Assembly (NCBI GenBank): GCA_041653995.1
Contig: JBAZEK010000001.1
Location: 107,474 to 171,473 of the forward strand
Source: Dehalococcoidia bacterium
GTDB lineage: Bacteria; Chloroflexota; Dehalococcoidia; GIF9; UBA5629
Reading direction: 5' to 3'
Length of the DNA stretch: 64,000 nt
Position numbers and translations under genes: made by a program. Below the pieces are notes generated by a model. That model ran no database searches and was not told the origin of the DNA. It was given only the letters and a program-made list of their open reading frames with translations. Shown piece by piece: positions 1 to 64,000 of this stretch. How positions within the stretch are numbered: the stretch's first letter is position 1; each line of letters opens with the position of its first letter.

Positions 1-648
1 ATATGGACAAAGCTGGATCCGGAGGATTTCACAATACAGAGGTTCGTGGCCCGGCCGGAGGTTAGAAAGATGCAATGGAAGCTCCTGGCTGAAGGAGGGC
101 TGGTTAAAAATGTGAAGCCTAACGCAGCTCATTTCGCCGTAGCAGGCATGGACAAGCTGGGTAAGCTTGACTGTGTTGTGACGCAGAATATCGATAACCT
201 CCATCAGATGGCCGGCGTGCCTGATGAAAAGGTATTCGAGTTACACGGCAACATGCAGTACGTCCGTTGCCTGGGCTGCCGCAAGCGCTTTCCTATGGAC
301 GAGATAATATCGCGACTTGTAAATGAAGAGTTGCCGGAGTGCGAGGCGTGCAAGGGCATACTAAAACCTGACGCCGTATATTTCGGAGAGATGTTACCGC
401 AGGCTGTTCTTAGCGAGGCCTCCCGCCGGGCAAACCTGTGCGACCTCTGCATCGTAATAGGATCCACACTGGTGGTATACCCTGCGGCTTATATCCCTGA
501 ATATGCATTTAATGCAGGGGCAAAGATCGTTATCATCAATATAGGGTCCACGCCCATGGATTCCAGGGCGGCTGTACGCGTCGAAGGTAAGGCCGGCGAA
601 GTCATGGGGAGGGTGATGGACTATGTTAGAGCCAGAATCAATCAATGA
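1..648 (+). CDS. cobB: NAD-dependent protein deacylase, Sir2/CobB family (5' end outside window)
   Basis: Frame 1 is open from nt 1, so the track start at 46 is only an internal GTG. Sir2 motifs QNIDNLH and FELHG are present, with a Zn ribbon CLGC...CEAC. Confidence 0.85.
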   Translation: MWTKLDPEDFTIQRFVARPEVRKMQWKLLAEGGLVKNVKPNAAHFAVAGMDKLGKLDCVVTQNIDNLHQMAGVPDEKVFELHGNMQYVRCLGCRKRFPMDEIISRLVNEELPECEACKGILKPDAVYFGEMLPQAVLSEASRRANLCDLCIVIGSTLVVYPAAYIPEYAFNAGAKIVIINIGSTPMDSRAAVRVEGKAGEVMGRVMDYVRARINQ

Positions 649-653
649 GTTTA

Positions 654-682
654 TTGACAAGGCAGCAATACAATGTTAGATT
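654..682 (+). promoter_or_regulatory. putative sigma70-type promoter for the lipoprotein gene
   Basis: TTGACA (654-659), a 17-nt spacer, then TAGATT (677-682). It lies downstream of the cobB stop. If used, it excludes the ATG at 673 as a start. Confidence 0.35.
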
Positions 683-714
683 GTGAGAAATATCATACGC
701 ATGGAGGTGTCGAT

Positions 715-1887
715 TTGAAAAGGGCTGCTATAGCCATCCTGATGCTGGCAATACTGGTTGCAGGATGTGCGAGACCGGCGGTTAATACCAAATTGGCTCC
801 TCTCGCTTATATCGATTCCGTGTCTTCGCCACAGGTTTACGTCGGCGAGAAGATCAAATTCAGCGGGCATGCCATTTCATCTGAAGGGCAGATAGTAGGC
901 TATAACTGGCGTTCAAGTATTAACGGGAATCTTAGCCAGTTGGCCTCGTTTGAGACCGATTCACTGACGGCAGGGCAGCATACGATCTGGTTCAAGGCGC
1001 AGGACAATTACGGCAACTGGTCAAATGAGGTTGGTACGAACGTAATCGTGCTTATCTCCGGCGGCCCGGAAAAAATGGCCATCAAGTTGTTTACGGCTAC
1101 GCCGCCTGAAATCAAGGAAGGGGAGTGGTCCACACTTACCTGGGACGTGAGCGGATCCGGCACGGTGCGCATAGATCCCGATATCGGCGGTGTGTCCATG
1201 TCCGGCAGCCGGTCGGTTCAGCCTAATACGGATACCGTTTATACCATCTTTGCCAGGAATGATGAGGGGACCATGACGGCCAATACCAGGGTACTGGTAA
1301 CTCCTCTGCACGTGTATACTACCACCCTGTATTCCGTCGCTGCCGAGGACGGCACGGTCAGAAAGGACAAAGTCGTCCTGGACGGTGTTTTGGTCGGACA
1401 GAACGATTTGCAGATACAGATGCAGGGCTTTCTGAGCTTCGATATATCTTCCATCCCAAGAAACGCTATTATCAAGGGTGTGGATCTGGATATCTCGAAA
1501 TCAGTCGTGGTCAACTCACCCTTCCCGTGGCAGGGCTCGCTTAATATTTATAATCAGCAGTATGGCAGCAATTTGCGGCCAAGTGATTACATGGTTATAG
1601 TTCCCGCCGGATACCTTTACAGCTGGAACTACAATTATGTGGCAACTATGATGCCGAGCACGCCGTTCACCTCACCGGATTTCGTTGCCACTGTACAGAA
1701 GCAGCTCGATGCAGGCAGCGACCGCTATCAGATCCGTCTGCAGTTCGAGAAATACTATTATTACAGCCGTGCTGATTATACAGCCCAGCTGTATTCGACT
1801 GTTAAGAGCGGTGAAAGCAGCGCTAACTATCTTGACATCAGCGCAGGCAATGCGAAATTGATTGTCCGCTACGTGATTCCAGAGTAA
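715..1887 (+). CDS. secreted lipoprotein with PKD/Ig-like modules and a C-terminal FLSFD-motif domain
   Basis: The track ORF is 673..1887. I prefer the TTG at 715, which is preceded by GGAGG (703-707). The lipobox is LVAGC. It is a paralog of the next gene. Confidence 0.75.
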   Translation: MKRAAIAILMLAILVAGCARPAVNTKLAPLAYIDSVSSPQVYVGEKIKFSGHAISSEGQIVGYNWRSSINGNLSQLASFETDSLTAGQHTIWFKAQDNYGNWSNEVGTNVIVLISGGPEKMAIKLFTATPPEIKEGEWSTLTWDVSGSGTVRIDPDIGGVSMSGSRSVQPNTDTVYTIFARNDEGTMTANTRVLVTPLHVYTTTLYSVAAEDGTVRKDKVVLDGVLVGQNDLQIQMQGFLSFDISSIPRNAIIKGVDLDISKSVVVNSPFPWQGSLNIYNQQYGSNLRPSDYMVIVPAGYLYSWNYNYVATMMPSTPFTSPDFVATVQKQLDAGSDRYQIRLQFEKYYYYSRADYTAQLYSTVKSGESSANYLDISAGNAKLIVRYVIPE

Positions 1888-1977
1888 AGCCGAAGCGACG
1901 GCGACAGCTAAACATTAACTCAGCTTTTCCGTTATCCTTTTTATAACCGGGATAATTACATCCCAGGAGGACTCACC

Positions 1978-2886
1978 ATGAAGAAATTAATGATTACTCT
2001 ATTATTGGTCTTTGTATTACTGTCAGGGTGCTTGTATTTGCCCGGTACCTTTCCTCAGACGACGGCTGAGACGGACAAACCTGTCGTGGCAACCTTTGCG
2101 GTTGACCCAGCGATAGTGACCGAGGGGCAGAACACTGTTCTGAGCTGGATTGTGACGGGCGCCCAGATGGTCAGCATAGATAATGGTATCGGACCGGTGC
2201 CCCTGAGCGGCACGAGATCCATCATGCCGTACGCAACTACGATTTATAATCTTACGGCATCGAATTCAGTCGGAAGCAGCACGGCGACTGCTACGGTGAC
2301 AGTTGTGGGCGGGCTCAGTGTTCAGCAGGGTATGGAGATGGCCGCCGTATTGAATATAATACCAAATGAGAGCGGATCGCTAACTAAAAGCGGCGCGAAT
2401 TATGCTCGTTCAAGCGCTGTCTGCGCGGGAGATAATCCCGCGAACCAGGCCGTCCGGGCGTTCTTGAGTTTTGATCTGACGACGCTGCCGCCTACGGCAG
2501 AGATCGGCCGGGAGGTTCTTGATTTAACTGAATACTCGATCGTGGGTAATCCTACTTACAGCGGTGCCACCTGGGGCAATATGGGCGCTCTCGAGATATA
2601 TCAGTATCAGTACGGCTCAATGGGCAGCCTGGGAAGAGTGGCCTATGAGTCCGCAGCGCCCGCCGTGGGAAGCGTGAAGCTGATGGCTGTGCAGAGAACG
2701 GACCCGCTTCTGATTGATGTTACACTGGACGATCATGGAAATAATATGATACAGAAGCTTCTTTCCAGCGATCAGGGGAGATGCCAGTTCAGGCTGGGGT
2801 TCTTCACTTCCACCAACTGGGACAGCGTGGCTGACATGATCTGCCTGGACAGGGCCGTATTAAGGATCACATACAAGGTACCCTGA
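1978..2886 (+). CDS. secreted lipoprotein, paralog of 715..1887 (Ig-like module plus FLSFD-motif domain)
   Basis: GGAGG lies 7 nt upstream of the ATG. The lipobox is LLSGC. Motifs are colinear with the preceding gene. Confidence 0.8.
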   Translation: MKKLMITLLLVFVLLSGCLYLPGTFPQTTAETDKPVVATFAVDPAIVTEGQNTVLSWIVTGAQMVSIDNGIGPVPLSGTRSIMPYATTIYNLTASNSVGSSTATATVTVVGGLSVQQGMEMAAVLNIIPNESGSLTKSGANYARSSAVCAGDNPANQAVRAFLSFDLTTLPPTAEIGREVLDLTEYSIVGNPTYSGATWGNMGALEIYQYQYGSMGSLGRVAYESAAPAVGSVKLMAVQRTDPLLIDVTLDDHGNNMIQKLLSSDQGRCQFRLGFFTSTNWDSVADMICLDRAVLRITYKVP

Positions 2887-2889
2887 ATC

Positions 2890-3147
2890 TCACCCGGGCT
2901 TCATCTCCTCGATATCAAAACGGAAGTTCTCGATAACCGGATTGGCCAGCAGCTTTTTACACATATCCTGTAGTTCAGCCCGCGCTTTTTCCATGTCCCC
3001 GGCTGCAATTTTTATCTCGATGTATTTGCCGGCCCTGACCTCTTCCACATCTTTGAAACCCAGGGTATGAAGGGCGCCTTTGATGGTTAATCCCTGCGGA
3101 TCGTTCACGGTCGGCTTTAGCGTTATGTAGACTTTAGATAAATACAT
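2890..3147 (-). CDS. purS: phosphoribosylformylglycinamidine synthase subunit PurS
   Basis: 85 aa with VYITLKPTVNDPQGLTIKGALHTLGF, typical of PurS. It overlaps purC by 14 nt. Confidence 0.9.
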   Translation of the reverse strand: MYLSKVYITLKPTVNDPQGLTIKGALHTLGFKDVEEVRAGKYIEIKIAAGDMEKARAELQDMCKKLLANPVIENFRFDIEEMKPG

Positions 3148-4045
3148 TCTTAAACTTCCTTCCGGTCAGCAGTGTATATGCATCTTGATAACGTTCCGTC
3201 GTTGCTGCAACAACATCCGCGGGCAGGGCCGGCGCCGGTTTTTTACGGTTCCAACGCGAGGCAATCAGCCAATCCCTGACCGGCTGCTTATCGAAGCTTG
3301 GCTGAGATTGCCCCGGCTCATACTGGCCGGCATCCCAGAACCGGCTTGAGTCGGGTGTGAGTACTTCATCAATCAGTATAAGTTCCTTATCATGAAAACC
3401 GAACTCGAATTTAGTATCGGCTATGATGATACCGCGCTCCATGGCATATGAACGCGCGTAACTGTAGATCTCCAGGCTTTTGGCTTCGATCTTACGGGCT
3501 GTCCTCTCTCCTACCAGATCGACCAGTCCTTTGGGAGACAGGGGCAGGTCATGGCCGATTGCCGCCTTGGTAGTGGGTGTAAAAATAGCTTCCGGCAGCT
3601 CCTGGCTTTCCCGTAAACCTTTGGGCGCTTTTCTCCCGTTGATTGTCCCTTTTTTGCTGTACTCTGCCCAGGCTGAACCGGCAATATACCCTCTGACTAC
3701 ACACTCCACCGGCAAGCGCTCCGCCTTAAGAACAGCCATCGAGCGGCCGAGCAGCAGTTCGGGCAACGGTCTTTTCCAGGGGGAATATTTCGATAGCGCC
3801 CTGCGGCTCTCAATCGATTCAACCATATGATTATGTATGATATGATAGGTTTTCCCGAACCAGAAAGCCGATACTTGATTAAGCACTATCCCCTTATCCG
3901 GTATGCCATTGGGAAGTACCACATCGAAGGCGGAGATGCGATCGGTGGCTACTATCAGGAGTTTGTCCCCGACCTGATAGGTATCCCTGACCTTGCCTTT
4001 TCCGTACAGGGGTAATTTCAATGAGCTGTCGAATAACATGTTCAA
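3134..4045 (-). CDS. purC: phosphoribosylaminoimidazole-succinocarboxamide synthase (SAICAR synthase)
   Basis: The N-terminus YGKGKVRDTYQVGDKLLIVATDRISAFD and the C-terminal LIDEVLTPDSSRFW are PurC hallmarks. Confidence 0.95.
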   Translation of the reverse strand: MNMLFDSSLKLPLYGKGKVRDTYQVGDKLLIVATDRISAFDVVLPNGIPDKGIVLNQVSAFWFGKTYHIIHNHMVESIESRRALSKYSPWKRPLPELLLGRSMAVLKAERLPVECVVRGYIAGSAWAEYSKKGTINGRKAPKGLRESQELPEAIFTPTTKAAIGHDLPLSPKGLVDLVGERTARKIEAKSLEIYSYARSYAMERGIIIADTKFEFGFHDKELILIDEVLTPDSSRFWDAGQYEPGQSQPSFDKQPVRDWLIASRWNRKKPAPALPADVVAATTERYQDAYTLLTGRKFKNVFI

Positions 4046-4055
4046 GATACAACTC

Positions 4056-5378
4056 CTATCTCTTTATCTGCGATTTACGCGTTTTCTTGAGCAAACCCAA
4101 ACGCTCAAACACCGTATCGATATGCTTGAGGAAGCGCCGGTAATCAAATAAATCGTCCAGTTCCTTTGCATTCAGGCGGCTGGAAACATCGGGATCTGAT
4201 TTCAGCAATTTAAGGAAAGGAGTCCTGGATTTCCATGCTTCCATGGCATTGCGCTGCGTCAGTTCATAGGCCTTCTGACGGCTGAGACCTTTGCTCACCA
4301 GGGCGAGCATGACATTCTGTGAAAATACCAGGCCCTGAGTTATCTCGAGGTTGCGTTTCATATTTTCAGGATAGACCTGCAAGCCCTTCATAACGCCGGT
4401 GAACAGGCTTAAAATATAATCGAGGGCAAGGCAGGCGTCAGGCAAGATCACGCGCTCATTGGATGAATGGCTGATATCACGTTCATGCCAGAGCGCCATG
4501 TTCTCAAGTGCGGTCACGGAATAGCCCCTGATCAAGCGTGAAAGTCCGCAAACTCTCTCGCAGAGCTCGGGATTACGTTTATGCGGCATGGCGGATGAGC
4601 CCGTCTGGCCTTTGGCAAATGGTTCCTCTGCCTCCAGGATCTCCGTCCTTTGCAGGGACCTGATCTCCGTAGCAAACCTTTCGAGAGAGCTCGCAGCGAT
4701 GGCAAGCGTGGTTATAAGCTGGGCGTGGCGATCACGCTGGATCACCTGATTCGAGATAGGCGCGCAGGCCAGCCCGAGAGCGGCGCAGGCTTTGGCCTCG
4801 ATATCCGGTGATACAGTGGCATATGTACCTACAGCACCGGATATCTTGCCCACGATGATGACTTTTTTGGCCTCTTCCAGCCTGGCATAGTTTCGTTTCA
4901 TCTCCTGCGCCCACAGAGCCATCTTCAGCCCGAACGTTATCGGCTCGGCGTGTACTCCATGCGTACGACCTATCATGATCGTGTCCTTGTTGGAGACAGC
5001 TCTGTCCTCGAGCACCGTGACAAGCGAGGCCATATCCTCTAAAAGCAGGTCAACAGCCTCGCGAATTTGCAGCGCCTGAGCTGTGTCTATTATATCCGAG
5101 GAGGTCAGGCCGAGATGGATATAACGCGAATCCTCTCCCACCGTTTCGCCCACGGCGTTCAGGAAGGCGGTCACGTCGTGATGGGTGACCTTGAGTATCT
5201 CTGCCATGCGGTCGAAATCGACGCTGGCCTTACTGATATTTTGCAGAGCCGATTTGGGTATCCGTCCGACATCAGCCCAGGCTTCGCATACGGCAATTTC
5301 AACCTGCAGCCATTTGTCGAACTTATTTTTGTCCGACCAGATTTTTTTCATTTTCGGGCGTGAATAGCGTTCAATCAT
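4056..5378 (-). CDS. purB: adenylosuccinate lyase
   Basis: 440 aa with the fumarate-lyase signature SSAMPHKRNP. The N-terminus MIERYSRPKMKKIW is typical of PurB. Confidence 0.95.
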   Translation of the reverse strand: MIERYSRPKMKKIWSDKNKFDKWLQVEIAVCEAWADVGRIPKSALQNISKASVDFDRMAEILKVTHHDVTAFLNAVGETVGEDSRYIHLGLTSSDIIDTAQALQIREAVDLLLEDMASLVTVLEDRAVSNKDTIMIGRTHGVHAEPITFGLKMALWAQEMKRNYARLEEAKKVIIVGKISGAVGTYATVSPDIEAKACAALGLACAPISNQVIQRDRHAQLITTLAIAASSLERFATEIRSLQRTEILEAEEPFAKGQTGSSAMPHKRNPELCERVCGLSRLIRGYSVTALENMALWHERDISHSSNERVILPDACLALDYILSLFTGVMKGLQVYPENMKRNLEITQGLVFSQNVMLALVSKGLSRQKAYELTQRNAMEAWKSRTPFLKLLKSDPDVSSRLNAKELDDLFDYRRFLKHIDTVFERLGLLKKTRKSQIKR

Positions 5379-5389
5379 ATCTACCTGCC

Positions 5390-5848
5390 TTACGCCTCAG
5401 CCAGCCTGCGTTTGTATTCTGCAAAAGAGCTTTTGATCTGTTCGAACTTAATCCCCAGTACCTGGACGGCCAGCAGGGCTGCATTCTTAACTCCGGCCGA
5501 GCCAATGCCTGTGCAGGCAACCGGGACCCCACCCGGCATTTGTACGATAGAATAGAGTGAGTCCACACCTTTCAGATCGCTGGTAGGCAAAGGCACCCCG
5601 ATAACAGGTAAAGCTGTCCACGAAGCGATCACTCCGGGCAGATGGGCTGCGCTGCCTGCGGCAGCAATTATGACCTCGTAACCTTTAGAGCCTGCTTCAA
5701 GGGCATACTGGCGCACCCTGTCCGGCTTGCGGTGTGCGGATAATATGTCTATATCGTACTCGATTTTAAATTCCTTAAATACAGCGAGAGCAGGCTGAAT
5801 ATACTCCTCATCCGTCTTGCTCCCTATCACGATACCAACCAGCGCCAT
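5390..5848 (-). CDS. purE: 5-(carboxyamino)imidazole ribonucleotide mutase
   Basis: The track ORF 5390..5890 is trimmed to the ATG at 5846-5848 (MALVGIVIGSKTDEE). That ATG overlaps the purD stop by 1 nt (TGATG). The AAGSAAHLPGV motif is present. Confidence 0.9.
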   Translation of the reverse strand: MALVGIVIGSKTDEEYIQPALAVFKEFKIEYDIDILSAHRKPDRVRQYALEAGSKGYEVIIAAAGSAAHLPGVIASWTALPVIGVPLPTSDLKGVDSLYSIVQMPGGVPVACTGIGSAGVKNAALLAVQVLGIKFEQIKSSFAEYKRRLAEA

Positions 5849-7113
5849 CAATTCACCTCCCTCGCCGCAATGTCCCGCCGGAAGTGGCATCCCTTAAAAT
5901 CGATATGCGGTATATTGCGATATACTTTCTCACTGGCCTCTTTTAGAGTACGGCCTGTAGCCGTTACCGTTAAGACCCGGCCCCCGCTGGTAACGATCTT
6001 GCCGTCATTGCATTCTGCTGCTCCCGCAAAGAATATGTTGATGTCTTTTTCCAATCTGTCGGATATGCTGATGGGGAGATCCGTGCGGTAGCTGCCTGGG
6101 TATCCGCCCGATGCCAGGACCACGCCCACGCATGCATCACGGCTCCAGTCGATCTTCATCCGGTCCAGCCTGCCGTCCAACACAGCCAGCATGATCTCTA
6201 CCAGATCGGACTCCAGCCTCGGCAGTATCACCTGTGTTTCAGGATCGCCGAAGCGGGCGTTGAACTCCAGAACTTTTGGTCCCTGCTGTGTGATGATCAA
6301 CCCCGTATAAAGGACACCCCTGTAGGGTGATCCTTCTTTAGCCATGGCGGACACAGTGGGTCGGATGATATCCTCAAGTACCCGGTCGGTCATATCCTGA
6401 TTGAAAAAACCGGGTGGGCTGTAGCTGCCCATTCCTCCGGTATTGGGGCCCTGGTCATCATCGAAAACCCTCTTATAGTCGCAGGCCGGCACCATCGCGA
6501 CAACGTTTACACCGTCGCTGAAGGCTAACAGACTTACCTCTCTGCCGAGCAGACACTCCTCGACAATCACTTTGTCTCCGGCTGATCCGAAGGCACGGTC
6601 TTTCATGATTGAATTGAGCGCACCAATAGCTTCAGCAAGGTTCTTTGCCACGGTTACGCCCTTGCCGGCAGCCAATCCATCAGCCTTAACAACGATGGGC
6701 ATATCATGTGTCTCAATATACTTTTTGGCCTTGCTAAAGCTGGTAAAGGTCTGGCCTTCGGCACAGGGCACATTGTTTCTTTGCATGATGTCGCGGGCGA
6801 AAGATTTGCTTGATTCAAGGCGCGCAGCAGCCATGGACGGGCCGAAAACAGGTATACCGGCCTGGTCGAAAAGGTCTGTGATCCCCGCCGCCAGAGGAGC
6901 TTCGGGGCCAACTACCGCGAGTCCGATTCCGAGCTCGCGGGCCTTTTCAACTATCGAGGATATATCGTTTAAAGGTATGGCCAGGTTGCTGGCCAATTTA
7001 CCGGTGCCGGCATTTCCCGGAACGGCATATATCGCATCGACGCGGGGGCTGCGGGCAATTTTCCATACGAGGGTATGTTCACGCGCCCCGTTGCCGATAA
7101 CCAGTACCTTCAA
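5848..7113 (-). CDS. purD: phosphoribosylamine-glycine ligase
   Basis: The TTG start at 7113 is preceded by GGTGGAG. The product begins MKVLVIGNGAREH, and its ATP-grasp length is 421 aa. Confidence 0.95.
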   Translation of the reverse strand: MKVLVIGNGAREHTLVWKIARSPRVDAIYAVPGNAGTGKLASNLAIPLNDISSIVEKARELGIGLAVVGPEAPLAAGITDLFDQAGIPVFGPSMAAARLESSKSFARDIMQRNNVPCAEGQTFTSFSKAKKYIETHDMPIVVKADGLAAGKGVTVAKNLAEAIGALNSIMKDRAFGSAGDKVIVEECLLGREVSLLAFSDGVNVVAMVPACDYKRVFDDDQGPNTGGMGSYSPPGFFNQDMTDRVLEDIIRPTVSAMAKEGSPYRGVLYTGLIITQQGPKVLEFNARFGDPETQVILPRLESDLVEIMLAVLDGRLDRMKIDWSRDACVGVVLASGGYPGSYRTDLPISISDRLEKDINIFFAGAAECNDGKIVTSGGRVLTVTATGRTLKEASEKVYRNIPHIDFKGCHFRRDIAAREVN

Positions 7114-7133
7114 ACCGGAGTCTCCACCTTAAT

Positions 7134-7226
7134 CTACGCAGTTATCTTCTTGACTATGTTGCGTTTGCTGCTTTTGGTTTTACCGCGGTTCTTTTTAGCA
7201 GCCTTTAGCTTTGGTTTGTGTGCCAT
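7134..7226 (-). CDS. possible 30-aa highly basic small protein (MAHKPKLKAAKKNRGKTKSSKRNIVKKITA)
   Basis: It is not on the ORF track because it is under 60 aa. The ATG lies 7 nt after the upstream stop, with AAGG about 12 nt upstream. The TAG stop lies 20 nt before the purD TTG. It fills an otherwise empty 120-nt gap inside an operon. Confidence 0.3.
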   Translation of the reverse strand: MAHKPKLKAAKKNRGKTKSSKRNIVKKITA

Positions 7227-7233
7227 TTTCTCA

Positions 7234-7494
7234 CTACCTTAACTCTTTATTCAATTTTTCAGCCTGTACAGGATCAAGCAAGCTCAGTATGTGTAAAAGC
7301 CTTGCCACATGAGTCTTTTTGTCTTCGAGTATCTGTTCGATGGTGTCAGCCGCATCTTCATTTTCGATCATCTCAACCTGAGCTTCATACTCGTTGATTG
7401 ATTTGAACTCGGCGATCAGGTCATCGCGTATCATCTCGAGGTCCATCGAACTCTCGATTGCTTCCTCCTGTTCTTCAAAAGCTTCAAATGCCAT
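7234..7494 (-). CDS. small acidic two-helix protein, ferritin-like (EncFtn-like) by motif spacing; function unknown
   Basis: GGAGGA lies upstream of the ATG. The 86-aa product contains SINEYEAQV...(13 aa)...LEDKKTHVARLL, which recalls the encapsulated-ferritin helix pair, but the canonical ExxH is not conserved. Confidence 0.6.
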   Translation of the reverse strand: MAFEAFEEQEEAIESSMDLEMIRDDLIAEFKSINEYEAQVEMIENEDAADTIEQILEDKKTHVARLLHILSLLDPVQAEKLNKELR

Positions 7495-7570
7495 AGTATC
7501 CTCCGGGAGTTAAACCACATGGGGTATCAACGCGAAAATAGCCTTTATTGCTTGGCAAAATCGCCTAAAA

Positions 7571-7599
7571 AGTATATATTTTCAGGCGTTTTTAATCAA
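7571..7599 (-). promoter_or_regulatory. sigma70-type promoter of the EncFtn-like/pur operon
   Basis: On the minus strand: TTGATT (7599-7594), a 17-nt spacer, then TATACT (7576-7571). It sits about 75 nt upstream of the ATG at 7494. Confidence 0.5.
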
Positions 7600-7612
7600 G
7601 GGACAGAATGTA

Positions 7613-7768
7613 TCAGGCGTTGCTCGGGATGGCTTTAAGCAGTCTGTCTCTCAGGGAATTTATTGCATCGGAGCTGTACCTCTCGATGTGCTCCTCGTCG
7701 CAGAGCGCGGCAAGGCGCGGATCTACAGGTATCCTGGCCAATAGTGGCGCGCCGGCAGCCTTTGCTCG
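7613..7768 (-). pseudogene. start-less 51-codon ORF resembling the C-terminus of a MinD/Mrp-type P-loop ATPase (gene remnant?)
   Basis: The translation is RAKAAGAPLLARIPVDPRLAALCDEEHIERYSSDAINSLRDRLLKAIPSNA*. It has no ATG or GTG start. It begins directly after, and in frame with, the TAG stop of the PRC-barrel gene. Confidence 0.3.
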
Positions 7769-8020
7769 CTATTTCTTGACTGATTTTTTCAGATCGGAGC
7801 CGGATAACCTGAGGATGACGGCATCTCCGACCGTTACGATGTCATCGAGCTTGATCTTGTATTTGTCTCTAAGGCCGGCGTTTATAACCGCATACTTTAC
7901 GGTTCCTGAAACAATGTCGATGTCCAGGTCGCCTATTTTGCCTATCTTATCGCCGCGTGAACCTAGAACTTCTTTTCCCAGCAATTTCTTTACGAGCATA
8001 TTACCTCCGCGTTTCCACAC
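7769..8020 (-). CDS. PRC-barrel domain protein
   Basis: 83 aa with LLGKEVLGSRGDKIGKIGDLDIDIVSGTVKYAVI, typical of a PRC barrel. Confidence 0.8.
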   Translation of the reverse strand: MWKRGGNMLVKKLLGKEVLGSRGDKIGKIGDLDIDIVSGTVKYAVINAGLRDKYKIKLDDIVTVGDAVILRLSGSDLKKSVKK

Positions 8021-8111
8021 TTACCGGTATTGAATTTTTGTTCTTTATTATACAATTATTACCTGAACCAACAAGAAAGAGTGATCAAATCCAGCAGGCT
8101 ATGGGAGGATT

Positions 8112-9113
8112 ATGTTTTACATAATACATGGTAACGACAGTTACAGGTGCCACCAGGCATTAAATGAGATAAAAGCGAGCATCGGCAGCCCGGACATGGT
8201 GGATGTAAATACCACGGTATTGGATGGACGCAGACTATCTATCAGGGCTCTGAATGATGTATGCAGCGTGGTCCCTTTCATGTCTTCCGGCAGGCTGGTG
8301 ATCGTGGAAGGTTTATTCAAGCGCTTCCAGCCGGGGGACAGGCAGGCCAGGGCGAATAGTGGTGGTGAGGAAGTAGGGCAGGCACTCAAAGAATGGCAGG
8401 GCTTATCCGAATATATCAAGATGATGCCCCAGACAACCACACTGGTTCTTTTCGATGCCGACCTCGATCCGAAAGCGGTCAACCAGCTTCTGAAATCGCT
8501 GGCGCCGTCGGCGGATCGCGTGTTACAGATGAACGAGATAAAGGGCAAAGAGTTGGCAGCCTGGATTAAAGATTATACGGCTAAGAACGAGGGAAAAATC
8601 TCGGCGAGCGCTGTGGCTCTGCTGGCTGACTATATCGGGGGGGATTTATGGTCGTTGACCGGTGAACTTAATAAGCTGATTACCTATTGTGAGGCCCGTG
8701 AAATAAACGACAATGACGTCAGAGAGATATCCAGTTTTGCACGGGAGGAAAGCATCTTCGCTCTTGTCGATGCGGTGCTGGAGGGTAGAATCAAGGATGC
8801 GCAACTTATGCTGCACCGCATGCTTAAATACGGGACGGCGCCGCAGCAGATCTTAGCCATGATCGAGAGGCAACTCGCGATCATCCTCAGGGTTAAAGAA
8901 TTGAGTCACAGCAACCAGCAGGAGATCCGTGAGAGCCTCGGTCTTCATCCCAGATATCCACTGGAGAAAACCCTGCGTCAGGCCAGGTCCTTCACCATAC
9001 CCAAACTACGCAAAGCGTTTCACTCGCTGCTGGATACTGATGTGGCGATCAAGACGGGGAAATACGAGGACGACCTGGCGCTTGACCTACTGGTAATTGA
9101 GTTGTGTAAATAA
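8112..9113 (+). CDS. holA: DNA polymerase III subunit delta
   Basis: GGAGG lies upstream. The N-terminus MFYIIHGNDSYRCHQALNEIK and the 333-aa length fit HolA architecture. Confidence 0.85.
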   Translation: MFYIIHGNDSYRCHQALNEIKASIGSPDMVDVNTTVLDGRRLSIRALNDVCSVVPFMSSGRLVIVEGLFKRFQPGDRQARANSGGEEVGQALKEWQGLSEYIKMMPQTTTLVLFDADLDPKAVNQLLKSLAPSADRVLQMNEIKGKELAAWIKDYTAKNEGKISASAVALLADYIGGDLWSLTGELNKLITYCEAREINDNDVREISSFAREESIFALVDAVLEGRIKDAQLMLHRMLKYGTAPQQILAMIERQLAIILRVKELSHSNQQEIRESLGLHPRYPLEKTLRQARSFTIPKLRKAFHSLLDTDVAIKTGKYEDDLALDLLVIELCK

Positions 9114-9214
9114 AATACGAAAAGAGAAAAATCTGACGTTTCGCTGCTGTACGGTGTAAGTCCTTTAAAAATGTAAATCGTAACCATCGACAATTACCTG
9201 ACATTTAGTTAAAA

Positions 9215-10525
9215 TTGAGTCGAGGTATGGTTGCGATATCGAATATGCGTAGGGTTTTAGCTATTGTTCTGGCTGGTGGTGCGAGCGAGCGGTTGAGCGT
9301 CCTTGCCGACGAGCGTGCCAAGCCGGCTGTCCCTTTCGGTGGAAAATACCGCATCATCGACTTTACGCTAAGCAACTGCGCCAACTCGGGCATTTATAAT
9401 GTAGCCGTTTTGACACAGTTTAATCCGAGGTCGCTGGCCAGGCATGTGGGCGTAGGCAGGCCCTGGGACATGGACCGTGAAATGGGAGGAGTGGTGCTGC
9501 TGCAGCCTTTTCTCAGCCGCTCACAGAGGACATGGTATAAGGGGACCGCTGACGCTGTTTATCAGAACCTTTACTATATAGTCGACCAGAGAGTCGACGA
9601 GATCCTTGTCCTGTCGGCGGACCACATCTACAGCATGCGTTACGACCAGATGCTGGCCTCTCATCGCAACAGGCATGCCGATGTGACCGTAGCGGTCTAT
9701 GAAGTCCCTCAGGAAGATACTTCAAGGTTCGGCATTATTACGATAGATCACAATGAGCGCATCGTCAATTTTGAGGAGAAGCCCAAAACAACCAAAAGCA
9801 GGCTGGCATCCATGGGCATCTATATCTTCAATAAAAAAGTGCTGGTAGATGCTCTGGAGGAGATGGCCAGCAAACAGGAAGGCCATGACTTCGGGCATGA
9901 TATCCTGCCAAACCTGATAAGTAAATACGAAGTGTTCGGATTCCGTTTCCGCGGTTACTGGCGCGATGTGGGAACTGTGGATGCATACTGGCAGGCCAAT
10001 ATGGACTTGATCGTGGACCTTCCGGAACTGAACCTTTATAATCCGGAAAATGAGGTGAGGACCATCACGCAGGGATACCCACCCGTCAAGTTGGGGCCTC
10101 ACGCCCGGGTCAACAGGGCGCTCATCTGTAACGGGGCGATCGTCAACGGTACGGTCATAGAATCAATCATATCACCGCGCGTTTTCATCGAGGAGGAAGC
10201 GATAGTAAAGAACTCAATCATCTTCGAAGATACCACCATCGGCCGCGGAGCTGTTATTGAAAAGAGTATTATCGATAAACAGGTCTGGGTCAGCCGCGGG
10301 TGCCACCTGGGAGCCGGAGACGATCTCACTGCTAACAAGGAGGAGCCCGACCATCTGGATTCAGGCATTACTCTGGTCGGCAAAGGTGCGAGGATACCAG
10401 CCGATGTAATAATCGGGAAAAACTGCAAGATAGAGCCCTGGGTGGAGGCCACAGATTTCGCTTCCAAGACGGTTGAAAGCGGCGAAACGATCAAGGGTAA
10501 GAGCGTTCGCAGATATCAGGTCTGA
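9215..10525 (+). CDS. glgC: glucose-1-phosphate adenylyltransferase
   Basis: Motifs are [40 protein letters not shown] and a left-handed beta-helix C-terminus. The start is uncertain (TTG 9215, ATG 9227 or ATG 9245). Confidence 0.9.
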
Positions 10526-10581
10526 TCAAGCTGATTCCGTATAACTGAAGCTTAAGCATATCCAAACCGGGACTGTTAATC

Positions 10582-12012
10582 ATGAAGATACTTTTTGCAG
10601 CTTCGGAAATAGCCCCTCTGACCAAAGTGGGAGGCCTGGCGGATGTTGTCAGGTCCCTGCCGGCGGAGCTGATTAAGCTGGGACACCAGGTCCGCGTGAT
10701 AGTGCCCAAATACGGCTTCGTGGACTATTCTTCCTATAAAGCTGTGACTGTAATCCGCGACCTTATAGTATTCTCTCTTAAGGAATACAGAACGATCGTG
10801 CTGGAGCAGATCTTCGTCGACGAGGTTCCGGTCTACCTGTTGTCCAGTGATGTTTTTTCCAGGTCCGAAACTGTTTACGGCGGCGATGAGGTCGAAAAAT
10901 TCTGGACCTTCTGCGACTGTGTCAACCAGTCGCTGCCCTACCTGGGTTGGAAGCCCGAAATAGTCCACTGCCACGACTGGCACACTGCCTTGCTCCCTCT
11001 ACTGCTGAGGACAGGCCGGTCTGATTGCCGTACGGTATTCACCATACATAATTTAAGGTATCAGGGCAATTTCGATGACCGCATCTTACATAGATCCGGT
11101 ATAGACCAGTACTGGTTCGGGCAGGTGGCCGGCCTGACCGATTTACCCTGGAATTTAATTGTGCAGGGTATACTCTGGTCTCATGTAGTAAATACAGTCA
11201 GTGAGAATTTTGCACGGGAGATACTTACCGCCGAATATGGCTGCGGCATGCAGGCGTTCATCGAGTTTCGCAAGAGCAGCCTTTTCGGCATCATCAATGG
11301 TGTGGGATATGATGAATATAATCCGGCGAGTGATGCGTTGATCGAGGCCACCTATAACAGCGAGGATACCACCAGCAAGGCGGTGAACAAGCTTAAACTG
11401 CTGACGACGGCCGGCTGGAAACCGCGGCCTGAGGCTCCGCTGGTGGGTATGGTCTCCAGGCTGGATGAACAAAAAGGCATGGACATCATCATTAATGCCG
11501 TTCCTGAAGTAATAAAATCGACAGGAGCAAGGTTCATTTTCCTGGGACGCGGAAAAGAGTATTACGAAGAGTCGCTGCTGCAGCTTGAATCAAAGTATCC
11601 GGACAATGTGAGGGCATATATTGCCTACGATAATGCCAGGGCGCACCTTGTTTACGCGGGATCGGACCTTTTCCTCATGCCCTCGCTTTGGGAACCGTGC
11701 GGCCTGGGCCAGATGATCGCCATGCGCTACGGGACATTGCCGGTAGTGCGCAATACCGGGGGACTGGCCGATACGGTGCGCAATCTGAGCGGCGATCTCA
11801 AACAGGGAACGGGGTTTGTCTTCTCGGAGTACTCCGCGAAAGCGCTGGCTTTTACACTAAAAAAGGCGGCGGAGGCGTTCAGTAACAAAACAGCCTGGCA
11901 AAGGACAATAAGACGCGTCATGGAATTGGATTTCAGCTGGCAGGCATCGGCCCAACGTTATCAGGCGCTTTACAAAAGGGCGCTGGGATTGAAGACAGAT
12001 GGTCCGCTCTGA
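10582..12012 (+). CDS. glgA: glycogen synthase (GT5)
   Basis: Motifs are MKILFAASEIAPLTKVGGLADV, SRLDEQKG and EPCGLGQM. Confidence 0.9.
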   Translation: MKILFAASEIAPLTKVGGLADVVRSLPAELIKLGHQVRVIVPKYGFVDYSSYKAVTVIRDLIVFSLKEYRTIVLEQIFVDEVPVYLLSSDVFSRSETVYGGDEVEKFWTFCDCVNQSLPYLGWKPEIVHCHDWHTALLPLLLRTGRSDCRTVFTIHNLRYQGNFDDRILHRSGIDQYWFGQVAGLTDLPWNLIVQGILWSHVVNTVSENFAREILTAEYGCGMQAFIEFRKSSLFGIINGVGYDEYNPASDALIEATYNSEDTTSKAVNKLKLLTTAGWKPRPEAPLVGMVSRLDEQKGMDIIINAVPEVIKSTGARFIFLGRGKEYYEESLLQLESKYPDNVRAYIAYDNARAHLVYAGSDLFLMPSLWEPCGLGQMIAMRYGTLPVVRNTGGLADTVRNLSGDLKQGTGFVFSEYSAKALAFTLKKAAEAFSNKTAWQRTIRRVMELDFSWQASAQRYQALYKRALGLKTDGPL

Positions 12013-12982
12013 ATCACCTGTTGTCGCAGTGGATATCGGCGGCACAAAGATAATCGCTGCCGTATTTGATAGAGACGGCGCAATGCTGTCGAGGATATAC
12101 TGTCTCACCCTTGGCAGCGAAGGTCCGGCCAGGGTGATAAAAAGGATTGAGTCGACGATAGTCCAGGTAATTGAAAAGGCAGGACTGAAAAGAAACCAGG
12201 TGGGGTGCATTGGGATTGCTGCTGCGGGGGCGATAGACATAAACAGGGGGATTGTCGCCGATTCGCCCAATATTCCTCACTGGCAAAATATTCCTCTCAG
12301 AGATAGGTTGCTTGAATCTCTGGGCGGTCCTCTTTTTGTGTTGAACGATGCCAACGCTGCTGCGCTGGCTGAACACCGGCTGGGCGCCGGACGTGGATTG
12401 AATAACCTGATATATATAACCGTCAGCACCGGCATTGGTGGAGGCATGATTGTCGACGGCGAACTGTATCAGGGCACGGACGGCAGCGCTGCCGAGATCG
12501 GGCACATGATTATCAAGATCGGTGGACCGGTCTGCAAATGCGGCAAGCGCGGATGCTTTGAAGCCATGGCTTCAGGCACGGCAATTGCCAAGCTGGCACA
12601 AAAAAGATTGCGTCGGGGCGAGCAGAGCAGCATGCCCGGGCTGGCCCATGATAAAGTAGGCGATGTTACTGCACAGGTAGTTGCTGAGGCGGCTCGCAAA
12701 GGTGATGCGCTGGCTCGGGCTGTAATCGAGGAATCAGCCGGCTATCTCGGCATCGGGGTGGCCAATCTTGTGAACCTGATGAATCCGCAGATGATTATAA
12801 TCGGTGGCGGAGTATCAAAAATGGGGGAGATGATTTTAAGGCCGACCAGGAAGTCAATGACGGCTAACTCTATCGAGCTGCCTGCCCGGACAGTGCATCT
12901 GGTCAGGTCCCAGTTGGGTGTGGATGCGGAGCTCACCGGCGCTGCATTATATGCGCGTGATATGATGAGGGCGAAAGTATGA
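11999..12982 (+). CDS. ROK-family sugar kinase (probable glucokinase)
   Basis: Motifs are VVAVDIGGTKI, the ROK Zn motif GHMIIKIGGPVCKCGKRGCFE and GGGVS. It overlaps glgA by 14 nt. Confidence 0.85.
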   Translation: MVRSESPVVAVDIGGTKIIAAVFDRDGAMLSRIYCLTLGSEGPARVIKRIESTIVQVIEKAGLKRNQVGCIGIAAAGAIDINRGIVADSPNIPHWQNIPLRDRLLESLGGPLFVLNDANAAALAEHRLGAGRGLNNLIYITVSTGIGGGMIVDGELYQGTDGSAAEIGHMIIKIGGPVCKCGKRGCFEAMASGTAIAKLAQKRLRRGEQSSMPGLAHDKVGDVTAQVVAEAARKGDALARAVIEESAGYLGIGVANLVNLMNPQMIIIGGGVSKMGEMILRPTRKSMTANSIELPARTVHLVRSQLGVDAELTGAALYARDMMRAKV

Positions 12983-14286
12983 TTTATTGGGCGCCTCTTT
13001 TCCATTTTTATCAACCGCCGACTCAGACTCCCTCCATATTAATGAAGGTGGCCAACGAGTCTTACCGACCCGTGCTGGAGGTATTTGACGAATTCCCCCG
13101 GGCCAGAGCTACGTTCAACATCAACGGTGTTCTCAGCGAGATGCTCGGCCTGTACGGGTACGGCGATGTGCTGAGCGAAATGCGCAAGCTGGCCGAGAGG
13201 GGTCAGATCGAGTTTACAGGCTCTGGGAAATACCATCCCATATTGCCCCTCATACCCGAAGATGAGATGGCCCGGCAGATCATGCTTAACCAAACGACAA
13301 ATAGCGAGTATCTGGGCCAAGCCTATCAGCCGAGAGGGTTTTTCCCCCCGGAGATGTGTTACTCCAGGGATATCGCCGGGCCTGTCAGCGCTGCGTATCA
13401 CGAATGGATTATAGTCAGCGGTATCGCCTGCCCGGTGGGCTGGCCCATGGATGTCATCCACCGCATCGATTACGCCGGCCAGTCGCTGGCGGTGTTTTTC
13501 CGCGACGATATCCTGAGCAACAAAATCAGCTTCAAAGATGTGGACGGCAAAGGATTTATCCAGCATTTAAAACAACTGCGCCAGGGCGAAGGAGATATCT
13601 ACGTGATAACGGCTATGGATGCGGAAACGTTCGGCCACCATATACAGCACTGGGACAGGCTATTCTTATCCCAGGTATATGAGACACTGGTGCCGGCCGA
13701 GGACAGCCAGGCTGTAATGCTCGAACAGAAGCCGCTGGCCGAACAACACCGCAAGCTATTCGAGTACGAGAGGTCCCAGGACGCCGATGAGATCAGGATT
13801 GTTACGATAAGCCAGTTGCTCGATCTTTTTCCTGCGGGGCAGAAGATCAGCCCGCGGCCCTCATCCTGGAGCACATCCGCCGGCGATATCGAGGCGGGTA
13901 ACTACTATCCGCTCTGGCAGGACAGGAACAATCCGGTGCATAAGATGCAGTGGGAACATCTGGACCTGACTATACGGGCGGTGCATAAAGCGGTGGAGGT
14001 GGGGGACAATCCAGACAGTCTTGAGTATGCCGGACTGGCCAGAAATGCGCTCGATTGCGCGCTGCACAGCTGTCAGTTCTGGTGGGCCAGCAGAAAGCCT
14101 ATGTGGAACATCAACATGATAGATAAAGGCCTGGTACAGCAACGGGAAGCCCTGTTAAACGCAGTAAAAGCCGTATCGCTGAGCGGATGCAGCCAGCAGG
14201 CAAAGCGGGAGATTAATTACAGTGCAATGGCGGCCAGACACGTATTTGACCGAATCACTGATTACCTTTTCATGGATCAGGTGTAA
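12979..14286 (+). CDS. glycoside hydrolase family 57 protein (short form)
   Basis: The N-terminal block is FHFYQPP. The candidate nucleophile region is FPPEMCY and the acid/base region is MDAETFGHH. An ATGA overlap joins it to the ROK gene. Confidence 0.85.
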   Translation: MIYWAPLFHFYQPPTQTPSILMKVANESYRPVLEVFDEFPRARATFNINGVLSEMLGLYGYGDVLSEMRKLAERGQIEFTGSGKYHPILPLIPEDEMARQIMLNQTTNSEYLGQAYQPRGFFPPEMCYSRDIAGPVSAAYHEWIIVSGIACPVGWPMDVIHRIDYAGQSLAVFFRDDILSNKISFKDVDGKGFIQHLKQLRQGEGDIYVITAMDAETFGHHIQHWDRLFLSQVYETLVPAEDSQAVMLEQKPLAEQHRKLFEYERSQDADEIRIVTISQLLDLFPAGQKISPRPSSWSTSAGDIEAGNYYPLWQDRNNPVHKMQWEHLDLTIRAVHKAVEVGDNPDSLEYAGLARNALDCALHSCQFWWASRKPMWNINMIDKGLVQQREALLNAVKAVSLSGCSQQAKREINYSAMAARHVFDRITDYLFMDQV

Positions 14287-14321
14287 ATATAGCCTGCCAT
14301 CGCTTATGGAGGGTTAATGAA

Positions 14322-14543
14322 ATGATGTCCCGGGAGATTGTCGGAAAAGAGGTTATCGACTCCGGCGCGCGCATCGTCGGACGCGTGAAGGATGTCGAGG
14401 TAGACACGGTTAAGTGGAACGTGACGGGCATCGTTGTCTCGACGGGATTTATGCGGACCAGGACGCTGCTGACGGGCGATATCGACAAGGTCGGCGACAA
14501 GGTCGTGCTAAAAGTATCCATAGACAAAGCGCACAAGGTCTGA
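14322..14543 (+). CDS. PRC-barrel domain protein (paralog of 7769..8020)
   Basis: GGAGGG lies upstream. The motif is IVGKEVIDSGARIVGRVKDVEVDTVKWNVTGIVV. Confidence 0.75.
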   Translation: MMSREIVGKEVIDSGARIVGRVKDVEVDTVKWNVTGIVVSTGFMRTRTLLTGDIDKVGDKVVLKVSIDKAHKV

Positions 14544-14559
14544 GCACAAGGGTGCATAT

Positions 14560-16689
14560 TTGAAGCGGATATATCTGGGCCTGGCCATACACAACCATCA
14601 GCCTCTCGGCAATTTCTCATGGGTTTTTGAAGATTCTTACCGGCAGGCATATTTGCCCATGCTCGAGGCGCTGGAACGCCACCCTTCTATCAGCGTTTCA
14701 CTGCATTACAGCGGATGTCTGCTGGACTGGATCTCCGAGCAGCATCCCGAATTCTTAGGACTGCTGGCAAAGTTAATCTCCTGCGGGCAGGTGGAAATAA
14801 TGGGTGGGGGATACTACGAGCCGATCCTTTGCATGATACCTGATGCCGATAAGAGCGGGCAGATAGCCAGGATGAGCGAGTACATACAACAGCAGTTCGG
14901 TTGCCTGCCGCGCGGCCTGTGGCTGGCCGAACGCGTCTGGGAGCCCTCACTGGCTATGGTCCTTGCGGAGTCGGGGATAGATTGGACGCTGGTGGACGAT
15001 ACGGCCTTTAAAATGGTGGGCAGGGCTGAAAAGGATCTGTTAGGCTATTTCACAACCGAGGAGCAGGGCAGGTATATCAAGGTCTTTCCCATCAGCAAGC
15101 ACCTGCGTTACGCCATACCCTGGCATAATGTGGGCGACGTTATCGCGTATTTGAAAGAGAACGCATCGGAAAGCGGGGAAAAGATTGCAGTGCTGGGTGA
15201 TGACGGCGAGAAATTCGGCGTCTGGCCGCAGACCGCAAAGCTTTGCTGGGAAGCGGGCTGGGTTGATGAGTTCTTCACAGCTATCGAAAATAATGGAGAG
15301 TGGCTGTCCACGATCAAACTCGGTGATTACGCACAAAGGCATGACCCTGCAGGCTGTGTATATCTGCCGTGCTCATCCTATGACGAGATGCTGGAATGGT
15401 CGCTGCCCGCTGACGTATCTGAGCAGTATACGGAGCTGAAGCGCCGGCCGTCCGGAGACAGGGAGTTGAATAATCTGTTCAGCGGCTACTGGCGAAATTT
15501 CCTGGTCAAGTACCCGGAGATAAACCGTATGCAGAAGAAGATGCTTGCAGTCAGCTCCAGGGTCCACCAGGCGCTGGCCGTGGATGGGACTGATTGCGGG
15601 ATAGAATACCTCTGGAAAGCGCAATGCAATTGTCCGTACTGGCACGGCGTATTCGGAGGTATCTATCTGCCGGACATAAGGGCGATGGCCTTCACCAATT
15701 TAATCAAGGCGGAGAACTGCGCGGATGCCGTATTGACCGATGTCGATCAGCGATACCGCTGGCAACAGGTTGATTTCGACGGTGACGGACGTGAAGAGAT
15801 AATAATAGAAGGTGGGGACCTTAACCTGTACCTCTGCCCCGCTGAGGGCGGCAGCATATTTGAATGGGACATTCGCCGGTACGCCTATAATGCGCTCAGC
15901 ACGGTATCGCGCAAACCCGAGGCCTATCACAGTGCCCTGACTGCTGGTGAGAACGCACGTCAGAAATATCAGGATGGCAGCAGCGTCCGCAGCATTCACG
16001 ATGGCGTGAAGATCAAGGACAGCGATGTCGCGGACTGGCTGATCTATGACAGGTTGCCGCGCTCGAGCCTGATGGATCGCTTCCTGGACAGTCAGGTAAA
16101 AATGATGGATTATCGTAAGAATATCTTTGATGACAGGGGTGATTTCGCCGGACAACCTTACCTTTGCCGGGTTGTCCCGGAAATCAATAGTCTGAAAATA
16201 GAACTGGAGCGTGAGGGCGCTGTGCTTTCTTATCATAACACGTGCGGCTTGATGCTGAGTAAAAACATCACCCTTGAGCGTAACGATGGCAGCCTGAGAA
16301 TCGATTACAGATTTGAAAACACGGGCGATATCTCAATAGATACGCTCTTTGCAGGTGAATGGAACATCAATCTACTGGGGGGAGGCCGGAACGAGGCAGC
16401 CTATTATCGTATAGAAGGCAGAGAAATCGCAGACGCCCATCTTGATTCCAGCGGAGAGATAGCGGACGTGGACCGGCTTATCATGGGCAACCGCTATCTG
16501 GGATTCGAGCTTGAGCTGGAGATCGACCGGCCGTTGACTATCTGGCGCTATCCCGTGGAGAGTATATCCAATTCCGAGGCCGGCCTGGAGAAAGTCTATC
16601 AGTGCAGTTGTGTGGTGATGCTGCTGCCTTTGACCCTGGAGCCGGGACGTACGGCTTCCTATAACTACATCTGGCGGGTGACAGAATGA
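14560..16689 (+). CDS. GH57 alpha-amylase/4-alpha-glucanotransferase-type enzyme with a long C-terminal region
   Basis: The start is TTG. Motifs are LAIHNHQPLGNF, WLAERVWEP (nucleophile Glu region) and GDDGEKFGVWP (acid/base region). Confidence 0.85.
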   Translation: MKRIYLGLAIHNHQPLGNFSWVFEDSYRQAYLPMLEALERHPSISVSLHYSGCLLDWISEQHPEFLGLLAKLISCGQVEIMGGGYYEPILCMIPDADKSGQIARMSEYIQQQFGCLPRGLWLAERVWEPSLAMVLAESGIDWTLVDDTAFKMVGRAEKDLLGYFTTEEQGRYIKVFPISKHLRYAIPWHNVGDVIAYLKENASESGEKIAVLGDDGEKFGVWPQTAKLCWEAGWVDEFFTAIENNGEWLSTIKLGDYAQRHDPAGCVYLPCSSYDEMLEWSLPADVSEQYTELKRRPSGDRELNNLFSGYWRNFLVKYPEINRMQKKMLAVSSRVHQALAVDGTDCGIEYLWKAQCNCPYWHGVFGGIYLPDIRAMAFTNLIKAENCADAVLTDVDQRYRWQQVDFDGDGREEIIIEGGDLNLYLCPAEGGSIFEWDIRRYAYNALSTVSRKPEAYHSALTAGENARQKYQDGSSVRSIHDGVKIKDSDVADWLIYDRLPRSSLMDRFLDSQVKMMDYRKNIFDDRGDFAGQPYLCRVVPEINSLKIELEREGAVLSYHNTCGLMLSKNITLERNDGSLRIDYRFENTGDISIDTLFAGEWNINLLGGGRNEAAYYRIEGREIADAHLDSSGEIADVDRLIMGNRYLGFELELEIDRPLTIWRYPVESISNSEAGLEKVYQCSCVVMLLPLTLEPGRTASYNYIWRVTE

Positions 16690-19268
16690 CGGCCGCAGAG
16701 ACGCCCCACACACCGTTGAGGAAGCAGTACCTGCGCATCAAGCAGAAATATCCCGGCGCCATTGTCTTCTTCCGGCTGGGCGATTTTTATGAGACATTCG
16801 ACGAGGACGCCGGGATCACCTCACGTGAGCTTGAGATCGTGCTCACCTCGCGGGAGATGGGCAAGGGTGTAAAAGTTCCGCTGGCGGGAATACCTCACCA
16901 TGCCCTGGAGAACTACCTGGCGCGTTTGATAAGCCGCGGCTACAAGGTGGCTATCTGTGAGCAATTGACACCACCGGGCAAGGGCCTGGTTGAGCGCGAT
17001 GTGATCCGGGTGGTCACACCGGGCACGCTGATCGAGCCCGGCCTGCTGGCGGAGAAAAGCAATAACTATCTGGTCAGCGTACTGATGCATAAGGACCAGG
17101 CCGGCATCGCCTTTGCGGATATCACCACCGGCGAGTTTGCCGTAACTCAGGTGGACCGCGACCGGGCTGCGGACGAGTTGGCCAGGTTAAATCCGGCCGA
17201 GCTCATTGTGCCGAAATCATCAGGATACGTTGAAATCAGTGCTTTCCGCAATGTAACCGAGGTAGAAGCGTATTTCTTTGAGCGGGAGAGTGCCGCTCAA
17301 TCACTGCTGGATCTGTTCTCCGCCTCGTCCCTGGAAGGTTACGGCTGCGAACATCTACCGCTGGCAGTAGGTGCGGCTGGCGCCGTTGTCGCTTATCTGA
17401 AGGACAACCAGAAAGCAGCCCTGGGTCTGCTCACCCATCTGTCGACCTATTCCACGGCGTCCTTCATGACGCTGGATATGCAGACCATACGCAATCTGGA
17501 ATTGTACAGCAGCTTGCGCTGGGGCGCTGCCCAGGGATCCCTGCTGTCGGTTATCGATATGACTAAAACATCCATGGGCGGCCGCCTGCTGAAAAAATAC
17601 ATCGGCCAGCCGCTGCTCGATCTTGGGGCTCTCGATCAACGGCAGCAGTCCATCGGATGGTTCGTCAATAACGCCATTCTGCGCGGCACAATTATCTCCC
17701 TTTTGTCCGACATGCCCGATATCGAACGCATCATCAATAGAGTGCGCGGTGGCAGCGCCCTGCCCAGGGAACTGGTGGCGCTCAAGTCCGGACTGGAGAA
17801 ACTGGCTTCGATACAGGTTTCGCTGGATGAAAATGGTCCGCCTTCCTATCTCAGCGATGGACTTAAACCCTGTCCGGACGTAGTCGAACTGGTCTCCAAC
17901 TCCATCGCCGACAACCTTGCCTCAAACTTCGATCACGGTGGCGTTATCCGAAAAGGCTTTTCAGAGGAGCTTGACAGGATCAGGTCCATGGCGTCCGATG
18001 CGCGGCAGTATCTGGCCGGGCTGGAGAAACAGGAAAAGGAGCGCACCGGTATCAAGTCGCTCAAGCTGGGCTATAACCGGGTTTTCGGCTATTACATAGA
18101 GGTATCGCAATCGAACCTGGGGTCGGTGCCCTCGGACTATATCCGCAAACAAACTCTGGCCAACGGGGAACGTTTCTACACCCCGCAGCTCAAGGAATAC
18201 GAGTCACGCATACTCAATGCACAGGAGAGGATGATCGAGCTTGAGAAGTCTATTTTCAGTCAGGTGTGCGGTCAGATTGCCGACAGGGGTGAAAGGATCC
18301 TGGAATCGGGCAATGCGCTGGCGAAGGTGGACGTATATTCCAGCCTGGCAGAGCTGGCTGTGCGCAACAAATACGTAAAGCCTGAGCTGAATGACGGGGA
18401 TTCCATCACGATCAGGGGCGGCCGGCATCCGGTCGTGGAGAGGGCTTTGGGCAGCGGCGTATTTATTCCCAACGATACGTCGCTTTCCAATAGAGATAAC
18501 CAGTTGATCGTATTAACCGGCCCCAACATGGCGGGCAAGTCGACCTATCTCAAGCAGGTGGCGCTGATCGTTTTAATGGCTCAGACCGGGAGCTATGTAC
18601 CGGCTGATGAGGTCGTGATCGGGCTGGTCGACCGCATCTTTACACGCATCGGAGCACAGGAAGATATAGCGGCGGGGCAATCGACATTCATGGTCGAGAT
18701 GATCGAGGCGGCCAACATTCTCAATAATGCGACAACCAGGTCGCTGCTGATACTCGATGAAGTCGGGAGGGGCACCAGCACCTATGACGGTCTTTCCATC
18801 GCCTGGGCCACCATCGAATATATACACAATAATGCTAAATTGAGGGCCAGGACGCTTTTTGCCACTCACTATCATGAGTTGGTGGAGCTGGCTGCCAGCC
18901 TGCCGCGGGTGAAAAACTACAACATGGCCGTGGCTGAGGAGGGTGGGAAGGTCATATTCCTGCGCAAAGTCATTCCCGGGGGCGCCGACCGCAGCTATGG
19001 CATACACGTGGCTCAACTTGCCGGCTTGCCCAAAGCCGTCATACGACGTGCAGAGCAGATATTACAGCAACTGGAAGAGGACCAGGCCTCGCGCAGGAAC
19101 GGTACAGGCAGGGAGTCGACTGATGCTCAGTCGCTACAGCTATCCATATTCGGGCGGTCATCCGAAATTGAAAGCGAACTGAAGGATCTCGATATAGATT
19201 CGATGTCGCCCATTGAGGCTATTAACAAACTGTATGAGCTGAAGAAAAAAACGGAGCTTGATAAATAG
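16686..19268 (+). CDS. mutS: DNA mismatch repair protein MutS
   Basis: Motifs are TPLRKQYLRIKQKYPGAIVFFRLGDFYETF and the Walker A GPNMAGKSTY. An ATGA overlap joins it to the GH57 gene. Confidence 0.95.
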   Translation: MTAAETPHTPLRKQYLRIKQKYPGAIVFFRLGDFYETFDEDAGITSRELEIVLTSREMGKGVKVPLAGIPHHALENYLARLISRGYKVAICEQLTPPGKGLVERDVIRVVTPGTLIEPGLLAEKSNNYLVSVLMHKDQAGIAFADITTGEFAVTQVDRDRAADELARLNPAELIVPKSSGYVEISAFRNVTEVEAYFFERESAAQSLLDLFSASSLEGYGCEHLPLAVGAAGAVVAYLKDNQKAALGLLTHLSTYSTASFMTLDMQTIRNLELYSSLRWGAAQGSLLSVIDMTKTSMGGRLLKKYIGQPLLDLGALDQRQQSIGWFVNNAILRGTIISLLSDMPDIERIINRVRGGSALPRELVALKSGLEKLASIQVSLDENGPPSYLSDGLKPCPDVVELVSNSIADNLASNFDHGGVIRKGFSEELDRIRSMASDARQYLAGLEKQEKERTGIKSLKLGYNRVFGYYIEVSQSNLGSVPSDYIRKQTLANGERFYTPQLKEYESRILNAQERMIELEKSIFSQVCGQIADRGERILESGNALAKVDVYSSLAELAVRNKYVKPELNDGDSITIRGGRHPVVERALGSGVFIPNDTSLSNRDNQLIVLTGPNMAGKSTYLKQVALIVLMAQTGSYVPADEVVIGLVDRIFTRIGAQEDIAAGQSTFMVEMIEAANILNNATTRSLLILDEVGRGTSTYDGLSIAWATIEYIHNNAKLRARTLFATHYHELVELAASLPRVKNYNMAVAEEGGKVIFLRKVIPGGADRSYGIHVAQLAGLPKAVIRRAEQILQQLEEDQASRRNGTGRESTDAQSLQLSIFGRSSEIESELKDLDIDSMSPIEAINKLYELKKKTELDK

Positions 19269-19326
19269 CGATAATTGATCAAAAGGCAAGGCGCTCGGCC
19301 GGAAAATAGCGGTATCAGTAGAAAAG

Positions 19327-19335
19327 TGCTATAGT
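19327..19335 (+). promoter_or_regulatory. extended -10 element (TGCTATAGT) immediately upstream of argJ
   Basis: TG is at 19327-19328 and TATAGT at 19330-19335. The argJ ATG lies only 9 nt downstream, and no Shine-Dalgarno is visible. Confidence 0.35.
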
Positions 19336-19344
19336 CTTAACCCC

Positions 19345-20550
<1,206 letters not shown>

Positions 20551-20562
20551 CCTGTCCCTTGA

Positions 20563-21363
20563 TTGCATATGTTAAGATCGAAAATCATTGTGGTTAAGAT
20601 CGGCGGCAGCACTCTGGGCCAGAACGATACCACGCTGGAAGACCTTGTTACGCTCCAGAAAAAAAAGGTCCCCGTGGTCGTTGTACACGGCGGAGGCAAT
20701 GCTGTTACGGACTGGCTGAGCAGGCTGCATATCTCAACGCGCTTTGTGCAGGGCTTACGCGTGACGGATGAGGACACGCTGAAGGTGGTCACGGCTGTGC
20801 TGGCGGGACTGATCAATAAGGAACTGGTATCCGAGATCAGCCGGAGGGGGGGGAAAGCTGTGGGTATCAGCGGCGCCGACGGCGCCATTGTTACAGGGAA
20901 AAATAAGAACCGCGAGTTGGGATTGACTGCCGAAGAACTGACGGTGAACTCACGGCTGCTGAAAGTGCTGCTCAACAGCGGCTACATGCCGGTGATAGCA
21001 CCCGTCTGTATCAATGCCCAGGCCGGCGACAGAGATGATAACAACCTGCTGAATGTCAACGGCGATACTATCGCCGCCCAGATCGCTGCTGCGCTGGACG
21101 CACGGAAGCTGATCTTTTTGACCGACGTGCCGGGGATATACGATGATTCCAGGCAGGTGATAACTCATATCGATGTAGGCAAGGCCAGGAATATGATCGA
21201 GAGCGGGACCGCCTCCGGCGGGATGGCGGCCAAGCTCGAAGCGGGCGTGATCGCCGCCCGCAAGGTATCGCTTACGCGCATAATAGACGGGCGGGTCGAA
21301 CATGCGCTGATAGACGAAATCGAAGGAAAAGGAAAAGGTACAACAATTGTCAACCAAAAATAA
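20563..21363 (+). CDS. argB: acetylglutamate kinase
   Basis: Motifs are IVVKIGGS and VVVHGGG, in the amino-acid kinase fold. The start is TTG 20563 or ATG 20569. Confidence 0.95.
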   Translation: MHMLRSKIIVVKIGGSTLGQNDTTLEDLVTLQKKKVPVVVVHGGGNAVTDWLSRLHISTRFVQGLRVTDEDTLKVVTAVLAGLINKELVSEISRRGGKAVGISGADGAIVTGKNKNRELGLTAEELTVNSRLLKVLLNSGYMPVIAPVCINAQAGDRDDNNLLNVNGDTIAAQIAAALDARKLIFLTDVPGIYDDSRQVITHIDVGKARNMIESGTASGGMAAKLEAGVIAARKVSLTRIIDGRVEHALIDEIEGKGKGTTIVNQK

Positions 21364-22543
21364 TAACTGGCAGGAACTGGAAAAGAAGGTTTATATGCAG
21401 CTGGCCAAACGCTGGCCCATCACTATTGTACGCGGCAAAGGAATGAAGGTCTGGGATGATAGAGGCAAGGAATACCTTGACTTCGTGGCCGGCATCGCGG
21501 TGACCAGTCTGGGACACTGCCACCCTGTTGTGGTTAATGCGCTGACACGCCAGGCTAAAACGCTGATACAAATGTCCAACATGTATTACACAGTCCCGCA
21601 GCTGCAGCTGGCTGACCTGCTGGTTAAGACAAGCTGCCTCGACCGCGTCTTTATCTGCAATAGCGGAGCGGAGGCGAACGAGGGCGCCATCAAGCTGGCG
21701 CGCCGCTATGGCAAGCTGAAGCTGGACGGCGCCTACGAGATAATAACCACGCACGAGTCGTTCCATGGAAGGACGCTGGCAACTACGGCTGCCACAGGCC
21801 AGAACCAGTTTCAGGAGCCTTATACTCCACTGCCTACAGGTTTTGTCAATGTGGATTACAACGACCTGGAGGCCATCAAAGCAGCCACCAATAAACAGAC
21901 CTGCGCGGTAATGCTCGAGCCGATACAGGGTGAGGGTGGGGTCAACCTTCCGTCCGACGATTACCTGAAGAAAGTAAGGGCCTGGTGCGATGAAAAGGGA
22001 CTGTTGCTCATCCTGGACGAGGTACAGACCGGCATCGCCCGCACCGGCACGCTATACGCATATCAACAGTACGGAGCGGAGCCCGATATCATGACGCTGG
22101 CCAAGGGTCTGGGTGGGGGTGTTCCCATCGGAGCTTTCCTGGCCAAGGAGCGCGCCTGCGTTTTCAAGATCGGCGAACATGGCACTACCTTCGGCGGCAA
22201 TCCCCTCGTGTGCGCAACGGCCTTGGATGTGCTCAGCTACATAATACAGAAGAATCTGGCCGGCCATGTCCAGCGTATGGGTGAATACCTTCGCGCCGGC
22301 CTTAAGTCCCTGGCCGCCGACTATAAGATTATTAAAGAGGTCAGAGGAAAAGGTTTGCTTGTGGCCTTGCAGTTCAATGCAGAAATAGCAGAGCCGATAG
22401 TGCTGGCCTGCCTGGAAAAAGGCCTGATCGTAAATAAAGTGAAAGCCGACACGATACGCTTTATTCCACCGCTCATCGTCACGGAAAAAGAGATCGACAG
22501 GGCGTTGGACGTGCTCGGCAAAGTACTGAAAGAGAGGCAATAG
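21347..22543 (+). CDS. argD: acetylornithine aminotransferase
   Basis: It is a class-III aminotransferase with DEVQTGIARTG and the PLP lysine region TLAKGLGGG. The TTG start overlaps the argB end. Confidence 0.9.
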   Translation: MSTKNNNWQELEKKVYMQLAKRWPITIVRGKGMKVWDDRGKEYLDFVAGIAVTSLGHCHPVVVNALTRQAKTLIQMSNMYYTVPQLQLADLLVKTSCLDRVFICNSGAEANEGAIKLARRYGKLKLDGAYEIITTHESFHGRTLATTAATGQNQFQEPYTPLPTGFVNVDYNDLEAIKAATNKQTCAVMLEPIQGEGGVNLPSDDYLKKVRAWCDEKGLLLILDEVQTGIARTGTLYAYQQYGAEPDIMTLAKGLGGGVPIGAFLAKERACVFKIGEHGTTFGGNPLVCATALDVLSYIIQKNLAGHVQRMGEYLRAGLKSLAADYKIIKEVRGKGLLVALQFNAEIAEPIVLACLEKGLIVNKVKADTIRFIPPLIVTEKEIDRALDVLGKVLKERQ

Positions 22544-22545
22544 AA

Positions 22546-23805
22546 ATGGCGAAAAAAGCAAAGGAAAAGGTTGTCCTGGCCTACAGCGGCGGATTGGACA
22601 CATCTGTGGCCATCAAGTGGCTGGCAGACAACTACAAGATGGACGTTATAACGCTTTGTGTTAATATCGGAGGCGTCAAAGATGTGGAGGGTATCAGGCA
22701 GAAGGCCTTAAAGCTGGGGGCGGTGAAATCATTCGCTGTTGATGCCAGGGACGAGTTTATTGACGATTACGTCTTCAAGGCCGTTAAAGCCGATGCGCTG
22801 TATGAGGGACAATATCCACTGGCCACGGCGCTGGGCCGCCCCCTCATGGCCAAGCTGCTGGTGGACCTGGCGCACATGGAGGGCGCTACCGCTGTCGCGC
22901 ACGGATCGACCGGAAAGGGCAACGACCAGGTTCGCTTTGACGTCAGCGTGCTGGCGCTGGGGCCCGACCTCAGGATCATAGCCCCCGCACGCGAGTGGGG
23001 CATGACCAGGGACGAGACCATTGAATATGCCCAGCTGCACAAGATACCCGTGCCGGTCAAGGTAAACCGTCCATACTCCATCGATGAGAACCCGTGGGGC
23101 CGCAGCATCGAATGCGGTATACTCGAAAACCCCTGGACGGAGCCGCCCGAGGATATATACGAATGGACCAAGTCCCCGGCGGACGCGCCGGACAGGGCCG
23201 AATATGTTGAGATCGGCTTTGAAGAGGGCGTACCCGTCAGCCTTAACGGCAGGAAGATGGATGGGTTGCCCCTGATCGAAAAGCTCAACGTGATGGCCGG
23301 GCGAAACGGCATAGGCAGGATCGACCACATGGAGAGCCGTCTGGTGGGCATTAAGTCCAGGGAAAACTACGAGGCCCCGGCTGCCCTGGTCATTTTAAAA
23401 TCCCACCTCGCGCTTGAAGCTATGACTCTGACCAGACACCAGCTGAGATACAAGGAGCGGGTAGCCCAGGAATACTCGGACCTAATATACAACGGCCTAT
23501 GGTTTTCCAATCACAGGGAAGACCTGGATGCCTACATCGACAGCTCTCAGAGGTATGTATCTGGGACAGTCAGGGTCAAAATGCACAAGGGCAATTGCGT
23601 CATCGTCGGGCGCAAATCGCCTTACTCGCTTTACAGCTTCCAGCTGGCAACCTATGACCGTGGCGATCTGTTCGACCAGAGCGATTCGGCGAGCTTTATC
23701 CGCATCTGGGGCCTACCGCTCAAGATACAGGCGCAGGCACAGGTCATAGGATTAGCTCCGCCCAAGAGCGGCAAGAGGAGCAAGAAAAGTAAGAAGAATA
23801 AATAA
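22546..23805 (+). CDS. argG: argininosuccinate synthase
   Basis: Motifs are VLAYSGGLDTS and GSTGKGNDQVRF. It has an unusual Lys/Ser-rich tail (KSGKRSKKSKKNK). Confidence 0.95.
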   Translation: MAKKAKEKVVLAYSGGLDTSVAIKWLADNYKMDVITLCVNIGGVKDVEGIRQKALKLGAVKSFAVDARDEFIDDYVFKAVKADALYEGQYPLATALGRPLMAKLLVDLAHMEGATAVAHGSTGKGNDQVRFDVSVLALGPDLRIIAPAREWGMTRDETIEYAQLHKIPVPVKVNRPYSIDENPWGRSIECGILENPWTEPPEDIYEWTKSPADAPDRAEYVEIGFEEGVPVSLNGRKMDGLPLIEKLNVMAGRNGIGRIDHMESRLVGIKSRENYEAPAALVILKSHLALEAMTLTRHQLRYKERVAQEYSDLIYNGLWFSNHREDLDAYIDSSQRYVSGTVRVKMHKGNCVIVGRKSPYSLYSFQLATYDRGDLFDQSDSASFIRIWGLPLKIQAQAQVIGLAPPKSGKRSKKSKKNK

Positions 23806-23822
23806 AGTACGGCGGGAGAAGG

Positions 23823-25217
23823 ATGGGAGTTAAAAAAGAGGCAAGGTTACGGGGCAGGTTTAAAGAGGATATTAATGAAGCTGTCCAGCATTATCTGGCT
23901 TCGATTCTTTATGACTGGCGGCTGTACAGGCATGATATCGAAGGCAGCTTGGCGCACGCCGAAATGCTGGCGCGGCAGAAGATCATAGCCAAAAGCGATT
24001 ACACAAAGATACGGGACGGGCTGCATTCCATCCTGAAGGAGATAGAAAGCGGACGTTTCCAATTCAAACTCGAGCTGGAAGATATCCACATGAACATCGA
24101 GAGCCGGCTCTTCGAACTGATCGGCGATACCGCAGGAAAGCTGCATACGGCCAGATCGCGCAACGACCAGGTGGCTCTCGATATGCGGCTTTATGCCCGG
24201 GAGTCAGCCAGGAAAGTGATCGGGGCCCTGCAAAGGTTTAATTCGCAGCTTGTGGATATCGCCGAGAGAAACATCAAGGTGATCATGCCGGGATATACCC
24301 ACCTGCAGCAGGCCCAGCCGGTGCTTTTCTCTCATTACGTCATGGCTTATTTCCAGATGTTCAGCCGTGATATACAGAGATTTGAAAGCTGCCTCAGCCG
24401 CATCAATATTATGCCGCTGGGCAGCGGCGCGCTGGCCGGTCTTCCCTACCCTGTGGACAGGGAGTTCGTTGCGGGCAAGCTGGGATTCGATGATGTCAGC
24501 GCCAACAGCATCGACGCAGTCTCCGACCGCGATTTCATTATAGAGTTCGAGTCTGCCGCCGCCATTGCCATGATGCACCTCTCGAGGATGGCTGAGGAGA
24601 TCATTATCTGGTCCACGGCCGAGTTCGGATTCATTGAAGTCGGCGACTCCTATGCAACCAGCAGCAGCATCATGCCGCAGAAGAAAAATCCGGATGCGGC
24701 TGAGCTTGCCAGAGGGAAAACCGGCCGCGTATACGGACATCTGGTATCAATGCTGACCGTAATGAAGGGCCTGCCGCTGGCCTACAACCGTGACCTGCAG
24801 GAGGATAAAGAGAGTTTTTTCGATACGGTGGACACGCTCATCTCAAGTTTGGATGTTCTGGCAGGTCTGGTTTCTTCCATCAAGATCAACTCTGCCAGGA
24901 TGAAGTATTCCATGCAGAGCTATATCCTGGCCACCGACATGGCGGATTACCTGGTAAACAAGGGCCTGTCGTTCCGCGAGGCGCACGACGTCGTAAGCAG
25001 GGTGGTCTCATATGCCGTTGATAATAACAGGGATTTGAACGAACTGGATATCAGGGAATACAGGGGATTCTCGAAGCTTTTCGAGAAGGATGTGCTGGCC
25101 ATCTCCCTGCATAAATCCGTCGAAGCGAGGTCCTCACAGGGCGGCACGGCCACCGCCGAGGTGAAAAAGAGCATAGAAAGAGCCAGAGACGTCGTCAGGG
25201 GATATGAAAAAGAATAA
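23823..25217 (+). CDS. argH: argininosuccinate lyase
   Basis: It carries the fumarate-lyase signature SSIMPQKKNP and HTARSRNDQV. Confidence 0.95.
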   Translation: MGVKKEARLRGRFKEDINEAVQHYLASILYDWRLYRHDIEGSLAHAEMLARQKIIAKSDYTKIRDGLHSILKEIESGRFQFKLELEDIHMNIESRLFELIGDTAGKLHTARSRNDQVALDMRLYARESARKVIGALQRFNSQLVDIAERNIKVIMPGYTHLQQAQPVLFSHYVMAYFQMFSRDIQRFESCLSRINIMPLGSGALAGLPYPVDREFVAGKLGFDDVSANSIDAVSDRDFIIEFESAAAIAMMHLSRMAEEIIIWSTAEFGFIEVGDSYATSSSIMPQKKNPDAAELARGKTGRVYGHLVSMLTVMKGLPLAYNRDLQEDKESFFDTVDTLISSLDVLAGLVSSIKINSARMKYSMQSYILATDMADYLVNKGLSFREAHDVVSRVVSYAVDNNRDLNELDIREYRGFSKLFEKDVLAISLHKSVEARSSQGGTATAEVKKSIERARDVVRGYEKE

Positions 25218-25872
25218 AGTTAAAATAGCCCTTTCCATCCTTTCTGCGGATTTCGGCCGTCTGGGAGAGCAGGTACGCGAGGCAGCCGCCGCAGGCGTGG
25301 ATTACATACACGTGGACGTCATGGACGGCCATTTCGTACCCAATATATCCATCGGCCTGCCGGTGGTTGAATCGCTGCGCAGAATCACGGATGTTCCGCT
25401 GGATGTCCACCTTATGATTGACAAGCCCGAGTTATTTATTGAGAAGTTCGCCGGGGCGGGCGCCGATATCCTGACGGTGCATGTGGAAGCATGCCCTCAC
25501 CTGGATGGCACACTTAACAGCATCAAGAAGCTGGGGATAAAAGCGGGCATCTCGCTCAATCCGGCCACGCCACTATCCTCGCTGGACGAGGTCTTGCCCC
25601 TGGCCGACTTATTGCTGTTGATGACAGTTAATCCGGGTTTCGGCGGGCAGAAGTTCATCGCGGGAATGGCCGATAAAATAGTCAGGCTGAGGCAAATACT
25701 CTATAATAGAAAATCCAGTGCCGAGCTTGAGGTTGATGGCGGGATAACCACTAAGACGGCCCCTGTCGCTGTAAGCGCTGGTGCGGATGTCCTGGTGGCC
25801 GGTTCCGCCATTCTTAATTCAAGCTTGGGTATAGGCGCAGCGATAAAAGAGCTGAGGAATTCTGTATGTTAG
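25204..25872 (+). CDS. rpe: ribulose-phosphate 3-epimerase
   Basis: Motifs are IALSILSADF, IHVDVMDGHFVPN and MTVNPGFGGQKF. Confidence 0.9.
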   Translation: MKKNKVKIALSILSADFGRLGEQVREAAAAGVDYIHVDVMDGHFVPNISIGLPVVESLRRITDVPLDVHLMIDKPELFIEKFAGAGADILTVHVEACPHLDGTLNSIKKLGIKAGISLNPATPLSSLDEVLPLADLLLLMTVNPGFGGQKFIAGMADKIVRLRQILYNRKSSAELEVDGGITTKTAPVAVSAGADVLVAGSAILNSSLGIGAAIKELRNSVC

Positions 25873-26057
25873 CGGGCGACTTTGTTTCTGGTCCTGATGC
25901 ACCTGGTACACAGGTTGAGCCGGACGGCGGTCCCGTTGATGTTGAATGTAGTGGGCTGGACGTTGGGAAGCCATGTCCGCCTGGTATGCTGTTTAGAGTG
26001 GCTGATCCTGTTGCCGAACCGCAGCGTTTTTCCGCAGATATCACATTTGATAGCCAA
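25869..26057 (-). CDS. rpmB: 50S ribosomal protein L28
   Basis: The track ORF is trimmed to the TTG at 26057, which is preceded by AAGAGG. The product is MAIKCDICGKTLRFGNRISHSKQHTRRTWLPNVQ (62 aa). Confidence 0.9.
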   Translation of the reverse strand: MAIKCDICGKTLRFGNRISHSKQHTRRTWLPNVQPTTFNINGTAVRLNLCTRCIRTRNKVAR

Positions 26058-26142
26058 TTTATAACCTCTTTCCGATACTTTACGAATTCCGAGTAAGAAT
26101 GATATATAATACCACAACGTTCAAAATGTTGAAAGGAGACAG

Positions 26143-27771
26143 ATGAAACAGTCCTGGGACGGCAAAGACCTCAGAGATATGTTTGCGGCCGGCAGCAACT
26201 GGCTGGAGAAGAGCGTCGCCGAGGTCAATGCCATCAACGTCTTTCCGGTCCCCGACGGCGATACGGGCACCAACATGCTGCTTACCCTCAGGTCGGTTAT
26301 CGAAGAAGCGGACAGGGCTACCGATAGTACTGTGGGCGTAATGGCCAAAGCCATGTCGCACGGAGCGCTTCTCGGCGCCAGGGGCAACTCCGGCGTGATC
26401 CTGGCCCAGATCTTTCGAGGCATGGCCAAGGGATTCGACGGGAAAGCTCAATTCAACGGCACGGACTGGGCCGCAGCTCTGGTGCAGGCGGCCAAGACGG
26501 CGCGGGAGGGCCTTTCCAATCCCGTCGAAGGCACTATACTGACGGTTATAGGGGATGCCGCCGGCACAGGCCAGCAGTATGCGGACAAGCACCCTGATGA
26601 CCTGGTGGCCATTATCGATGAGACGGTCAAGGAAGCCCGTGAGTCTGTCGCCAGGACCCCCACGCTGCTGCCCGTGCTGATGGAAGCCGGCGTGGTGGAC
26701 GCCGGCGGCCAGGGATTGTACATATTACTGGATGGCGCCCTGAGATATCTTAAAGGTGAACTGGAGGACCTGCAGTTCCGCAAACCCCAGATGGTCAGCG
26801 CCAACATCACAGCGACCAGGAACGTCAACGTGATCTCTGTGGATGAGGATGAAGCCTACGGATATTGCACCAATTTCCTGCTGGAGGGAACGAACCTGGA
26901 CCCCGAGAAGATCCGGCGTAAGCTCGAGGACAGGGGGCAGTCGCTGGTAGTGGCGGGCGATGAGACCGCCGTGCGCGTGCATATTCACTCGTACGATCCA
27001 GGGGGTATTCTGGCCTACGCCACGACGCTGGGCACCCTTCACCAGATACAGATCCAGAACATGGATGACCAGCACGTCGGATTCAAGGAGATGCAGAAGC
27101 AAAAAGCCATGCCCACGGATATAGCGGTAGTGGCCGTTGCTTTTGGCGCGGGCATGATCAAATTATATGAGAGCCTGGGCGCCGTGGTGGTGAAGGGCGG
27201 GCAGACCATGAATCCCAGCGTTAAGGAGATACTGGCTGCTGTTGAAGCCGTCGAGCCGGATAAGGTCATATTGTTGCCCAATAATAAAAACATCATACTG
27301 ACAGCCTCACAGATTAAAGAGTTGACCAGGAAATCGGTGGAGGTTATTCCGAGCCGCACGATACCCCAGGGCATCACAGCCCTGATGATTTTCAACTACG
27401 AGAGCACGCTGGAAGAGAACATTAAGTCGATGAGCGAGGCCATTAAATCGGTCAAGACAGTCGAGGTTACCACGGCTGCCAGATCGACCCAGATACACGG
27501 GCTTAAGATTAAGCAGGGGCAGGCCATCGGCATAATCGATGACACGGATCTCGTGGCGGCGGGCGATGACGTTCAAGATGTGCTTGTGCGGAGCCTCGAT
27601 AAAGGCGGGATCGGTGCGGTCGAGATGATCACCATATATTACGGTGCTGATTTGCCGGGTGAGCAGGCTGAGGAGGTGGTCAAACAATTAAAGGAGAAGT
27701 ATCCGGGCAAACAGTTCGAGTTGGTCAGCGGAGGACAACCCCACTATTTCTATGTAGTATCTCTGGAATAA
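26143..27771 (+). CDS. DAK2 domain fusion protein (YloV-like)
   Basis: AAAGGAG lies upstream. The motif is VFPVPDGDTGTNM, with a DhaL-like N-terminus plus a C-terminal domain. The rpmB/recG neighbourhood fits. Confidence 0.85.
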   Translation: MKQSWDGKDLRDMFAAGSNWLEKSVAEVNAINVFPVPDGDTGTNMLLTLRSVIEEADRATDSTVGVMAKAMSHGALLGARGNSGVILAQIFRGMAKGFDGKAQFNGTDWAAALVQAAKTAREGLSNPVEGTILTVIGDAAGTGQQYADKHPDDLVAIIDETVKEARESVARTPTLLPVLMEAGVVDAGGQGLYILLDGALRYLKGELEDLQFRKPQMVSANITATRNVNVISVDEDEAYGYCTNFLLEGTNLDPEKIRRKLEDRGQSLVVAGDETAVRVHIHSYDPGGILAYATTLGTLHQIQIQNMDDQHVGFKEMQKQKAMPTDIAVVAVAFGAGMIKLYESLGAVVVKGGQTMNPSVKEILAAVEAVEPDKVILLPNNKNIILTASQIKELTRKSVEVIPSRTIPQGITALMIFNYESTLEENIKSMSEAIKSVKTVEVTTAARSTQIHGLKIKQGQAIGIIDDTDLVAAGDDVQDVLVRSLDKGGIGAVEMITIYYGADLPGEQAEEVVKQLKEKYPGKQFELVSGGQPHYFYVVSLE

Positions 27772-27789
27772 GTCAAGGGAGGCTAAGTC

Positions 27790-28626
27790 ATGATTAAACT
27801 TGTTACCGACAGCACCTGTGATATCCCGGCGGATCTAATCAAAAAGTACGCCATCACTATCGTGCCCATCAACGTTCTTTTCGGAAATGAGACTTACCGG
27901 GACGGCATAGACATCAATGCAGAGCAGTTTTACAAGAAGCTGGTGGAGTCCAAGGTACATCCCACGACTTCGGCGCAGTCACCGGGATACTTTTCCGAGC
28001 TGTTCACCCGGCTATCCAAGGAAACCGATGAGATTCTACTGATACTGTTTTCCAGCAAGATCAGCGCTACTTACGAGAGCGCCATCCAGGCCAAGGCTCT
28101 GGTAGGCGATATCTGTAAAATCGAGATCGTGGATTCACTGCAGACCTGCGGTGGATTGGGCCTGCCCGTTATCAAAGCAGCGGAGATGATTCAGAGCGGC
28201 GCCAAGCTGGCGGATATTGTTGCATCCGTGAATGACATGTGCTCCCGGTCCCATTCTTATATGGTCTTTGATACGCTGGAGTACCTGCGCAAGGGTGGCA
28301 GGATCGGACGCGCACAGGCCTTACTGGGTGGATTGCTCAAGATAACCCCCATCCTGACGCTACGCGAAGGCATTGTGACTCCGGTGCAGCGGACAAGGAG
28401 CAGAACTCAGGCTATCGATGCTCTGGTCAATCTGGTAAAGGGCGCTAACAAAATCGAGGGCCTGATGCTCCAGCATGCCACCACGCCGGACGAGCTGGAG
28501 ATACTGGCCAAGAGGGTCGCCGAGTTTTATCCCAGGGAAAAAACTGTTTTCAGCACGGTTAATTCAGTGATCGGCGCCCATGTCGGACCCCATGTGCTCT
28601 GTGTGAATTTCATCGAGGGCAAATAG
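27790..28626 (+). CDS. DegV family fatty-acid-binding protein
   Basis: Motifs are IKLVTDSTCDIP, TTSAQSPG and LRKGGRIG. Confidence 0.9.
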   Translation: MIKLVTDSTCDIPADLIKKYAITIVPINVLFGNETYRDGIDINAEQFYKKLVESKVHPTTSAQSPGYFSELFTRLSKETDEILLILFSSKISATYESAIQAKALVGDICKIEIVDSLQTCGGLGLPVIKAAEMIQSGAKLADIVASVNDMCSRSHSYMVFDTLEYLRKGGRIGRAQALLGGLLKITPILTLREGIVTPVQRTRSRTQAIDALVNLVKGANKIEGLMLQHATTPDELEILAKRVAEFYPREKTVFSTVNSVIGAHVGPHVLCVNFIEGK

Positions 28627-28644
28627 CCCCTGTGAATACAGTGT

Positions 28645-31128
28645 GTGAAAGCGGCGTCCATGACACAGCCTGTTGTTGAAAACGCTGCCACTTTCAGGAC
28701 TGTATTGAATCTGGAAGCCAGAGGCGGTTATAACAACCGCGCTGTAATCGGCGGCCTCGACAAATACGTGGCCAGGTGGATTTCGCAAATCCCATCCGGC
28801 CACGATTATTTTCTGGCTCATCCGCAATTAAAGACGCTGCTGCTCGGCAAGCCTTCCTACGCTGAGAAGAATGTCGATGAGAGGCGGAAATGGGTGGAAC
28901 AGGTATTGAGGGAACTGGACAGCACAGAGAGTTCTCGTAAGGTTGGAGTGCAGACGAGCAAAGCGTCCTTGCAGAGAGCGAAGGCGGCGTCCGGTAAGAC
29001 GGTATCCACTGCGGTGGCAACCGAATCTCTGGATTTGCAGGCATCCAGGATAAAAGGCATAGGCGATGCAGTTGCGGCACGATTGGCCAGACTGGGCGTG
29101 GCCAGTATAAGGGATCTTCTTTATTTCTTCCCGAGGCGTTTCATGGACTTCAGCCGGCGCTGCACCGTATCCACGCTCGAAACAGGCAAAGAGCAGACGA
29201 TTTTCGTCGATGTGTGGGAAGCGCGTCAGGTCATGCTGGGCCGCATGAAGAGCAGCGAGGCCGTGCTGGGTGATGAGACCGGCAATGTGCGGGCTGTGTG
29301 GTTTAATCAGCCCTGGGTGGCAAAACAGCTCAAAGTAAATACTAAAATAGCCGTCAGCGGTAGAGTGGGAGAATTCAATTACGGTAAGGTTTTTGAAAAT
29401 CCCGAGTGGGAGATTGTTGACGATCGTGAGCTCCTGCACACCGGTCGCATGGTCCCCGTCTATCCCCTGACCGGCGGCCTCTTTCCCAGGCAGGTGCGGG
29501 CTGTAGTGAGAAAGGCGCTGGATGTATATCTGACGGCTCTACCCGAGTTTCTGCCGTTACCCGTCCGGCAGCGCTGCGGGCTGATGGACCTGCGGGACGC
29601 GATAATGCAGGCGCATTATCCCTCTGACTATGCAGCGCAGAACAGGTCGCGGCAGCGGCTGGCTTTCGATGAGCTTTTCCTGCTGCAGATCGGTGTGCTC
29701 AATAAGAAGCGCGACTGGCAGGAGGATCAGCCGGGCCGGGGATTCCATATAAAGAGGGAAGATATTCAAGGATTCATCGGGACGCTGCCCTTCAAACTGA
29801 CTGCGGCCCAGGTCAGGGTCATAGAAGAAATATGCCGGGACCTCGAGCAAGACGTACCGATGTCGCGCTTGCTGCAGGGCGATGTGGGCAGCGGCAAGAC
29901 GGTGGTGGCAACCATAGCACTGCTGGCTGCGGTTACCAACGGATGCCAGGGCGCGCTGATGGCGCCCACCGAGATACTGGCTGAGCAGCATTTCTCGACA
30001 TTACAGAAGCTGCTGTCAGCCATTTCAGAGGAAAGCAATGCGGAATCGAATATCTGTATCTTCAAGGGAATCATGGGTCGCGAAATCAGGATCGCTCTTT
30101 TAACGGGCAGCCTGTCTGCCGCAGATAAAGCCAGGACGCATGAACTGGTAAAGCGGGGATCGGTGGACATCGTGGTGGGTACTCATGCGCTGGTACAGAG
30201 GGGGGTAAAATTTGCGTCCCTGGGGCTGGCCGTAATAGATGAACAACACCGCTTCGGCGTACTGCAGCGCTCAGCTTTGAAACAGAAAGGTTACAATCCA
30301 CATCTTCTGGTTATGACGGCCACTCCCATACCGAGGACACTGGCGCTAACGCTCTTCGGCGATCTGGACATCTCGACGATAGACGAGATGCCGGCCGGCC
30401 GGCTGATAATAAAAACGCGCTGGCTGAAGCCTGAGGACCGCCAGCGCGCATATAATTTTATAAAAAAGCAGGCCGCCGAGGGGCGACAGTCCTTCATTAT
30501 TTGCCCCCTGATCGAGGAGTCCGAGAGCCTTGACGCTAAGGCGGCGGTAGCGGAATACAAGCACCTGTCGAGCGATGTTTTCCCCGATCTAAAATTGGGG
30601 CTGCTCCACGGCAGGATGAAGAATGCCGATAAAGAATCCGTCATGCGCGATTTCAAGGACGGCAGCCTGGATATACTGGTATCCACCTCGGTGGTGGAGG
30701 TTGGCATAGACGTGCCCAATGCCACCGTGATGCTGGTTGAGGCGGCGGACCGTTTCGGTCTCTCTCAGCTGCACCAGTTTCGGGGCAGGGTTGGAAGGGG
30801 TGAGGTCCAGAGCTATTGCATCCTGCTGTCGGAGAACCCCTCGGAATACGGACAGGAAAGGCTGAAGGCCATCGAGGAACTGACAGACGGCTTCGCCCTG
30901 GCCGAAAAGGACCTGGAGTTGCGCGGGCCCGGCGAGTTTTTCGGTACCCGGCAGAGCGGACTGCCCGATCTTAAGATGGCAAAGTTATCGGATACACGCT
31001 TGTTGGAGATGGCGCGCAGGGAGGCCCGCATGATATTTGAAAAAGACCCCGGACTTTCCGCCGCCGAAAATGGGCTGTTAGCTTTGGAGTATCATAGAAT
31101 CTGGCATAAAAGCATAGAAAACAATTAA
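28645..31128 (+). CDS. recG: ATP-dependent DNA helicase RecG (with an N-terminal extension of about 140 aa)
   Basis: Motifs are RLLQGDVGSGKT, DEQHRFG, MTATPIPRT and QLHQFRGRVGRG. The start is uncertain (GTG 28645 or ATG 28660). Confidence 0.95.
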   Translation: MKAASMTQPVVENAATFRTVLNLEARGGYNNRAVIGGLDKYVARWISQIPSGHDYFLAHPQLKTLLLGKPSYAEKNVDERRKWVEQVLRELDSTESSRKVGVQTSKASLQRAKAASGKTVSTAVATESLDLQASRIKGIGDAVAARLARLGVASIRDLLYFFPRRFMDFSRRCTVSTLETGKEQTIFVDVWEARQVMLGRMKSSEAVLGDETGNVRAVWFNQPWVAKQLKVNTKIAVSGRVGEFNYGKVFENPEWEIVDDRELLHTGRMVPVYPLTGGLFPRQVRAVVRKALDVYLTALPEFLPLPVRQRCGLMDLRDAIMQAHYPSDYAAQNRSRQRLAFDELFLLQIGVLNKKRDWQEDQPGRGFHIKREDIQGFIGTLPFKLTAAQVRVIEEICRDLEQDVPMSRLLQGDVGSGKTVVATIALLAAVTNGCQGALMAPTEILAEQHFSTLQKLLSAISEESNAESNICIFKGIMGREIRIALLTGSLSAADKARTHELVKRGSVDIVVGTHALVQRGVKFASLGLAVIDEQHRFGVLQRSALKQKGYNPHLLVMTATPIPRTLALTLFGDLDISTIDEMPAGRLIIKTRWLKPEDRQRAYNFIKKQAAEGRQSFIICPLIEESESLDAKAAVAEYKHLSSDVFPDLKLGLLHGRMKNADKESVMRDFKDGSLDILVSTSVVEVGIDVPNATVMLVEAADRFGLSQLHQFRGRVGRGEVQSYCILLSENPSEYGQERLKAIEELTDGFALAEKDLELRGPGEFFGTRQSGLPDLKMAKLSDTRLLEMARREARMIFEKDPGLSAAENGLLALEYHRIWHKSIENN

Positions 31129-31144
31129 AATATTACTTTCTCGG

Positions 31145-31164
31145 CGGGAACCCGTGTGTTCCCG
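31145..31164 (+). terminator. possible weak terminator hairpin after recG
   Basis: The stem CGGGAAC / GTTCCCG encloses a 6-nt loop. It is followed by GGCAAATTTTAC, a poor T tract. Confidence 0.3.
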
Positions 31165-31196
31165 GGCAAATTTTACTGATTTATTCGGGGGATTAC

Positions 31197-32855
31197 ATGA
31201 CTTTCAAAAAACGCCTGGCTGAAATGCTTGAGCAGGCATTCGCCCGCGCCTGTGAAAAAGGATTGGTGGAGAAGTCCAGCCTGCCTGATATAACCATAGA
31301 GCGACCTGCCAGACCGGAACACGGGGACTATGCCAGCAGCCTTCCACTCAAGCTGGCGCGGCTGACAGGCACAAAGCCCATGGATATTGCTGCAGCCATA
31401 ATCGAGAATATGCCGAAGGACAGCGATTTTGAGAAAGTCGCCGCGGTGCCGCCCGGGTTCATCAACTTCACATTAAGTCAAAAATGGCTGGCCGGCCAGG
31501 TGGACGTTATCTGCCGGGCCGGAGAAGCCTATGGCAATATACAACTTGAGGATAAAAGCATTCAGATCGAGTTCGTGAGCGGTAACCCGACCGGTCCTTT
31601 GCACGTGGGGCATGGGAGGGGAGCCGTGCTGGGCAGTACGCTGGCCAACGTCCTTAAAGCGGCCGGATACAGGGTGTCCACCGAATATTACATCAACGAT
31701 GCCGGAAGCCAGCTCCAGGCCTTCCACCGGTCGTTATATGCCCGCTACCTGGAGAAGCTGGGCAAAGAGGCCGAGGTACCGGCCAATGGTTACCACGGCC
31801 ACTATCTGGCGAACCTGGCCGGTGATCTGGTCAATCAATACGGGGATAAATTCGCCAATATGCCGGAGGATCGCGCTGTTGAGGAGATCGGCCAAATCGG
31901 TATTGAGAGGGAGATGCAGCAGATCAAACAGGACCTCGAGACGCTGGGAGTGACTTTCGATGTCTGGTTCAGCGAGCAGGGCCTGTTTAAGAGCGGCAGG
32001 TATGACAGCACCATGCAGATGCTGCGCGATGGAAATTATATAGTCGACAGGGAAAATGCAACCTGGTTTACTTCGTCCACATTGGGGGAGGATAAAGATA
32101 ATGTACTGGTGCGTTCCGACGGCACACCCACCTATTTCGCCTCGGATATTGCCTATCATTACGACAAGTTCGCCGTCAGGAAGTTCGACAACGTAATCGA
32201 CATCTGGGGCGCCGATCACCAGGGCCATGTGCAGCGCATGAAGGTAGTATTGAATGCGCTGGGCATCGATCCCGAGAGGCTGGAGATAATCATATGTCAG
32301 CTTGTGATGCTGAGGCGTGGCAAGGAGGCGGTTAAAGTCTCCAAGAGGAGCGGCGATATCATCACACTGCGCGAGCTGCTGGAGGAGGTGGGTCCCGACG
32401 CCTGCCGCTTCGTATTTTTGTCGCGCTCGGCCGACAGCCAGATGGACTTCGACCTGGAGTTGGCCATAAAGCAATCCGCCGACAACCCCGTCTATTACGT
32501 GCAGTACGCGCACGCGCGCATCAGCAGCATTCTGCGCAATGCGGTTGAGAAAGGGATCGATTTCAGTAAAGGCGATACAGGCCTGCTGACGGCCGAGCCC
32601 GAGTTGACGCTGATACGCAGCATGGTCAGGATGCCGGAGATAATCGAGACCGTTGCGGTATCACGTCAGCCGCATCACCTGCCGTTTTATGCCCAGGACC
32701 TGGCCACGGTCTTTCACTCTTTTTATAAACAGTGCCGGGTCATCTCGGAAGACGCCGACCTGACGGCTGCCAGGCTGAAGCTGGTGCTGGCGGCCAGGAC
32801 GGTGCTGGCCGGGACGCTACACCTGATGGGCATGAGCGCGCCGGACAGTATGTAA
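31197..32855 (+). CDS. argS: arginine-tRNA ligase
   Basis: Motifs are SGNPTGPLHVGHGR (HIGH region) and the class-I KMSK-like VSKRSG. The length is 552 aa. Confidence 0.95.
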   Translation: MTFKKRLAEMLEQAFARACEKGLVEKSSLPDITIERPARPEHGDYASSLPLKLARLTGTKPMDIAAAIIENMPKDSDFEKVAAVPPGFINFTLSQKWLAGQVDVICRAGEAYGNIQLEDKSIQIEFVSGNPTGPLHVGHGRGAVLGSTLANVLKAAGYRVSTEYYINDAGSQLQAFHRSLYARYLEKLGKEAEVPANGYHGHYLANLAGDLVNQYGDKFANMPEDRAVEEIGQIGIEREMQQIKQDLETLGVTFDVWFSEQGLFKSGRYDSTMQMLRDGNYIVDRENATWFTSSTLGEDKDNVLVRSDGTPTYFASDIAYHYDKFAVRKFDNVIDIWGADHQGHVQRMKVVLNALGIDPERLEIIICQLVMLRRGKEAVKVSKRSGDIITLRELLEEVGPDACRFVFLSRSADSQMDFDLELAIKQSADNPVYYVQYAHARISSILRNAVEKGIDFSKGDTGLLTAEPELTLIRSMVRMPEIIETVAVSRQPHHLPFYAQDLATVFHSFYKQCRVISEDADLTAARLKLVLAARTVLAGTLHLMGMSAPDSM

Positions 32856-33119
32856 TAAGCCTGTAATTGCGGTGAGCCGAAGCTGCGAGCCGAAGGCGTG
32901 GCAGCCGCAGGGCGCGGCAATCCTGTGTCCCCGAATGGCGGTATCAGGATAGGGCAGGCTTAATCGAGAATCCACTAGTACCTCCGGGCGTTCTGGTTGC
33001 CCCTGGGCGCACTTCTCTGCTTCTTTTCTATCATGAATCACTTTGAGCATGCCGTAGACGATGGTCTTAGCCGCCAGCTCGTAGTTACCTTTCCTGAGCG
33101 CTTTTTCGAGTAAAGACAT
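32817..33119 (-). CDS. doubtful hypothetical protein
   Basis: The N-terminal half (MSLLEKALRKGNYELAAKTIVYGMLKVIHDRKEAEK) looks protein-like. The C-terminal half reads through repeat copy A and into the argS 3' end. Confidence 0.25.
   Translation of the reverse strand: MSLLEKALRKGNYELAAKTIVYGMLKVIHDRKEAEKCAQGQPERPEVLVDSRLSLPYPDTAIRGHRIAAPCGCHAFGSQLRLTAITGLLHTVRRAHAHQV
32866..32928. repeat. REP/MITE-like element, degenerate solo copy A
   Basis: The sequence is ATTGCGGTGAGCCGAAGC-TGCGAGCCGAAGGCGTGGCA-GCCGCAGGGCGCGGCAATC-CTGTGT. It shares the ATTGCG...GGCAATCCTGTG frame with copies B and C. It lies 11 nt after the argS stop. Confidence 0.7.
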
Positions 33120-33411
33120 AGCCGTTGGATATCATGATAGTACACATGCGTTGATTAAAAAAGAGGGTTTTGTCAGGGTGGGGGGGGAGGCGGAAAAGAT
33201 TTAAACAAATTTCAGATAAGCGTTGCTAATTATTATGAAAAGAGATTAGAATATCCGAGATGAAGGGTCGTAAAGGTATGAATGCGGCATTGCTGGTTAC
33301 TAATTCGCGAAATAGACGATTCAGAATATGAGCTCTCCTTACACTGTATGGCTGCAATAAAGTATTTACCTCATTCATACAGAAAACAACACAACGGAGG
33401 ATTGAATAATA

Positions 33412-35034
33412 ATGAGAGCGGCGATATTATTAAGCGTTGCAGCAGTATTTCTTTTAGGGATAATTGCGGGTGGCATTACGGGGTGGTGTTTAGCTGAAGG
33501 AAACGGATCATCAAGCGTACCAGGGCTTATCAATTATCAGGGGACATTAACCAATCCAGCTACAGGAAATCCTGTACCGAATAATCAATATCAAATGACC
33601 TTCTCGATTTATTCTTCAGATACCGGTGGCAGTGCGCTTTGGCAAGAAACCCAGCAGGTAACGGTGCAAAATGGGGTATTTAATGTATTGCTGGGCAGTC
33701 AAAATGCACTTAACGAAAGCATATTTGAAGGCAGTACCAGATACCTCGGAGTTAAAGTGGGCACAGATAACGAGATGACGCCGAGACAACGCCTGACAAC
33801 GGTTCCCTATGCTTTTCAAGCGGAGAATGCACAAACACTTCAGGGATTATCAGCAGATTCTTTTATAAGAGCACCTGCTGTAGCACCGGTAATATCAGGA
33901 ATCACCGTATCCAGTATCTCTTCATCAAGTGCTGTTATAAGTTGGACAACAAATGTAGGAACAAATACAGTTATATTTTATGGCACTACTACATCTTTTG
34001 ACGAGTCAGCTGGACAGCAACTGCTTCTAGTAACCAGTCACAGCATCACTTTGACTTCACTTAATGCTAATACAACATATTACTACAGGATTAAAGCAGA
34101 AGATATATATGGAAATGTGGCTACATCGTCAGTTGCGACATTCACTACTACGACTGGTCCAATACCGCCAACAGTAAATGGAATTTATATAAATTATGAC
34201 TATCGTTTCTCAGTACACTACCCTGAAACATGGACTTCTCAAACTGTGACTCTATCCGGAGGCGTCTTCTATGCAAAGGATGATGACTTGGTTTATATAG
34301 CCGTACGCCCAGCCACTAACTTTGCGGATGCAGCAACATCATTCCTTACTGACCTGATTGCTTCCTCTGGTGCTGCCTTTTCTCCCAGCGTTGAGAGTGA
34401 AACTACTATAACGCTGGACGATGGTACAACGCAAGCCAATCAAATAGTTTTTTCTGCTGCTTTTGGTATGGCCAAGGCGGTCGTCACTGGTGTCTTAAAA
34501 GATGGCAATGCAATCATGGTCTGTGGTGCAAGCGACCCCCAGCATCTTGACCTGTATAAGGCAATAGGGCAATCACTATTTTTTTGGACTGCTGGACCAT
34601 ATATCGGAGACATGGCACCAGATTTCACCTTGAGATGCATTGATGGTAGCCAGGTGACTTTGAGCAATCTCCGGGGGAAGAAGGTAATTATTAACTTCTG
34701 GAATCTGAACTGTCATTTCAGCATGGAGGAGATGCCCGATTTTCAGACCGTGCGTGATAATCATCCCGAAAGCAGTGTGGCCATGCTGATTATCAACAGC
34801 GCTGCCGCCGGATTCCCCGCCAACAGCGATCTAGCCGTTGGAGCTGCTGTTGCAACTGGAGGCTGGACTTTTACAGTCCCGCTGGACGACTCCGGCGCCG
34901 TTGCCCAGGCCTATGACGTGACCAGTGGTATACCGGTGACCTTTTTCATCGACTCCGGCGGAATCATAAGGGCCAAGCAGGATGGTAAATTCAGCGACGC
35001 CGCCGCCATTGAGGCCATGCTGAGCTCTTATTAA
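33412..35034 (+). CDS. membrane-anchored surface protein: beta-rich N-domain, fibronectin type III domain, and a TlpA/redoxin-like C-domain with a CxxS motif
   Basis: GGAGGA lies upstream and the N-terminus is a TM segment. The FN3-like block is VISGITVSSISSSSAVISWTT...NTTYYYRIKAEDIYGN. The redoxin block is APDFTL...KKVIINFWNLNCHFSMEEMP. Confidence 0.85.
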   Translation: MRAAILLSVAAVFLLGIIAGGITGWCLAEGNGSSSVPGLINYQGTLTNPATGNPVPNNQYQMTFSIYSSDTGGSALWQETQQVTVQNGVFNVLLGSQNALNESIFEGSTRYLGVKVGTDNEMTPRQRLTTVPYAFQAENAQTLQGLSADSFIRAPAVAPVISGITVSSISSSSAVISWTTNVGTNTVIFYGTTTSFDESAGQQLLLVTSHSITLTSLNANTTYYYRIKAEDIYGNVATSSVATFTTTTGPIPPTVNGIYINYDYRFSVHYPETWTSQTVTLSGGVFYAKDDDLVYIAVRPATNFADAATSFLTDLIASSGAAFSPSVESETTITLDDGTTQANQIVFSAAFGMAKAVVTGVLKDGNAIMVCGASDPQHLDLYKAIGQSLFFWTAGPYIGDMAPDFTLRCIDGSQVTLSNLRGKKVIINFWNLNCHFSMEEMPDFQTVRDNHPESSVAMLIINSAAAGFPANSDLAVGAAVATGGWTFTVPLDDSGAVAQAYDVTSGIPVTFFIDSGGIIRAKQDGKFSDAAAIEAMLSSY

Positions 35035-35117
35035 AGAATATATGCATTAATTAGGATGATCTTTTCTCTTACCCGCTTGAAGAAGCGTTAATTGGTGATT
35101 GCTATTAGGCTCATAAT

Positions 35118-35849
35118 ATGAAAATTGTCATCATAACCCTGATTTGCCTAGCAATTGGCGCACTTGCTGCTGGAGAAGCATTGGCAGTGGCTTCTACCAT
35201 TACTCCAGGATTAGTTTCAAGTAGTGGCGGCACTAGCAATTCTGCTAGCTACTCTGTTAATGGCATAGCTGGACAACCTGCTACAGGCTTGTCTCAAAGC
35301 CAGAATTTCGGCATATTTGCCGGTTTTATCACAGGTATGGAGTATCCAAGTCAACCTCCACCTTTCCCTACAACTACTAATATACTAACACCAGAAATAT
35401 CAACCATGATTTCGACTACACCACATGGTTCATCAATGCCAGCTACGATAGCACCTGCTCCGATGCAATTGCCAAATCTATTAGTTCAGAGCGCATCGCT
35501 ATCCACATCAAAAGTATTACCGGGGACACTTGTAACGGTAACCGCTAATATTGCCAACAAGGGAACTGTCAACGGGTCAACCAGGATAAAGCTATATGTC
35601 AACGGCGAGGAGGATTCCAGCCAGGGCGTCACAGTGGAAAGCGGCGGCAGCCGGCAGGTTTACTTTACAGTGAATAGAAGCCAGCCGGGAACCTATGACG
35701 TGTACGTAGGCGGTGTACAGGCCGGCACCTTTATGGTCGAGAATGAAATAGATCCAAATATCATCCTCTTATGCAGCTGCACATTAATATTGATTTCCCT
35801 TGCACTTGGTATAGTTTATGTACTGAGGCGGCGGAATTACAGTTATTGA
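35118..35849 (+). CDS. surface protein with signal peptide, CARDB-like domain and C-terminal TM anchor
   Basis: The signal peptide is MKIVIITLICLAIGALAAGEALA. The CARDB-like block is LPGTLVTVTANIANKGTVNGSTRIKLYVNGEE. The C-terminal hydrophobic segment is followed by RRRNYSY. Confidence 0.8.
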   Translation: MKIVIITLICLAIGALAAGEALAVASTITPGLVSSSGGTSNSASYSVNGIAGQPATGLSQSQNFGIFAGFITGMEYPSQPPPFPTTTNILTPEISTMISTTPHGSSMPATIAPAPMQLPNLLVQSASLSTSKVLPGTLVTVTANIANKGTVNGSTRIKLYVNGEEDSSQGVTVESGGSRQVYFTVNRSQPGTYDVYVGGVQAGTFMVENEIDPNIILLCSCTLILISLALGIVYVLRRRNYSY

Positions 35850-35857
35850 GTATTTGT

Positions 35858-35944
35858 ACTATTGCGAGCGAAGCGAAGCAATCCTGTGTTTGATATAGAG
35901 GCAACACCAGATTGCCGCGTCGCCTGCGGGCTCCTCGCAATGAC
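35858..35944. repeat. REP/MITE-like palindromic element, copy B (two inverted units)
   Basis: Unit 1 is ATTGCGAGCGAAGCGAAGCAATC (35861-35883). A 26-nt spacer follows. Unit 2 is GATTGCCGCGTCGCCTGCGGGCTCCTCGCAATGAC (35910-35944), the reverse complement of copy C unit 1 apart from a 1-nt indel. Confidence 0.85.
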
Positions 35945-35974
35945 ATTATTTTTGTGTTAAACTTTCCCCCTGTT

Positions 35975-36958
35975 ATGAAGAAACGGGTTTTCTCCGGTGC
36001 GCGCCCCACCGGCAGGCAGCACATCGGCAACTATATCGGCGCAATTCAGAACTACGTCAAGCTGCAGGACGATTATGATTGCATCTATTGCATCGTCGAC
36101 CTGCATGCGCTGACAACGCTTGAGAGCACATCCGAGCTCCAGCACAACATCTTCGAGATGACGCTGGACTGGCTGGCCGCCGGCATCGATCCTAAGAGGT
36201 CTATCGTCTTTGTGCAGTCGCACGTTCCCGAGGTGACCGAGCTTTTCACACTGCTGGGCATGCTCACGCCGCTGGGCTGGCTGCTGCGCGTCCCGACCTT
36301 CAAGGAGAAGGCCAGGATGCAGCCGCAGAATGTGAACTACGGCCTGGTCGGGTATCCGGTATTGATGGCTGCCGACATCATGTTATATAAATCGGACGCC
36401 GTTCCCGTGGGAGAGGACCAGCTGCCGCACCTGGAAATGACAAGGGAGATAGTGCGCCGCTTCAACTACATATTCGGCGAAACCTTCCCCGAGCCGCAGG
36501 CCAAGCTGACCAATTATCCCATGGTGCGCGGCCTGGACGGCGGGCAGAAAATGGGCAAGTCATATAACAACCACATCGAGCTGGCGGCGACCCCCGAGGA
36601 GACGCTGGAGCGGGTAAAGACGGCCGTGACCGATCCTGCCAGGCAGCGCCGCAACGATCCGGGGCATCCGGAGGTCTGCAACGTTTTCAGCCTGCAAAAG
36701 TTCTTCAATGCATCACGTGTACAGGAGATCGAGTCGCAGTGCAGGGTGGCGGGGATAGGCTGTGTCGATTGCAAGAAACTGCTGGCGGCCGGGATAAACA
36801 GCAGCCTCAAGGATTTCCGCGAGCGCAGGGCGAAGCTTGAGAAGAACCCGGACCATATTTACGAAATACTGGCCGACGGTGCGAAGCGCGCGCAGGCCAT
36901 AGCAGGAAAGACCATCGGCGAAGTTAAGCTCAAAATGGGCCTCAGCAGGCATGACTGA
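35975..36958 (+). CDS. trpS: tryptophan-tRNA ligase
   Basis: The track ORF start (35912) lies inside the repeat, so I trimmed to the ATG at 35975 (MKKRVFSGARPTGRQHIGNYIGA). The KMSKS-type motif is KMGKS. Confidence 0.95.
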   Translation: MKKRVFSGARPTGRQHIGNYIGAIQNYVKLQDDYDCIYCIVDLHALTTLESTSELQHNIFEMTLDWLAAGIDPKRSIVFVQSHVPEVTELFTLLGMLTPLGWLLRVPTFKEKARMQPQNVNYGLVGYPVLMAADIMLYKSDAVPVGEDQLPHLEMTREIVRRFNYIFGETFPEPQAKLTNYPMVRGLDGGQKMGKSYNNHIELAATPEETLERVKTAVTDPARQRRNDPGHPEVCNVFSLQKFFNASRVQEIESQCRVAGIGCVDCKKLLAAGINSSLKDFRERRAKLEKNPDHIYEILADGAKRAQAIAGKTIGEVKLKMGLSRHD

Positions 36959-37763
36959 GAAGCCGTCTACATCACTCCCTTCATCCTTACAGGGACAATC
37001 CGCCTATCATGTGGCCAGACAGGCAGCCGCCGAAGCAGGCAAGATACTGCGGCAGCGCTTCGGTTTACATAACGCCACAAAGGTCAAAGGCAAGCGCAAT
37101 CTTGTGACCGAAGCCGACCTGCTGTCTGAACAGACCATTATTCGGATCATCAACGCCGCGTTTCCCCAACACGGGATAATGTCCGAGGAAGCAGGGAGCA
37201 GGCGGGAGGGCAGTGAATATACCTGGATCATCGATCCACTGGACGGCACCAACAACTTCCATTTCGGGATTCCCCTGTTCTGTGTAAATATCGCCCTGGC
37301 CCGGCGTGGTGAGGTATTGCTGGGCGTTACCTTCGATCCCATGCGCGATGAGACCTTCCGGGCCGTCAGGGGCAGGGGCGCTTACTTGAACAACAAAAGA
37401 ATCGAGGTGGCGGATGTTGCCGACCTTAATGACGCCGCGGTCGGCGTGGACCTTGGCTACGACGCGGAAAGAAGCAACGATCTATTAGAAACGGCGATGA
37501 AGTTGTGGCCGAAGATACACTGTATGAGATTGATCGGCTCCTCCAGCCTGGGGATGGCCTATGTGGCCGGTGGACGGATGAGCCTTTACTTTCACAGGAG
37601 CCTGTATCCGTGGGATTCGGCCAGCGGACTATTGCTGGTGCGGGAAGCGGGTGGAGAGGTGACAAATTACACGGGACGCCCTGCCACTATTCATGACAGA
37701 GAGATCATAGCGGCCAATCCCCGCCTCGGCCGTGTATTCAGAGACTGGCTGGTTAAAAAGTAG
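36951..37763 (+). CDS. suhB: inositol monophosphatase family protein
   Basis: Motifs are WIIDPLDGTNNF and the WDSASG-type motif YPWDSASG. Confidence 0.85.
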   Translation: MTEKPSTSLPSSLQGQSAYHVARQAAAEAGKILRQRFGLHNATKVKGKRNLVTEADLLSEQTIIRIINAAFPQHGIMSEEAGSRREGSEYTWIIDPLDGTNNFHFGIPLFCVNIALARRGEVLLGVTFDPMRDETFRAVRGRGAYLNNKRIEVADVADLNDAAVGVDLGYDAERSNDLLETAMKLWPKIHCMRLIGSSSLGMAYVAGGRMSLYFHRSLYPWDSASGLLLVREAGGEVTNYTGRPATIHDREIIAANPRLGRVFRDWLVKK

Positions 37764-38957
37764 TTATTTTCTGCGGCGCCGTGCCAGGAACTTCTTGATC
37801 CTTTTGAGGGCCTCTTCGATCTCGGGCATTGAGGTAGCGTAACAGCAGCGAACGTAGCCCTGTCCACATTTCCCGAAAACCGAGCCGGGCACCACGGCCA
37901 CCTTCTCCTCCGTCAGCAAATCCTCGGCAAATTCCTCTGATGTCATGCCGGTGGATGTAATATTGGGGAAGGCGTAGAAGGCGCCCTTCGGTTCGAAGCA
38001 GGAAAGGCCCAGGTCTTTAAATCCCTTGACTATAACACGCCGGCGCCTGTCATATTCGGCCAGCATGTCCTCAACCTCCTGGTTATTGCTGTCCTTCAGT
38101 GCTTCAAGGGCGGCCAGCTGGCCCATGATGGGAGCGCACATCATGGTGTACTGGTGCACCTTGAGCATGGCCTCGGTGATCTCGTCGTTGGCCAGCGAAA
38201 ATCCGACGCGCCATCCTGTCATGGCGAAGGCTTTGGAGAAGCCGCCGATCAGTATGGTCCTGTCTCTCATGCCCGGCAGGCCGGCCATGCAGGTATGCTC
38301 CATGTCATAGGTCAGACGGGCATATATCTCGTCCGAGACCACCAGCAGGTCGTGTTCGACCGCTATTTTCGCTATCTCAAGCAGCAGCTTCCTGGGCATG
38401 ACCGCGCCGGTGGGATTGGAGGGGAAGCTCAGAAGTATGGCCTTGGTCTTGCGTGTCAGCTTCTTTTTGATATCGGCCGGCATTAGCTCAAAATTATTTT
38501 TCTCGTAGGTCGGAACAGGCACCGGCACGCCTCCCGCCAGGGATACGCAAACAGGGTAAGCCACGTAATGCGGATCGGACATGATAACCTCGTCACCCGG
38601 ATCGATAATAGCCCTGAAAGCCAGGTCGAGCGCTTCGCTGCTGCCCGTGGTCACTAAAATCTCCGATTTCGGATCGTAATTGAGGTTATAGAATTTATGG
38701 TGGTATTTTGCTATGCCGTCCCTTAACTCGGGTATGCCCCGGTTGGAGGTGTACATGGTGAATCCCTTCTCGATTGCCGTGATACCGGCCTCGCGCATCG
38801 GCCAGGGTGTCACGAAATCAGGTTCTCCTACACCGAGAGAGATAGCGCCATCCATGTGAGATAGCAGGTCGAAATATTTCCTGATGCCCGATGGTGAGAT
38901 GTCCTGTGCTTTTTGCGATATATAGCTACATTTGTTTTTTTTAATATGATGCGTCAT
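37764..38957 (-). CDS. PLP-dependent aminotransferase, class I/II
   Basis: The PLP-lysine region is GGFSKAFAMTGWRVG, with SFPSNPTG also present. It is paired with the upstream AsnC-type regulator. Confidence 0.9.
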   Translation of the reverse strand: MTHHIKKNKCSYISQKAQDISPSGIRKYFDLLSHMDGAISLGVGEPDFVTPWPMREAGITAIEKGFTMYTSNRGIPELRDGIAKYHHKFYNLNYDPKSEILVTTGSSEALDLAFRAIIDPGDEVIMSDPHYVAYPVCVSLAGGVPVPVPTYEKNNFELMPADIKKKLTRKTKAILLSFPSNPTGAVMPRKLLLEIAKIAVEHDLLVVSDEIYARLTYDMEHTCMAGLPGMRDRTILIGGFSKAFAMTGWRVGFSLANDEITEAMLKVHQYTMMCAPIMGQLAALEALKDSNNQEVEDMLAEYDRRRRVIVKGFKDLGLSCFEPKGAFYAFPNITSTGMTSEEFAEDLLTEEKVAVVPGSVFGKCGQGYVRCCYATSMPEIEEALKRIKKFLARRRRK

Positions 38958-38992
38958 ATGGAGTCTCCTGTAAGAGGTATGATGGGTGGTGA

Positions 38993-39481
38993 TCAGGCTA
39001 CGACGCCCAGCCGCCGGGGCTCACCGTCATCCTCGAATATGACACCGTCCTCTTTGTATTTCTTGAGTATGAAATGGGTTATCGTGCCCTGGACGGTATC
39101 CATAGGCGCCAGTTTTTCGGAGACGAAAATAGCGATCTCCTGCATGGTCTTGCCGGCTATGAGTATGGCCAGGTCGTAGGTGCCGGATGCCAGGAAGACC
39201 GATTTGGCCTGGGGGAAGCGATAGATACGCTCTGCGATGGCGCCGAATCCGGTATCCTTCTGCGGGACTACCTTTACCTCAACCAGCGCCCATACCTGTT
39301 CCTCACCCAGCTTGGACCAGTTGATAACCGTCTTGTATTTAACGATGGTGCCGTCCTTCTCCGCCTTCTTGATTATCTTCTGTACATCATGGACGGGCAC
39401 GCCGGTCATTTCGGCGATCTGGTCGTGGGTCAGCTTGGCATCCTTTTCCAGTGCCTCGAAGATTTTCTTCTCGTTCTCCAT
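38993..39481 (-). CDS. Lrp/AsnC family transcriptional regulator
   Basis: It has an N-terminal HTH (LTHDQIAEMTGVPVHDVQKIIKK) and a C-terminal RAM-like domain. The length is 162 aa. Confidence 0.9.
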   Translation of the reverse strand: MENEKKIFEALEKDAKLTHDQIAEMTGVPVHDVQKIIKKAEKDGTIVKYKTVINWSKLGEEQVWALVEVKVVPQKDTGFGAIAERIYRFPQAKSVFLASGTYDLAILIAGKTMQEIAIFVSEKLAPMDTVQGTITHFILKKYKEDGVIFEDDGEPRRLGVVA

Positions 39482-39579
39482 AACGCCTCCTCGAACAGCC
39501 TGAATTTTCGGGTAAACCGTATTATAACAAAACAGGCAGGCAAAGTAACATAACTATTTATGAGGGGCTCTTTCAACGG

Positions 39580-39665
39580 GTCATTGCGAGGAGCCGCAGG
39601 CGACGCGGCAATCCTGTGCGTGCCTAATAATATTAGATTGCCACGCCCTTCGGACTCGCAATGAC
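39580..39665. repeat. REP/MITE-like palindromic element, copy C (best preserved)
   Basis: Unit 1 is GTCATTGCGAGGAGCCGCAGGCGACGCGGCAATC (39580-39613). A 22-nt AT-rich spacer follows. Unit 2 is GATTGCCACGCCCTTCGGACTCGCAATGAC (39636-39665). The terminal 11-nt arms GTCATTGCGAG / CTCGCAATGAC are perfectly complementary. Confidence 0.85.
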
Positions 39666-39685
39666 GGCAGGACGGAATTGCGTTG

Positions 39686-41149
39686 TTAGGCGATGACGGG
39701 CTTCTGCTTGTGCCAGGGCGTGGCCTGCTCGTAGGTATAGGCGGCGCGCAGCAGGGTTTCCTCGCCGAAGTGTTTGCCAATGAACTGCATGCCAACCGGC
39801 AGGTCGTCCACGAATCCGGCGGGAATGGAGATGGCGGGGATACCGGCGATGTTGATCGGAAGTGTGCACACATCGCTGAGGTACATCTGAACCGGATCGT
39901 CTGCCTTCTCGCCGATCTTAAAGGCCACGGTGGGCGATGTGGGTGTGACCAGGACATCGTACTTCTCAAAGGCCCGGTCGAAATCGCGTTTGATCAGGGT
40001 TCGCACCTTCTGCGCTTTCAGGTAATATGCGTCGTAGTAGCCGGCTGAGAGGGCGTAGGTGCCCAGCATAATACGCCGTTTGACCTCCGCGCCGAAGCCG
40101 TACTGCTTGGTCTTCTCCATCGATTCCCACATGCTTGTGGTCTCGCGGTAGGAGTAGCCGTATTTCACGCCGTCGTAGCGCGCAAGGTTGGCTGAAGCCT
40201 CCGAGGGCGCGAGGATATAATATGCGGCCAGGCCGTATCTGGTGTTGGGCAGTGAGACGTCCCAGTCGACTTTCGCGCCCAGTTCTTCAAGCTTTTTAAC
40301 TGCATCCTCTATGGCCTTACGGACGGCGGGCTGCATCCCCTCCACCAGGTACTCGCGCGGTACTCCTATGCGCAGGCCCTTGATATCCGGCTTCAGCGCT
40401 CTGGAATAGTCCGGCACCTCCAGCGGCACCGTGGTGGAATCGCGTTTATCATGTCCCGAGATGACATTCATCACCAGTGCGGCATCGGTTACATCTTTAG
40501 CTAACGGTCCGATCTGGTCCAGCGAGCTGGCGAAGGCTACCAGCCCGTAGCGGCTGACACGTCCGTAGGTGGGCTTGAGCCCCACCACGCCGCAGAACCC
40601 CGCCGGCTGGCGTATGCTTCCACCCGTGTCGGAACCCAGGGCGTAGACGCAGGAATCGGCGGCGACCGCTGCGGCCGAGCCGCCGCTGCTCCCGCCGGGA
40701 ACGCAGTCCAGCTTCCAGGGATTGTGCGTGGTAAAGAAGGCCGAGTTTTCCGTGGAGGAGCCCATGGCGAACTCGTCCATATTGGCCTTGCCCACCATCA
40801 CGGCATTAACCGAGTTGAGCTTCTCTATTACGTGCGCGTCGTAGGGCGGCACGAAGTTCTCCAGCATTTTGGAGGAGCAGGTGGTGGTGACGCCCCTGGT
40901 GCACATGTTGTCCTTGATGATGGCCGGCACGCCGGTCAGGGGGCTGCACCTGCCCTCAGCGATTGCCCTATCCGCAGCCGCAGCGCTTGCCATCGCCTGT
41001 TCGGTAGTGATGCGCATACAGGCACGGATCTTGCCGTCGATGGATTCGAGGTATTTTAGAACGGCGCGCGTCAGCTCGACCGAAGAGATTTTTTTCTCTT
41101 TGAGCAGGGCGTGAGACTCGTGGATGGTCAGGCGGTGAAGGTCGTTCAT
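39686..41149 (-). CDS. gatA: Asp-tRNA(Asn)/Glu-tRNA(Gln) amidotransferase subunit A
   Basis: It carries the amidase signature [13 protein letters not shown]. The length is 487 aa and it follows gatC. Confidence 0.95.
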
Positions 41150-41152
41150 GGA

Positions 41153-41440
41153 TTACTCCAGGACTGCATTGACCTTGAAGCAGCTCTCTTCGCGGTCAGG
41201 CGCATTGGCCAGGACATCGTCGACCGGCAGGGAAGGTCTGTCCTCATCCGGCCGGTAGATGTTCTCCAGTGCTACTGATTGTGCTGTAGGCGGAAGGCCT
41301 TCGGTGTCCGCCTGGCTGAGTATGTCGAAGTTCTCCAGGATATTGGAGAGCTGAGTGCGGAACCTCTCCACCTCGGCATCGGAGATGCCCAGCCTGGCCA
41401 GGAGAGCGATGTGTCGTACTTCTTCGTCTGTTAATTTCAT
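41153..41440 (-). CDS. gatC: Asp-tRNA(Asn)/Glu-tRNA(Gln) amidotransferase subunit C
   Basis: 95 aa with EEVRHIALLARLGISDAEVERF. It lies immediately upstream of gatA. Confidence 0.9.
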   Translation of the reverse strand: MKLTDEEVRHIALLARLGISDAEVERFRTQLSNILENFDILSQADTEGLPPTAQSVALENIYRPDEDRPSLPVDDVLANAPDREESCFKVNAVLE

Positions 41441-41481
41441 CGGCGTGCATTAAGATTCCATGCCCGAGTTGGTAGATAAGG

Positions 41482-41490
41482 ATTATAACA
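41482..41490 (-). promoter_or_regulatory. extended -10 element (TGTTATAAT) upstream of gatC
   Basis: The minus strand reads TGTTATAAT. It sits about 40 nt upstream of the gatC ATG. Confidence 0.35.
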
Positions 41491-41578
41491 TAAATGAAGC
41501 CGTATGGTGACAGGCACTGTCCCGCTCTTGCCCATCACGCGGCCAAGATAACATGCAGTTTTTAAGTTTCACACGGGT

Positions 41579-43531
41579 TCAGGGATTGCCGTAGCCGCAG
41601 ATAGAGACATTTATTTTGGTTGTGCCGTTATCTGAAGGGGCCTTGGCCGGGAAGGCAAAGTCATCGAAAAGGGCCTTTAAGTAAAAGGCCTTCTGGGTAC
41701 CCGACCCGTTCATCACAACACCCGTTGTATCTGTATTGAAAGCGAGCCAGTATGCTCTCCCTTTGGATATCGATACAGGCGGGATATTGATGGTATTCCA
41801 CGTGTTGGCGGCGCAGGCAGTGGGCTGATCGTTTGAGCTCAGCTTGTTCACAGGATGGTCGGATGCTGGGTCATGATCATAGATGGCGGCTTTGGCGGAT
41901 CCGGACTTGGAGCTATAGACCATGATTAGATCAGCGCTTCCGTCGCGGTCGGCCGTGAATTTAATGTAGTGCACATTATCCTTTCCGCTGGAGTTCTTAT
42001 TTGACGTGGACAGTTCGCTGCCCAGTATTTTAGTCATGATAACGGGAGGTGTTGTGCCGGCGGGTGGCTTCAGCTTTTCGCTGATCCACAGCGGGATCTG
42101 GTCGTTAGCTTTATCATCGGTTATCCTTTTTTGATTTCCCCCATCGGTATTCATGATATAGATGTCGTCGTTTCCAACAATATTGGAATGGTATACGATT
42201 TTCATGCCGTCCGGGGAAAAGCAGGGTTGATAGTCCTTGGCGCTGTTGAATGTGATGCGTTTCTGATTTTTTCCGTCGGCGTGCATGGTATATATCTCAG
42301 GATTGCCGTCCCGCTCGCTGACAAAGACGATCCTCTTACCGTCCGGCGACCAGCGCGCCTGCCCGTCATAGCCCTCAGCGGTGGTAAGCCGTAGCTGGTT
42401 GCTGCCGTCGGCATCCATGACATAGATCTCATAGTTGCCGTCACGGTCTGTATAGAATACGATTTTATCTCCCGCAGGTGACCAGCGCGGCCTTTGATCG
42501 TTAGGTTTGCTCACCGTCAGCCGCTGGAGATTGCCGCCGTCGGCGTCCATAACATAGATCTCGTAATTACCGTCCCGGTTACTGACAAACGCTATTTTCT
42601 TGTTGCCGGCTGACCAGTCAACCTGTTGGTCGATGAAATTATTTTTAGTCAGATTAGTATCATTCGATACGTCCGCATCTATGCTGTATATCTCATAATT
42701 TTTATCGCGGCTGGTGCAAAAATATAATTTTTTCAGGTCAGCGGACCAGCTGGATTGCACATTGAAATATTTGCTCGTATTGTCGTGAGCGGTGAATAGT
42801 TGCGGATCCGATCCGTCCGGATTCATAACCCAAACCTGCCAGGTACCATCACGATTGCTGTCAAAGATGATCATGCCGCGCTCTGAAGAGCCGACCGGCA
42901 TGCCGGGCAGTATCGCGAAAACAAAGACAACCACGGCATAAACCGCCGTAAGCCCGATGCCGGTCCAGAGCATAGCCTTCGCTTTGCCGGGCTCTTTAGA
43001 TTTATTCATGAACCAGGCGAGCAGACCTCCTATGAAAGCGAGCAGTACAGGGGCCAGCCACCACAGTCCCGAGGGTACTTTGACGTCACGATGGGGTGTT
43101 TGTTTACCGGTATCGGTTGCAGCGGATGGAGTTATTATCGCCTTTTTTATTACGGGAGGCACACTTGTGGCAGGGGTCACAGCGGCTGCTGTCTGCGGTT
43201 GCGCCATCGGTACAGCCGGCGGAGCAATCCTGCCGACGTCCTGTTTGGACTCGGTTGCAGGAGCGATGTTGCTGATCTCCTGCTTCGGCGCGGACGGTTG
43301 CTGTTCTATCTGTTTCTGCTTTGATTTAGATCGAGCATCGCCGGTTGGCATCGGAGCAGACGGCTGCTCCTTTATGGTGAACAATTTATTGGCACAGGAC
43401 GTACAGTAGACCCTGTCCTTGACCTCTGTATAACAGGCTTTGCAGACCAGGTGCCCGCATTCGCTACAAGCTCCAACGGCGTCTTTCCCAGGATGCTGGG
43501 TGCAGTATGACATATCGGACCTCCTCGCCAC
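41579..43531 (-). CDS. membrane protein: N-terminal double zinc ribbon, Pro/Ala-rich linker, TM helix, PD40 (TolB-like) beta-propeller repeats, unknown C-terminal domain
   Basis: The Cys pattern is CTQHPGKDAVGACSECGHLVCKACYTEVKDRVYCTSC. It has at least 6 repeats of the type SPDGKxIVFxSxRDGNxEIYVMDADG. Confidence 0.85.
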   Translation of the reverse strand: MARRSDMSYCTQHPGKDAVGACSECGHLVCKACYTEVKDRVYCTSCANKLFTIKEQPSAPMPTGDARSKSKQKQIEQQPSAPKQEISNIAPATESKQDVGRIAPPAVPMAQPQTAAAVTPATSVPPVIKKAIITPSAATDTGKQTPHRDVKVPSGLWWLAPVLLAFIGGLLAWFMNKSKEPGKAKAMLWTGIGLTAVYAVVVFVFAILPGMPVGSSERGMIIFDSNRDGTWQVWVMNPDGSDPQLFTAHDNTSKYFNVQSSWSADLKKLYFCTSRDKNYEIYSIDADVSNDTNLTKNNFIDQQVDWSAGNKKIAFVSNRDGNYEIYVMDADGGNLQRLTVSKPNDQRPRWSPAGDKIVFYTDRDGNYEIYVMDADGSNQLRLTTAEGYDGQARWSPDGKRIVFVSERDGNPEIYTMHADGKNQKRITFNSAKDYQPCFSPDGMKIVYHSNIVGNDDIYIMNTDGGNQKRITDDKANDQIPLWISEKLKPPAGTTPPVIMTKILGSELSTSNKNSSGKDNVHYIKFTADRDGSADLIMVYSSKSGSAKAAIYDHDPASDHPVNKLSSNDQPTACAANTWNTINIPPVSISKGRAYWLAFNTDTTGVVMNGSGTQKAFYLKALFDDFAFPAKAPSDNGTTKINVSICGYGNP

Positions 43532-43613
43532 AAAAGGATGTTTGGATGTGATGTATCATACTCGATATATATAATAATGGTCAACGAGAGAGCAGCACTG
43601 AAAGCAAGCGGGG

Positions 43614-44402
43614 TTAAATTTTAGTCCATCTGTACCCGCTTAATGCCCAGAGCACCACGTTGGTTCCGTAGAATACCCAGACCAGGCAGAACATTACCTG
43701 TGAGACGTTTCCCAGGCCCAGGTTATAGACCTCCCCGAAAATCTCTGTAATGTACCAGCAGGTGGCTGCTATGGCCACCATCCAGGCATTGGGCGCGGGA
43801 TAGAGCTTGCGGCGCATCGTCTCCCACGCCAGCCAGGTCGTGGTGCAGAAGAAAGCTGTGTAAACCGGACCGAGCACGCCGTGCCCGACCCGCACGATGT
43901 CATTCCACAGGATCGCTATTACAATCACGGCTGAGCCGTAGATTAACACGGGAAGCCATAATTCAGACAGCCTGAACTTTTTGAAGTAACCGAAGCCGCG
44001 TCCTACGCGTATGATCAGGAAAATATGGGCGATAATGGAGAGCACGCCGCCGATCATGAAGACCCAGCCTCCCACGGTCATTCCTGGAACCGCAACCACC
44101 ACACTCATCAGTATATCCGTGGGCAGCATACAGCAGAACGCCAGCAGCAGCAGCGTCCAGTCATTTTTCTCCAGCGCATACCTTCCTGCGATAAGAACGA
44201 TGATCATCGACAACAGGGTGATACCCGGCTTGGCGATGGCGGGATAGAGACTGCCTGTGCCGTAGAGATAGTTGATCCAGTCGACGCCGAAGATTGATCC
44301 AGCCAGCAGCAGAGTGGCGCCCAGCAGCGCAAATACCCATATTCGCCTTGCGCCCTGCAATACCGCTCCCTGAAGCTGTCCATTACTCATCTTAACCTCC
44401 AA
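43614..44402 (-). CDS. polytopic integral membrane protein (possibly YhhN-like)
   Basis: It has about 8 hydrophobic segments. The family guess rests only on weak motif resemblance (AKPGITLL, LPTDILM). Confidence 0.7.
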   Translation of the reverse strand: MEVKMSNGQLQGAVLQGARRIWVFALLGATLLLAGSIFGVDWINYLYGTGSLYPAIAKPGITLLSMIIVLIAGRYALEKNDWTLLLLAFCCMLPTDILMSVVVAVPGMTVGGWVFMIGGVLSIIAHIFLIIRVGRGFGYFKKFRLSELWLPVLIYGSAVIVIAILWNDIVRVGHGVLGPVYTAFFCTTTWLAWETMRRKLYPAPNAWMVAIAATCWYITEIFGEVYNLGLGNVSQVMFCLVWVFYGTNVVLWALSGYRWTKI

Positions 44403-44438
44403 AACTCAAATCGGAGAGGTGGTTTTCTTTATCAGGAA

Positions 44439-44684
44439 TTAATCAAATAGCTCTTTAATAAGAGTATGCTTAGCCATTTCAAGGTATACTGATAGGTCGT
44501 TTATGATATTGTTCAGGGTGCCGACCCGTATAGGATTATGTGCCGGTATGGTTATATGATGCTCAGCGCCTTTGATATTACTGGTTATTTTGATGTGACT
44601 GCCGGCACGATGGCTTTCCCGATATCCATACCTCGTTAGAAGTGAAACAAGTTTCTCGCCACCGATATCACGCGGCAGCTTCAT
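44439..44684 (-). CDS. hicA: HicA-family toxin (mRNA interferase)
   Basis: Motifs are GEKLVSLLTRYGYRESHRAGSHIKI...IPAHNPIRVGTLNNII. It overlaps the upstream antitoxin-like gene by 4 nt. Confidence 0.8.
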   Translation of the reverse strand: MKLPRDIGGEKLVSLLTRYGYRESHRAGSHIKITSNIKGAEHHITIPAHNPIRVGTLNNIINDLSVYLEMAKHTLIKELFD

Positions 44685-44890
44685 ACTTTGATGACCTCGT
44701 CCTTTACCATGTGCAGCCTGATAAGCGCAGGCCGGTCACTTTCCGGAAAATGACACATAACCGCATCCAGCGCCATGGTTTTCAATTGCTCAATGTCATC
44801 GGCTTCTGTAAATATTGAATGGCCTAGTGCTTTCGCCTGGTAGCCCCCTTCGGGCGATTCTTCCACTAAAAAGATAATTTCCTCGGCCAT
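44681..44890 (-). CDS. hicB: HicB-like antitoxin (N-terminal domain only, UPF0150-like)
   Basis: 69 aa with IFLVEESPEGGYQAKALGHSIFTEADDIEQLKTMALDAV. No recognisable DNA-binding domain is present. Confidence 0.7.
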   Translation of the reverse strand: MAEEIIFLVEESPEGGYQAKALGHSIFTEADDIEQLKTMALDAVMCHFPESDRPALIRLHMVKDEVIKV

Positions 44891-45008
44891 TTGACTTCTC
44901 CTCTATTAAGTCGGCAACGTTGTCCAGAGCAGGTCGATTATCTATTAGTGTAACATAGTTTAATGATCTATTTAATTTTGCACTGCGTGACAGCCGGACT
45001 GCTGTAAT

Positions 45009-45038
45009 TTGAGCGTGTTCAAGCTACGATGCTATAAT
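45009..45038 (+). promoter_or_regulatory. promoter of prfA-prmC
   Basis: TTGAGC (45009-45014), an 18-nt spacer, then the extended -10 TGCTATAAT (45030-45038). AGGA lies upstream of the ATG at 45065. Confidence 0.45.
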
Positions 45039-45064
45039 GCCATGTGAATTTGCAGGACTGAGTA

Positions 45065-46135
45065 ATGTTTGAGAAGCTTGAAGCAATTGAAAAGCGCTAC
45101 GAAGAGCTGGGCGAAATGATCACCCAGCCGGAAGTCTACAATGATTTCCAGCGCGTACAGGCGCTCTCGCAGGAGCGGGCCGTCATAGAGGATGCTGTTA
45201 ACAGATACAGGCAGTACAAAGCAGTGGGAAAGGCCATTGCCGATACGCAGGCCATGATCGAAAGCGGACTGGACCCTGATATGCTCTCCATGGCCAGGGA
45301 AGAGCTATCTGAACTGAAGGCTTCGGAGCAGGCATTGGGCGAGGTTTTGCGCCTGAGCCTTGTGCCGAAAGACACCAACAAGGACAAAGACGCTATCGTG
45401 GAGATCAGAGCCGGTACGGGAGGTGATGAGGCGGCGCTCTTCGCCGCGGATTTGTACCGCATGTATTCGCGCTACGCCCAGGCTAAAGGCTGGCAGATAG
45501 ATATAATCGACAGCAACCAGAATGAGATGGGGGGCTTCAAGGAGATCATCTTTGAGGTCAAGGGCAAGGGCGCCTACGGTCATCTCAAGTATGAACGCGG
45601 TGTGCACCGTGTCCAACGAGTGCCTGTCACCGAGGCTTCGGGCAGGATACATACTTCGGCTGCTACGGTAGCCGTATTGCCTGAAGCGGAGGAGATAGAC
45701 GTGCATATCAACCAGGAGGACCTGCGGATCGACATCTTCCGCAGCGGAGGCGCCGGCGGGCAAAACGTCAACAAGCTGAGCACGGCTGTGCGTATCACGC
45801 ATATACCCACAGGAATTGTTGCAATCTGCCAGGACGAGCGGTCGCAACTCCGCAATAAGCTCAAAGCCATGGCGGTGCTGAGGTCCAGGCTATACGATAT
45901 CGAGCAGCGCAAGCAGCAGGACGAGCTCACCGAAGAGCGCAGGTCGCAGATAGGCAGCGGGGACAGGTCCGAGAAGATACGCACCTACAACTTCCCTCAG
46001 GATCGCATGACCGATCACCGCATCAATCTCAGCCTGCACGGGCTGCCCCGTATTATGGACGGCGACCTGGATAAGCTCATCGATGCGCTGGCCAATGAGG
46101 AGCAGTCGCAGCTGCTTCAGGAAAGCAAGTTGTGA
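45065..46135 (+). CDS. prfA: peptide chain release factor 1
   Basis: The GGQ motif is [11 protein letters not shown]. The RF1-type tripeptide PVT occurs in RVPVTE. Confidence 0.95.
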
Positions 46136-46995
46136 CCTGCGCAGAGTGGCTGCGAAGATACACCACTGTTTTTCGTGAGGCGGATATAGGTGAGGCGGGG
46201 GATGAGGCTATAGCTCTGCTGTGCCATGCTCTCGGTCTGAATAAAGCCGCAGTTTTGGCACAGCCCGAGAGGGTATTGACCGGCGAAGAGATATCGCGGC
46301 TGGAGGAGAGGGCAGCGCGCAGGTTGCGCCGTGAGCCCCTGGCCTATATCACAGATGAGAAAGAATTCTACGGTCTCAGCTTTTTCGTCGATCCGCGGGT
46401 GTTGATACCCAGACCTGAGACGGAGACGTTGGTGGAAGCGGCGGTCGAATTTCATCGCTCATGGACCCTGCGCAATCACAGGCAAATGCTGGCGGCCGAC
46501 ATCGGCACCGGCTGCTGCGCCATCGCCATCGCGCTGGCGGCCAATATACCTGAGGCTCACCTGTACGCTGTGGACATCTCACCCACTGCGCTGGAAGTTG
46601 CCGCCATAAACGTTCATCGCCATGGACTCGACAAAAGAATAACTCTGGTTCAAGGAAATTTACTGGAGCAAATAAATCAGAAAATGGATTTGATCGTGGC
46701 CAATCTACCGTACATACAGAGTATGGAGCTGGCAGGGCTCCAGCCCGAGATTTATCTGCACGAGCCAATATTAGCGCTGGATGGGGGTGACCGTGGTACC
46801 GAGGTTATCGAAGCTATGCTAGCACAGGCGCTGAATAAAATAGCCTCCGACAGCGCTCTCCTCCTCGAAATAGGAGCAGGCCAGGAAGAGCGGTTGGGGC
46901 AGATTATTTGCGATATCTTGCCCAGCTCAGATGTGGCACTGGTCAAAGATCTGGCCGGTATCAACAGGTGTATGCGCATTACGAACGTAGCTTGA
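46132..46995 (+). CDS. prmC: release factor glutamine N5-methyltransferase
   Basis: The GTG start overlaps the prfA stop (GTGA). The SAM-binding motif is [10 protein letters not shown], with an NPPY-type ANLPY. Confidence 0.9.
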
Positions 46996-47060
46996 TATGG
47001 CACATATTCAATGCCGGCTTATAATATGCAGGCCAATGCAGATTACAGGAGGAGGATTCG

Positions 47061-48191
47061 ATGACGATTCCGCGACCGTTCAAAACGACCTATGATTGGG
47101 ACTACATGGAAAAGGTGTTGAGGCGTGAAACGACGGAGGGGCCGGTGCCGCTCATTGAGTTGTTCCCGGATGCCGAGATCATGTCCGAGGTTACGGGAAT
47201 CGACTATCCCTCGGCCAGGGCCGTGGAACTTTCCACTAATACCGGTCAGTTGATCGATGACCGGGAAGCTCTGGATATGGGGATCAGGCTGATGGACCTC
47301 AGTATAGCCTTCAGCAAAGCGGTTGGATACGATTACGTGACAATGATCCCCATAGTCCCGCTCACCAAGACAAGAAGGGAACTGGCTGCGGATGACGACC
47401 CACGGCGGCAAAAACGCGCCTGGAAGGAGGAGGGCAAGGGTATTATCACCAGCCGCGCTGAATATGAAGAATACAAATGGCCTGCGCTGGATCAAATCAG
47501 TCTGCTGCCGCTGGATTACGCGGCCGGTTGCATACCTACCGGCATGAAGATCATGGTCATGTACAATGGCATCTATGAAGACCTGTCGGAGCTGATGGGG
47601 ACACAGCAAATGGCTATCAAAAGCATCGAGGAGCCTGATCTGGTCGAGGATATAATCGAGCAACTGACGCGCATTGCTGCACATGCAGTAGGTTTGTGCG
47701 CGGCTCACCCGGGCACCGGCGCCATTTTTTATTCCGATGACCTGGGCTTTAAAGGCGGCACTATTTTATCGCCGCGCTTTTTGCGGAAATACTATATGCC
47801 CAGGCTGAAACGCATCAGCGATGCCTGTCACAGGCACGGGAAACTGTTCCTGCTCCACTCTTGCGGACAGGTTATGTCCATCATGGATGACCTGATAAAC
47901 GCGGGTATAGATGCCAGGCACAGCTTCGAAGACACCATCTTGCCGGTAGAGCAGTGGTACGATAAATTTCACGACCGATTGGCTATCCTGGGGGGAGTAG
48001 ATATGGACCTGATGGCCAACGGCACTGCGGAGCAGGTGGCGCAGCGAACGCGCCGGATACTCGAGCACTGCGCCCCGGGTGGGGGATACTGCATGGGAAC
48101 GGGTAATTCAGTGGCTAACTATGTAAGAATCGAGAATTACTATGCTATGATCGACGAAACACGGAAATGGAATGTGGAGCATGGGTTTTGA
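47061..48191 (+). CDS. uroporphyrinogen decarboxylase (URO-D) family protein, MtaA-like methyltransferase homolog
   Basis: GGAGGAGG lies upstream. The Zn-type motif is LLHSCGQV, with a later Cys in GGYCMGTGNS. The length is 376 aa. Confidence 0.8.
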   Translation: MTIPRPFKTTYDWDYMEKVLRRETTEGPVPLIELFPDAEIMSEVTGIDYPSARAVELSTNTGQLIDDREALDMGIRLMDLSIAFSKAVGYDYVTMIPIVPLTKTRRELAADDDPRRQKRAWKEEGKGIITSRAEYEEYKWPALDQISLLPLDYAAGCIPTGMKIMVMYNGIYEDLSELMGTQQMAIKSIEEPDLVEDIIEQLTRIAAHAVGLCAAHPGTGAIFYSDDLGFKGGTILSPRFLRKYYMPRLKRISDACHRHGKLFLLHSCGQVMSIMDDLINAGIDARHSFEDTILPVEQWYDKFHDRLAILGGVDMDLMANGTAEQVAQRTRRILEHCAPGGGYCMGTGNSVANYVRIENYYAMIDETRKWNVEHGF

Positions 48192-48271
48192 CATCCATAT
48201 AAGGTTAAGGTAAACTTTGCGATTGGTTAAATTCTTTAACCAAATATCATATTTAGGGGTGATTTGCTACC

Positions 48272-49081
48272 ATGAACATGATCGTCTGCTGTAAACAGGT
48301 ACTCGATCCCGAAGCAGCTCCAGCCACCTTCAAACTGGATGCTGCCAACAACAGGATGGTCCAGCCGCCTGAGGTCAAGCCGGTTGTAAATCCGTATGAC
48401 GAGCAGGCTGTCGAGGCTGCCCTGCGCATCAAGGACAAGGACAAGGCTGCCCACAAGGTGACTATTATTAGCCTTGGCAACAACCTTGTGCGCGATGTGG
48501 TCAAGAAACCGCTCTCGATGGGCGCCGACGAGCTGATACTGCTTGAAGACGCTGCTTTCGAAGGCGGAGACAGTTTCTCAGTTGCTTCGGCGCTGGCAGC
48601 CGCCGTTAAAAAGGTCGGAGCTTTCGACCTGATCTTCTGCGGCAGGCAGGAATCAGAATGGGACGACGGACAGGTCGGCTCAGGATTGGCCGAGCTGCTG
48701 GGTATACCCAGTGTTACGGTAGCCAAGAAAGTTGAGGTTCTCGACGGTGGCAAAGTAAAGGTGGAACGCGTGGTTGCAGACGGCTTTCAGGTGCTGGAAG
48801 TTCAGGGCCCCGCGCTCATCACCGTCAGCAACGAGCTTGGCGAAGCGCGCTATGCCACGCTGAAGGGCATTATGGCCGCCAGTAAAAAACAGCCCGTTGT
48901 ATGGAAGCCTGCGGATATCGGCGTGGATGCCGGCAAGGTCGGCGCCGCAGCCAGGAAATCCAAGATCGTCAAGCTCTTCCAGCCGGTAAAAGAAGGCAAA
49001 TGCGATATCGTCAGCGCCGATTCACCGGCGGAGGCAGCAGCCTTGCTCGCCAATAAATTGCGCGAAGCCAAGGTTATTTAA
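48272..49081 (+). CDS. etfB: electron transfer flavoprotein subunit beta
   Basis: The N-terminus is MNMIVCCKQVLDPE, with LIFCGRQESEWDDGQVG also present. Confidence 0.9.
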   Translation: MNMIVCCKQVLDPEAAPATFKLDAANNRMVQPPEVKPVVNPYDEQAVEAALRIKDKDKAAHKVTIISLGNNLVRDVVKKPLSMGADELILLEDAAFEGGDSFSVASALAAAVKKVGAFDLIFCGRQESEWDDGQVGSGLAELLGIPSVTVAKKVEVLDGGKVKVERVVADGFQVLEVQGPALITVSNELGEARYATLKGIMAASKKQPVVWKPADIGVDAGKVGAAARKSKIVKLFQPVKEGKCDIVSADSPAEAAALLANKLREAKVI

Positions 49082-49114
49082 CGCTACCGACAGGATAATT
49101 AATAGGAGGATACA

Positions 49115-50107
49115 ATGGCTGATAATAAAGGAATACTGGTAGTCGGTGAAGCCGCTGAAGGCAAACTTCTCCCGATCACCGCTGAAATACTGGGCGCCGC
49201 TAGGAAACTTGCCGATGAGCTCAAAGAGCCCCTGAACTGCATTATTATAGGCGCAGGCCTGGGCGACACAGGGAAAGCGGCCGTGGCCGCCGGCGCGGAC
49301 AAGGTCTTACTGGCCGACGATGCGCAGCTTAAAGATTACGAGAACTCTACATATATGCAGGTCATGGAGAAAGCCGTGGCCGAGCTGGCTCCCAAGGTCA
49401 TTATTATGGGACAGACCGCCAACGGTCGGGACCTGGCCCCCAGGCTGGCCTTCAAACTGGGTGTGAGCGCGGTTATGGACTGTCTGGAGTTGGCAATGGA
49501 CGGCGGTAAGCTGCAATGCACTCGCCCGGTATACGGCGGCAATGCCAAGGCCATCTTCACTTCAGATGCTCTTCCGCAGATAGCCACCCTCAGGGTCAAG
49601 GCTGGAACCCCGCTGGCCCCCGACGCAGGCCGCGCCGGTGAGGTAGCCGCCTTCGCAGTGGCGCTGGACGCTTCCAAAATAAAGGCCAAGGTTCTTGAGA
49701 CCATCAAAGAGGAAGTTGCGGGCGTCAAGATCGAGGACGCTGCTTCGGTTATCGGTGGTGGACGTGGCATGGGCGGGCCCGAGCCATTCACCAAAGAGCT
49801 GGCGGAGCTGGCCAAGATACTCAAAGGCGCTGTAGGCGCATCCAGGCCCCCCTGCGACAACAAATGGGTGCCTGATTCCATTCAGATAGGGCTGACGGGC
49901 AAGATCATTGCCCCCGAGCTTTACATCGCGGTCGGCATCTCCGGTTCGAGCCAGCATATGTCCGGTTGCTCAGGCGCCAAGTGCATAGTGGCCATCAACA
50001 AGGACCCCGAGGCCAACATCTTTAAAGAGGCGCGCTTCGGCGTGGTGGGCGACTGGAAGGTTGTGCTTCCGGCCTTCACAGCCAAAGTCAAAGAACTGGT
50101 ATCGTAA
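49115..50107 (+). CDS. etfA: electron transfer flavoprotein subunit alpha
   Basis: AGGAGGA lies upstream. The FAD-binding C-terminus is PELYIAVGISGSSQHMSG. Confidence 0.9.
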   Translation: MADNKGILVVGEAAEGKLLPITAEILGAARKLADELKEPLNCIIIGAGLGDTGKAAVAAGADKVLLADDAQLKDYENSTYMQVMEKAVAELAPKVIIMGQTANGRDLAPRLAFKLGVSAVMDCLELAMDGGKLQCTRPVYGGNAKAIFTSDALPQIATLRVKAGTPLAPDAGRAGEVAAFAVALDASKIKAKVLETIKEEVAGVKIEDAASVIGGGRGMGGPEPFTKELAELAKILKGAVGASRPPCDNKWVPDSIQIGLTGKIIAPELYIAVGISGSSQHMSGCSGAKCIVAINKDPEANIFKEARFGVVGDWKVVLPAFTAKVKELVS

Positions 50108-50130
50108 CAGATTACGGTATAGTAAAAGGA

Positions 50131-50168
50131 ATACCCCGCCGGATTTCCGGCGGGGTATTTTATTTTTT
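50131..50168. terminator. rho-independent terminator between convergent etfA and the EF-G paralog
   Basis: A perfect 12-bp stem ATACCCCGCCGG / CCGGCGGGGTAT encloses an ATTT loop. It is followed by TTTATTTTTT on the plus strand. Confidence 0.8.
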
Positions 50169-50261
50169 ATTCGTAGGGGCGTACCTTCAGGTGCGCCCGA
50201 GTTAATATGCCTGTTGATATCCGATTACTATTCGGGCGGGGTTAAAAACCAACCACAACAT

Positions 50262-52331
50262 TCATTCTTTCTGCGCCGCGCTCTTATATTGGGCGATGAT
50301 CTTCTGGGCGACAAGGGCGGGCACGGGCTCGTAGTGGCTGAACTCGATGGTAAAAGTGCCCCTGCCCTGCGTCATGGAGCGCAGGTCGATGGCATACCTG
50401 AGTATCTCTGACTGCGGGGCTTGCGCCTGGATAACATTAAGGCCGTGGCTGGGATTCATTCCGCTGACCCGGGCGCGCTTGGTGTTCAGATCGCCGATGA
50501 TGTCGCCGGTAAAGGAATCGGGCACCGTAACGGTGATGTTCATAATCGGCTCGAGCAGTACCGGCGAACCGTCCAGCATTCCCTTCTTGAAAGCCTGGGC
50601 AGAGGCGATTTTAAAGGCCATTTCCGATGAATCAACCGGATGGAAGCTGCCGTCGTAGAGCGTGACCTTCATGTCCACGGCCGGGAACCCGGCCAGCACG
50701 CCCTCGATTCGCGCCTCCTTGATGCCTTTTTCGACGGCCGGGATGTAGTTCCTGGGCACTGAGCCGCCCACTACCTTTGAGTCGAATTCGAAACCACCAC
50801 TCGGTGGCAACGGTTCCATCCTTATAAGGACATGCCCGTACTGGCCGTGACCGCCGGTCTGCTTCTTATGTTTAAATTCAGCTTCCACGGGCGTTGTAAT
50901 CGTTTCCTTGTAGGGTACCCTGGGTACATCGAGCAGTACTTCCACGGCGAATTTGCGCTGCAGCCTGCTGGCCGCGATCTCCAGATGTGTGTCTCCCATG
51001 CCGCCCAGCGTGAGTTCACCGGTATCGGCTTCCCGCTGTGACCTCAGGCTGGGGTCCTCCTCGCAGATCCTGGCCAGGCCGGAGCTCATCTTGTCCAGGT
51101 CCGCCTTGGATTTGGGATGCACGGCCTTGCTCAGTATTGGCGACGGGAAGTTGATTGGAGCTAATTTGAGGGGATGTTCTTTGACGCCGAGGGTGTCGCT
51201 CGATGCGGTATTGGTTAGCTTGACCACCAGGCCGATGTCACCTGTACCCACCTGGGTGACAGTTTCCTGGGTCTTGCCATGCGGCATCGAAACCTGTCCG
51301 ATACGCTCGACCGCGCCCTTGTTCACGTTCCATACTTGCGAGTTGCTGGAGAGCACTCCGGAGTAGACACGGAAAAAGCTGACCTTTCCCACGTGCGGGT
51401 CGGTGGTCGTTTTGAATACCAGGGCGGTCAGTGTTGATTCGGCAGCCGGCTTGACCTCCTCCTCTTTGCCTGCAGCGTTGGTTGCTTTGAAAGCGCCTGC
51501 TGCGATGGGAGACGGCAGGTATTCTACGATAGCATCCAGCAGGCCGATGACGCCGTTGTTGGCCAGGCTGGAGCCTGCCAGAACCGGGATGACCGTGCCC
51601 TGTAAAGTAGATGCTTTAAGACATTTATATATCTCATCGGTGGTGATCTCACCGCCGTCGAGATAGCGCGTCATAATCTCGTCGTCGGCCTCCACTACGG
51701 CCTCGATCAGCTTCTCCCTGGCGGCATCCACCTCGGCCGCCATGGCCGCGGGCAACTCCATTTCTTTGGCCGGCGCTCCCGCATAGGCCTTTTTAGCTAT
51801 GATATCTATGACGCCTTTAAAGGCCTTTTGCGAACCGATAGGGATCTGGATGGGCAGGCACCTGGCGCTCAGTTTATTCTGGATCTGCTCCAGCGTGCCC
51901 GCGAAATTGGCGTTCTCACGGTCCATTTTGTTTATAAAAATAAGGCGCGGTATCCTGGCTTCCAGGGCATAGTTCCATACCTGCTCGGTGCCCACCTCCA
52001 CGCCCGAGGCCGCACAGACCACCACTACGGCAGACTCGCATACGCGCAGGGCCGATTTAACCTCGCCCACGAAATCGGGATAACCGGGTGTGTCGATTAT
52101 GTTGATCTTGTTGTTCTTCCAGGGGGCAGGCAGTATGCTGAGGTTGAGGCTGATCTGGTGTTTGATCTCATCAGGGTCGTAATCTGAAGCGGTAGTGCCG
52201 TCGGCAACATTGCCCATGCGGCTGATGGCGCCTGCATCGAAGAGGATGGCCTCGGCCAGGGAGGTTTTTCCCGAGCCGGAGTGAGAGAGGAGGGCTACAT
52301 TGCGGATTTTATCAGGGCCAGGCTGCTGCAT
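50262..52331 (-). CDS. elongation factor G paralog (EF-G2-like)
   Basis: It is a 689-aa translational GTPase with G1 SHSGSGKTS (not AHIDAGKTT) and G3 DTPGYPDF. It stands alone, not in a str operon. Confidence 0.9.
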   Translation of the reverse strand: MQQPGPDKIRNVALLSHSGSGKTSLAEAILFDAGAISRMGNVADGTTASDYDPDEIKHQISLNLSILPAPWKNNKINIIDTPGYPDFVGEVKSALRVCESAVVVVCAASGVEVGTEQVWNYALEARIPRLIFINKMDRENANFAGTLEQIQNKLSARCLPIQIPIGSQKAFKGVIDIIAKKAYAGAPAKEMELPAAMAAEVDAAREKLIEAVVEADDEIMTRYLDGGEITTDEIYKCLKASTLQGTVIPVLAGSSLANNGVIGLLDAIVEYLPSPIAAGAFKATNAAGKEEEVKPAAESTLTALVFKTTTDPHVGKVSFFRVYSGVLSSNSQVWNVNKGAVERIGQVSMPHGKTQETVTQVGTGDIGLVVKLTNTASSDTLGVKEHPLKLAPINFPSPILSKAVHPKSKADLDKMSSGLARICEEDPSLRSQREADTGELTLGGMGDTHLEIAASRLQRKFAVEVLLDVPRVPYKETITTPVEAEFKHKKQTGGHGQYGHVLIRMEPLPPSGGFEFDSKVVGGSVPRNYIPAVEKGIKEARIEGVLAGFPAVDMKVTLYDGSFHPVDSSEMAFKIASAQAFKKGMLDGSPVLLEPIMNITVTVPDSFTGDIIGDLNTKRARVSGMNPSHGLNVIQAQAPQSEILRYAIDLRSMTQGRGTFTIEFSHYEPVPALVAQKIIAQYKSAAQKE

Positions 52332-52763
52332 ATAAATACCTCGATTCTCGTAAAATTTTGAAAGGAATACCAGGGGGCATTTTAGCAGCGTATGAGTGTA
52401 AACGTCAAGGTTGTTGACGTGTGATCAAAGCTAACGCGGTTCACATCCTGACAGCAGGATTAAAACGGTCGAAATCAATTGGACTGTATGACATGCTATA
52501 GAGTAGCAGGAATCACCGACGTCGTTTGCATCGAACGTTGCACGCCGCATTAATGGGTAGGAGGTATCGGCAATGAGGAAGTTGTTATAAATCGCACTGG
52601 TCCAGTTGATCTTGATCGTGATGGCAGTGCCCGGATGCCGGCTACTAATACAGCGCTTCCTCCGCCTCCGCCGCTCCAGCCATACATAACCGGAGCTTCC
52701 GCTCGCGGACAATATTTGAAAACTGGTCATCAAACCGGAAAGCTTTTTGCTCACAGACAGTCA

Positions 52764-52772
52764 TGCTATAAT
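52764..52772 (+). promoter_or_regulatory. extended -10 element (TGCTATAAT) upstream of the TetR gene
   Basis: TGCTATAAT lies 43 nt upstream of the ATG at 52816. Confidence 0.4.
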
Positions 52773-52815
52773 GAATATTATTCAATAACATCGCTTGTTT
52801 TGAGATGATTTAGTT

Positions 52816-53460
52816 ATGAATCTAAGAGCAAGAACCCTTGAAGCCAAACAGCAAAAAAGGCAGAAGATTCTTGAGGCAGCCAAGGAGCTTTTCTTCAATA
52901 ATGGCTACTACGGCACTTCTATCGAGATGATCACTGAGAAAGCTGGTGTAAGTACGGGGACTTTTTACCTGTACTATACGAACAAAGTAGAGATCTACAA
53001 GGCCCTGCAAAATGAAGGCCTTGATATTCTTGTCGATAAGATTACGAAGGTTATATCGTGGCCTGGCATGAGTTCCCTTGCGAAACTCTCAGAGATCGCA
53101 CGGACTTATTTTAATTACTATAATGAGCATAGGGAATATTTTGACATAATATCCATATTGAGTGCCATACCGGATGAGCTCAAGGAAACGCAAACAGAAA
53201 TCGGCAGGGTCATAGACAATAAGGCATATAATTTATTAAAGGTGATTGAAGGTGTGTTGAAAGAAGGTATAGAAAATGGTGAATTCATCTCGATGGATAC
53301 GTGGAAAGCAACAAATGCGTTCTGGGGCTTGATGGATGGCCTTATTCTACTCGACGAACGGAATAATACACGGAACGTAATTGGGATTGGTCTGGAAGAT
53401 TTGATTAAACAGGCACTCGAAATGGCATTCTATGGTATAGTGAAGCAGAGACCTGTATGA
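52816..53460 (+). CDS. TetR/AcrR family transcriptional regulator
   Basis: The N-terminal HTH is ILEAAKELFFNNGYYGTSIEMITEKAGVSTGTFYLYYTNK. The length is 214 aa. Confidence 0.9.
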   Translation: MNLRARTLEAKQQKRQKILEAAKELFFNNGYYGTSIEMITEKAGVSTGTFYLYYTNKVEIYKALQNEGLDILVDKITKVISWPGMSSLAKLSEIARTYFNYYNEHREYFDIISILSAIPDELKETQTEIGRVIDNKAYNLLKVIEGVLKEGIENGEFISMDTWKATNAFWGLMDGLILLDERNNTRNVIGIGLEDLIKQALEMAFYGIVKQRPV

Positions 53461-53770
53461 AAGTTTAAAAATAGCATAATTTGGTCGTGATTTCCTGAAA
53501 TGTGTTAATAAGCAGGATTTCATGTGACAACTGAGAGTTCGCCGGTAACAAAATTCTTGTCAGATTGCAATATATCAAACATTTTTTATTGGCCAGTCTA
53601 TTACTATCAAAGTAAGGTCCTATACTTCTCCCATTAAGACAGATCTGCTGCAGACTGTTTGAGTTTTCGTTTTTCTTCCCCCAGAACTATAACCGTCTCA
53701 CCCCATCCGCATCTCCATCCCACGTACCCCCTCTAACGCAAAAAGTTTGCTCTACGGAGTTTAAAAATAT

Positions 53771-53799
53771 TTGACAATTGAACCAGATTCAGTTATAAA
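53771..53799 (+). promoter_or_regulatory. near-consensus sigma70-type promoter of the GRE operon
   Basis: TTGACA (53771-53776), an exactly 17-nt spacer, then TATAAA (53794-53799). It lies about 97 nt upstream of the GRE1 ATG. Confidence 0.55.
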
Positions 53800-53811
53800 T
53801 ATAGCCGAGGT

Positions 53812-53825
53812 TAGAACCGGTTATA
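53812..53825. promoter_or_regulatory. 14-bp imperfect palindrome, candidate repressor operator
   Basis: TAGAACC|GGTTATA is self-complementary at 12 of 14 positions and lies just downstream of the predicted start site. ATAACCGG recurs at 52686-52693 upstream of the tetR promoter. Confidence 0.3.
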
Positions 53826-53895
53826 TTTTGCAGGAAGATGATTAAGAGAGTGCCCAAGACCGCGATTCAACAATAATTAAAAGGGGATAGCAGGA

Positions 53896-56475
53896 ATGAA
53901 TATAGCAGATCAGGCCAGGGAGAGGATAAAGAGAATTCATAAGTGCTATCTGAAGGATATTTCGGTTATCTCCATCCAGCGGGCTAGGTACTATACTGAA
54001 AAATGGCGTGAGACTGAAAACAGCACGCTTTCGCCGGCTGTGAGAGTGGCACTTGCCGTGAAACATGTCTATGAAAACATGGACATCTGTATCCATAGGG
54101 ATGACAGGATTGCCGGCACCTGGACCGAGAATTACCTGGGCATACCGATCGATATTGAACGTGGTCTGTTTAATAAGGTAATGGAGATCGAACTCGACCG
54201 GCCTTCCATGATCCGATACCTTGTAAAGACAAACCTCAGTTTCTTTATCTACATGTTCAGGAAATATGGGATTCTGAATCTCTATCGAAACCTGAAACAT
54301 ATCCAGGCAGTCGGTGCCGCCATGCCCAGCATCGGCACCAAGCCCGTGGATAAGCGCAATATCAATCCCTATTCGATCCGGCCTAAAGACCGGAAGATAC
54401 TGCAGAAAGAATTATTGCCTTACTGGGAGGGAAAGACCATTGTCGATGTGTTCAGGAAAGAGCTCGAATCTTCAAATATATATAAAGGAGATATGCTCAG
54501 TTTTGCTATAGCCCTTCCTTCAACCACTTCACGAAACGACACCATTATCTCGCCGGGTGCTGGAATCGGTAACTGGCAGGGACATGTGATTCTCGACCAT
54601 GAGAAATACCTGCGACACGGTCTTATCGGTATGCGCTCTGCAGTTCAGGGATTAATTAAACAGAACGGAAACCTCAGCCCCGATGAACGCGCATTCCTTG
54701 ATTCCATTGATATCGTTCTTGAGGGAGTGATGATCTATGCTCGCAGGTTAACGGAAAAACTGAAGCAGGAACTGGAGCGTGAGAATAATCCGGAACAAAA
54801 GCAGATACTCTCAGAAATGCTGGAGATCTGTGAGCACGTACCTCTGAACCCAGCACGCACCTTCCGCGAGGCAACGCAGTCGTACTGGACCGTGAAGACA
54901 GCAGTCGCGCTTGCCATTCCATTCAATGTTCACACGCCCGGCAGGCTTGACCAAATCCTTTTTCCATATTACCGCGATGATATAGCGGAAGGTCGTATCA
55001 CCAGGGACGAAGCCTGTTGGCTGTTACAGGAGCTGTTCCTGAAGGTTATGAGCCACAATATGCGGCCATATTCCAATTTTACCGCCTACTTCGCCAGCCG
55101 TTACGAAGGCTCGGAACCGGTGACGCTCGGCGGGCAAACCGTGAACGGGGAGGATTTATGCAACGAGCTAACCCATGTAATACTGGATGCCGCAGAACAG
55201 TCCAAGGTTGTGCTGAATTTTGCGGTTCGCTTTAACAGGAATACCCCTGACGAGTTATACATGAGGTTAGCCGATATGTACTATAACGGCTACTCAAGTG
55301 TTTCTATGCTGAATGATGATGTCTGTCTCAAGGCCATGGAGAAACGGGGATTTCCTCAAGAGGACGCCAGAGAGTATGCCATGGGAAGTTGTGTTGACCT
55401 GTGCGTGCCCGGCAAGATGGGCAGTATGTCGTATTCCGCATTGCTGCTCTGTCGTACCTTGGATATTACGTTGAGAAATGGGGATGCCCGTACTCTTGTG
55501 GGCACGGTGGCAAACGTCGGGCTCAAAACCGGCGAACCGGAGGGGTTTTCTTCTTTCGGTGAGTTCGTTGATGCATATGTCAGGCAGGCTGCTTTCCAGA
55601 TTGAGAAGATTGCAGAGGCGTCCTGCATCAGAGACCGGCTATATGCCAAATATCTTCCTGCCCCGCATATCTCGGCATTCATCCAGGGATGTCTGGAAAA
55701 GAAGAAGGATGTCACCCGTGGTGGCGGCATCTATGATCTTGAGGGTATCCTCTACATGAGTAGCATCGCCAATGTGGTTGACTCGCTCTATGTGATCAAG
55801 AAACTCATCTTTGAACGGCGGGAGTTTACTTTCAAAGAACTGCTGAGTGCCATCGATAACAACTTTACCGGCTATGAGCATATCCATCGCATGATCCAGG
55901 GAGTGGAGGGTAAATGGGGCAATGGCAATCCCGAATCGGACGACTTTGCCAGGGACCTTACCACCCGTTTGTTCACTGAGACATTCAAATACCGCACCTA
56001 CAAAGGGGGATTCATAGCTCCATTTGTCAACAGTATGACCTCACATACCTATGACGGGCGCATCTGTATAGCAACTGCCGATGGCAGGAAAGGCGGCAAA
56101 CCGTTTGCCTCGAGCTGCAATCCTTACAATGTGGACAAGCACGGGCCGACAGGAGTGCTTCGCTCGGTTGCCACAATGGATTTCACCAACGTGCTCGGGG
56201 TTGCGGTTAATCTCCGAATGCACCCCTCAGCGATCGGTAAAGATACGGAAAGCAGAAAGAAGTGGATATCCTTGGTCAAGACATACTTCGGTATGGGCGG
56301 CGAACAGCTTCAGCCCACCGTGGTCTCTACAGAGGTGCTGAGGGCGGCCCAGAAGAATCCCGAGAACTACATGGATGTGGTTGTAAAGGTCGGTGGCTAC
56401 AGTGCTTGCTTCGTGGATCTCGGGTATGAGATCCAGGAGGAGATTATTTCTAGATCAGAGCACAAAATGGTGTAG
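53896..56475 (+). CDS. glycyl-radical enzyme, PFL2/glycerol-dehydratase-like superfamily, divergent (GRE1)
   Basis: 859 aa. The N-terminal block is ISIQRARYYTEKWRETE. The Cys loop is GSCVDLCVPGK (Cys499). The C-terminal glycyl motif is VVKVGGYSACFVDLGYEIQEEIISR (Gly834). Confidence 0.9.
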   Translation: MNIADQARERIKRIHKCYLKDISVISIQRARYYTEKWRETENSTLSPAVRVALAVKHVYENMDICIHRDDRIAGTWTENYLGIPIDIERGLFNKVMEIELDRPSMIRYLVKTNLSFFIYMFRKYGILNLYRNLKHIQAVGAAMPSIGTKPVDKRNINPYSIRPKDRKILQKELLPYWEGKTIVDVFRKELESSNIYKGDMLSFAIALPSTTSRNDTIISPGAGIGNWQGHVILDHEKYLRHGLIGMRSAVQGLIKQNGNLSPDERAFLDSIDIVLEGVMIYARRLTEKLKQELERENNPEQKQILSEMLEICEHVPLNPARTFREATQSYWTVKTAVALAIPFNVHTPGRLDQILFPYYRDDIAEGRITRDEACWLLQELFLKVMSHNMRPYSNFTAYFASRYEGSEPVTLGGQTVNGEDLCNELTHVILDAAEQSKVVLNFAVRFNRNTPDELYMRLADMYYNGYSSVSMLNDDVCLKAMEKRGFPQEDAREYAMGSCVDLCVPGKMGSMSYSALLLCRTLDITLRNGDARTLVGTVANVGLKTGEPEGFSSFGEFVDAYVRQAAFQIEKIAEASCIRDRLYAKYLPAPHISAFIQGCLEKKKDVTRGGGIYDLEGILYMSSIANVVDSLYVIKKLIFERREFTFKELLSAIDNNFTGYEHIHRMIQGVEGKWGNGNPESDDFARDLTTRLFTETFKYRTYKGGFIAPFVNSMTSHTYDGRICIATADGRKGGKPFASSCNPYNVDKHGPTGVLRSVATMDFTNVLGVAVNLRMHPSAIGKDTESRKKWISLVKTYFGMGGEQLQPTVVSTEVLRAAQKNPENYMDVVVKVGGYSACFVDLGYEIQEEIISRSEHKMV

Positions 56476-56480
56476 AGGAT

Positions 56481-56510
56481 ATGGCTTCAGGGATTGTATT
56501 CGACATTTAG
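56481..56510 (+). pseudogene. decayed 5' stub of a GRE-activase gene
   Basis: The ATG lies 5 nt after the GRE1 stop and encodes MASGIVFDI*. The functional activase starts MKGLVFDIQ, 8 nt after the GRE2 stop. A weaker resemblance may extend to about 56546. Confidence 0.45.
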
Positions 56511-56596
56511 GTGGTGGAGCTTAGTAGTATTGGTGGTATTGTCAGGTAATTCGGGGTAATAATGGCAGGGATGATAATAGTCATAGGAGACATTAG

Positions 56597-59173
56597 ATGT
56601 ATATGAAGGATAAGGCGTCGGAACGCATCAAACGAATTCGCCGCAGGTACCTTGAGGATATGCCCGGCATCTCCATTGAACGTGCGCGATATTATACGGA
56701 AAAGTGGCGTGAAACAGAGAAGAGCAACTTTTCGCCGGGAGTGCGGGTAGCCCTCTCCATGAAAAATGTATATGAGAAAATGCGTATAAATCTGGATCCT
56801 GACGACAGGATCTGCGGTACGTGGACAGAGTATTATCTGGGGATTCCTATTGATATCGAACGGGGTCTTTTCAATGAGACATTAAAGATTGAGCTGGGCA
56901 GACTCTCGATGGCGGGGCACCTGGCTAGATCAAACCTGAGATTTATCGGAAGCATGATAAGGCGCTACGGTTTATTGACCCTTTACAGGAATATGAAACA
57001 TACGGCGGATGTGGGCGTGGCGATGCCGAGTATCGGATTAAGTCCAATGTACAGCCGCAAAATAAATCCCTACAGGATAACATCAGGTGATAAAAAAGAA
57101 CTCCACAACAAGCTTTTCCCTTATTGGAAGGGGAAAACCATTGCCGATCTTCTTAAAACAGCTCTGGAGAGTTCAAACGTTTATACCGGAGATATCCTGA
57201 GCTTTTCGGCAGCGCTTCCATCCACTACGTCCAGGAATGACACGATCATCTCAACCGGGTCTGCAATAGGCACCTGGCAGGGACATTTGATTCTGGACCA
57301 TGAGACGCCGCTGAAGAAGGGACTGCTGGGGATGCATGAAGAAATAAGAGAACGACTGAATAGCAAAGACTTAACATCAGATCAACGTGAATTTCTGAAA
57401 TCAATTGACATTGCTTTAGAAGGGGTCATTATTTACGCCCGAAGGCTAGTGGAAACGATATTGCGAGAGCTTGAACAGAACAAGGATCCCCAAAGAGGCA
57501 GATTATTGCAGCGGCAACTTGAAATATGTAAGAGAGTTCCACTGTACCCGCCGCAGAGCTTTAGTGAGGCCGTCCAATCGTATTGGACGATAAAAACCGC
57601 GGTCGAACTTTCGATGCCATTCAACGTGCACGCACCTGGGAGGTTGGACCAATTGTTTTACCCATATTACGTCAAGGATATGGAAGAGGGTAAGATCAGC
57701 AGGGAAGAAGCACGTGAATTACTTGAAGAGCTCTTTCTCAAAGTCATGAGCCATAATATGAGGCCGTATTCCAATTTCATCAGCTATTTCACCCAGCGAT
57801 ACGAAGGGTCTGAGCCTGTAACAATGGGAGGACTTACCGCCAACGCGAAGGATGCCACTAACGATCTAACGTATGTGATGCTGGAAGCCGCAGCAGATTC
57901 AAAGGCAGCGCTGAATTTCGTTGTCCGACTGCATAAGAATTCCCCCCCGGAGCTTTTTAGGAAGGTTGCCGAGCTTCACCATGAGGGTATCTCCAGCATA
58001 TCAGTCATGAATGATGAAGTGAGTATCAAAGCCCTGGAAAAGCGCGGTTTTTCGCGCGAGGATGCGCTTGGCTATGCTATTACCGGTTGTGTTGACATGG
58101 TGGCCCCGGGCAAAACCGGTGGAGAGGCATTCTGCGCATTATTATTAAGCCGGATTCTCGACATGACTCTTCGCAATGGCGATTCGCAGACCGTGATAGG
58201 CATGGTTGAAGGCATCGGACTTAAGACAGGAAATCCTGATACTTTTATAACCTTCGATCAACTGGTCGATGCATTTGTAGAACAAACAGCCTTTCAGATT
58301 AAAAAGCTCGTTGAGGCAACATATATACGAGACAGTCTGTATGCTGAACACCTTCCTGCGCCTTATATCTCGGCTTTCATGGGTGGATGTTTGGACCATG
58401 GCAGGGATATAACGGCCGGCGGTGCAGTATATGACCTTGAAGGCATTCTATTTATGAACAGCATAGCAAACGTCGTTGACTCGCTCTTCGTGATGAAAAA
58501 ACTTATCTTTGAACAAAAGCGGTTTACGTTTAAAGATCTTTTAAATGCCGTCGATAAGAACTTTGTGGGATATGAGAATATCTATCAATGGATAAACGAA
58601 GTGGACGGCAAATGGGGCAACGGGAATCCGGAGTCGGACTCTATAGCACACGATGTGACAAAGCGTATTTTCGAAGAGACTTTCCACTACCATACGTATA
58701 AAGGAGGTTTTTATGCCCCCTTTGTCAACAGTATGACTACGCATACATATGACGGTCGCATTTCAACTGCCACTCCTGATGGCAGGAAGGCCGCAAAGCC
58801 ATATGCAGCCAGCTGTAATCCTTACAACGTGGAAAAATGCGGTATCACCGGTGTGCTGCGATCGGTGGCTGCTATCGATTTTTCCAATGTCATGGGTTGT
58901 GCAGTAAATATCAGATTGCACCCATCCTCCATCGGCCAAACAGAGGAGGCAAGGAAGAAATGGATCGATCTATTGAAAACGTATTTCCGATTGGGGGGCG
59001 AACAGCTTCAGCCGACAGTGGTTTCAACTGAGGTGCTTAAAGCGGCGCAGAAGGATAGGGAGAATTACAGGAATGTCATTGTGAAGGTCGGCGGTTACAG
59101 TGCATATTTTGTAGACCTTGGATATGAAATACAGAATGAAATCATCGAGAGGACTGAACACAGGGGAGTTTAA
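56597..59173 (+). CDS. glycyl-radical enzyme, paralog of GRE1 (GRE2)
   Basis: 858 aa, colinear with GRE1 at roughly 60% identity by eye. The Cys loop is TGCVDMVAPGK (Cys498). The glycyl motif is IVKVGGYSAYFVDLGYEIQNEIIER (Gly833). Confidence 0.9.
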   Translation: MYMKDKASERIKRIRRRYLEDMPGISIERARYYTEKWRETEKSNFSPGVRVALSMKNVYEKMRINLDPDDRICGTWTEYYLGIPIDIERGLFNETLKIELGRLSMAGHLARSNLRFIGSMIRRYGLLTLYRNMKHTADVGVAMPSIGLSPMYSRKINPYRITSGDKKELHNKLFPYWKGKTIADLLKTALESSNVYTGDILSFSAALPSTTSRNDTIISTGSAIGTWQGHLILDHETPLKKGLLGMHEEIRERLNSKDLTSDQREFLKSIDIALEGVIIYARRLVETILRELEQNKDPQRGRLLQRQLEICKRVPLYPPQSFSEAVQSYWTIKTAVELSMPFNVHAPGRLDQLFYPYYVKDMEEGKISREEARELLEELFLKVMSHNMRPYSNFISYFTQRYEGSEPVTMGGLTANAKDATNDLTYVMLEAAADSKAALNFVVRLHKNSPPELFRKVAELHHEGISSISVMNDEVSIKALEKRGFSREDALGYAITGCVDMVAPGKTGGEAFCALLLSRILDMTLRNGDSQTVIGMVEGIGLKTGNPDTFITFDQLVDAFVEQTAFQIKKLVEATYIRDSLYAEHLPAPYISAFMGGCLDHGRDITAGGAVYDLEGILFMNSIANVVDSLFVMKKLIFEQKRFTFKDLLNAVDKNFVGYENIYQWINEVDGKWGNGNPESDSIAHDVTKRIFEETFHYHTYKGGFYAPFVNSMTTHTYDGRISTATPDGRKAAKPYAASCNPYNVEKCGITGVLRSVAAIDFSNVMGCAVNIRLHPSSIGQTEEARKKWIDLLKTYFRLGGEQLQPTVVSTEVLKAAQKDRENYRNVIVKVGGYSAYFVDLGYEIQNEIIERTEHRGV

Positions 59174-59181
59174 GATACTTC

Positions 59182-60090
59182 ATGAAGGGCTTGGTTTTCG
59201 ATATACAATACTACTCCATTTATGATGGCCCCGGTATACGCAGCACAATTTTTCTGAAGGGATGTCCGCTCCGTTGTTTATGGTGCCACAACCCCGAGTC
59301 ACAGTCTGGTATGGCGGAGATGTCATATTTTGCAGAACGGTGTGCACGTTGCGGCGCCTGCATCAAAGCCTGCCCGCAGGCAGCGCTTAGCATGACTGGC
59401 AAAGGAGTCCTGCGGGATCGTGAAAAATGCTCTGTTTGTGGTAAATGTGCCGCTGTCTGCAGGAACAACGTCATGGAAAAAATCGGACGTGAGTGCGACT
59501 CGGAAGAAATAGCGCTTCTAGTCTCCAGGGATAGAGATTTCTACCAGGCTTCGGGGGGTGGAGTGACGGTGTCAGGGGGTGAACCGACAGTTCAGACATC
59601 GTTTCTCTTCGATCTTCTAATAAAGTTGAAAGCCTTGGGTATCCATACCGCTGTAGAAACCAGTGGATGTTTTAATACGGATTCTCTTGAGAAACTGCAA
59701 ACGCTTTCTGACCTTATTCTCTTCGATCTCAAACACTCTGATCCGGTAAAACATCGTGAGTATATCGGCACTGGTAATGAAAGAATACTAGAGAATTTCA
59801 GTCAGTTCGTTGAGAGAATCGGAAGCAAACGGATCATACCGCGAATTCCGGTAATCCCGGGTTTCAATGCTGATGCCAAATCAATGCATGGAATTTTATC
59901 GGTTCTCAAAGAATCCTCCTATAAGGGACCAGTACATCTCATGCCGTATAACAGAATGGCTAAAACAAAATACGAAAAGATCAACAGAGGCTGCGACTAT
60001 CGCGACATGGGCGAGCTAACCGACGCGATGAAGACGGAAATAGCCGGGATAGTTGAATCATATGGTTACGAACCATTGTTCAATCAATAG
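59182..60090 (+). CDS. glycyl-radical enzyme activating enzyme (radical SAM)
   Basis: The N-terminus is GLVFDIQYYSIYDGPGIRS. The radical SAM motif is C28-PLR-C32-LW-C35. Two ferredoxin-like motifs are present (CARCGACIKACP and CSVCGKCAAVC). Confidence 0.9.
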   Translation: MKGLVFDIQYYSIYDGPGIRSTIFLKGCPLRCLWCHNPESQSGMAEMSYFAERCARCGACIKACPQAALSMTGKGVLRDREKCSVCGKCAAVCRNNVMEKIGRECDSEEIALLVSRDRDFYQASGGGVTVSGGEPTVQTSFLFDLLIKLKALGIHTAVETSGCFNTDSLEKLQTLSDLILFDLKHSDPVKHREYIGTGNERILENFSQFVERIGSKRIIPRIPVIPGFNADAKSMHGILSVLKESSYKGPVHLMPYNRMAKTKYEKINRGCDYRDMGELTDAMKTEIAGIVESYGYEPLFNQ

Positions 60091-60150
60091 GATAATTCAG
60101 CTACAAATCTGTAACACAATAGGTAATTAAGAAATGTGTGAGGAATCCAT

Positions 60151-61521
60151 ATGAAAGACATTCAGCAGGTCTCAAATGTGAACACGGTCGAAGGCAGCGA
60201 ACGCCTCTCTCTGGGTGTTAAGTTGGGTTATGGCATAGGCAACTTTGCCTTTAACTTAGCGTTCCAGGTTGTCGCCCTTTTCCTGATCTTCTTTTATACT
60301 GATGTGTTTATGATCAGCGCGGCCTTTGCAGGGGCCATTTTTTTTGTATCTAAAGCCTGGGATATTGTCTTCGATCCGATGGTAGGATACTTTTGCGATC
60401 ATACAAAGTCACGATGGGGGAAGAAACGCCCATATATTTTGTTTGGATCGATATTATTAGGTATCTCGATGATATTGCTTTTCGCCTCCCCGAACCTTTC
60501 AGAAACAGACCGAATAATCTATGGATTTGTTACATTTATAGCCTTCTGTTCGGCAATCACTGTGGCGAATGTTCCCTACGGCTCCCTTACGGCCGATCTC
60601 ACGCTTGATGCCCACGAGAGGTCGTCTCTTTCGGGCTATTCCATGGCCTTCGCGCTTGCAGGAACGCTTGCTGCTGCGGGCGCAACGAAGCTACTGGTGG
60701 GATCTTTTGCTGACGAGACTACAGGATTTCGAGCTATGGGGATAATATATGCAGTTATCGTTGTCGTCTTGCTGATGATTACATTTGCGAGCGTCAAAGA
60801 GAGGGGTTTGTCTTCGGGAGAGGTAAAGCAGCCGCTTAAGAAGGATTTGGCGCTGGTAGTAAAAAATGGCCCCTTTCTCATACTAACCGGAGCGACTACT
60901 CTGATGATGGTTGGGATAAGTATTGTGGGAGTGGTGGTAAACTATTATTTTAAATATAACCTCCAGATGGAATGGATGATCCCCATCGCCTTCCTCCTAC
61001 TCTTCGTCACTGCGGGCATTTTCCTGCCTCTTTTCGTGTTTATCTCAAAAAAGAAGAGCAAGAAATTTGCCTTTAACACAGGCCTGATAATTTTTTCCAT
61101 CGCACTGGTACTTCTGTATTTTTTCAGTGATAAAGGCATTGAGTATATAGTTCCGATCTTATTCCTGGCTGGTGTGGGGATGGCAACCGTTTACCTGAGC
61201 CCGTGGTCGATGATTCCCGATACGGTTGAATTCTCCCAATGGAAGACGGGATTGCGCAGAGAAGGGATCCTTTATGGTTGTTTCTGGGTTAGCTTTAAAA
61301 TAGGAGCCGCGCTTGCGGGTTTTATTGCCGGGCAATGCCTCACTCTGGCGAACTATATTCCAAACATTGCACAGAGTGAAGGTACACTATTTATGATCAA
61401 GCTTTTAATGACTGCCGTGCCACTCATTTTCATTCTGGCTACTATTACGCTTATTTCTTTCTATCCCATCGATGCTGAAATGCATCGTAAAATGCTTGAT
61501 GAGATCAAGTCAGGAGCCTGA
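60151..61521 (+). CDS. glycoside-pentoside-hexuronide (GPH) family cation symporter (MFS)
   Basis: GAGGAA lies upstream. The GPH-type motif is WDIVFDPMVGYFCDHTKSRWGKKRPY. It has about 12 hydrophobic segments. Confidence 0.9.
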   Translation: MKDIQQVSNVNTVEGSERLSLGVKLGYGIGNFAFNLAFQVVALFLIFFYTDVFMISAAFAGAIFFVSKAWDIVFDPMVGYFCDHTKSRWGKKRPYILFGSILLGISMILLFASPNLSETDRIIYGFVTFIAFCSAITVANVPYGSLTADLTLDAHERSSLSGYSMAFALAGTLAAAGATKLLVGSFADETTGFRAMGIIYAVIVVVLLMITFASVKERGLSSGEVKQPLKKDLALVVKNGPFLILTGATTLMMVGISIVGVVVNYYFKYNLQMEWMIPIAFLLLFVTAGIFLPLFVFISKKKSKKFAFNTGLIIFSIALVLLYFFSDKGIEYIVPILFLAGVGMATVYLSPWSMIPDTVEFSQWKTGLRREGILYGCFWVSFKIGAALAGFIAGQCLTLANYIPNIAQSEGTLFMIKLLMTAVPLIFILATITLISFYPIDAEMHRKMLDEIKSGA

Positions 61522-61571
61522 TTGTAAATGATGGGGACCTGTAATGGCGTTTGTGGGCAGCTCGTTGCAAG

Positions 61572-61635
61572 AGGAGACATCAGAACGCATTAGTAAGGGT
61601 TCTACGCGAGTACCTTCAGGATATGCACTGCGTTT
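61572..61635 (+). pseudogene. decayed 5' stub of a third GRE gene (GRE2-like), start codon deleted and frameshifted
   Basis: It shares nucleotide blocks with the GRE2 5' region: AGGAGACAT (9/9), GAACGCAT (8/8), GTACCTT (7/7) and AGGATATGC (9/9). Translations in two frames give SERISK and LREYLQDM, against GRE2 SERIKRIRRRYLEDM. Confidence 0.55.
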
Positions 61636-61731
61636 TAAACAATTTTTATAACTGAAAAAGTTCATAATGATGAATCTATTCTGAGGTGAATTTAAAGGCC
61701 ATCGTAAAAGAAAAAAGGTGTAAATAACATT

Positions 61732-61833
61732 ATGTATGAAGATGTTGATATGCCAATAATTAGCGAACGTTATCTCGAAGATTTAAGGTTATTTCAATTG
61801 TTCGTAGAAACACCTGTAAGGAGTAACTCATGA
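61732..61833 (+). CDS. possible 33-aa upstream small ORF (MYEDVDMPIISERYLEDLRLFQLFVETPVRSNS)
   Basis: AAGGTG lies about 11 nt upstream of the ATG. The TGA stop overlaps the ATG of the next gene (ATGA). There is no homology evidence. Confidence 0.2.
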   Translation: MYEDVDMPIISERYLEDLRLFQLFVETPVRSNS

Positions 61834-62999
61834 ACAGCAACGAACGAACCGCAATCGCACTCAATCTGGGAATACCTGATCGTGTGCCTATCTACTCCGA
61901 GACCGTGATACAGAACCAGATTTACGAAATCCTGGGCGAGAAAAACAAGGCCGTTCCGCTACGCCTGATCCAGGAAGGCTTGACAGGGACGTTATTCAAA
62001 CTGGCTGCCCCACTGATAAATCGTATTGGCTGGTCCAATCGACAGGTAGAGAAATTTATGTCAAAAAAAATTGAAGCCGACATCGTCCTGGGATACGATT
62101 GTTCCCTGGCGGGGTACTCGGCGATTTTCAATCTAAAGGGTAACCGGCAGGCGACCGACATTTGGGGTAAGCTATACGATTTGGTAGCCGACCCGGATGG
62201 AAATGTGGACACGCCTATGTACCGTCAGGGATTGCTGACCACGCCGGAGCTATGGGACGCCTGGCCTCACCCCACTCCCGATCGATTGTATAAGATGCTG
62301 TATCCTATCTTCGCCGACCTGCAGAAACGCTATGGCAAGCGGATTTATCTGCTGGGCAGCCTGTCGTGTGCTGGGTTGTGGGAGGCGTCCACCGGGGGCA
62401 TGGGCTTGACAGCCTTCTCAGTTGCGCTACACCGCAATCCCGACTTTGTGCGGCGCATGGCAAAGTATTATGAGATGATCTGGCTGGCTACCATCCACGC
62501 TACTGCCGATGCTGGAATGCCGGCTTTAGTTTACGAGGACGATTTGGCCTACAAGAGCGGACCGATGGTTTCGCCACGTGTGCTGGATGAATTTTTCGGC
62601 CCCGGCCTGCGGAGAATCACCAAAGAGGCTCACAAACGCGGCTTGAAGATCATCATCCATTGCTGCGGCAACGTGAACCAGTTGCTGGATCTTTTCGTGG
62701 ATTGGGGCTTCGATGGTGCACAAGCATTGGAGCCAACTGCCGGGGTAGACCTGGCGGAGGTGAAAAAACGAGTAGGGAAGCGGATGTGCATTTTTGGTAA
62801 CCTTGACATCTCCCATGTGATGAGCCAGGGTACACGGGAGGAAGTGGAGGCAGCGGTAAAGTCGGCGATACAAGCTGCTGCTCAGGATGGTGGGTTCATC
62901 ATGGGTAAGACCAACTCGCACTATGCGGTGAAAGTCGAAAATACCCGCTGGATGATCGAATATACCCACCGCTACGGGGCGTATCCTATCGCACATTAG
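61830..62999 (+). CDS. URO-D family methyltransferase (MtaA/MT-type, corrinoid-dependent system component)
   Basis: AAGGAG lies upstream. The Zn-type motif is IIHCCGNV. It is immediately followed by a corrinoid protein gene. Confidence 0.85.
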   Translation: MNSNERTAIALNLGIPDRVPIYSETVIQNQIYEILGEKNKAVPLRLIQEGLTGTLFKLAAPLINRIGWSNRQVEKFMSKKIEADIVLGYDCSLAGYSAIFNLKGNRQATDIWGKLYDLVADPDGNVDTPMYRQGLLTTPELWDAWPHPTPDRLYKMLYPIFADLQKRYGKRIYLLGSLSCAGLWEASTGGMGLTAFSVALHRNPDFVRRMAKYYEMIWLATIHATADAGMPALVYEDDLAYKSGPMVSPRVLDEFFGPGLRRITKEAHKRGLKIIIHCCGNVNQLLDLFVDWGFDGAQALEPTAGVDLAEVKKRVGKRMCIFGNLDISHVMSQGTREEVEAAVKSAIQAAAQDGGFIMGKTNSHYAVKVENTRWMIEYTHRYGAYPIAH

Positions 63000-63021
63000 A
63001 TTGAAATCGATGAGGTGAGCA

Positions 63022-63660
63022 ATGAACGAACATGAAGCTATACAAGGGGTGTTGGCAACTGTTGTCAGCCTGGATATCGACGGAGTGACAGGGCAGGTAA
63101 GCGCTGCTCTAAAGGCGGGCGCCGATCCGCGCAATGTGCTGAACGAGGGTCTGAGCGCCGGCATGAGGATCGTGGGCGAGCGATTCCAGTCAGGTGAATA
63201 TTTCCTGACCGAGCTGTTGCTGGCGGGAGAGGTGATGAAAGCCGGCTTGGTCCCGCTGGAGCCATTGCTGGTCAATACCGATATTCAGGGCAAAGGCACC
63301 GTCGTGCTGGCAACCGTCAAGGGAGATATCCATGACCTCGGCAAGAACCTGGTGGGTATGATGCTGAGCGCCGCTGGTTTTGAGGTGATCGACCTGGGGT
63401 CCGATGTTGCCTCTCAGCGGATTGTTGAAGCAGTACGCAAACACAAGGCAAAAATCGTGGCGCTCTCTATGCTGCTAACACCCATGGTTATCTCCTTACG
63501 GTCCGCGGTGGAGGAGATAACCATGGCCGGGCTGCGGGATCAAGTAAAAATCATCATTGGCGGTGCCTGCACCACGCCGGTCCTGGCAAAAGAGCTGGGC
63601 TGTGATGCCCATGGAGAAGATGCGATGGCGGCCGTCTATCTCTGCGAGAAATTTATTTAA
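63022..63660 (+). CDS. corrinoid (cobalamin-binding) protein
   Basis: It has a B12-binding cap plus a Rossmann domain, with DxHxxG (GDIHDLGKN), SxL (LSMLLT) and GG (IIGGA). Confidence 0.9.
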   Translation: MNEHEAIQGVLATVVSLDIDGVTGQVSAALKAGADPRNVLNEGLSAGMRIVGERFQSGEYFLTELLLAGEVMKAGLVPLEPLLVNTDIQGKGTVVLATVKGDIHDLGKNLVGMMLSAAGFEVIDLGSDVASQRIVEAVRKHKAKIVALSMLLTPMVISLRSAVEEITMAGLRDQVKIIIGGACTTPVLAKELGCDAHGEDAMAAVYLCEKFI

Positions 63661-63713
63661 TATTTCAGTAGCTGGGGTTATTTCTGACTTAAATTAACAA
63701 GATTAGATAGGTA

Positions 63714-64000
63714 ATGAATAAAACTGATAATAAGGGTAAAATGACATCCATCGAGCGGGTAAACTCCCTTTTGAACAGGCAAAAATTCGACCGCGTGCCT
63801 TTTTTCCCCTTTTCGCTGGGCTTCAGCGCTAAGAACGTCGGGTACCCCATAGGTTCAGTGTACAGCGAACCTGTTAAAAGCTTCGATGCCCAACTATGGA
63901 CCCAGCAAATGTATGGACACGACCAGTACCCCTTTTTCGGCAGTGCTGTCTATGGGACGAGAGAGTTTGGTGGGGAAGTAGAGTTCCCGATCGGCGATTC
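63714..64000 (+). CDS. URO-D family methyltransferase, second copy (3' end outside window)
   Basis: It is not on the track because it runs off the window. From the ATG at 63714 it reads MNKTDNKGKMTSIERVNSLLNRQKFDRVPFFPFSLGFSAKNVGYPI..., which matches the MtaA-like N-terminal pattern (ER....L.....DRVP). Confidence 0.7.
   Translation, partial: MNKTDNKGKMTSIERVNSLLNRQKFDRVPFFPFSLGFSAKNVGYPIGSVYSEPVKSFDAQLWTQQMYGHDQYPFFGSAVYGTREFGGEVEFPIGD

Follow-up and report, generated by a model that had tools for sequence, protein, structure and literature searches.

A mobile module with a TetR regulator encodes two paralogous glycyl-radical enzymes with a Cys-Val-Asp motif

Organisation and promoter region of the module

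The 64-kb window analysed here (the whole stretch of Dehalococcoidia DNA, with positions counted from its first letter) harbours a horizontally mobile module of 8.7 kb, predicted to be catabolic and under TetR control, which extends from position 52816 to about 61540. Its five genes lie on one strand (52816-61521). Their order, sizes and orientation, as well as the 435-nt gap between the TetR gene and the first glycyl-radical enzyme (GRE) gene, are as originally predicted, and the coordinates were confirmed. The module and its surroundings comprise the following features:

52816-53460, plus strand: TetR-family regulator, 214 aa (PF00440, E = 3.9e-14)
53771-53799, plus strand: sigma-70-type promoter of the GRE operon (TTGACA at 53771-53776, 17-nt spacer, TATAAA at 53794-53799)
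53777-53798, no strand assigned: probable TetR operator, AATTGAACCAGATTCAGTTATA, the sole intergenic block conserved among the relatives compared
53812-53825, no strand assigned: palindrome TAGAACCGGTTATA with the 8-bp perfect core AACCGGTT, just 3' of the -10 hexamer
53896-56475, plus strand: GRE1, 859 aa, the 'SCVD' paralog (PFL-like, E = 1e-135; Gly_radical, E = 1.6e-21)
56597-59173, plus strand: GRE2, 858 aa, the 'GCVD' paralog (PFL-like and Gly_radical; residue mapping)
59182-60090, plus strand: radical-SAM glycyl-radical activating enzyme (activase), 302 aa (TIGR02494, 318.5 bits against a cutoff of 174)
60151-61521, plus strand: GPH-family (MFS_2) cation symporter, 456 aa (TIGR00792, 343.5 bits against a cutoff of 231)
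61686-61767, plus strand: stub of a Zn-dependent alcohol/polyol dehydrogenase (Zn-ADH), consisting of a ribosome-binding site and the first ~26 codons (tblastn, blastx)
61830-63660, plus strand: two genes beyond the module, encoding a URO-D-family methyltransferase of 389 aa and a corrinoid protein of 212 aa (Pfam, NCBIfam)

A single activase is common to both GREs. It contains the motif C28-x3-C32-x2-C35 plus two auxiliary ferredoxin-type 4Fe-4S motifs, with Radical_SAM, Fer4_12 and Fer4 domains recognised by Pfam. The best named relatives of the symporter are the glucuronide transporter, YagG and MelB, each scoring under its own NCBIfam cutoff. Within the 64-kb window, no alcohol or aldehyde dehydrogenase (ADH, ALDH), kinase, aldolase, microcompartment or sulfite genes were found.

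The promoter was read directly from the sequence, as the automated scan demands a T at position 6 of the -10 element and hence omitted TATAAA; the promoter block is kept in the related loci L001, L083 and L084. Its spacer holds an inverted repeat, GAAC-N3-ATTC (53780-53790), within the 53777-53798 element. This element is conserved between the window, L001, L083/L084 (which have different flanks) and L085, where the repeat reads GAAC-ATC-GTTC, while the surrounding sequence diverges. The palindrome at 53812-53825, originally proposed as the TetR binding site, does exist, but of the relatives only L001, at 97% identity, conserves it; L085, L083 and L084 do not. Judged by this conservation, the 53777-53798 element is the likelier candidate for the TetR operator, and the palindrome is possibly a second one. 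A TetR gene is also present beside the GRE in many related loci.

Mobility, paralogy and decay

The five module genes have a GC content of 0.41-0.50 (mean 0.459) and a GC3 of 0.51, as compared to 0.540 ± 0.027 and 0.642 ± 0.073, respectively, for the other 41 open reading frames of the window. The lower GC claimed for this block thus holds in direction and size, although the absolute figures given (33-57% versus 55-65%) were only rough. In L096, a relative with 91-93% DNA identity, exactly the segment 52816-61533 sits elsewhere on the chromosome: homology starts at the TetR start codon, the left edge of the module, and stops at 61533, with the end of the symporter gene marking the right edge. 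The deviating composition, together with a discrete module at another locus in a close relative, upholds the prediction of an accessory island.

In L096, whose GRE2 is 96% identical to that of the window, the module is part of a longer operon. One strand encodes FGGY, TetR, GRE1, GRE2, the activating enzyme, GPH, two Zn-ADHs, a 2-hydroxyacid dehydrogenase, Eda, PfkB, an IolO-like epimerase and an SDR; the operon contains no conventional sugar-acid dehydratase. L083 has an operon of this type in a different gene arrangement. The symporter is 97.6% identical to its L085 counterpart, whereas the GREs are 79-80% identical to those of L085, a contrast indicative of a mosaic.

Two gene stubs and a recent duplication with subsequent decay had been proposed. 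We recovered one stub, the Zn-ADH remnant at 61686-61767, which carries a 1-nt frameshift near 61718 and ends before the methyltransferase gene. It matches the Zn-ADH following GPH in L096, as well as L083_0, in tblastn and blastx (VNLKAIVKEKR / KKKGVNNIMYEDVDMPIISE), and 61632-61767 aligns with L096 positions 14953-15090 at 77% identity in blastn. No second stub was found in 52332-52815 or 53461-53895. The decay seen is the loss of an adjoining Zn-ADH/sugar-acid operon and not a duplication. As to the duplication, GRE1 and GRE2 are 63% identical, and GRE1-type plus GRE2-type pairs recur in metagenome-assembled genomes (MAGs) of Syntrophaceae and Desulfobacterales as well as in unassigned metagenome contigs; GRE1 groups with the GREs that come second in L003 and L004. 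Because the paralogs are this divergent and both types recur across phyla, the duplication is ancient rather than recent.

A sharply bounded clade of glycyl-radical enzymes

Sequence comparison places both GREs in a sharply bounded, uncharacterised 'CVD' clade of the PFL2/1,2-eliminase group, in keeping with the predicted architecture. Members share at least 43% identity with one another and no more than 34% with any GRE outside the clade. Members were found only in MAGs, many of them of Asgard archaea. Both enzymes score under every NCBIfam GRE equivalog cutoff and also under the PFL2-3 subfamily cutoff, and all solved GREs are 24-28% identical to them. The nearest by sequence and structure are the 1,2-eliminases: HpsG (E = 1e-107), then the propanediol (PD) and glycerol (GD) dehydratases, HypD and CutC. 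An AlphaFold2 model of GRE2 (pLDDT 82.9, pTM 0.89) matched PD, GD, HypD, CutC and HpsG in Foldseek with TM scores of about 0.8 at 24-28% identity. The model contains a clade-specific helical hairpin insertion at residues ~100-140 (helices 102-124 and 126-139); its confidence is low in the substrate-lining loops 217-226, 499-510 and 713-718.

The key residues are H230, C499, D501 and the radical Gly834 (codon 56395-56397) in GRE1, and H230 (57284-57286), C498 (58088-58090), D500 (58094-58096) and the radical Gly833 (59093-59095) in GRE2. The prediction that the catalytic loops match no characterised enzyme was borne out: the Cys loop, canonically CXE, reads GSCVD in GRE1 and TGCVD in GRE2, and the Gly loop VKVGGYS instead of RVxG[FWY]. 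C498-V499-D500 (GRE2 numbering) is invariant in 129/129 retrieved homologs. The catalytic Cys and the general-acid His, which corresponds to His164 of GD, are likewise invariant. The GRE1-type motif SCVD...PGKMGSMS occurs in 12 of the 129, and the residues that differ between the two types lie mainly on the Cys loop and beside H230, making the suggestion of two related substrates plausible. Positions that distinguish CVD from the CVE sister subclade are more polar in CVD (H386/Q, E403/L, Y718/I).

Gene neighbourhoods and candidate reactions

In a survey of 83 dereplicated loci, we compared the 43 loci of the CVD subclade with the CVE sister subclade. GPH genes occur in 15/43 CVD loci (p = 8e-5 versus CVE) and FGGY genes in 13/43 (p = 4e-4); further partners are Fe-ADH, Eda and 2-hydroxyacid dehydrogenase (8 each), a cupin isomerase (5) and DeoC (4-5), none of which, nor GPH or FGGY, was seen in CVE loci. 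PfkB kinases likewise co-occur with the CVD subclade and not with CVE. When 77 same-strand partners were scanned in bulk with Pfam, the neighbour families ranked identically, and the DeoC, Eda and XylB partners exceed their NCBIfam equivalog cutoffs. L089 and L101 each combine GRE(s), activating enzyme, Fe-ADH, FGGY, DeoC, cupin and ALDH genes, and an Fe-ADH nearest to lactaldehyde reductase sits directly 3' of the activase in eight loci. The predicted lack of an accompanying dehydrogenase therefore applies to the window, but not to orthologous modules, which have Fe-ADH, ALDH, kinases and aldolases. The absence of microcompartment and sulfite-handling genes was confirmed for the window; across the 83 loci there were no microcompartment shell genes and no recurring sulfite reductase or exporter, and no small-subunit or CoA-transferase/beta-oxidation genes were conserved. 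About half of the CVD loci have no sugar gene inside 8 kb, partly owing to short contigs. Neighbourhoods are heterogeneous: some feature DeoC/Fe-ADH, others Eda/PfkB, and the Asgard sets include aminotransferase and deacetylase genes. The clade may therefore cover several substrates.

The substrate is deduced from gene neighbourhood. We consider it somewhat more probable than not that both enzymes dehydrate an imported sugar acid or polyol by radical chemistry, the paralogs serving stereoisomers; the sugar-type compound hinted at by the symporter in the original prediction is probable. We infer the following scheme. The GPH symporter would import a sugar-derived polyhydroxy compound, most likely an aldonic or uronic-acid-derived sugar acid or an alditol, and the activase would install the glycyl radical on Gly834 of GRE1 and Gly833 of GRE2. 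By analogy to glycerol/propanediol dehydratase, the Cys498 thiyl radical (GRE2 numbering) may abstract hydrogen from a carbinol carbon, and Asp500, replacing the universal Glu of CXE, would deprotonate that carbinol hydroxyl to yield a ketyl radical. The adjacent hydroxyl would depart as water, assisted by His230, before Cys498 returns the hydrogen to give a deoxy-keto sugar, such as a 2-keto-3-deoxy-aldonate or 2-deoxy-aldose. In related genomes, an FGGY or PfkB kinase would phosphorylate this product before Eda or DeoC, both class I aldolases, cleave it, with aldehyde fragments passing to Fe-ADH or ALDH. The window locus has presumably lost these downstream genes, only the Zn-ADH stub persisting. 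The paralogs, differing chiefly on the Cys loop, probably act on different stereoisomers and lead them to a common product. Counting against this reading, downstream catabolic genes are missing from the window itself, conventional non-radical dehydratases for sugar acids already exist, and typical GPH cargo consists of glycosides rather than free aldonates or alditols.

Two alternatives also draw on sugar catabolism, and both are unlikely. The GREs may be small-diol dehydratases (1,2-propanediol, glycerol or ethylene-glycol type) acting after sugar cleavage: a 6-deoxy-sugar or pentose would be isomerised, phosphorylated and aldol-cleaved to lactaldehyde or glycolaldehyde, from which Fe-ADH makes the diol that the GRE dehydrates as an electron sink. 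PD and GD being the top structural matches, the retained general-acid His, the Fe-ADH 3' of the activase and the ALDH in L089 and L101 fit such a route. However, identity to PD and GD is 26-28%, their diol-binding residues are replaced (GD Ser282 to Val344, His281 to Asn343, Asp447 to Phe512, Glu435 to Asp500), shell genes are missing from all loci, and the conserved polar pocket-lining residues H386, E403, Y718, R389 and H716 suggest a larger polyhydroxy ligand; minimal transporter-plus-GRE modules (the window, L082) also make a transported primary substrate more likely than a small diol. Marginally less probable are ring-opening sugar isomerases, with Fe-ADH reducing the hydroxyacetone or aldehyde fragment. 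YbiW and PflD provide the precedent, also for the favoured reading: these two paralogous GREs turn C2-epimeric sugar phosphates into a single product for cleavage by an aldolase (PMC13450708). Kinase, aldolase and lactaldehyde-reductase-like Fe-ADH genes in the neighbourhoods are consistent with this, and the same radical chemistry, ketyl formation followed by beta C-O scission, would rely on the same Cys and acid-base residues; yet YbiW and PflD retain CXE and rank with the more remote of the solved relatives (E = 1e-69 to 1e-79 versus 1e-107 for HpsG), and the PRK09983 model yields 328-346 bits against a cutoff of 1109. DeoC and Eda are, moreover, not the aldolase type expected for 1-deoxy-fructose-6-phosphate.

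We regard a lyase coupled to the adjacent corrinoid methyltransferase system as improbable. Its substrate would be a methylated compound, for instance a quaternary amine or an O-methylated sugar or cyclitol (4-O-methyl-glucuronate, pinitol). The URO-D/corrinoid proteins would either demethylate it before the GRE step or accept methyl groups from the GRE product. URO-D/corrinoid genes adjoin the module in the window, their orthologs (86% nucleotide identity) again adjoin a rearranged module in L092/L093, and genes of this type lie nearby in L089, L049 and L011. Their association with the clade is, however, not significant (3/43 CVD versus 6/32 sister-clade loci, p = 0.16), the URO-D neighbours are mutually only 23-36% identical, and the L096 homology block leaves these genes out, its module having no methyltransferase neighbour. 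An additional URO-D gene upstream (47061-48191) suggests that adjacency in the window may be chance; the CutC equivalog model gives 367-369 bits against a cutoff of 1050, no MttB-type methylamine methyltransferase was seen, and a functional link to the module is uncertain. It is very improbable that the GREs act on sulfonates (DHPS, isethionate, sulfoquinovose products) as C-S lyases or dehydratases, even though the top PDB and NCBIfam matches are of the HpsG and HpfG types, the GPH family includes the sulfoquinovose transporter, L083 has a weak SftI-like isomerase match (66.8 bits; cutoff 700) and, in L090 alone, TauE and alkylsulfatase genes lie a few kb away. Scores of 416-437 bits fall far under the 1000-bit equivalog cutoffs, sulfite genes do not recur, and the sulfosugar part of the original substrate hint is not supported by the sulfonate anchors: the Arg/Gln/Arg triad of HpsG, IslA and IseG (Arg183/Gln187/Arg672 in HpsG) is Gly221/His230/Phe709 here, invariant or nearly so in the clade. 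Least credible of all are hydrocarbon-activating X-succinate synthases. Clade members are present in Hermodarchaeota and Lokiarchaeota MAGs, and a published study (PMC8163825) annotated Hermodarchaeota GREs as Ass/Bss on the basis of 29-33% identity with AssA and BssA, but in sequence and in fold no PFL2-type match is weaker than BSS and MASS (E about 1e-53, TM 0.76), the accessory subunit and beta-oxidation genes are not conserved, the eliminase-type His and acid dyad is, and the neighbourhood is one of carbohydrate catabolism.

Both enzymes share with the known C-O dehydratases the general-acid His. All characterised eliminases and isomerases carry Cys-X-Glu, in contrast to the Cys-Val-Asp found here, which marks a widespread, never-characterised family of oxygen-sensitive glycyl-radical enzymes with an altered catalytic motif.

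Organisation and mobility of the module

An ORF listing and Pfam/NCBIfam scans bore out the predicted block layout, that is, a TetR regulator, a 435-nt gap, two paralogous glycyl-radical enzymes (GRE1 and GRE2), one activase (AE) and a GPH symporter, all on one strand.

Features of the module (window positions)
52816-53460, + strand, TetR regulator
53461-53895, 435-nt gap between TetR and GRE1
53771-53776 and 53794-53799, near-consensus promoter 97 nt 5' of GRE1 (TTGACA, 17-nt spacer, TATAAA)
53896-56475, + strand, GRE1, 859 aa
56597-59173, + strand, GRE2, 858 aa
59182-60090, + strand, glycyl-radical activase, C28-x3-C32-x2-C35 plus two ferredoxin-like motifs (TIGR02494, 318.5 bits; cutoff 174.35)
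60151-61521, + strand, GPH/MFS_2 symporter (TIGR00792, 343 bits; cutoff 231)

The same scan of the window revealed housekeeping or unrelated genes on either side: RF-1, PrmC, a URO-D gene, ETF beta and alpha and a minus-strand EF-G lie 5' of the module, and a URO-D methyltransferase followed by a corrinoid protein lies 3' of it. Several URO-D-family methyltransferase genes and the corrinoid protein gene surround the module (47061-48191, 61830-62999, 63022-63660; also 17143-18189 of L001, a 97%-identical relative) in a layout reminiscent of O-demethylase or methylotrophy systems. The downstream URO-D/corrinoid pair has orthologs that again adjoin the rearranged module in the related loci L092/L093, and URO-D/corrinoid genes flank the GRE pair of a further locus, L089.

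The five module genes have a GC content of 0.41-0.50 each (mean 0.459), compared with 0.540 +/- 0.027 in the window's other 41 ORFs, and a GC3 of 0.51, compared with 0.642 +/- 0.073, placing them 3 SD (GC) and 1.8 SD (GC3) below the window genes. More decisive for island status than composition is the DNA comparison with relatives. L096 is a metagenome contig of 1.2 Mb that encodes a GRE2 96% and a GRE1 90% identical to those of the window; its nucleotide homology to the window (91-93%) is confined to 52816-61533, and neither flank is common to both. As the homology ends at the module borders and the flanks differ, the TetR-GRE1-GRE2-AE-GPH unit occupies two chromosomal positions in close relatives. 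With deviating composition and different loci bounded by sharp homology borders, the module has the features of a genomic island or mobile accessory module, upholding the lower-GC island of the original prediction. The window comes from an uncultured Dehalococcoidia bacterium, on a contig of 1.28 Mb, and proteins of 97% identity are present in Dehalococcoidia MAGs. No integrase, transposase, tRNA, or flanking or terminal repeats were identified at the module.

A related locus, L085, lies in the same position as the window, with flanks 89% identical and TetR-GRE-AE 79-80%. Its GPH gene, by contrast, is 97.6% identical (window 60126-61095 versus L085:11210-12179). This recombination mosaic indicates recent recombination or gene conversion restricted to the transporter.

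Comparison with L096 allowed a remnant behind the symporter gene to be recognised. Window 61686-61767 encodes VNLKAIVKEKR / KKKGVNNIMYEDVDMPIISE, corresponding to the RBS and first ~26 codons of an L096-type Zn-ADH with a 1-nt frameshift, and stops at the start of the methyltransferase gene. In L096, the same-strand order after GPH is two Zn-ADH genes, a 2-hydroxyacid dehydrogenase, Eda, a PfkB kinase, an IolO-like epimerase and an SDR. The window module therefore goes back to an arrangement with a sugar-acid-type operon attached, which has since disappeared from this locus. Of the two gene stubs originally predicted, this one held; searches of the intergenic gaps for remnants of GRE, GPH, TetR, EF-G and methyltransferase genes, and of Fe-ADH, FGGY and DeoC, returned no second.

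Elsewhere in L096, a 98-codon ORF directly upstream of the TetR gene (L096:5840-6136) opens with a repeat copy of TetR's first ~20 codons (MNMRTRTLEAKQQKGQKI); this TetR 5' stub delimits the module on its left side in that contig. GC is very low (0.33-0.38) in the operon 3' of the L096 GPH gene. The window itself contains a second low-GC patch at 33412-35849 (GC 0.46, GC3 0.41), which may be another acquired segment; its two ORFs encode a 540-aa protein that combines a purple-acid-phosphatase-N-like domain with an AhpC/TSA-redoxin domain at the C-terminus, and a 243-aa CARDB-domain protein. Upstream of the module, in the 43614-45000 region, a gene of the HicA toxin family and its small partner ORF (from the annotation of the loci L086/L087) sit between the gene for a beta-propeller (PD40/Tricorn-like) protein and RF-1.

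With respect to regulation, a single intergenic block, AATTGAACCAGATTCAGTTATA in the promoter spacer, is conserved across diverged relatives, among them loci whose flanks are unrelated. It contains GAAC-N3-ATTC, the L085 counterpart being GAAC-ATC-GTTC. This element is a likelier candidate for the TetR operator than the palindrome at 53812-53825 initially put forward, whose conservation is limited to the 97% relative. Scanned against Rfam for riboswitches, the module gave no match at E up to 0.1.

Family membership, active site and paralogy of the GREs

Both GREs contain a PFL-like domain (PF02901; E 1e-135 and 9e-137) and a Gly_radical domain (PF01228; E 1.6e-21 and 3.9e-19), and Foldseek returned TM values of about 0.8 to many GREs, placing them in the PFL-like branch of the superfamily. 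The radical-SAM gene alongside (59182-60090), with its CX3CX2C confirmed, provides the cognate activase. The best solved relatives of both are 1,2-eliminases, led by HpsG (6LON; E 1e-103 and 1e-107) and followed by sequence by CutC, glycerol dehydratase (GD), HypD and 1,2-propanediol dehydratase (PD). An AF2 model of GRE2 (pLDDT 82.9, pTM 0.89; pLDDT < 50 in the active-site loops) came closest to PD and GD (TM 0.81-0.82). X-succinate synthases ranked last in the Foldseek comparison of this model, and BSS and ASS/MASS were the weakest PFL2-type matches (E about 1e-53, TM 0.76).

Both enzymes fall under all NCBIfam equivalog cutoffs, among them those for the HpsG-type C-S lyase (NF048011; 416 and 437 bits, cutoff 1000), CutC (TIGR04394; 366.7 and 368.7, cutoff 1050), HypD (NF043068; 419.7 and 423.2, cutoff 1100) and YbiW/PflD (PRK09983; 328 and 345.7, cutoff 1109), and likewise under that of the PFL2-3 subfamily model (TIGR01774; 441.5 and 455.5, cutoff 678.2). 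In a scan of GTDB species representatives, the clade was sharply bounded: about 55 loci at 43-97% identity, the next at <=34%. All are MAGs, from Dehalococcoidia, Syntrophaceae, Desulfobacterales, Desulfomonilia, Spirochaetota, Myxococcota, Actinomycetota and many Promethearchaeota (Asgard). The sources searched gave no functional name for any member, the literature searched does not describe the clade, and it offered nothing relevant on a tie between GREs and polyols, deoxyribose, inositol, hexuronates or KDG.

According to a 2026 review, all characterised eliminases and isomerases keep a Cys-X-Glu (CXE) motif, whose Glu hydrogen-bonds a substrate hydroxyl (PMC13450708). Compared against GD, PD, HpfG, HypD, HpyG, HpzG, CutC, IslA, IseG, HpsG, HplG, YbiW and PflD, the module enzymes depart from this pattern: the motif is Cys-Val-Asp (CVD) in GRE1, GRE2 and 129/129 retrieved homologs, invariant in the clade alignment. 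The acid function may be conserved through Asp although the motif itself is not. The Gly loop reads VKVGGYS instead of RVxG[FWY], and each of the 134 homologs for which a Gly loop could be located has the variant KVGGYS (Arg to Lys). The radical Gly and catalytic Cys are present (G834/C499 in GRE1, G833/C498 in GRE2). The prediction of non-canonical catalytic loops was hence confirmed, and no characterised enzyme shares the CVD loop or high identity, GRE2 being only 24-28% identical to any solved GRE.

Counterparts of characterised active-site residues (GRE2 numbering; mapped from phmmer alignments)
GD His164 (general acid): H230, invariant
GD Cys433 / Glu435: C498 / D500
GD His281 / Ser282: N343 / V344
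GD Asp447: F512
HypD Asp278 (binds amine): N343
CutC Phe395: S405
HpsG Arg183 / Gln187 / Arg672 (sulfonate triad): G221 / H230 / F709

With regard to GD/PD-type C-O dehydratases, the His is kept (H230), while the diol-binding Ser282 is replaced by Val344 and Asp447 by Phe512. By this mapping, the GREs retain the Cys/His/acid apparatus of a C-O-cleaving eliminase, but have no substrate-binding residues in common with characterised members. The AF2 model and alignments further revealed a clade-specific insertion of about 50 residues, forming a helical hairpin (H102-124 and H126-139). GRE1 and GRE2 are very probably functional eliminase-like GREs of an uncharacterised clade.

The clade comprises two subclades. 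Subclade I, to which GRE1 and GRE2 belong, carries the signature CVD, WQGH, NVHxPGR and PF[VI]xSMTxHTYDGR; its sister, subclade II, carries CVE (Cys-Val-Glu), IQGH and NLHCFGR. Differently fixed positions (I/II) are H386/Q, E403/L, Y718/I, D500/E, F512/A and F709/Y, with subclade I more polar at pocket-lining sites. Within subclade I, GRE1-type (xSCVD...PGKMGSMS; 12/129 homologs) and GRE2-type (TGCVD...PGKTGG[EI]) sequences adjoin wherever the contig permits: in the window, L001, L006, L085, L092/093, L096, L003/L100, L004, L089, L090 and L124. In a neighbour-joining tree, GRE1 clusters with second GRE copies of Syntrophaceae and Desulfobacterales loci. The recurrence of the pair and this clustering argue for an old and maintained duplication, contrary to the recent one originally proposed. 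Fixed differences between the paralogs fall in the Cys loop (I495M, T496A, G497S, T507M, G509S) and beside H230 (L231V), and point to putatively altered specificity rather than decay.

Members of the CVE subclade (L026, L029-L031, L033, L035, L036, L038, L040, L048, L051, L080 and about 20 metagenome loci, L145-L168) have a more hydrophobic pocket signature and their own, quite different conserved operon. It encodes TetR, GRE, activase, a NAD-epimerase/dehydratase-family protein, SDR, an acetoacetate-decarboxylase-like protein and acyl-CoA dehydrogenase, sometimes with a URO-D protein fused to an HMG-CoA-reductase-N-like domain. This subclade, likewise uncharacterised, probably acts on a non-sugar substrate.

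Carbohydrate context and proposed function

To compare gene neighbourhoods, loci from the genome and metagenome scans were pooled and dereplicated at 90% GRE identity, yielding 83 loci, and neighbours within 8 kb were labelled by similarity to Pfam/NCBIfam-annotated references. A bulk Pfam scan (77 same-strand partners) gave the same ranking.

Neighbours of subclade I (43 loci) and subclade II (32 loci), with Fisher p
GPH: 15/43, 0/32, p = 8e-5
FGGY: 13/43, 0/32, p = 4e-4
Fe-ADH: 8/43, 0/32, p = 0.018
Eda: 8/43, 0/32, p = 0.018
2-hydroxyacid DH: 8/43, 0/32, p = 0.018
Cupin sugar-phosphate isomerase: 5/43, 0/32
MBL lactonase-like: 5/43, 0/32
DeoC: 4-5/43, 0/32
ALDH: 3/43, 0/32
NAD-epimerase-family: 0/43, 15/32, p = 2.5e-7
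ADC-like: 0/43, 15/32, p = 2.5e-7
ACAD: 2/43, 13/32, p = 2e-4
SDR: 3/43, 11/32

Partner DeoC (198.7 bits; cutoff 117.3), Eda (300; cutoff 275) and xylulokinase (388.7; cutoff 380.25) proteins exceed their equivalog cutoffs, and an IolO-like 5-keto-L-gluconate epimerase falls just short (273 vs 300 bits). Three operon types stand out: GRE(s)-AE-FeADH-FGGY-DeoC-cupin-ALDH(-2HADH-DHDPS) in L089/L101, TetR-GPH-GRE-AE-FeADH in L082/L098, and one with Zn-ADH/2HADH/Eda/PfkB/IolO-like/SDR in L096/L083. The last resembles the tail of hexuronate or keto-gluconate routes, ending in KDG kinase and KDPG aldolase, and contains no UxaA-, UxuA- or IlvD-type dehydratase. Across the 83 loci, no microcompartment, sulfite-handling or succinate-synthase accessory genes recur, and no small-subunit or CoA-transferase genes are conserved.

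Asgard CVD loci (L016, L018, L022, L024) encode Eda aldolase, a GPH transporter, a geranylgeranyl-reductase-like FAD protein, PIG-L deacetylase, DUF2804, class III aminotransferase, M29 aminopeptidase and a long FGGY kinase, which may point to a substrate of the amino- or N-acetyl-sugar type in archaea. Directly 5' of the GRE pair, two unrelated loci (L089:3566-6389, L090:7315-9019) encode a protein with an SCP2 domain and a member of the M24 (creatinase/prolidase-type) peptidase family, the M24 protein of L089 being fused to a GFO_IDH_MocA oxidoreductase.

On balance, the substrate class is somewhat more likely than not a sugar acid or polyol and the reaction a dehydration. By analogy with GD, PD, YbiW and PflD, the symporter would import a sugar-derived polyhydroxy compound and the activase would form the Gly833/Gly834 radical. 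The Cys498 thiyl radical would then take H from a carbinol carbon and Asp500 deprotonate the hydroxyl to give a ketyl radical, upon which the neighbouring hydroxyl would depart with the help of His230 and return of H would yield a deoxy-keto sugar. An aldonate would give a 2-keto-3-deoxy acid (KDG type) for PfkB or FGGY and then an Eda or DHDPS-family aldolase; an alditol would give a 2-deoxy-aldose for FGGY and DeoC, with acetaldehyde handled by Fe-ADH or ALDH. Mannonate, altronate and gluconate are all dehydrated to the same KDG, and ribitol and D-arabitol would, by our reasoning, both yield 2-deoxy-D-ribose. With stereoisomers converging on one product, two paralogs for stereoisomers would be a natural reading, parallel to YbiW and PflD. 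The DeoC-type, Eda/PfkB-type and Asgard contexts point to differing end routes, not to a single specific substrate. More tentatively, the CVD clade could be the first glycyl-radical sugar-acid/alditol dehydratase family, an anaerobic radical replacement for UxaA/UxuA/IlvD-type dehydratases that makes 2-keto-3-deoxy-aldonates or 2-deoxy-aldoses for Eda/DeoC, with Asp replacing the hitherto universal Glu base.

GREs form a small enzyme set with which anaerobes achieve difficult chemistry, and with every further substrate class (choline to TMA, hydroxyproline, sulfonates, anhydro-sugars) a new pathway has been opened up. Uncharacterised GRE clades are not rare, and the superfamily and general chemistry are already known; what the present analysis adds is a large clade of wide phylogenetic spread and no assigned function, marked by a changed catalytic motif (CXD), a paralog pair that is conserved, its own insertion and a carbohydrate context. 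The 2026 review stresses two gaps, namely that whole clades are untested and that no archaeal PFL-like GRE has an assigned function (PMC13450708). The clade is widespread in anoxic sediments, in at least six bacterial lineages and Asgard archaea. Once its substrate is assigned, the anaerobic breakdown of sugars, sugar acids or polyols in the subsurface carbon cycle would gain a radical step. Such an assignment would also test whether Asp can stand in for the conserved Glu base, and correct likely mis-annotations as pyruvate formate-lyase or hydrocarbon-activating enzymes. Since the clade is abundant in Lokiarchaeia and Hermodarchaeia, the dehydratase reading, if true, would be the first functional assignment to archaeal PFL-like GREs, and some Asgard 'alkyl/benzylsuccinate synthase' annotations would become carbohydrate enzymes. 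The clade is a strong enzyme-discovery target with implications for Asgard and subsurface carbon metabolism.

Alternatives and known systems

A methylated substrate, with the GREs coupled to the adjoining corrinoid methyltransferases, is suggested by an adjacency seen again in the window, L093 and L089. However, the association does not reach significance (3/43 loci, p = 0.16) and the URO-D neighbours are only 23-36% identical among themselves, which demotes the link to a decidedly unlikely rival. The sulfonate-processing enzymes HpsG ((2S)-DHPS sulfolyase of Bilophila wadsworthia, PDB 6LON) and HpfG (DHPS dehydratase) offer the best sequence match, about 28% identity, and have in common with the module the PFL2 fold, the catalytic Cys, the Gly loop at the C-terminus and an activase of their own that carries two auxiliary clusters. 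Yet the Arg/Gln/Arg triad of the C-S lyases HpsG, IslA and IseG is Gly221/His230/Phe709 here, which speaks against a sulfonate substrate and leaves sulfonate lyases with very little credence; CXE is also changed to CXD, the ~50-residue helical hairpin (~100-140) is inserted, and scores are less than half the equivalog cutoff. X-succinate synthases, rejected on similarity ranking and gene context, are the least credible candidates. The literature inference of 'Ass/Bss' in Hermodarchaeota rests on 29-33% identity (PMC8163825), and for this clade such a function is contradicted by the same ranking and context. The enzyme of a paper on a limonene GRE is a true succinate synthase outside the clade. 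The Archaeoglobus fulgidus PFL2 (2F3O) and the Asgard 'Ass/Bss-like' GREs are, like the many Asgard sequences of the clade, archaeal PFL2-type enzymes of uncertain function; 2F3O, however, is only about 25% identical to the module GREs, and the clade has CVD and a carbohydrate context, not hydrocarbon-pathway genes.

Small-diol dehydratases working after sugar cleavage would bring the module nearest to GD (1R8W/1R9D) and PD (5I2G, 9RCO). These are the top structural matches, the general-acid His and the Cys are kept, and direct elimination of a vicinal hydroxyl is the chemistry also proposed here. On the other hand, Glu435, Ser282, His281 and Asp447 of GD are Asp, Val, Asn and Phe in the module GREs, which lack a microcompartment and lie in a context of transporter, sugar kinase and aldolase rather than a diol pathway; we consider this reading improbable. 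Ring-opening isomerisation of anhydro-sugars, about equally improbable, would follow YbiW and PflD (8ID7, 8ID0, 8YJO), the only characterised sugar-acting GREs, which are isomerases of 'anhydroglycolysis' (PMC13450708). They are more distant by sequence (E 1e-69 to 1e-79) and keep CXE, their substrates are PTS-phosphorylated before the GRE step, and each enzyme has its own activase. This paralog pair, which converts C2-epimeric substrates into one deoxy-keto sugar that is then cleaved by an aldolase (PMC13450708), nevertheless provides the closest analogy to how the module may work.

Follow-up and report, generated by a model that had tools for sequence, protein, structure and literature searches.

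The two adjacent glycyl radical enzymes (GREs) described here, GRE1 and GRE2, are in our judgement (probability roughly 55%) active members of an uncharacterised, carbohydrate-associated subfamily, most likely working like the GRE 1,2-eliminases. Their function would most likely be the radical dehydration of imported carbohydrates; homology, loop register, residue conservation and genomic association were observed, and from these we infer the chemistry and the class of substrate.

Results

Locus and upstream region

The window, i.e., the whole stretch of DNA analysed, spans 64,000 nt of a sediment-dwelling Dehalococcoidia bacterium (GIF9; UBA5629; assembly GCA_041653995.1, contig JBAZEK010000001.1, positions 107,474-171,473, forward strand). 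Its relevant genes are only those for a TetR-family regulator, GRE1, GRE2, an activase and a GPH symporter (Table 1). GRE1 and GRE2 were 62.6% identical across 859 aligned columns, so that the divergence of about 40% given in an earlier, sequence-only reading was a fair estimate. The activating-enzyme gene begins 9 nt past the end of GRE2, and its product scored 318.5 bits against TIGR02494 (cut-off 174). The GPH symporter is the probable importer of the GRE substrate. A scan of twenty ORFs at 14.5-47 kb showed no kinase or aldolase gene; these ORFs were of the housekeeping type (arginine synthesis, MutS, RecG, tRNA synthetases and a GH57 enzyme).

Upstream of GRE1, the palindrome at the candidate promoter, spanning 53797-53828, is possibly a TetR operator, judging from its sequence. 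A consensus promoter and terminator scan found sites in the GRE region no more commonly than chance and did not list this candidate promoter, and an Rfam search of 52-64 kb of the window gave zero matches. The N-terminal insertion of GRE1 was mostly helical in the predicted model (helices 93-98, 102-124 and 126-139) and is missing in HpsG, IseG and A. fulgidus PFL2.

Table 1. Positions in the window of the GRE genes, their catalytic loops and the neighbouring features
Feature	Position	Strand	Details
TetR-family regulator, 5' of the GRE operon	52816-53460	+	Pfam TetR_N
Candidate promoter TTGACA-N17-TATAAA, overlapping the palindrome AAATATAGCCG-N10-CGGTTATATTT	53771-53828	+	predicted from sequence only
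GRE1, PFL-like glycyl radical enzyme	53896-56475	+	859 aa, intact; PF02901 (PFL-like) 1e-135, PF01228 (Gly_radical) 1.6e-21
N-terminal insertion of GRE1 (~aa 76-149)	54121-54342	+	HMMER match split into two stretches here
His230 of GRE1	54583-54585	+	aligns, GH on GH, with general-acid His166 of propanediol dehydratase
GRE1 Cys loop S498-C499-V500-D501	55387-55398	+	CVD codons TGT GTT GAC
GRE1 Gly loop K831-V-G-G834-Y	56386-56400	+	radical Gly834 codon 56395-56397
GRE2, GRE1 paralogue	56597-59173	+	858 aa, intact; PF02901 9e-137, PF01228 3.9e-19
GRE2 Cys loop C498-V-D500	58088-58096	+	codon check
GRE2 Gly loop K830-V-G-G833-Y	59084-59098	+	Gly833 codon 59093-59095
Radical-SAM activating enzyme with ferredoxin-like insert	59182-60090	+	Pfam Radical_SAM and Fer4
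GPH-family (MFS_2) cation symporter	60151-61521	+	TIGR00792 343.5 bits, cut-off 231

Register of the catalytic loops

Pairwise HMMER alignments to solved structures placed CVD without gaps on the CVE of glycerol dehydratase (C433/E435), propanediol dehydratase, HypD and CutC, and also on the CTE of HpsG and IseG; KVGGY fell on RVAGY, with the radical Gly on G763 of glycerol dehydratase. Misregistered loops were ruled out by these alignments, and the C-V-D thiyl loops and K-V-G-G-Y glycyl loops that the sequence-only reading had called in both proteins were correct on a codon check. According to a 2026 review, the Glu of CXE hydrogen-bonds the substrate in GRE eliminases and isomerases, and CXE is kept by every characterised one (PMC13450708). 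This Glu is absent from both paralogues, which carry CVD instead and retain the carboxylate function. The eliminase motif had earlier been given as GCVEP; C-x-E is indeed general, but HypD reads GCVET, and GCTE is found in the sulfonate lyases HpsG and IseG, of which IseG splits isethionate to sulfite as does the IslA cited in the sequence-only reading.

The Gly loop had been described as departing from the fingerprint at two positions. The change of Arg to Lys stood; the Gly before the radical Gly, although rare, fits the x of the current fingerprint, RVxG[FWY]x6-8[FL]x4Qx2[IV]x2R (PMC13450708). Both proteins match this fingerprint everywhere but at the first position, which is K and not R, and this Lys is a tolerated variant that gives no ground for excluding them from the superfamily.

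The Asp is the diagnostic change

Motif frequencies were surveyed among the nearest 150 cluster representatives of roughly 6,500 detectable relatives; the outgroup comprised 139 clusters. The catalytic Cys was found in 139/139 outgroup representatives, Asp at the Glu position in 1/139, and Lys at the Arg position in 14/139 (~10%). KVGGY occurred in two other outgroup clusters as well as in a CVE-bearing sister clade, and a third outgroup cluster had K and G in the Gly loop but no CxE motif. C-V-D is therefore near-unique in this sample, whereas K-V-G-G-Y is shared, and of the two deviations first taken to mark the subfamily, the one in the Gly loop is, on these sequences, not specific to it. 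The Asp is the diagnostic change, and all three substitutions are chemically conservative. Being one methylene shorter than Glu, the Asp might play another role.

Conservation across the CVD clade

CVD and KVGGY were both present in 120/120 of the closest database homologues (57-100% identity), which came from Dehalococcoidia, Desulfobacterota, Abyssubacteria and Asgard archaea. Over 52 distinct genes the Asp codon was GAC in 31 and GAT in 21, never a Glu codon, and the Lys codon was AAG in 33 and AAA in 19, never an Arg codon, with Glu and Arg codons each a single mutation from those in use. Read at the level of these codons, purifying selection is visible. Bit scores dropped from ~845 within the wider group to ~420 at the next clusters. 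No NCBIfam equivalog or subfamily cut-off was reached by GRE1 or GRE2: TIGR01774 (PFL2/glycerol dehydratase) gave 441.5 and 455.5 bits where 678.2 is required, and all scores for the HypD, HpsG, HpfG and CutC equivalogs were far under their cut-offs. The 120/120 conservation, the codon alternation, the score drop and the missed cut-offs support the earlier proposal of a distinct subfamily under selection; decay to pseudogenes was ruled out, as both ORFs are intact, the catalytic residues are kept and selection shows at the codon level. Two points on which that proposal turned came out in its favour: comparison with characterised GREs confirmed the loop register, and no characterised clade with CVD or KVGGY appeared among the best five alignments per PDB search, in the 2026 review (PMC13450708) or in full-text searches of the literature.

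Within the clade, the GRE1 orthogroup (A/G-S-C-V-D) was found in bacterial loci only and the GRE2 orthogroup (T-G-C-V-D-M) in bacteria and Asgard archaea. Only 8 positions tell them apart, 5 of which are neighbours of the catalytic Cys or His or fall within stretches aligned to active-site segments of glycerol and propanediol dehydratases. GRE1 and GRE2 probably act on related substrates, e.g., stereoisomers. A single-protein scan of genome contigs returned just two close Dehalococcoidia loci.

Fold and active site

The AlphaFold model (pTM 0.91; pLDDT below 50 in the invariant segments 713-724 and 733-743) matched many GREs at a TM of 0.8-0.9, and its best structural matches were the diol dehydratases for propanediol and glycerol (TMq 0.83-0.84; TMt, normalised by target length, 0.89-0.91). 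The general-acid His aligned with His230 of GRE1, whose counterpart in glycerol dehydratase we take to be His164 from the numbering offset. Q228-G229-H230 was invariant across 40 clade members (alignment A1), as were the equivalents of the catalytic triad of Cys, acid and His in the clade; C-V-D together with W-Q-G-H serves as a simple sequence marker of the subfamily. At positions where other GREs contact their substrates, GRE1 carries the polar residues N344, H346, Y403, E404 and S406.

The fold and the retained His would also suit dehydratases of small diols (1,2-propanediol, glycerol or ethylene glycol) that end a sugar pathway, for example by dehydrating the diol formed when an Fe-ADH reduces aldolase-derived lactaldehyde; the Fe-ADHs in neighbouring positions are weakly lactaldehyde-reductase-like, under the cut-off. 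We consider this unlikely. Sequence identity to these dehydratases is just 25-27%, TIGR01774 and the equivalog cut-offs are missed, and D447 and H281/S282 of glycerol dehydratase, presumably its glycerol contacts, are replaced by Y513 (F512 in GRE2) and N344/V345, respectively. Moreover, the minimal module described below has neither aldolase nor ADH, neither microcompartment shell genes nor a CoA-acylating aldehyde dehydrogenase is listed in the loci with Pfam annotation, and a single operon holding two paralogues and two transporters better suits imported substrates.

Hydrocarbon activation of the alkyl- or benzylsuccinate synthase kind has the least to recommend it and is highly improbable. 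Single-Cys Asgard GREs in Hermodarchaeota MAGs have been called Ass/Bss on 29-33% identity (PMC8163825), and clade member P0046 stems from a Hermodarchaeota MAG. X-succinate synthases were, however, the most distant PFL2-like matches (183-184 bits, TM 0.75-0.77), and an acid two residues past the Cys together with the diol-dehydratase His suits eliminases. In addition, the context was one of carbohydrate uptake and cleavage in 26/37 loci, and neither small subunits nor beta-oxidation genes were noted in the annotated loci, the small-subunit search being non-exhaustive.

The best PDB sequence match was HpsG (351 bits), and GPH transporters include sulfoquinovose carriers. Hence GRE1 and GRE2 could also be C-S lyases for a sulfonated sugar or sulfonate imported by a YihO-like GPH transporter, which we regard as very unlikely. 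Sulfonate C-S lyases anchor the sulfonate through two Arg and one Gln (PMC13450708); the sulfonate-binding Arg183 and Gln187 of HpsG aligned with S219 and G225 (the third residue, an Arg, was unmapped). HpsG and IseG show a gap or are unaligned at the His kept here, and the sulfite exporter TauE was present in 0/37 CVD-clade loci but in 4/31 loci of the sister clade.

Genomic context of the CVD clade and its sister clade

We compared 37 CVD-clade loci, which were drawn from few sediment lineages and are hence not fully independent, with 31 loci of the CVE-bearing sister clade. At least one of a GPH symporter, an FGGY or PfkB kinase, and a DERA, KDPG or DHDPS aldolase occurred in 26/37 CVD-clade loci and in 0/31 sister loci (p=2e-10). 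Counted singly, GPH genes were found in 16/37, FGGY kinases in 13/37, any aldolase in 13/37 and the same flanking TetR cluster in 9/37, each against 0/31. The E-to-D switch thus coincides with a changed genomic context. The activase adjoins the GRE in 29/37 CVD-clade loci.

Compact operons occur, for example at two loci: L009 reads GRE, Fe-ADH, FGGY, DeoC, GPH, GPH, GRE, AE, and L003 reads TetR, GPH, GRE, GRE, AE, Fe-ADH, FGGY, DeoC. The DeoC of L009 clears the deoC equivalog cut-off (187.6 vs 117.3 bits), the KDPG aldolase of CVD-clade loci clears that of eda, and the FGGY kinases are nearest to xylulokinase. In a relative whose GRE is 90% identical to GRE1, the order is GRE1, GRE2, AE, GPH, Zn-ADH, Zn-ADH, 2-hydroxyacid dehydrogenase, KDPG aldolase, PfkB. 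A minimal conserved module of GPH, GRE and AE without aldolase or ADH was present in five loci (L011, L021, L029, L031 and L042). As three aldolase types are spread over the CVD-clade loci, a single common product is not established, and members that are ~60% identical may differ in substrate.

The kinase, aldolase and ADH context resembles that of the GRE isomerases YbiW and PflD, a paralogue pair for two epimers that feeds an aldolase (PMC13450708). GRE1 and GRE2 might accordingly ring-open a cyclic ether, for example a free or phosphorylated anhydro-alditol, and so supply an aldolase with a deoxy-ketose to cleave, an explanation that overlaps mechanistically with carbohydrate dehydration. 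We think it doubtful: scores to PflD and YbiW were 236-270 bits, compared with 336-351 to HpsG, CutC and glycerol dehydratase, YbiW and PflD keep CXE, and the transporter gene beside GRE2 and its activase codes for a GPH symporter, not a phosphorylating uptake system.

Discussion

Radical dehydration of imported carbohydrates, the reading we prefer, would proceed as follows. The adjacent activase would put a radical on Gly834 (Gly833 in GRE2), from which it would move to Cys499 (Cys498). The thiyl radical would then take H from the substrate, a polyhydroxylated compound imported by the GPH symporter, at a carbinol carbon, and Asp501 (Asp500), at the place of the CXE Glu, would hydrogen-bond or deprotonate the hydroxyl of that carbon. 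The adjacent hydroxyl would depart, protonated by His230, or alternatively a ring C-O bond would break; finally, the product radical would regain H from the Cys, giving a deoxy-carbonyl sugar. In related genomes this sugar would be phosphorylated by the FGGY or PfkB kinase and cleaved by a class I aldolase of the DERA, KDPG or DHDPS type, while the Fe-ADH would deal with the aldehyde. Pentitol(-phosphate) might be converted to 2-deoxyribose(-phosphate) in this way, or aldonate(-phosphate) to a 2-keto-3-deoxy acid. A further step, which we put forward tentatively and at somewhat less than even odds, is that the whole CVD clade forms a new GRE functional class, a radical carbohydrate dehydratase with an Asp base; from polyols or sugar acids taken up by the cell it would make deoxy-carbonyl sugars, to be split by aldolases of the DERA or KDPG type.

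The strictly conserved CVD clade breaks the CXE rule of characterised eliminases and isomerases and is common in sediment Asgard archaea, Dehalococcoidia and Desulfobacterota. Its gene neighbourhoods suggest carbohydrate catabolism, not the hydrocarbon activation inferred for Asgard GREs, and settling its function would alter the view of carbon cycling by these organisms. If it is a carbohydrate dehydratase, bacteria and Asgard archaea of anoxic sediment would have a redox-saving, oxygen-sensitive shunt into glycolysis. None of the archaeal PFL-like GREs has an assigned function according to the 2026 review (PMC13450708); such a dehydratase would be the first, and Asgard GREs would no longer be read as 'alkylsuccinate synthase'.

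Comparison with known systems

Glycerol dehydratase (1R8W/1R9D) and propanediol dehydratase (5I2G, 9RCO) have the ten-stranded barrel in common with GRE1 and GRE2, as well as the register of the Cys and Gly loops, the general-acid His and an adjacent dedicated radical-SAM activase. They differ in having CVE and RVAGY in place of CVD and KVGGY, in lacking the N-terminal insertion, which adds roughly 50-75 residues, and in their 1,3-propanediol or microcompartment locus, whereas the CVD clade is accompanied by a sugar symporter, kinase and aldolase. YbiW and PflD, of anhydroglycolysis, resemble GRE1 and GRE2 in their paired paralogues, carbohydrate-derived substrates, class I aldolase and carboxylate at Cys+2; apart from the retained Glu and lower scores, they differ in their uptake, kinase and aldolase families. 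In their pathway a polyol dehydrogenase follows the aldolase (PMC13450708). The sulfonate C-S lyases HpsG and IseG/IslA share the overall architecture, and HpsG is the highest-scoring solved relative; unlike GRE1, HpsG and IseG carry CTE, lack an aligned equivalent of the WQGH His, and possess sulfonate-binding Arg and Gln that GRE1 lacks. The sister clade (MGCVE and KVGGY, 47-55% identical) shares the Gly loop, length and N-terminal architecture with the CVD clade but keeps the Glu, and in its loci the carbohydrate genes are absent and the neighbours are SDR epimerases, acetoacetate-decarboxylase-family proteins, acyl-CoA dehydrogenases and TauE.

Catalytic loops of GRE1 and GRE2

Translation reproduced all of the loop coordinates that the sequence-only reading had assigned to the tandem glycyl radical enzyme (GRE) paralogues, and their identity of 62.6% agrees with its estimate of about 40% divergence. 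Both proteins contain Pfam PFL-like and Gly_radical domains. When compared with solved structures by HMMER, the segment 'amgsCVDlcvpgk' lined up with glycerol dehydratase 'giigCVEpqkpgk' (C433, E435); CVD likewise matched the Cys-loop positions in propanediol dehydratase, HypD and CutC and the CTE in HpsG and IseG, and 'vvvKVGGYSAcf' aligned on 'livRVAGYSAqf'. The alignment with solved GREs thus puts CVD on the Cys loop and KVGGY on the Gly loop. Lys and the Gly before the radical Gly had both been read as departures from the GRE fingerprint. The published form is RVxG[FWY]x6-8[FL]x4Qx2[IV]x2R, which GRE1 and GRE2 fit at every position except R to K; the Lys remains a departure, and the Gly falls on the x of RVxG and is none (PMC13450708). 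All three loop substitutions are chemically conservative.

Positions of features in the window
Feature	Position	Strand	Remark
GH57 alpha-amylase/4-alpha-glucanotransferase gene	14560-16689		
URO-D-like/corrinoid-type genes	47061-48191		
EF-G and ETF genes	48186-52641		adjacent to GRE island
GRE island	52687-64000		
TetR	52816-53460		first gene of operon
Candidate promoter and TetR operator	53771-53828		~70 bp upstream of GRE1
GRE1	53896-56475	+	859 aa ORF, tandem with GRE2
GRE1 Cys loop C499-V500-D501	55390-55398	+	translation
GRE1 aa 713-724	~56032-56067		pLDDT <50
GRE1 aa 733-743	~56092-56124		pLDDT <50
GRE1 Gly loop K831-V-G-G834-Y	56386-56400	+	translation
GRE2	56597-59173	+	858 aa ORF, tandem with GRE1
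GRE2 Cys loop C498-V-D500	58088-58096	+	translation
GRE2 Gly loop K830-V-G-G833-Y	59084-59098	+	translation
Activase (AE)	59182-60090		TIGR02494, 318 bits
GPH-family symporter	60151-61521		TIGR00792, 343 bits
URO-D-like methyltransferase (389 aa), B12-binding corrinoid protein (212 aa)	61830-63660		directly after GRE operon; continuing past 64000

CVD and KVGGY occurred together in 120 of the 120 closest clusters of a 5.8-billion-protein set (57-100% identical to GRE1). When 1.84 billion cluster representatives were searched exhaustively with HMMER, 6,515 relatives were detected; two of them, 44-47% identical, scored ~845 bits, and below these the scores fell sharply to ~420 bits. The survey of loop variants proposed with the sequence-only reading covered 139 outgroup representatives drawn from the best 150 of these relatives. 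Asp two positions after the Cys was found in 1 (Glu in 110) and Lys at the Gly-loop Arg position in 14 (Arg in 123); the residue preceding the radical Gly was Ala in 89, Ser in 27, Thr in 9 and Gly in 5, and that preceding the Cys was Gly in 126 and Ser in 1. A sister representative, 47% identical, carried GCVE together with KVGGY. These counts and this representative indicate that the KVGGY-type Gly loop is a minority state older than the CVD clade; by sequence, Asp-for-Glu is the change that defines the clade. The Cys-x-Glu motif (CXE) is kept in all characterised eliminases and isomerases, and its Glu hydrogen-bonds the substrate (PMC13450708).

Across 52 distinct clade genes, the Asp codon was GAC in 31 and GAT in 21, the Lys codon was AAG in 33 and AAA in 19, and all four Gly codons were used at each of both Gly positions. 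No Asp or Lys replacement occurred in these genes, although Glu and Arg are one mutation away. Such synonymous turnover without replacement bears out the view that the loops reflect selection and not decay. In several neighbouring GRE clusters (representatives P0146, P0162 and others) the position of the radical Gly was occupied by Ala or Thr (RVAAY, RVATW, RVSTW, RVATY), in keeping with the aminoacyl radical enzymes that PMC13450708 describes.

The clade comprises a GRE1 type ('A/G-S-C-V-D-[LC]-C'; 18 sequences, bacterial loci only), a GRE2 type ('T-G-C-V-D-M'; 94 sequences, bacteria and Asgard archaea) and a third, small type ('TGCVDLL'). The first two occurred together in 9 of 37 non-redundant loci. 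Eight positions discriminate them at >=85% conservation (V231L, M481L, A497T, S498G, S510G, A573V, G611A, V711I), and five of these adjoin the catalytic His or Cys or fall in segments aligned with diol dehydratase active-site segments, suggesting that the two types may take related but distinct substrates.

Predicted structure and active site

Modelling with AlphaFold2 from 40 clade sequences gave a mean pLDDT of 86 and a pTM of 0.91, and the top PDB matches of the model were propanediol dehydratase (5I2G, 9RCO) and glycerol dehydratase (1R8W) (TMq 0.83-0.84, TMt 0.89-0.91); X-succinate synthases ranked lowest among PFL2-like enzymes by fold (TM 0.75-0.77). The pLDDT fell below 50 solely in two segments of GRE1, the clade-invariant motifs S-M-T-S-H-T-Y-D-G-R and K-P-F-A-S-S-C-N-P-Y-N; aa 713-724 correspond in the alignment to the stretch of glycerol dehydratase around Y640, which we take to line the active site. 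An insertion at ~aa 76-149, mostly helical in the prediction, has no counterpart in HpsG, IseG or PFL2.

GRE1 H230, within the clade's invariant W/Y-Q-G-H motif, aligned with the general-acid His166 of propanediol dehydratase, and its counterpart in glycerol dehydratase is presumably His164, given a numbering offset. The fold and this conserved His agree with small-diol dehydratases, an assignment that we consider improbable because the pocket is altered: glycerol dehydratase D447 is replaced by Y513 in GRE1 and F512 in GRE2, and H281/S282 by N344/V345 of a conserved N-V-H motif, the replaced residues being those that presumably contact the substrate in glycerol dehydratase. Moreover, the minimal module is GPH-GRE-AE, and neither aldehyde dehydrogenase nor microcompartment shell genes were listed in the Pfam-annotated loci. 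Asgard GREs from Hermodarchaeota were labelled 'Ass/Bss' in PMC8163825, which would make these enzymes X-succinate synthases; clade member P0046 derives from a Hermodarchaeota MAG, and the labelled proteins may or may not belong to the CVD clade. With similarity ranking, motifs and context all unsupportive, this identity is barely credible.

GRE1 and GRE2 belong to the PFL-like GRE superfamily. Neither reached any NCBIfam equivalog cut-off, and both missed the TIGR01774 subfamily cut-off of 678 bits (441 and 455 bits). Failing both CXE and all curated family cut-offs, they therefore lie outside every characterised family.

Genomic context

The operon order is TetR, GRE1, GRE2, activase and GPH symporter; annotation of the twenty larger ORFs from 14.5 to 47 kb gave housekeeping genes. 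Upstream of GRE1, the palindrome AAATATAGCCG-N10-CGGTTATATTT comes after TTGACA-N17-TATAAA, giving a candidate promoter with TetR operator; a generic promoter scan did not pick up this site. Besides the GH57 gene in the window, the syntenic MAG locus L010 has an extra alpha-amylase gene between URO-D and ETF genes near the GRE island.

Related loci add downstream pathway enzymes. Desulfobacterota MAGs showed two arrangements (TetR, GPH, GRE, GRE, AE, Fe-ADH, FGGY, DeoC; and GRE, Fe-ADH, FGGY, DeoC, GPH, GPH, GRE, AE). Lokiarchaeota carried GPH, HAD, two CrtI-like flavoproteins, cupin, 2-hydroxyacid dehydrogenase, MBL hydrolase, KDPG aldolase, FGGY, GRE and AE, and a relative with GRE1 90% identical carried GRE1, GRE2, AE, GPH, two Zn-ADHs, 2-hydroxyacid dehydrogenase, KDPG aldolase and PfkB. 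By NCBIfam, DeoC exceeded the deoxyribose-phosphate aldolase equivalog cut-off (187.6 vs 117.3 bits) and KDPG aldolase the eda cut-off; the FGGY kinases were nearest xylulokinase (338-351 bits, under the cut-off of 380).

ORFs clustered from 79 metagenome loci and those fetched earlier were compared between 37 CVD-clade and 31 CVE/KVGGY sister-clade loci. GPH symporters (16/37 vs 0/31), FGGY kinases (13/37 vs 0/31) and aldolases (13/37 vs 0/31) accompanied the CVD clade; any carbohydrate gene was present in 26/37 vs 0/31 (p=2e-10, with loci phylogenetically clustered). Conversely, SDR epimerases (1/37 vs 17/31), the acetoacetate-decarboxylase family (0/37 vs 11/31), acyl-CoA dehydrogenases (2/37 vs 12/31) and the sulfite exporter TauE (0/37 vs 4/31) accompanied the sister clade. 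Therefore, the E-to-D change coincides with a change of pathway. Sister-clade loci (L051-L091) had one or two SDR epimerase/dehydratase genes where present; this clade, 47-55% identical and reading MGCVE with KVGGY, seems to represent a further GRE function that is uncharacterised, perhaps with a sulfonate or acyl-CoA-linked substrate. That the CVD enzymes are sulfonate C-S lyases is very unlikely, since TauE is absent from their loci and the sulfonate-anchoring residues are missing (HpsG R183 and Q187 aligned with S219 and G225).

Nucleotide identity to Dehalococcoidia MAG contigs (compared loci L001, L002, L010, L041) is 95.8% across the GRE island but just 87-91% in the EF-G and ETF genes beside it. 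L002 shows an identity mosaic (83%, 78%, 97.6%), GC is 0.44-0.49 in the island vs 0.53-0.57 in the flanks, and in L013, a relative with GRE1 90% identical, the island lies among different genes. Taken as a whole, these observations suggest that the island may have been recently transferred or recombined. Syntenic loci have a second URO-D-like gene after the corrinoid protein; the set resembles a three-component O-demethylase. Genes of this kind recur beside GREs of both clades (L014-L016, L060, L065, L069, L088, L091), and a tie to O-methylated substrates is conceivable.

Proposed function

On the best-supported reading, an imported substrate derived from a carbohydrate undergoes radical 1,2-elimination by the GREs. 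What is observed directly is homology, conservation and gene association; the chemistry, all of it by analogy, would run as follows. The radical, installed by the adjacent activase, would be stored on Gly834. Cys499 would act as the thiyl that abstracts hydrogen, with Asp501 serving as base towards the carbinol hydroxyl and His230 as acid to the leaving group. This would yield a deoxy-carbonyl sugar, which could then be phosphorylated and cleaved by a class I aldolase. Candidate reactions are pentitol to 2-deoxyribose in DERA operons and aldonate to a 2-keto-3-deoxy acid in KDPG or DHDPS operons; anhydro-alditols are also candidate substrates. Ring-opening isomerisation is a close alternative. 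YbiW/PflD-like isomerases share the pathway logic but match the sequence more poorly, and we regard this assignment as doubtful.

What stands out for GRE specialists is that CXD is conserved, that the enzymes are linked to carbohydrates and that they occur in Asgard archaea. As a rationale for such a dehydration, polyols are more reduced than sugars, and their surplus reducing power stays in the dehydrated product, as it does when glycerol is fermented. In working, GRE1 and GRE2 would be most like the C-O-cleaving eliminases.
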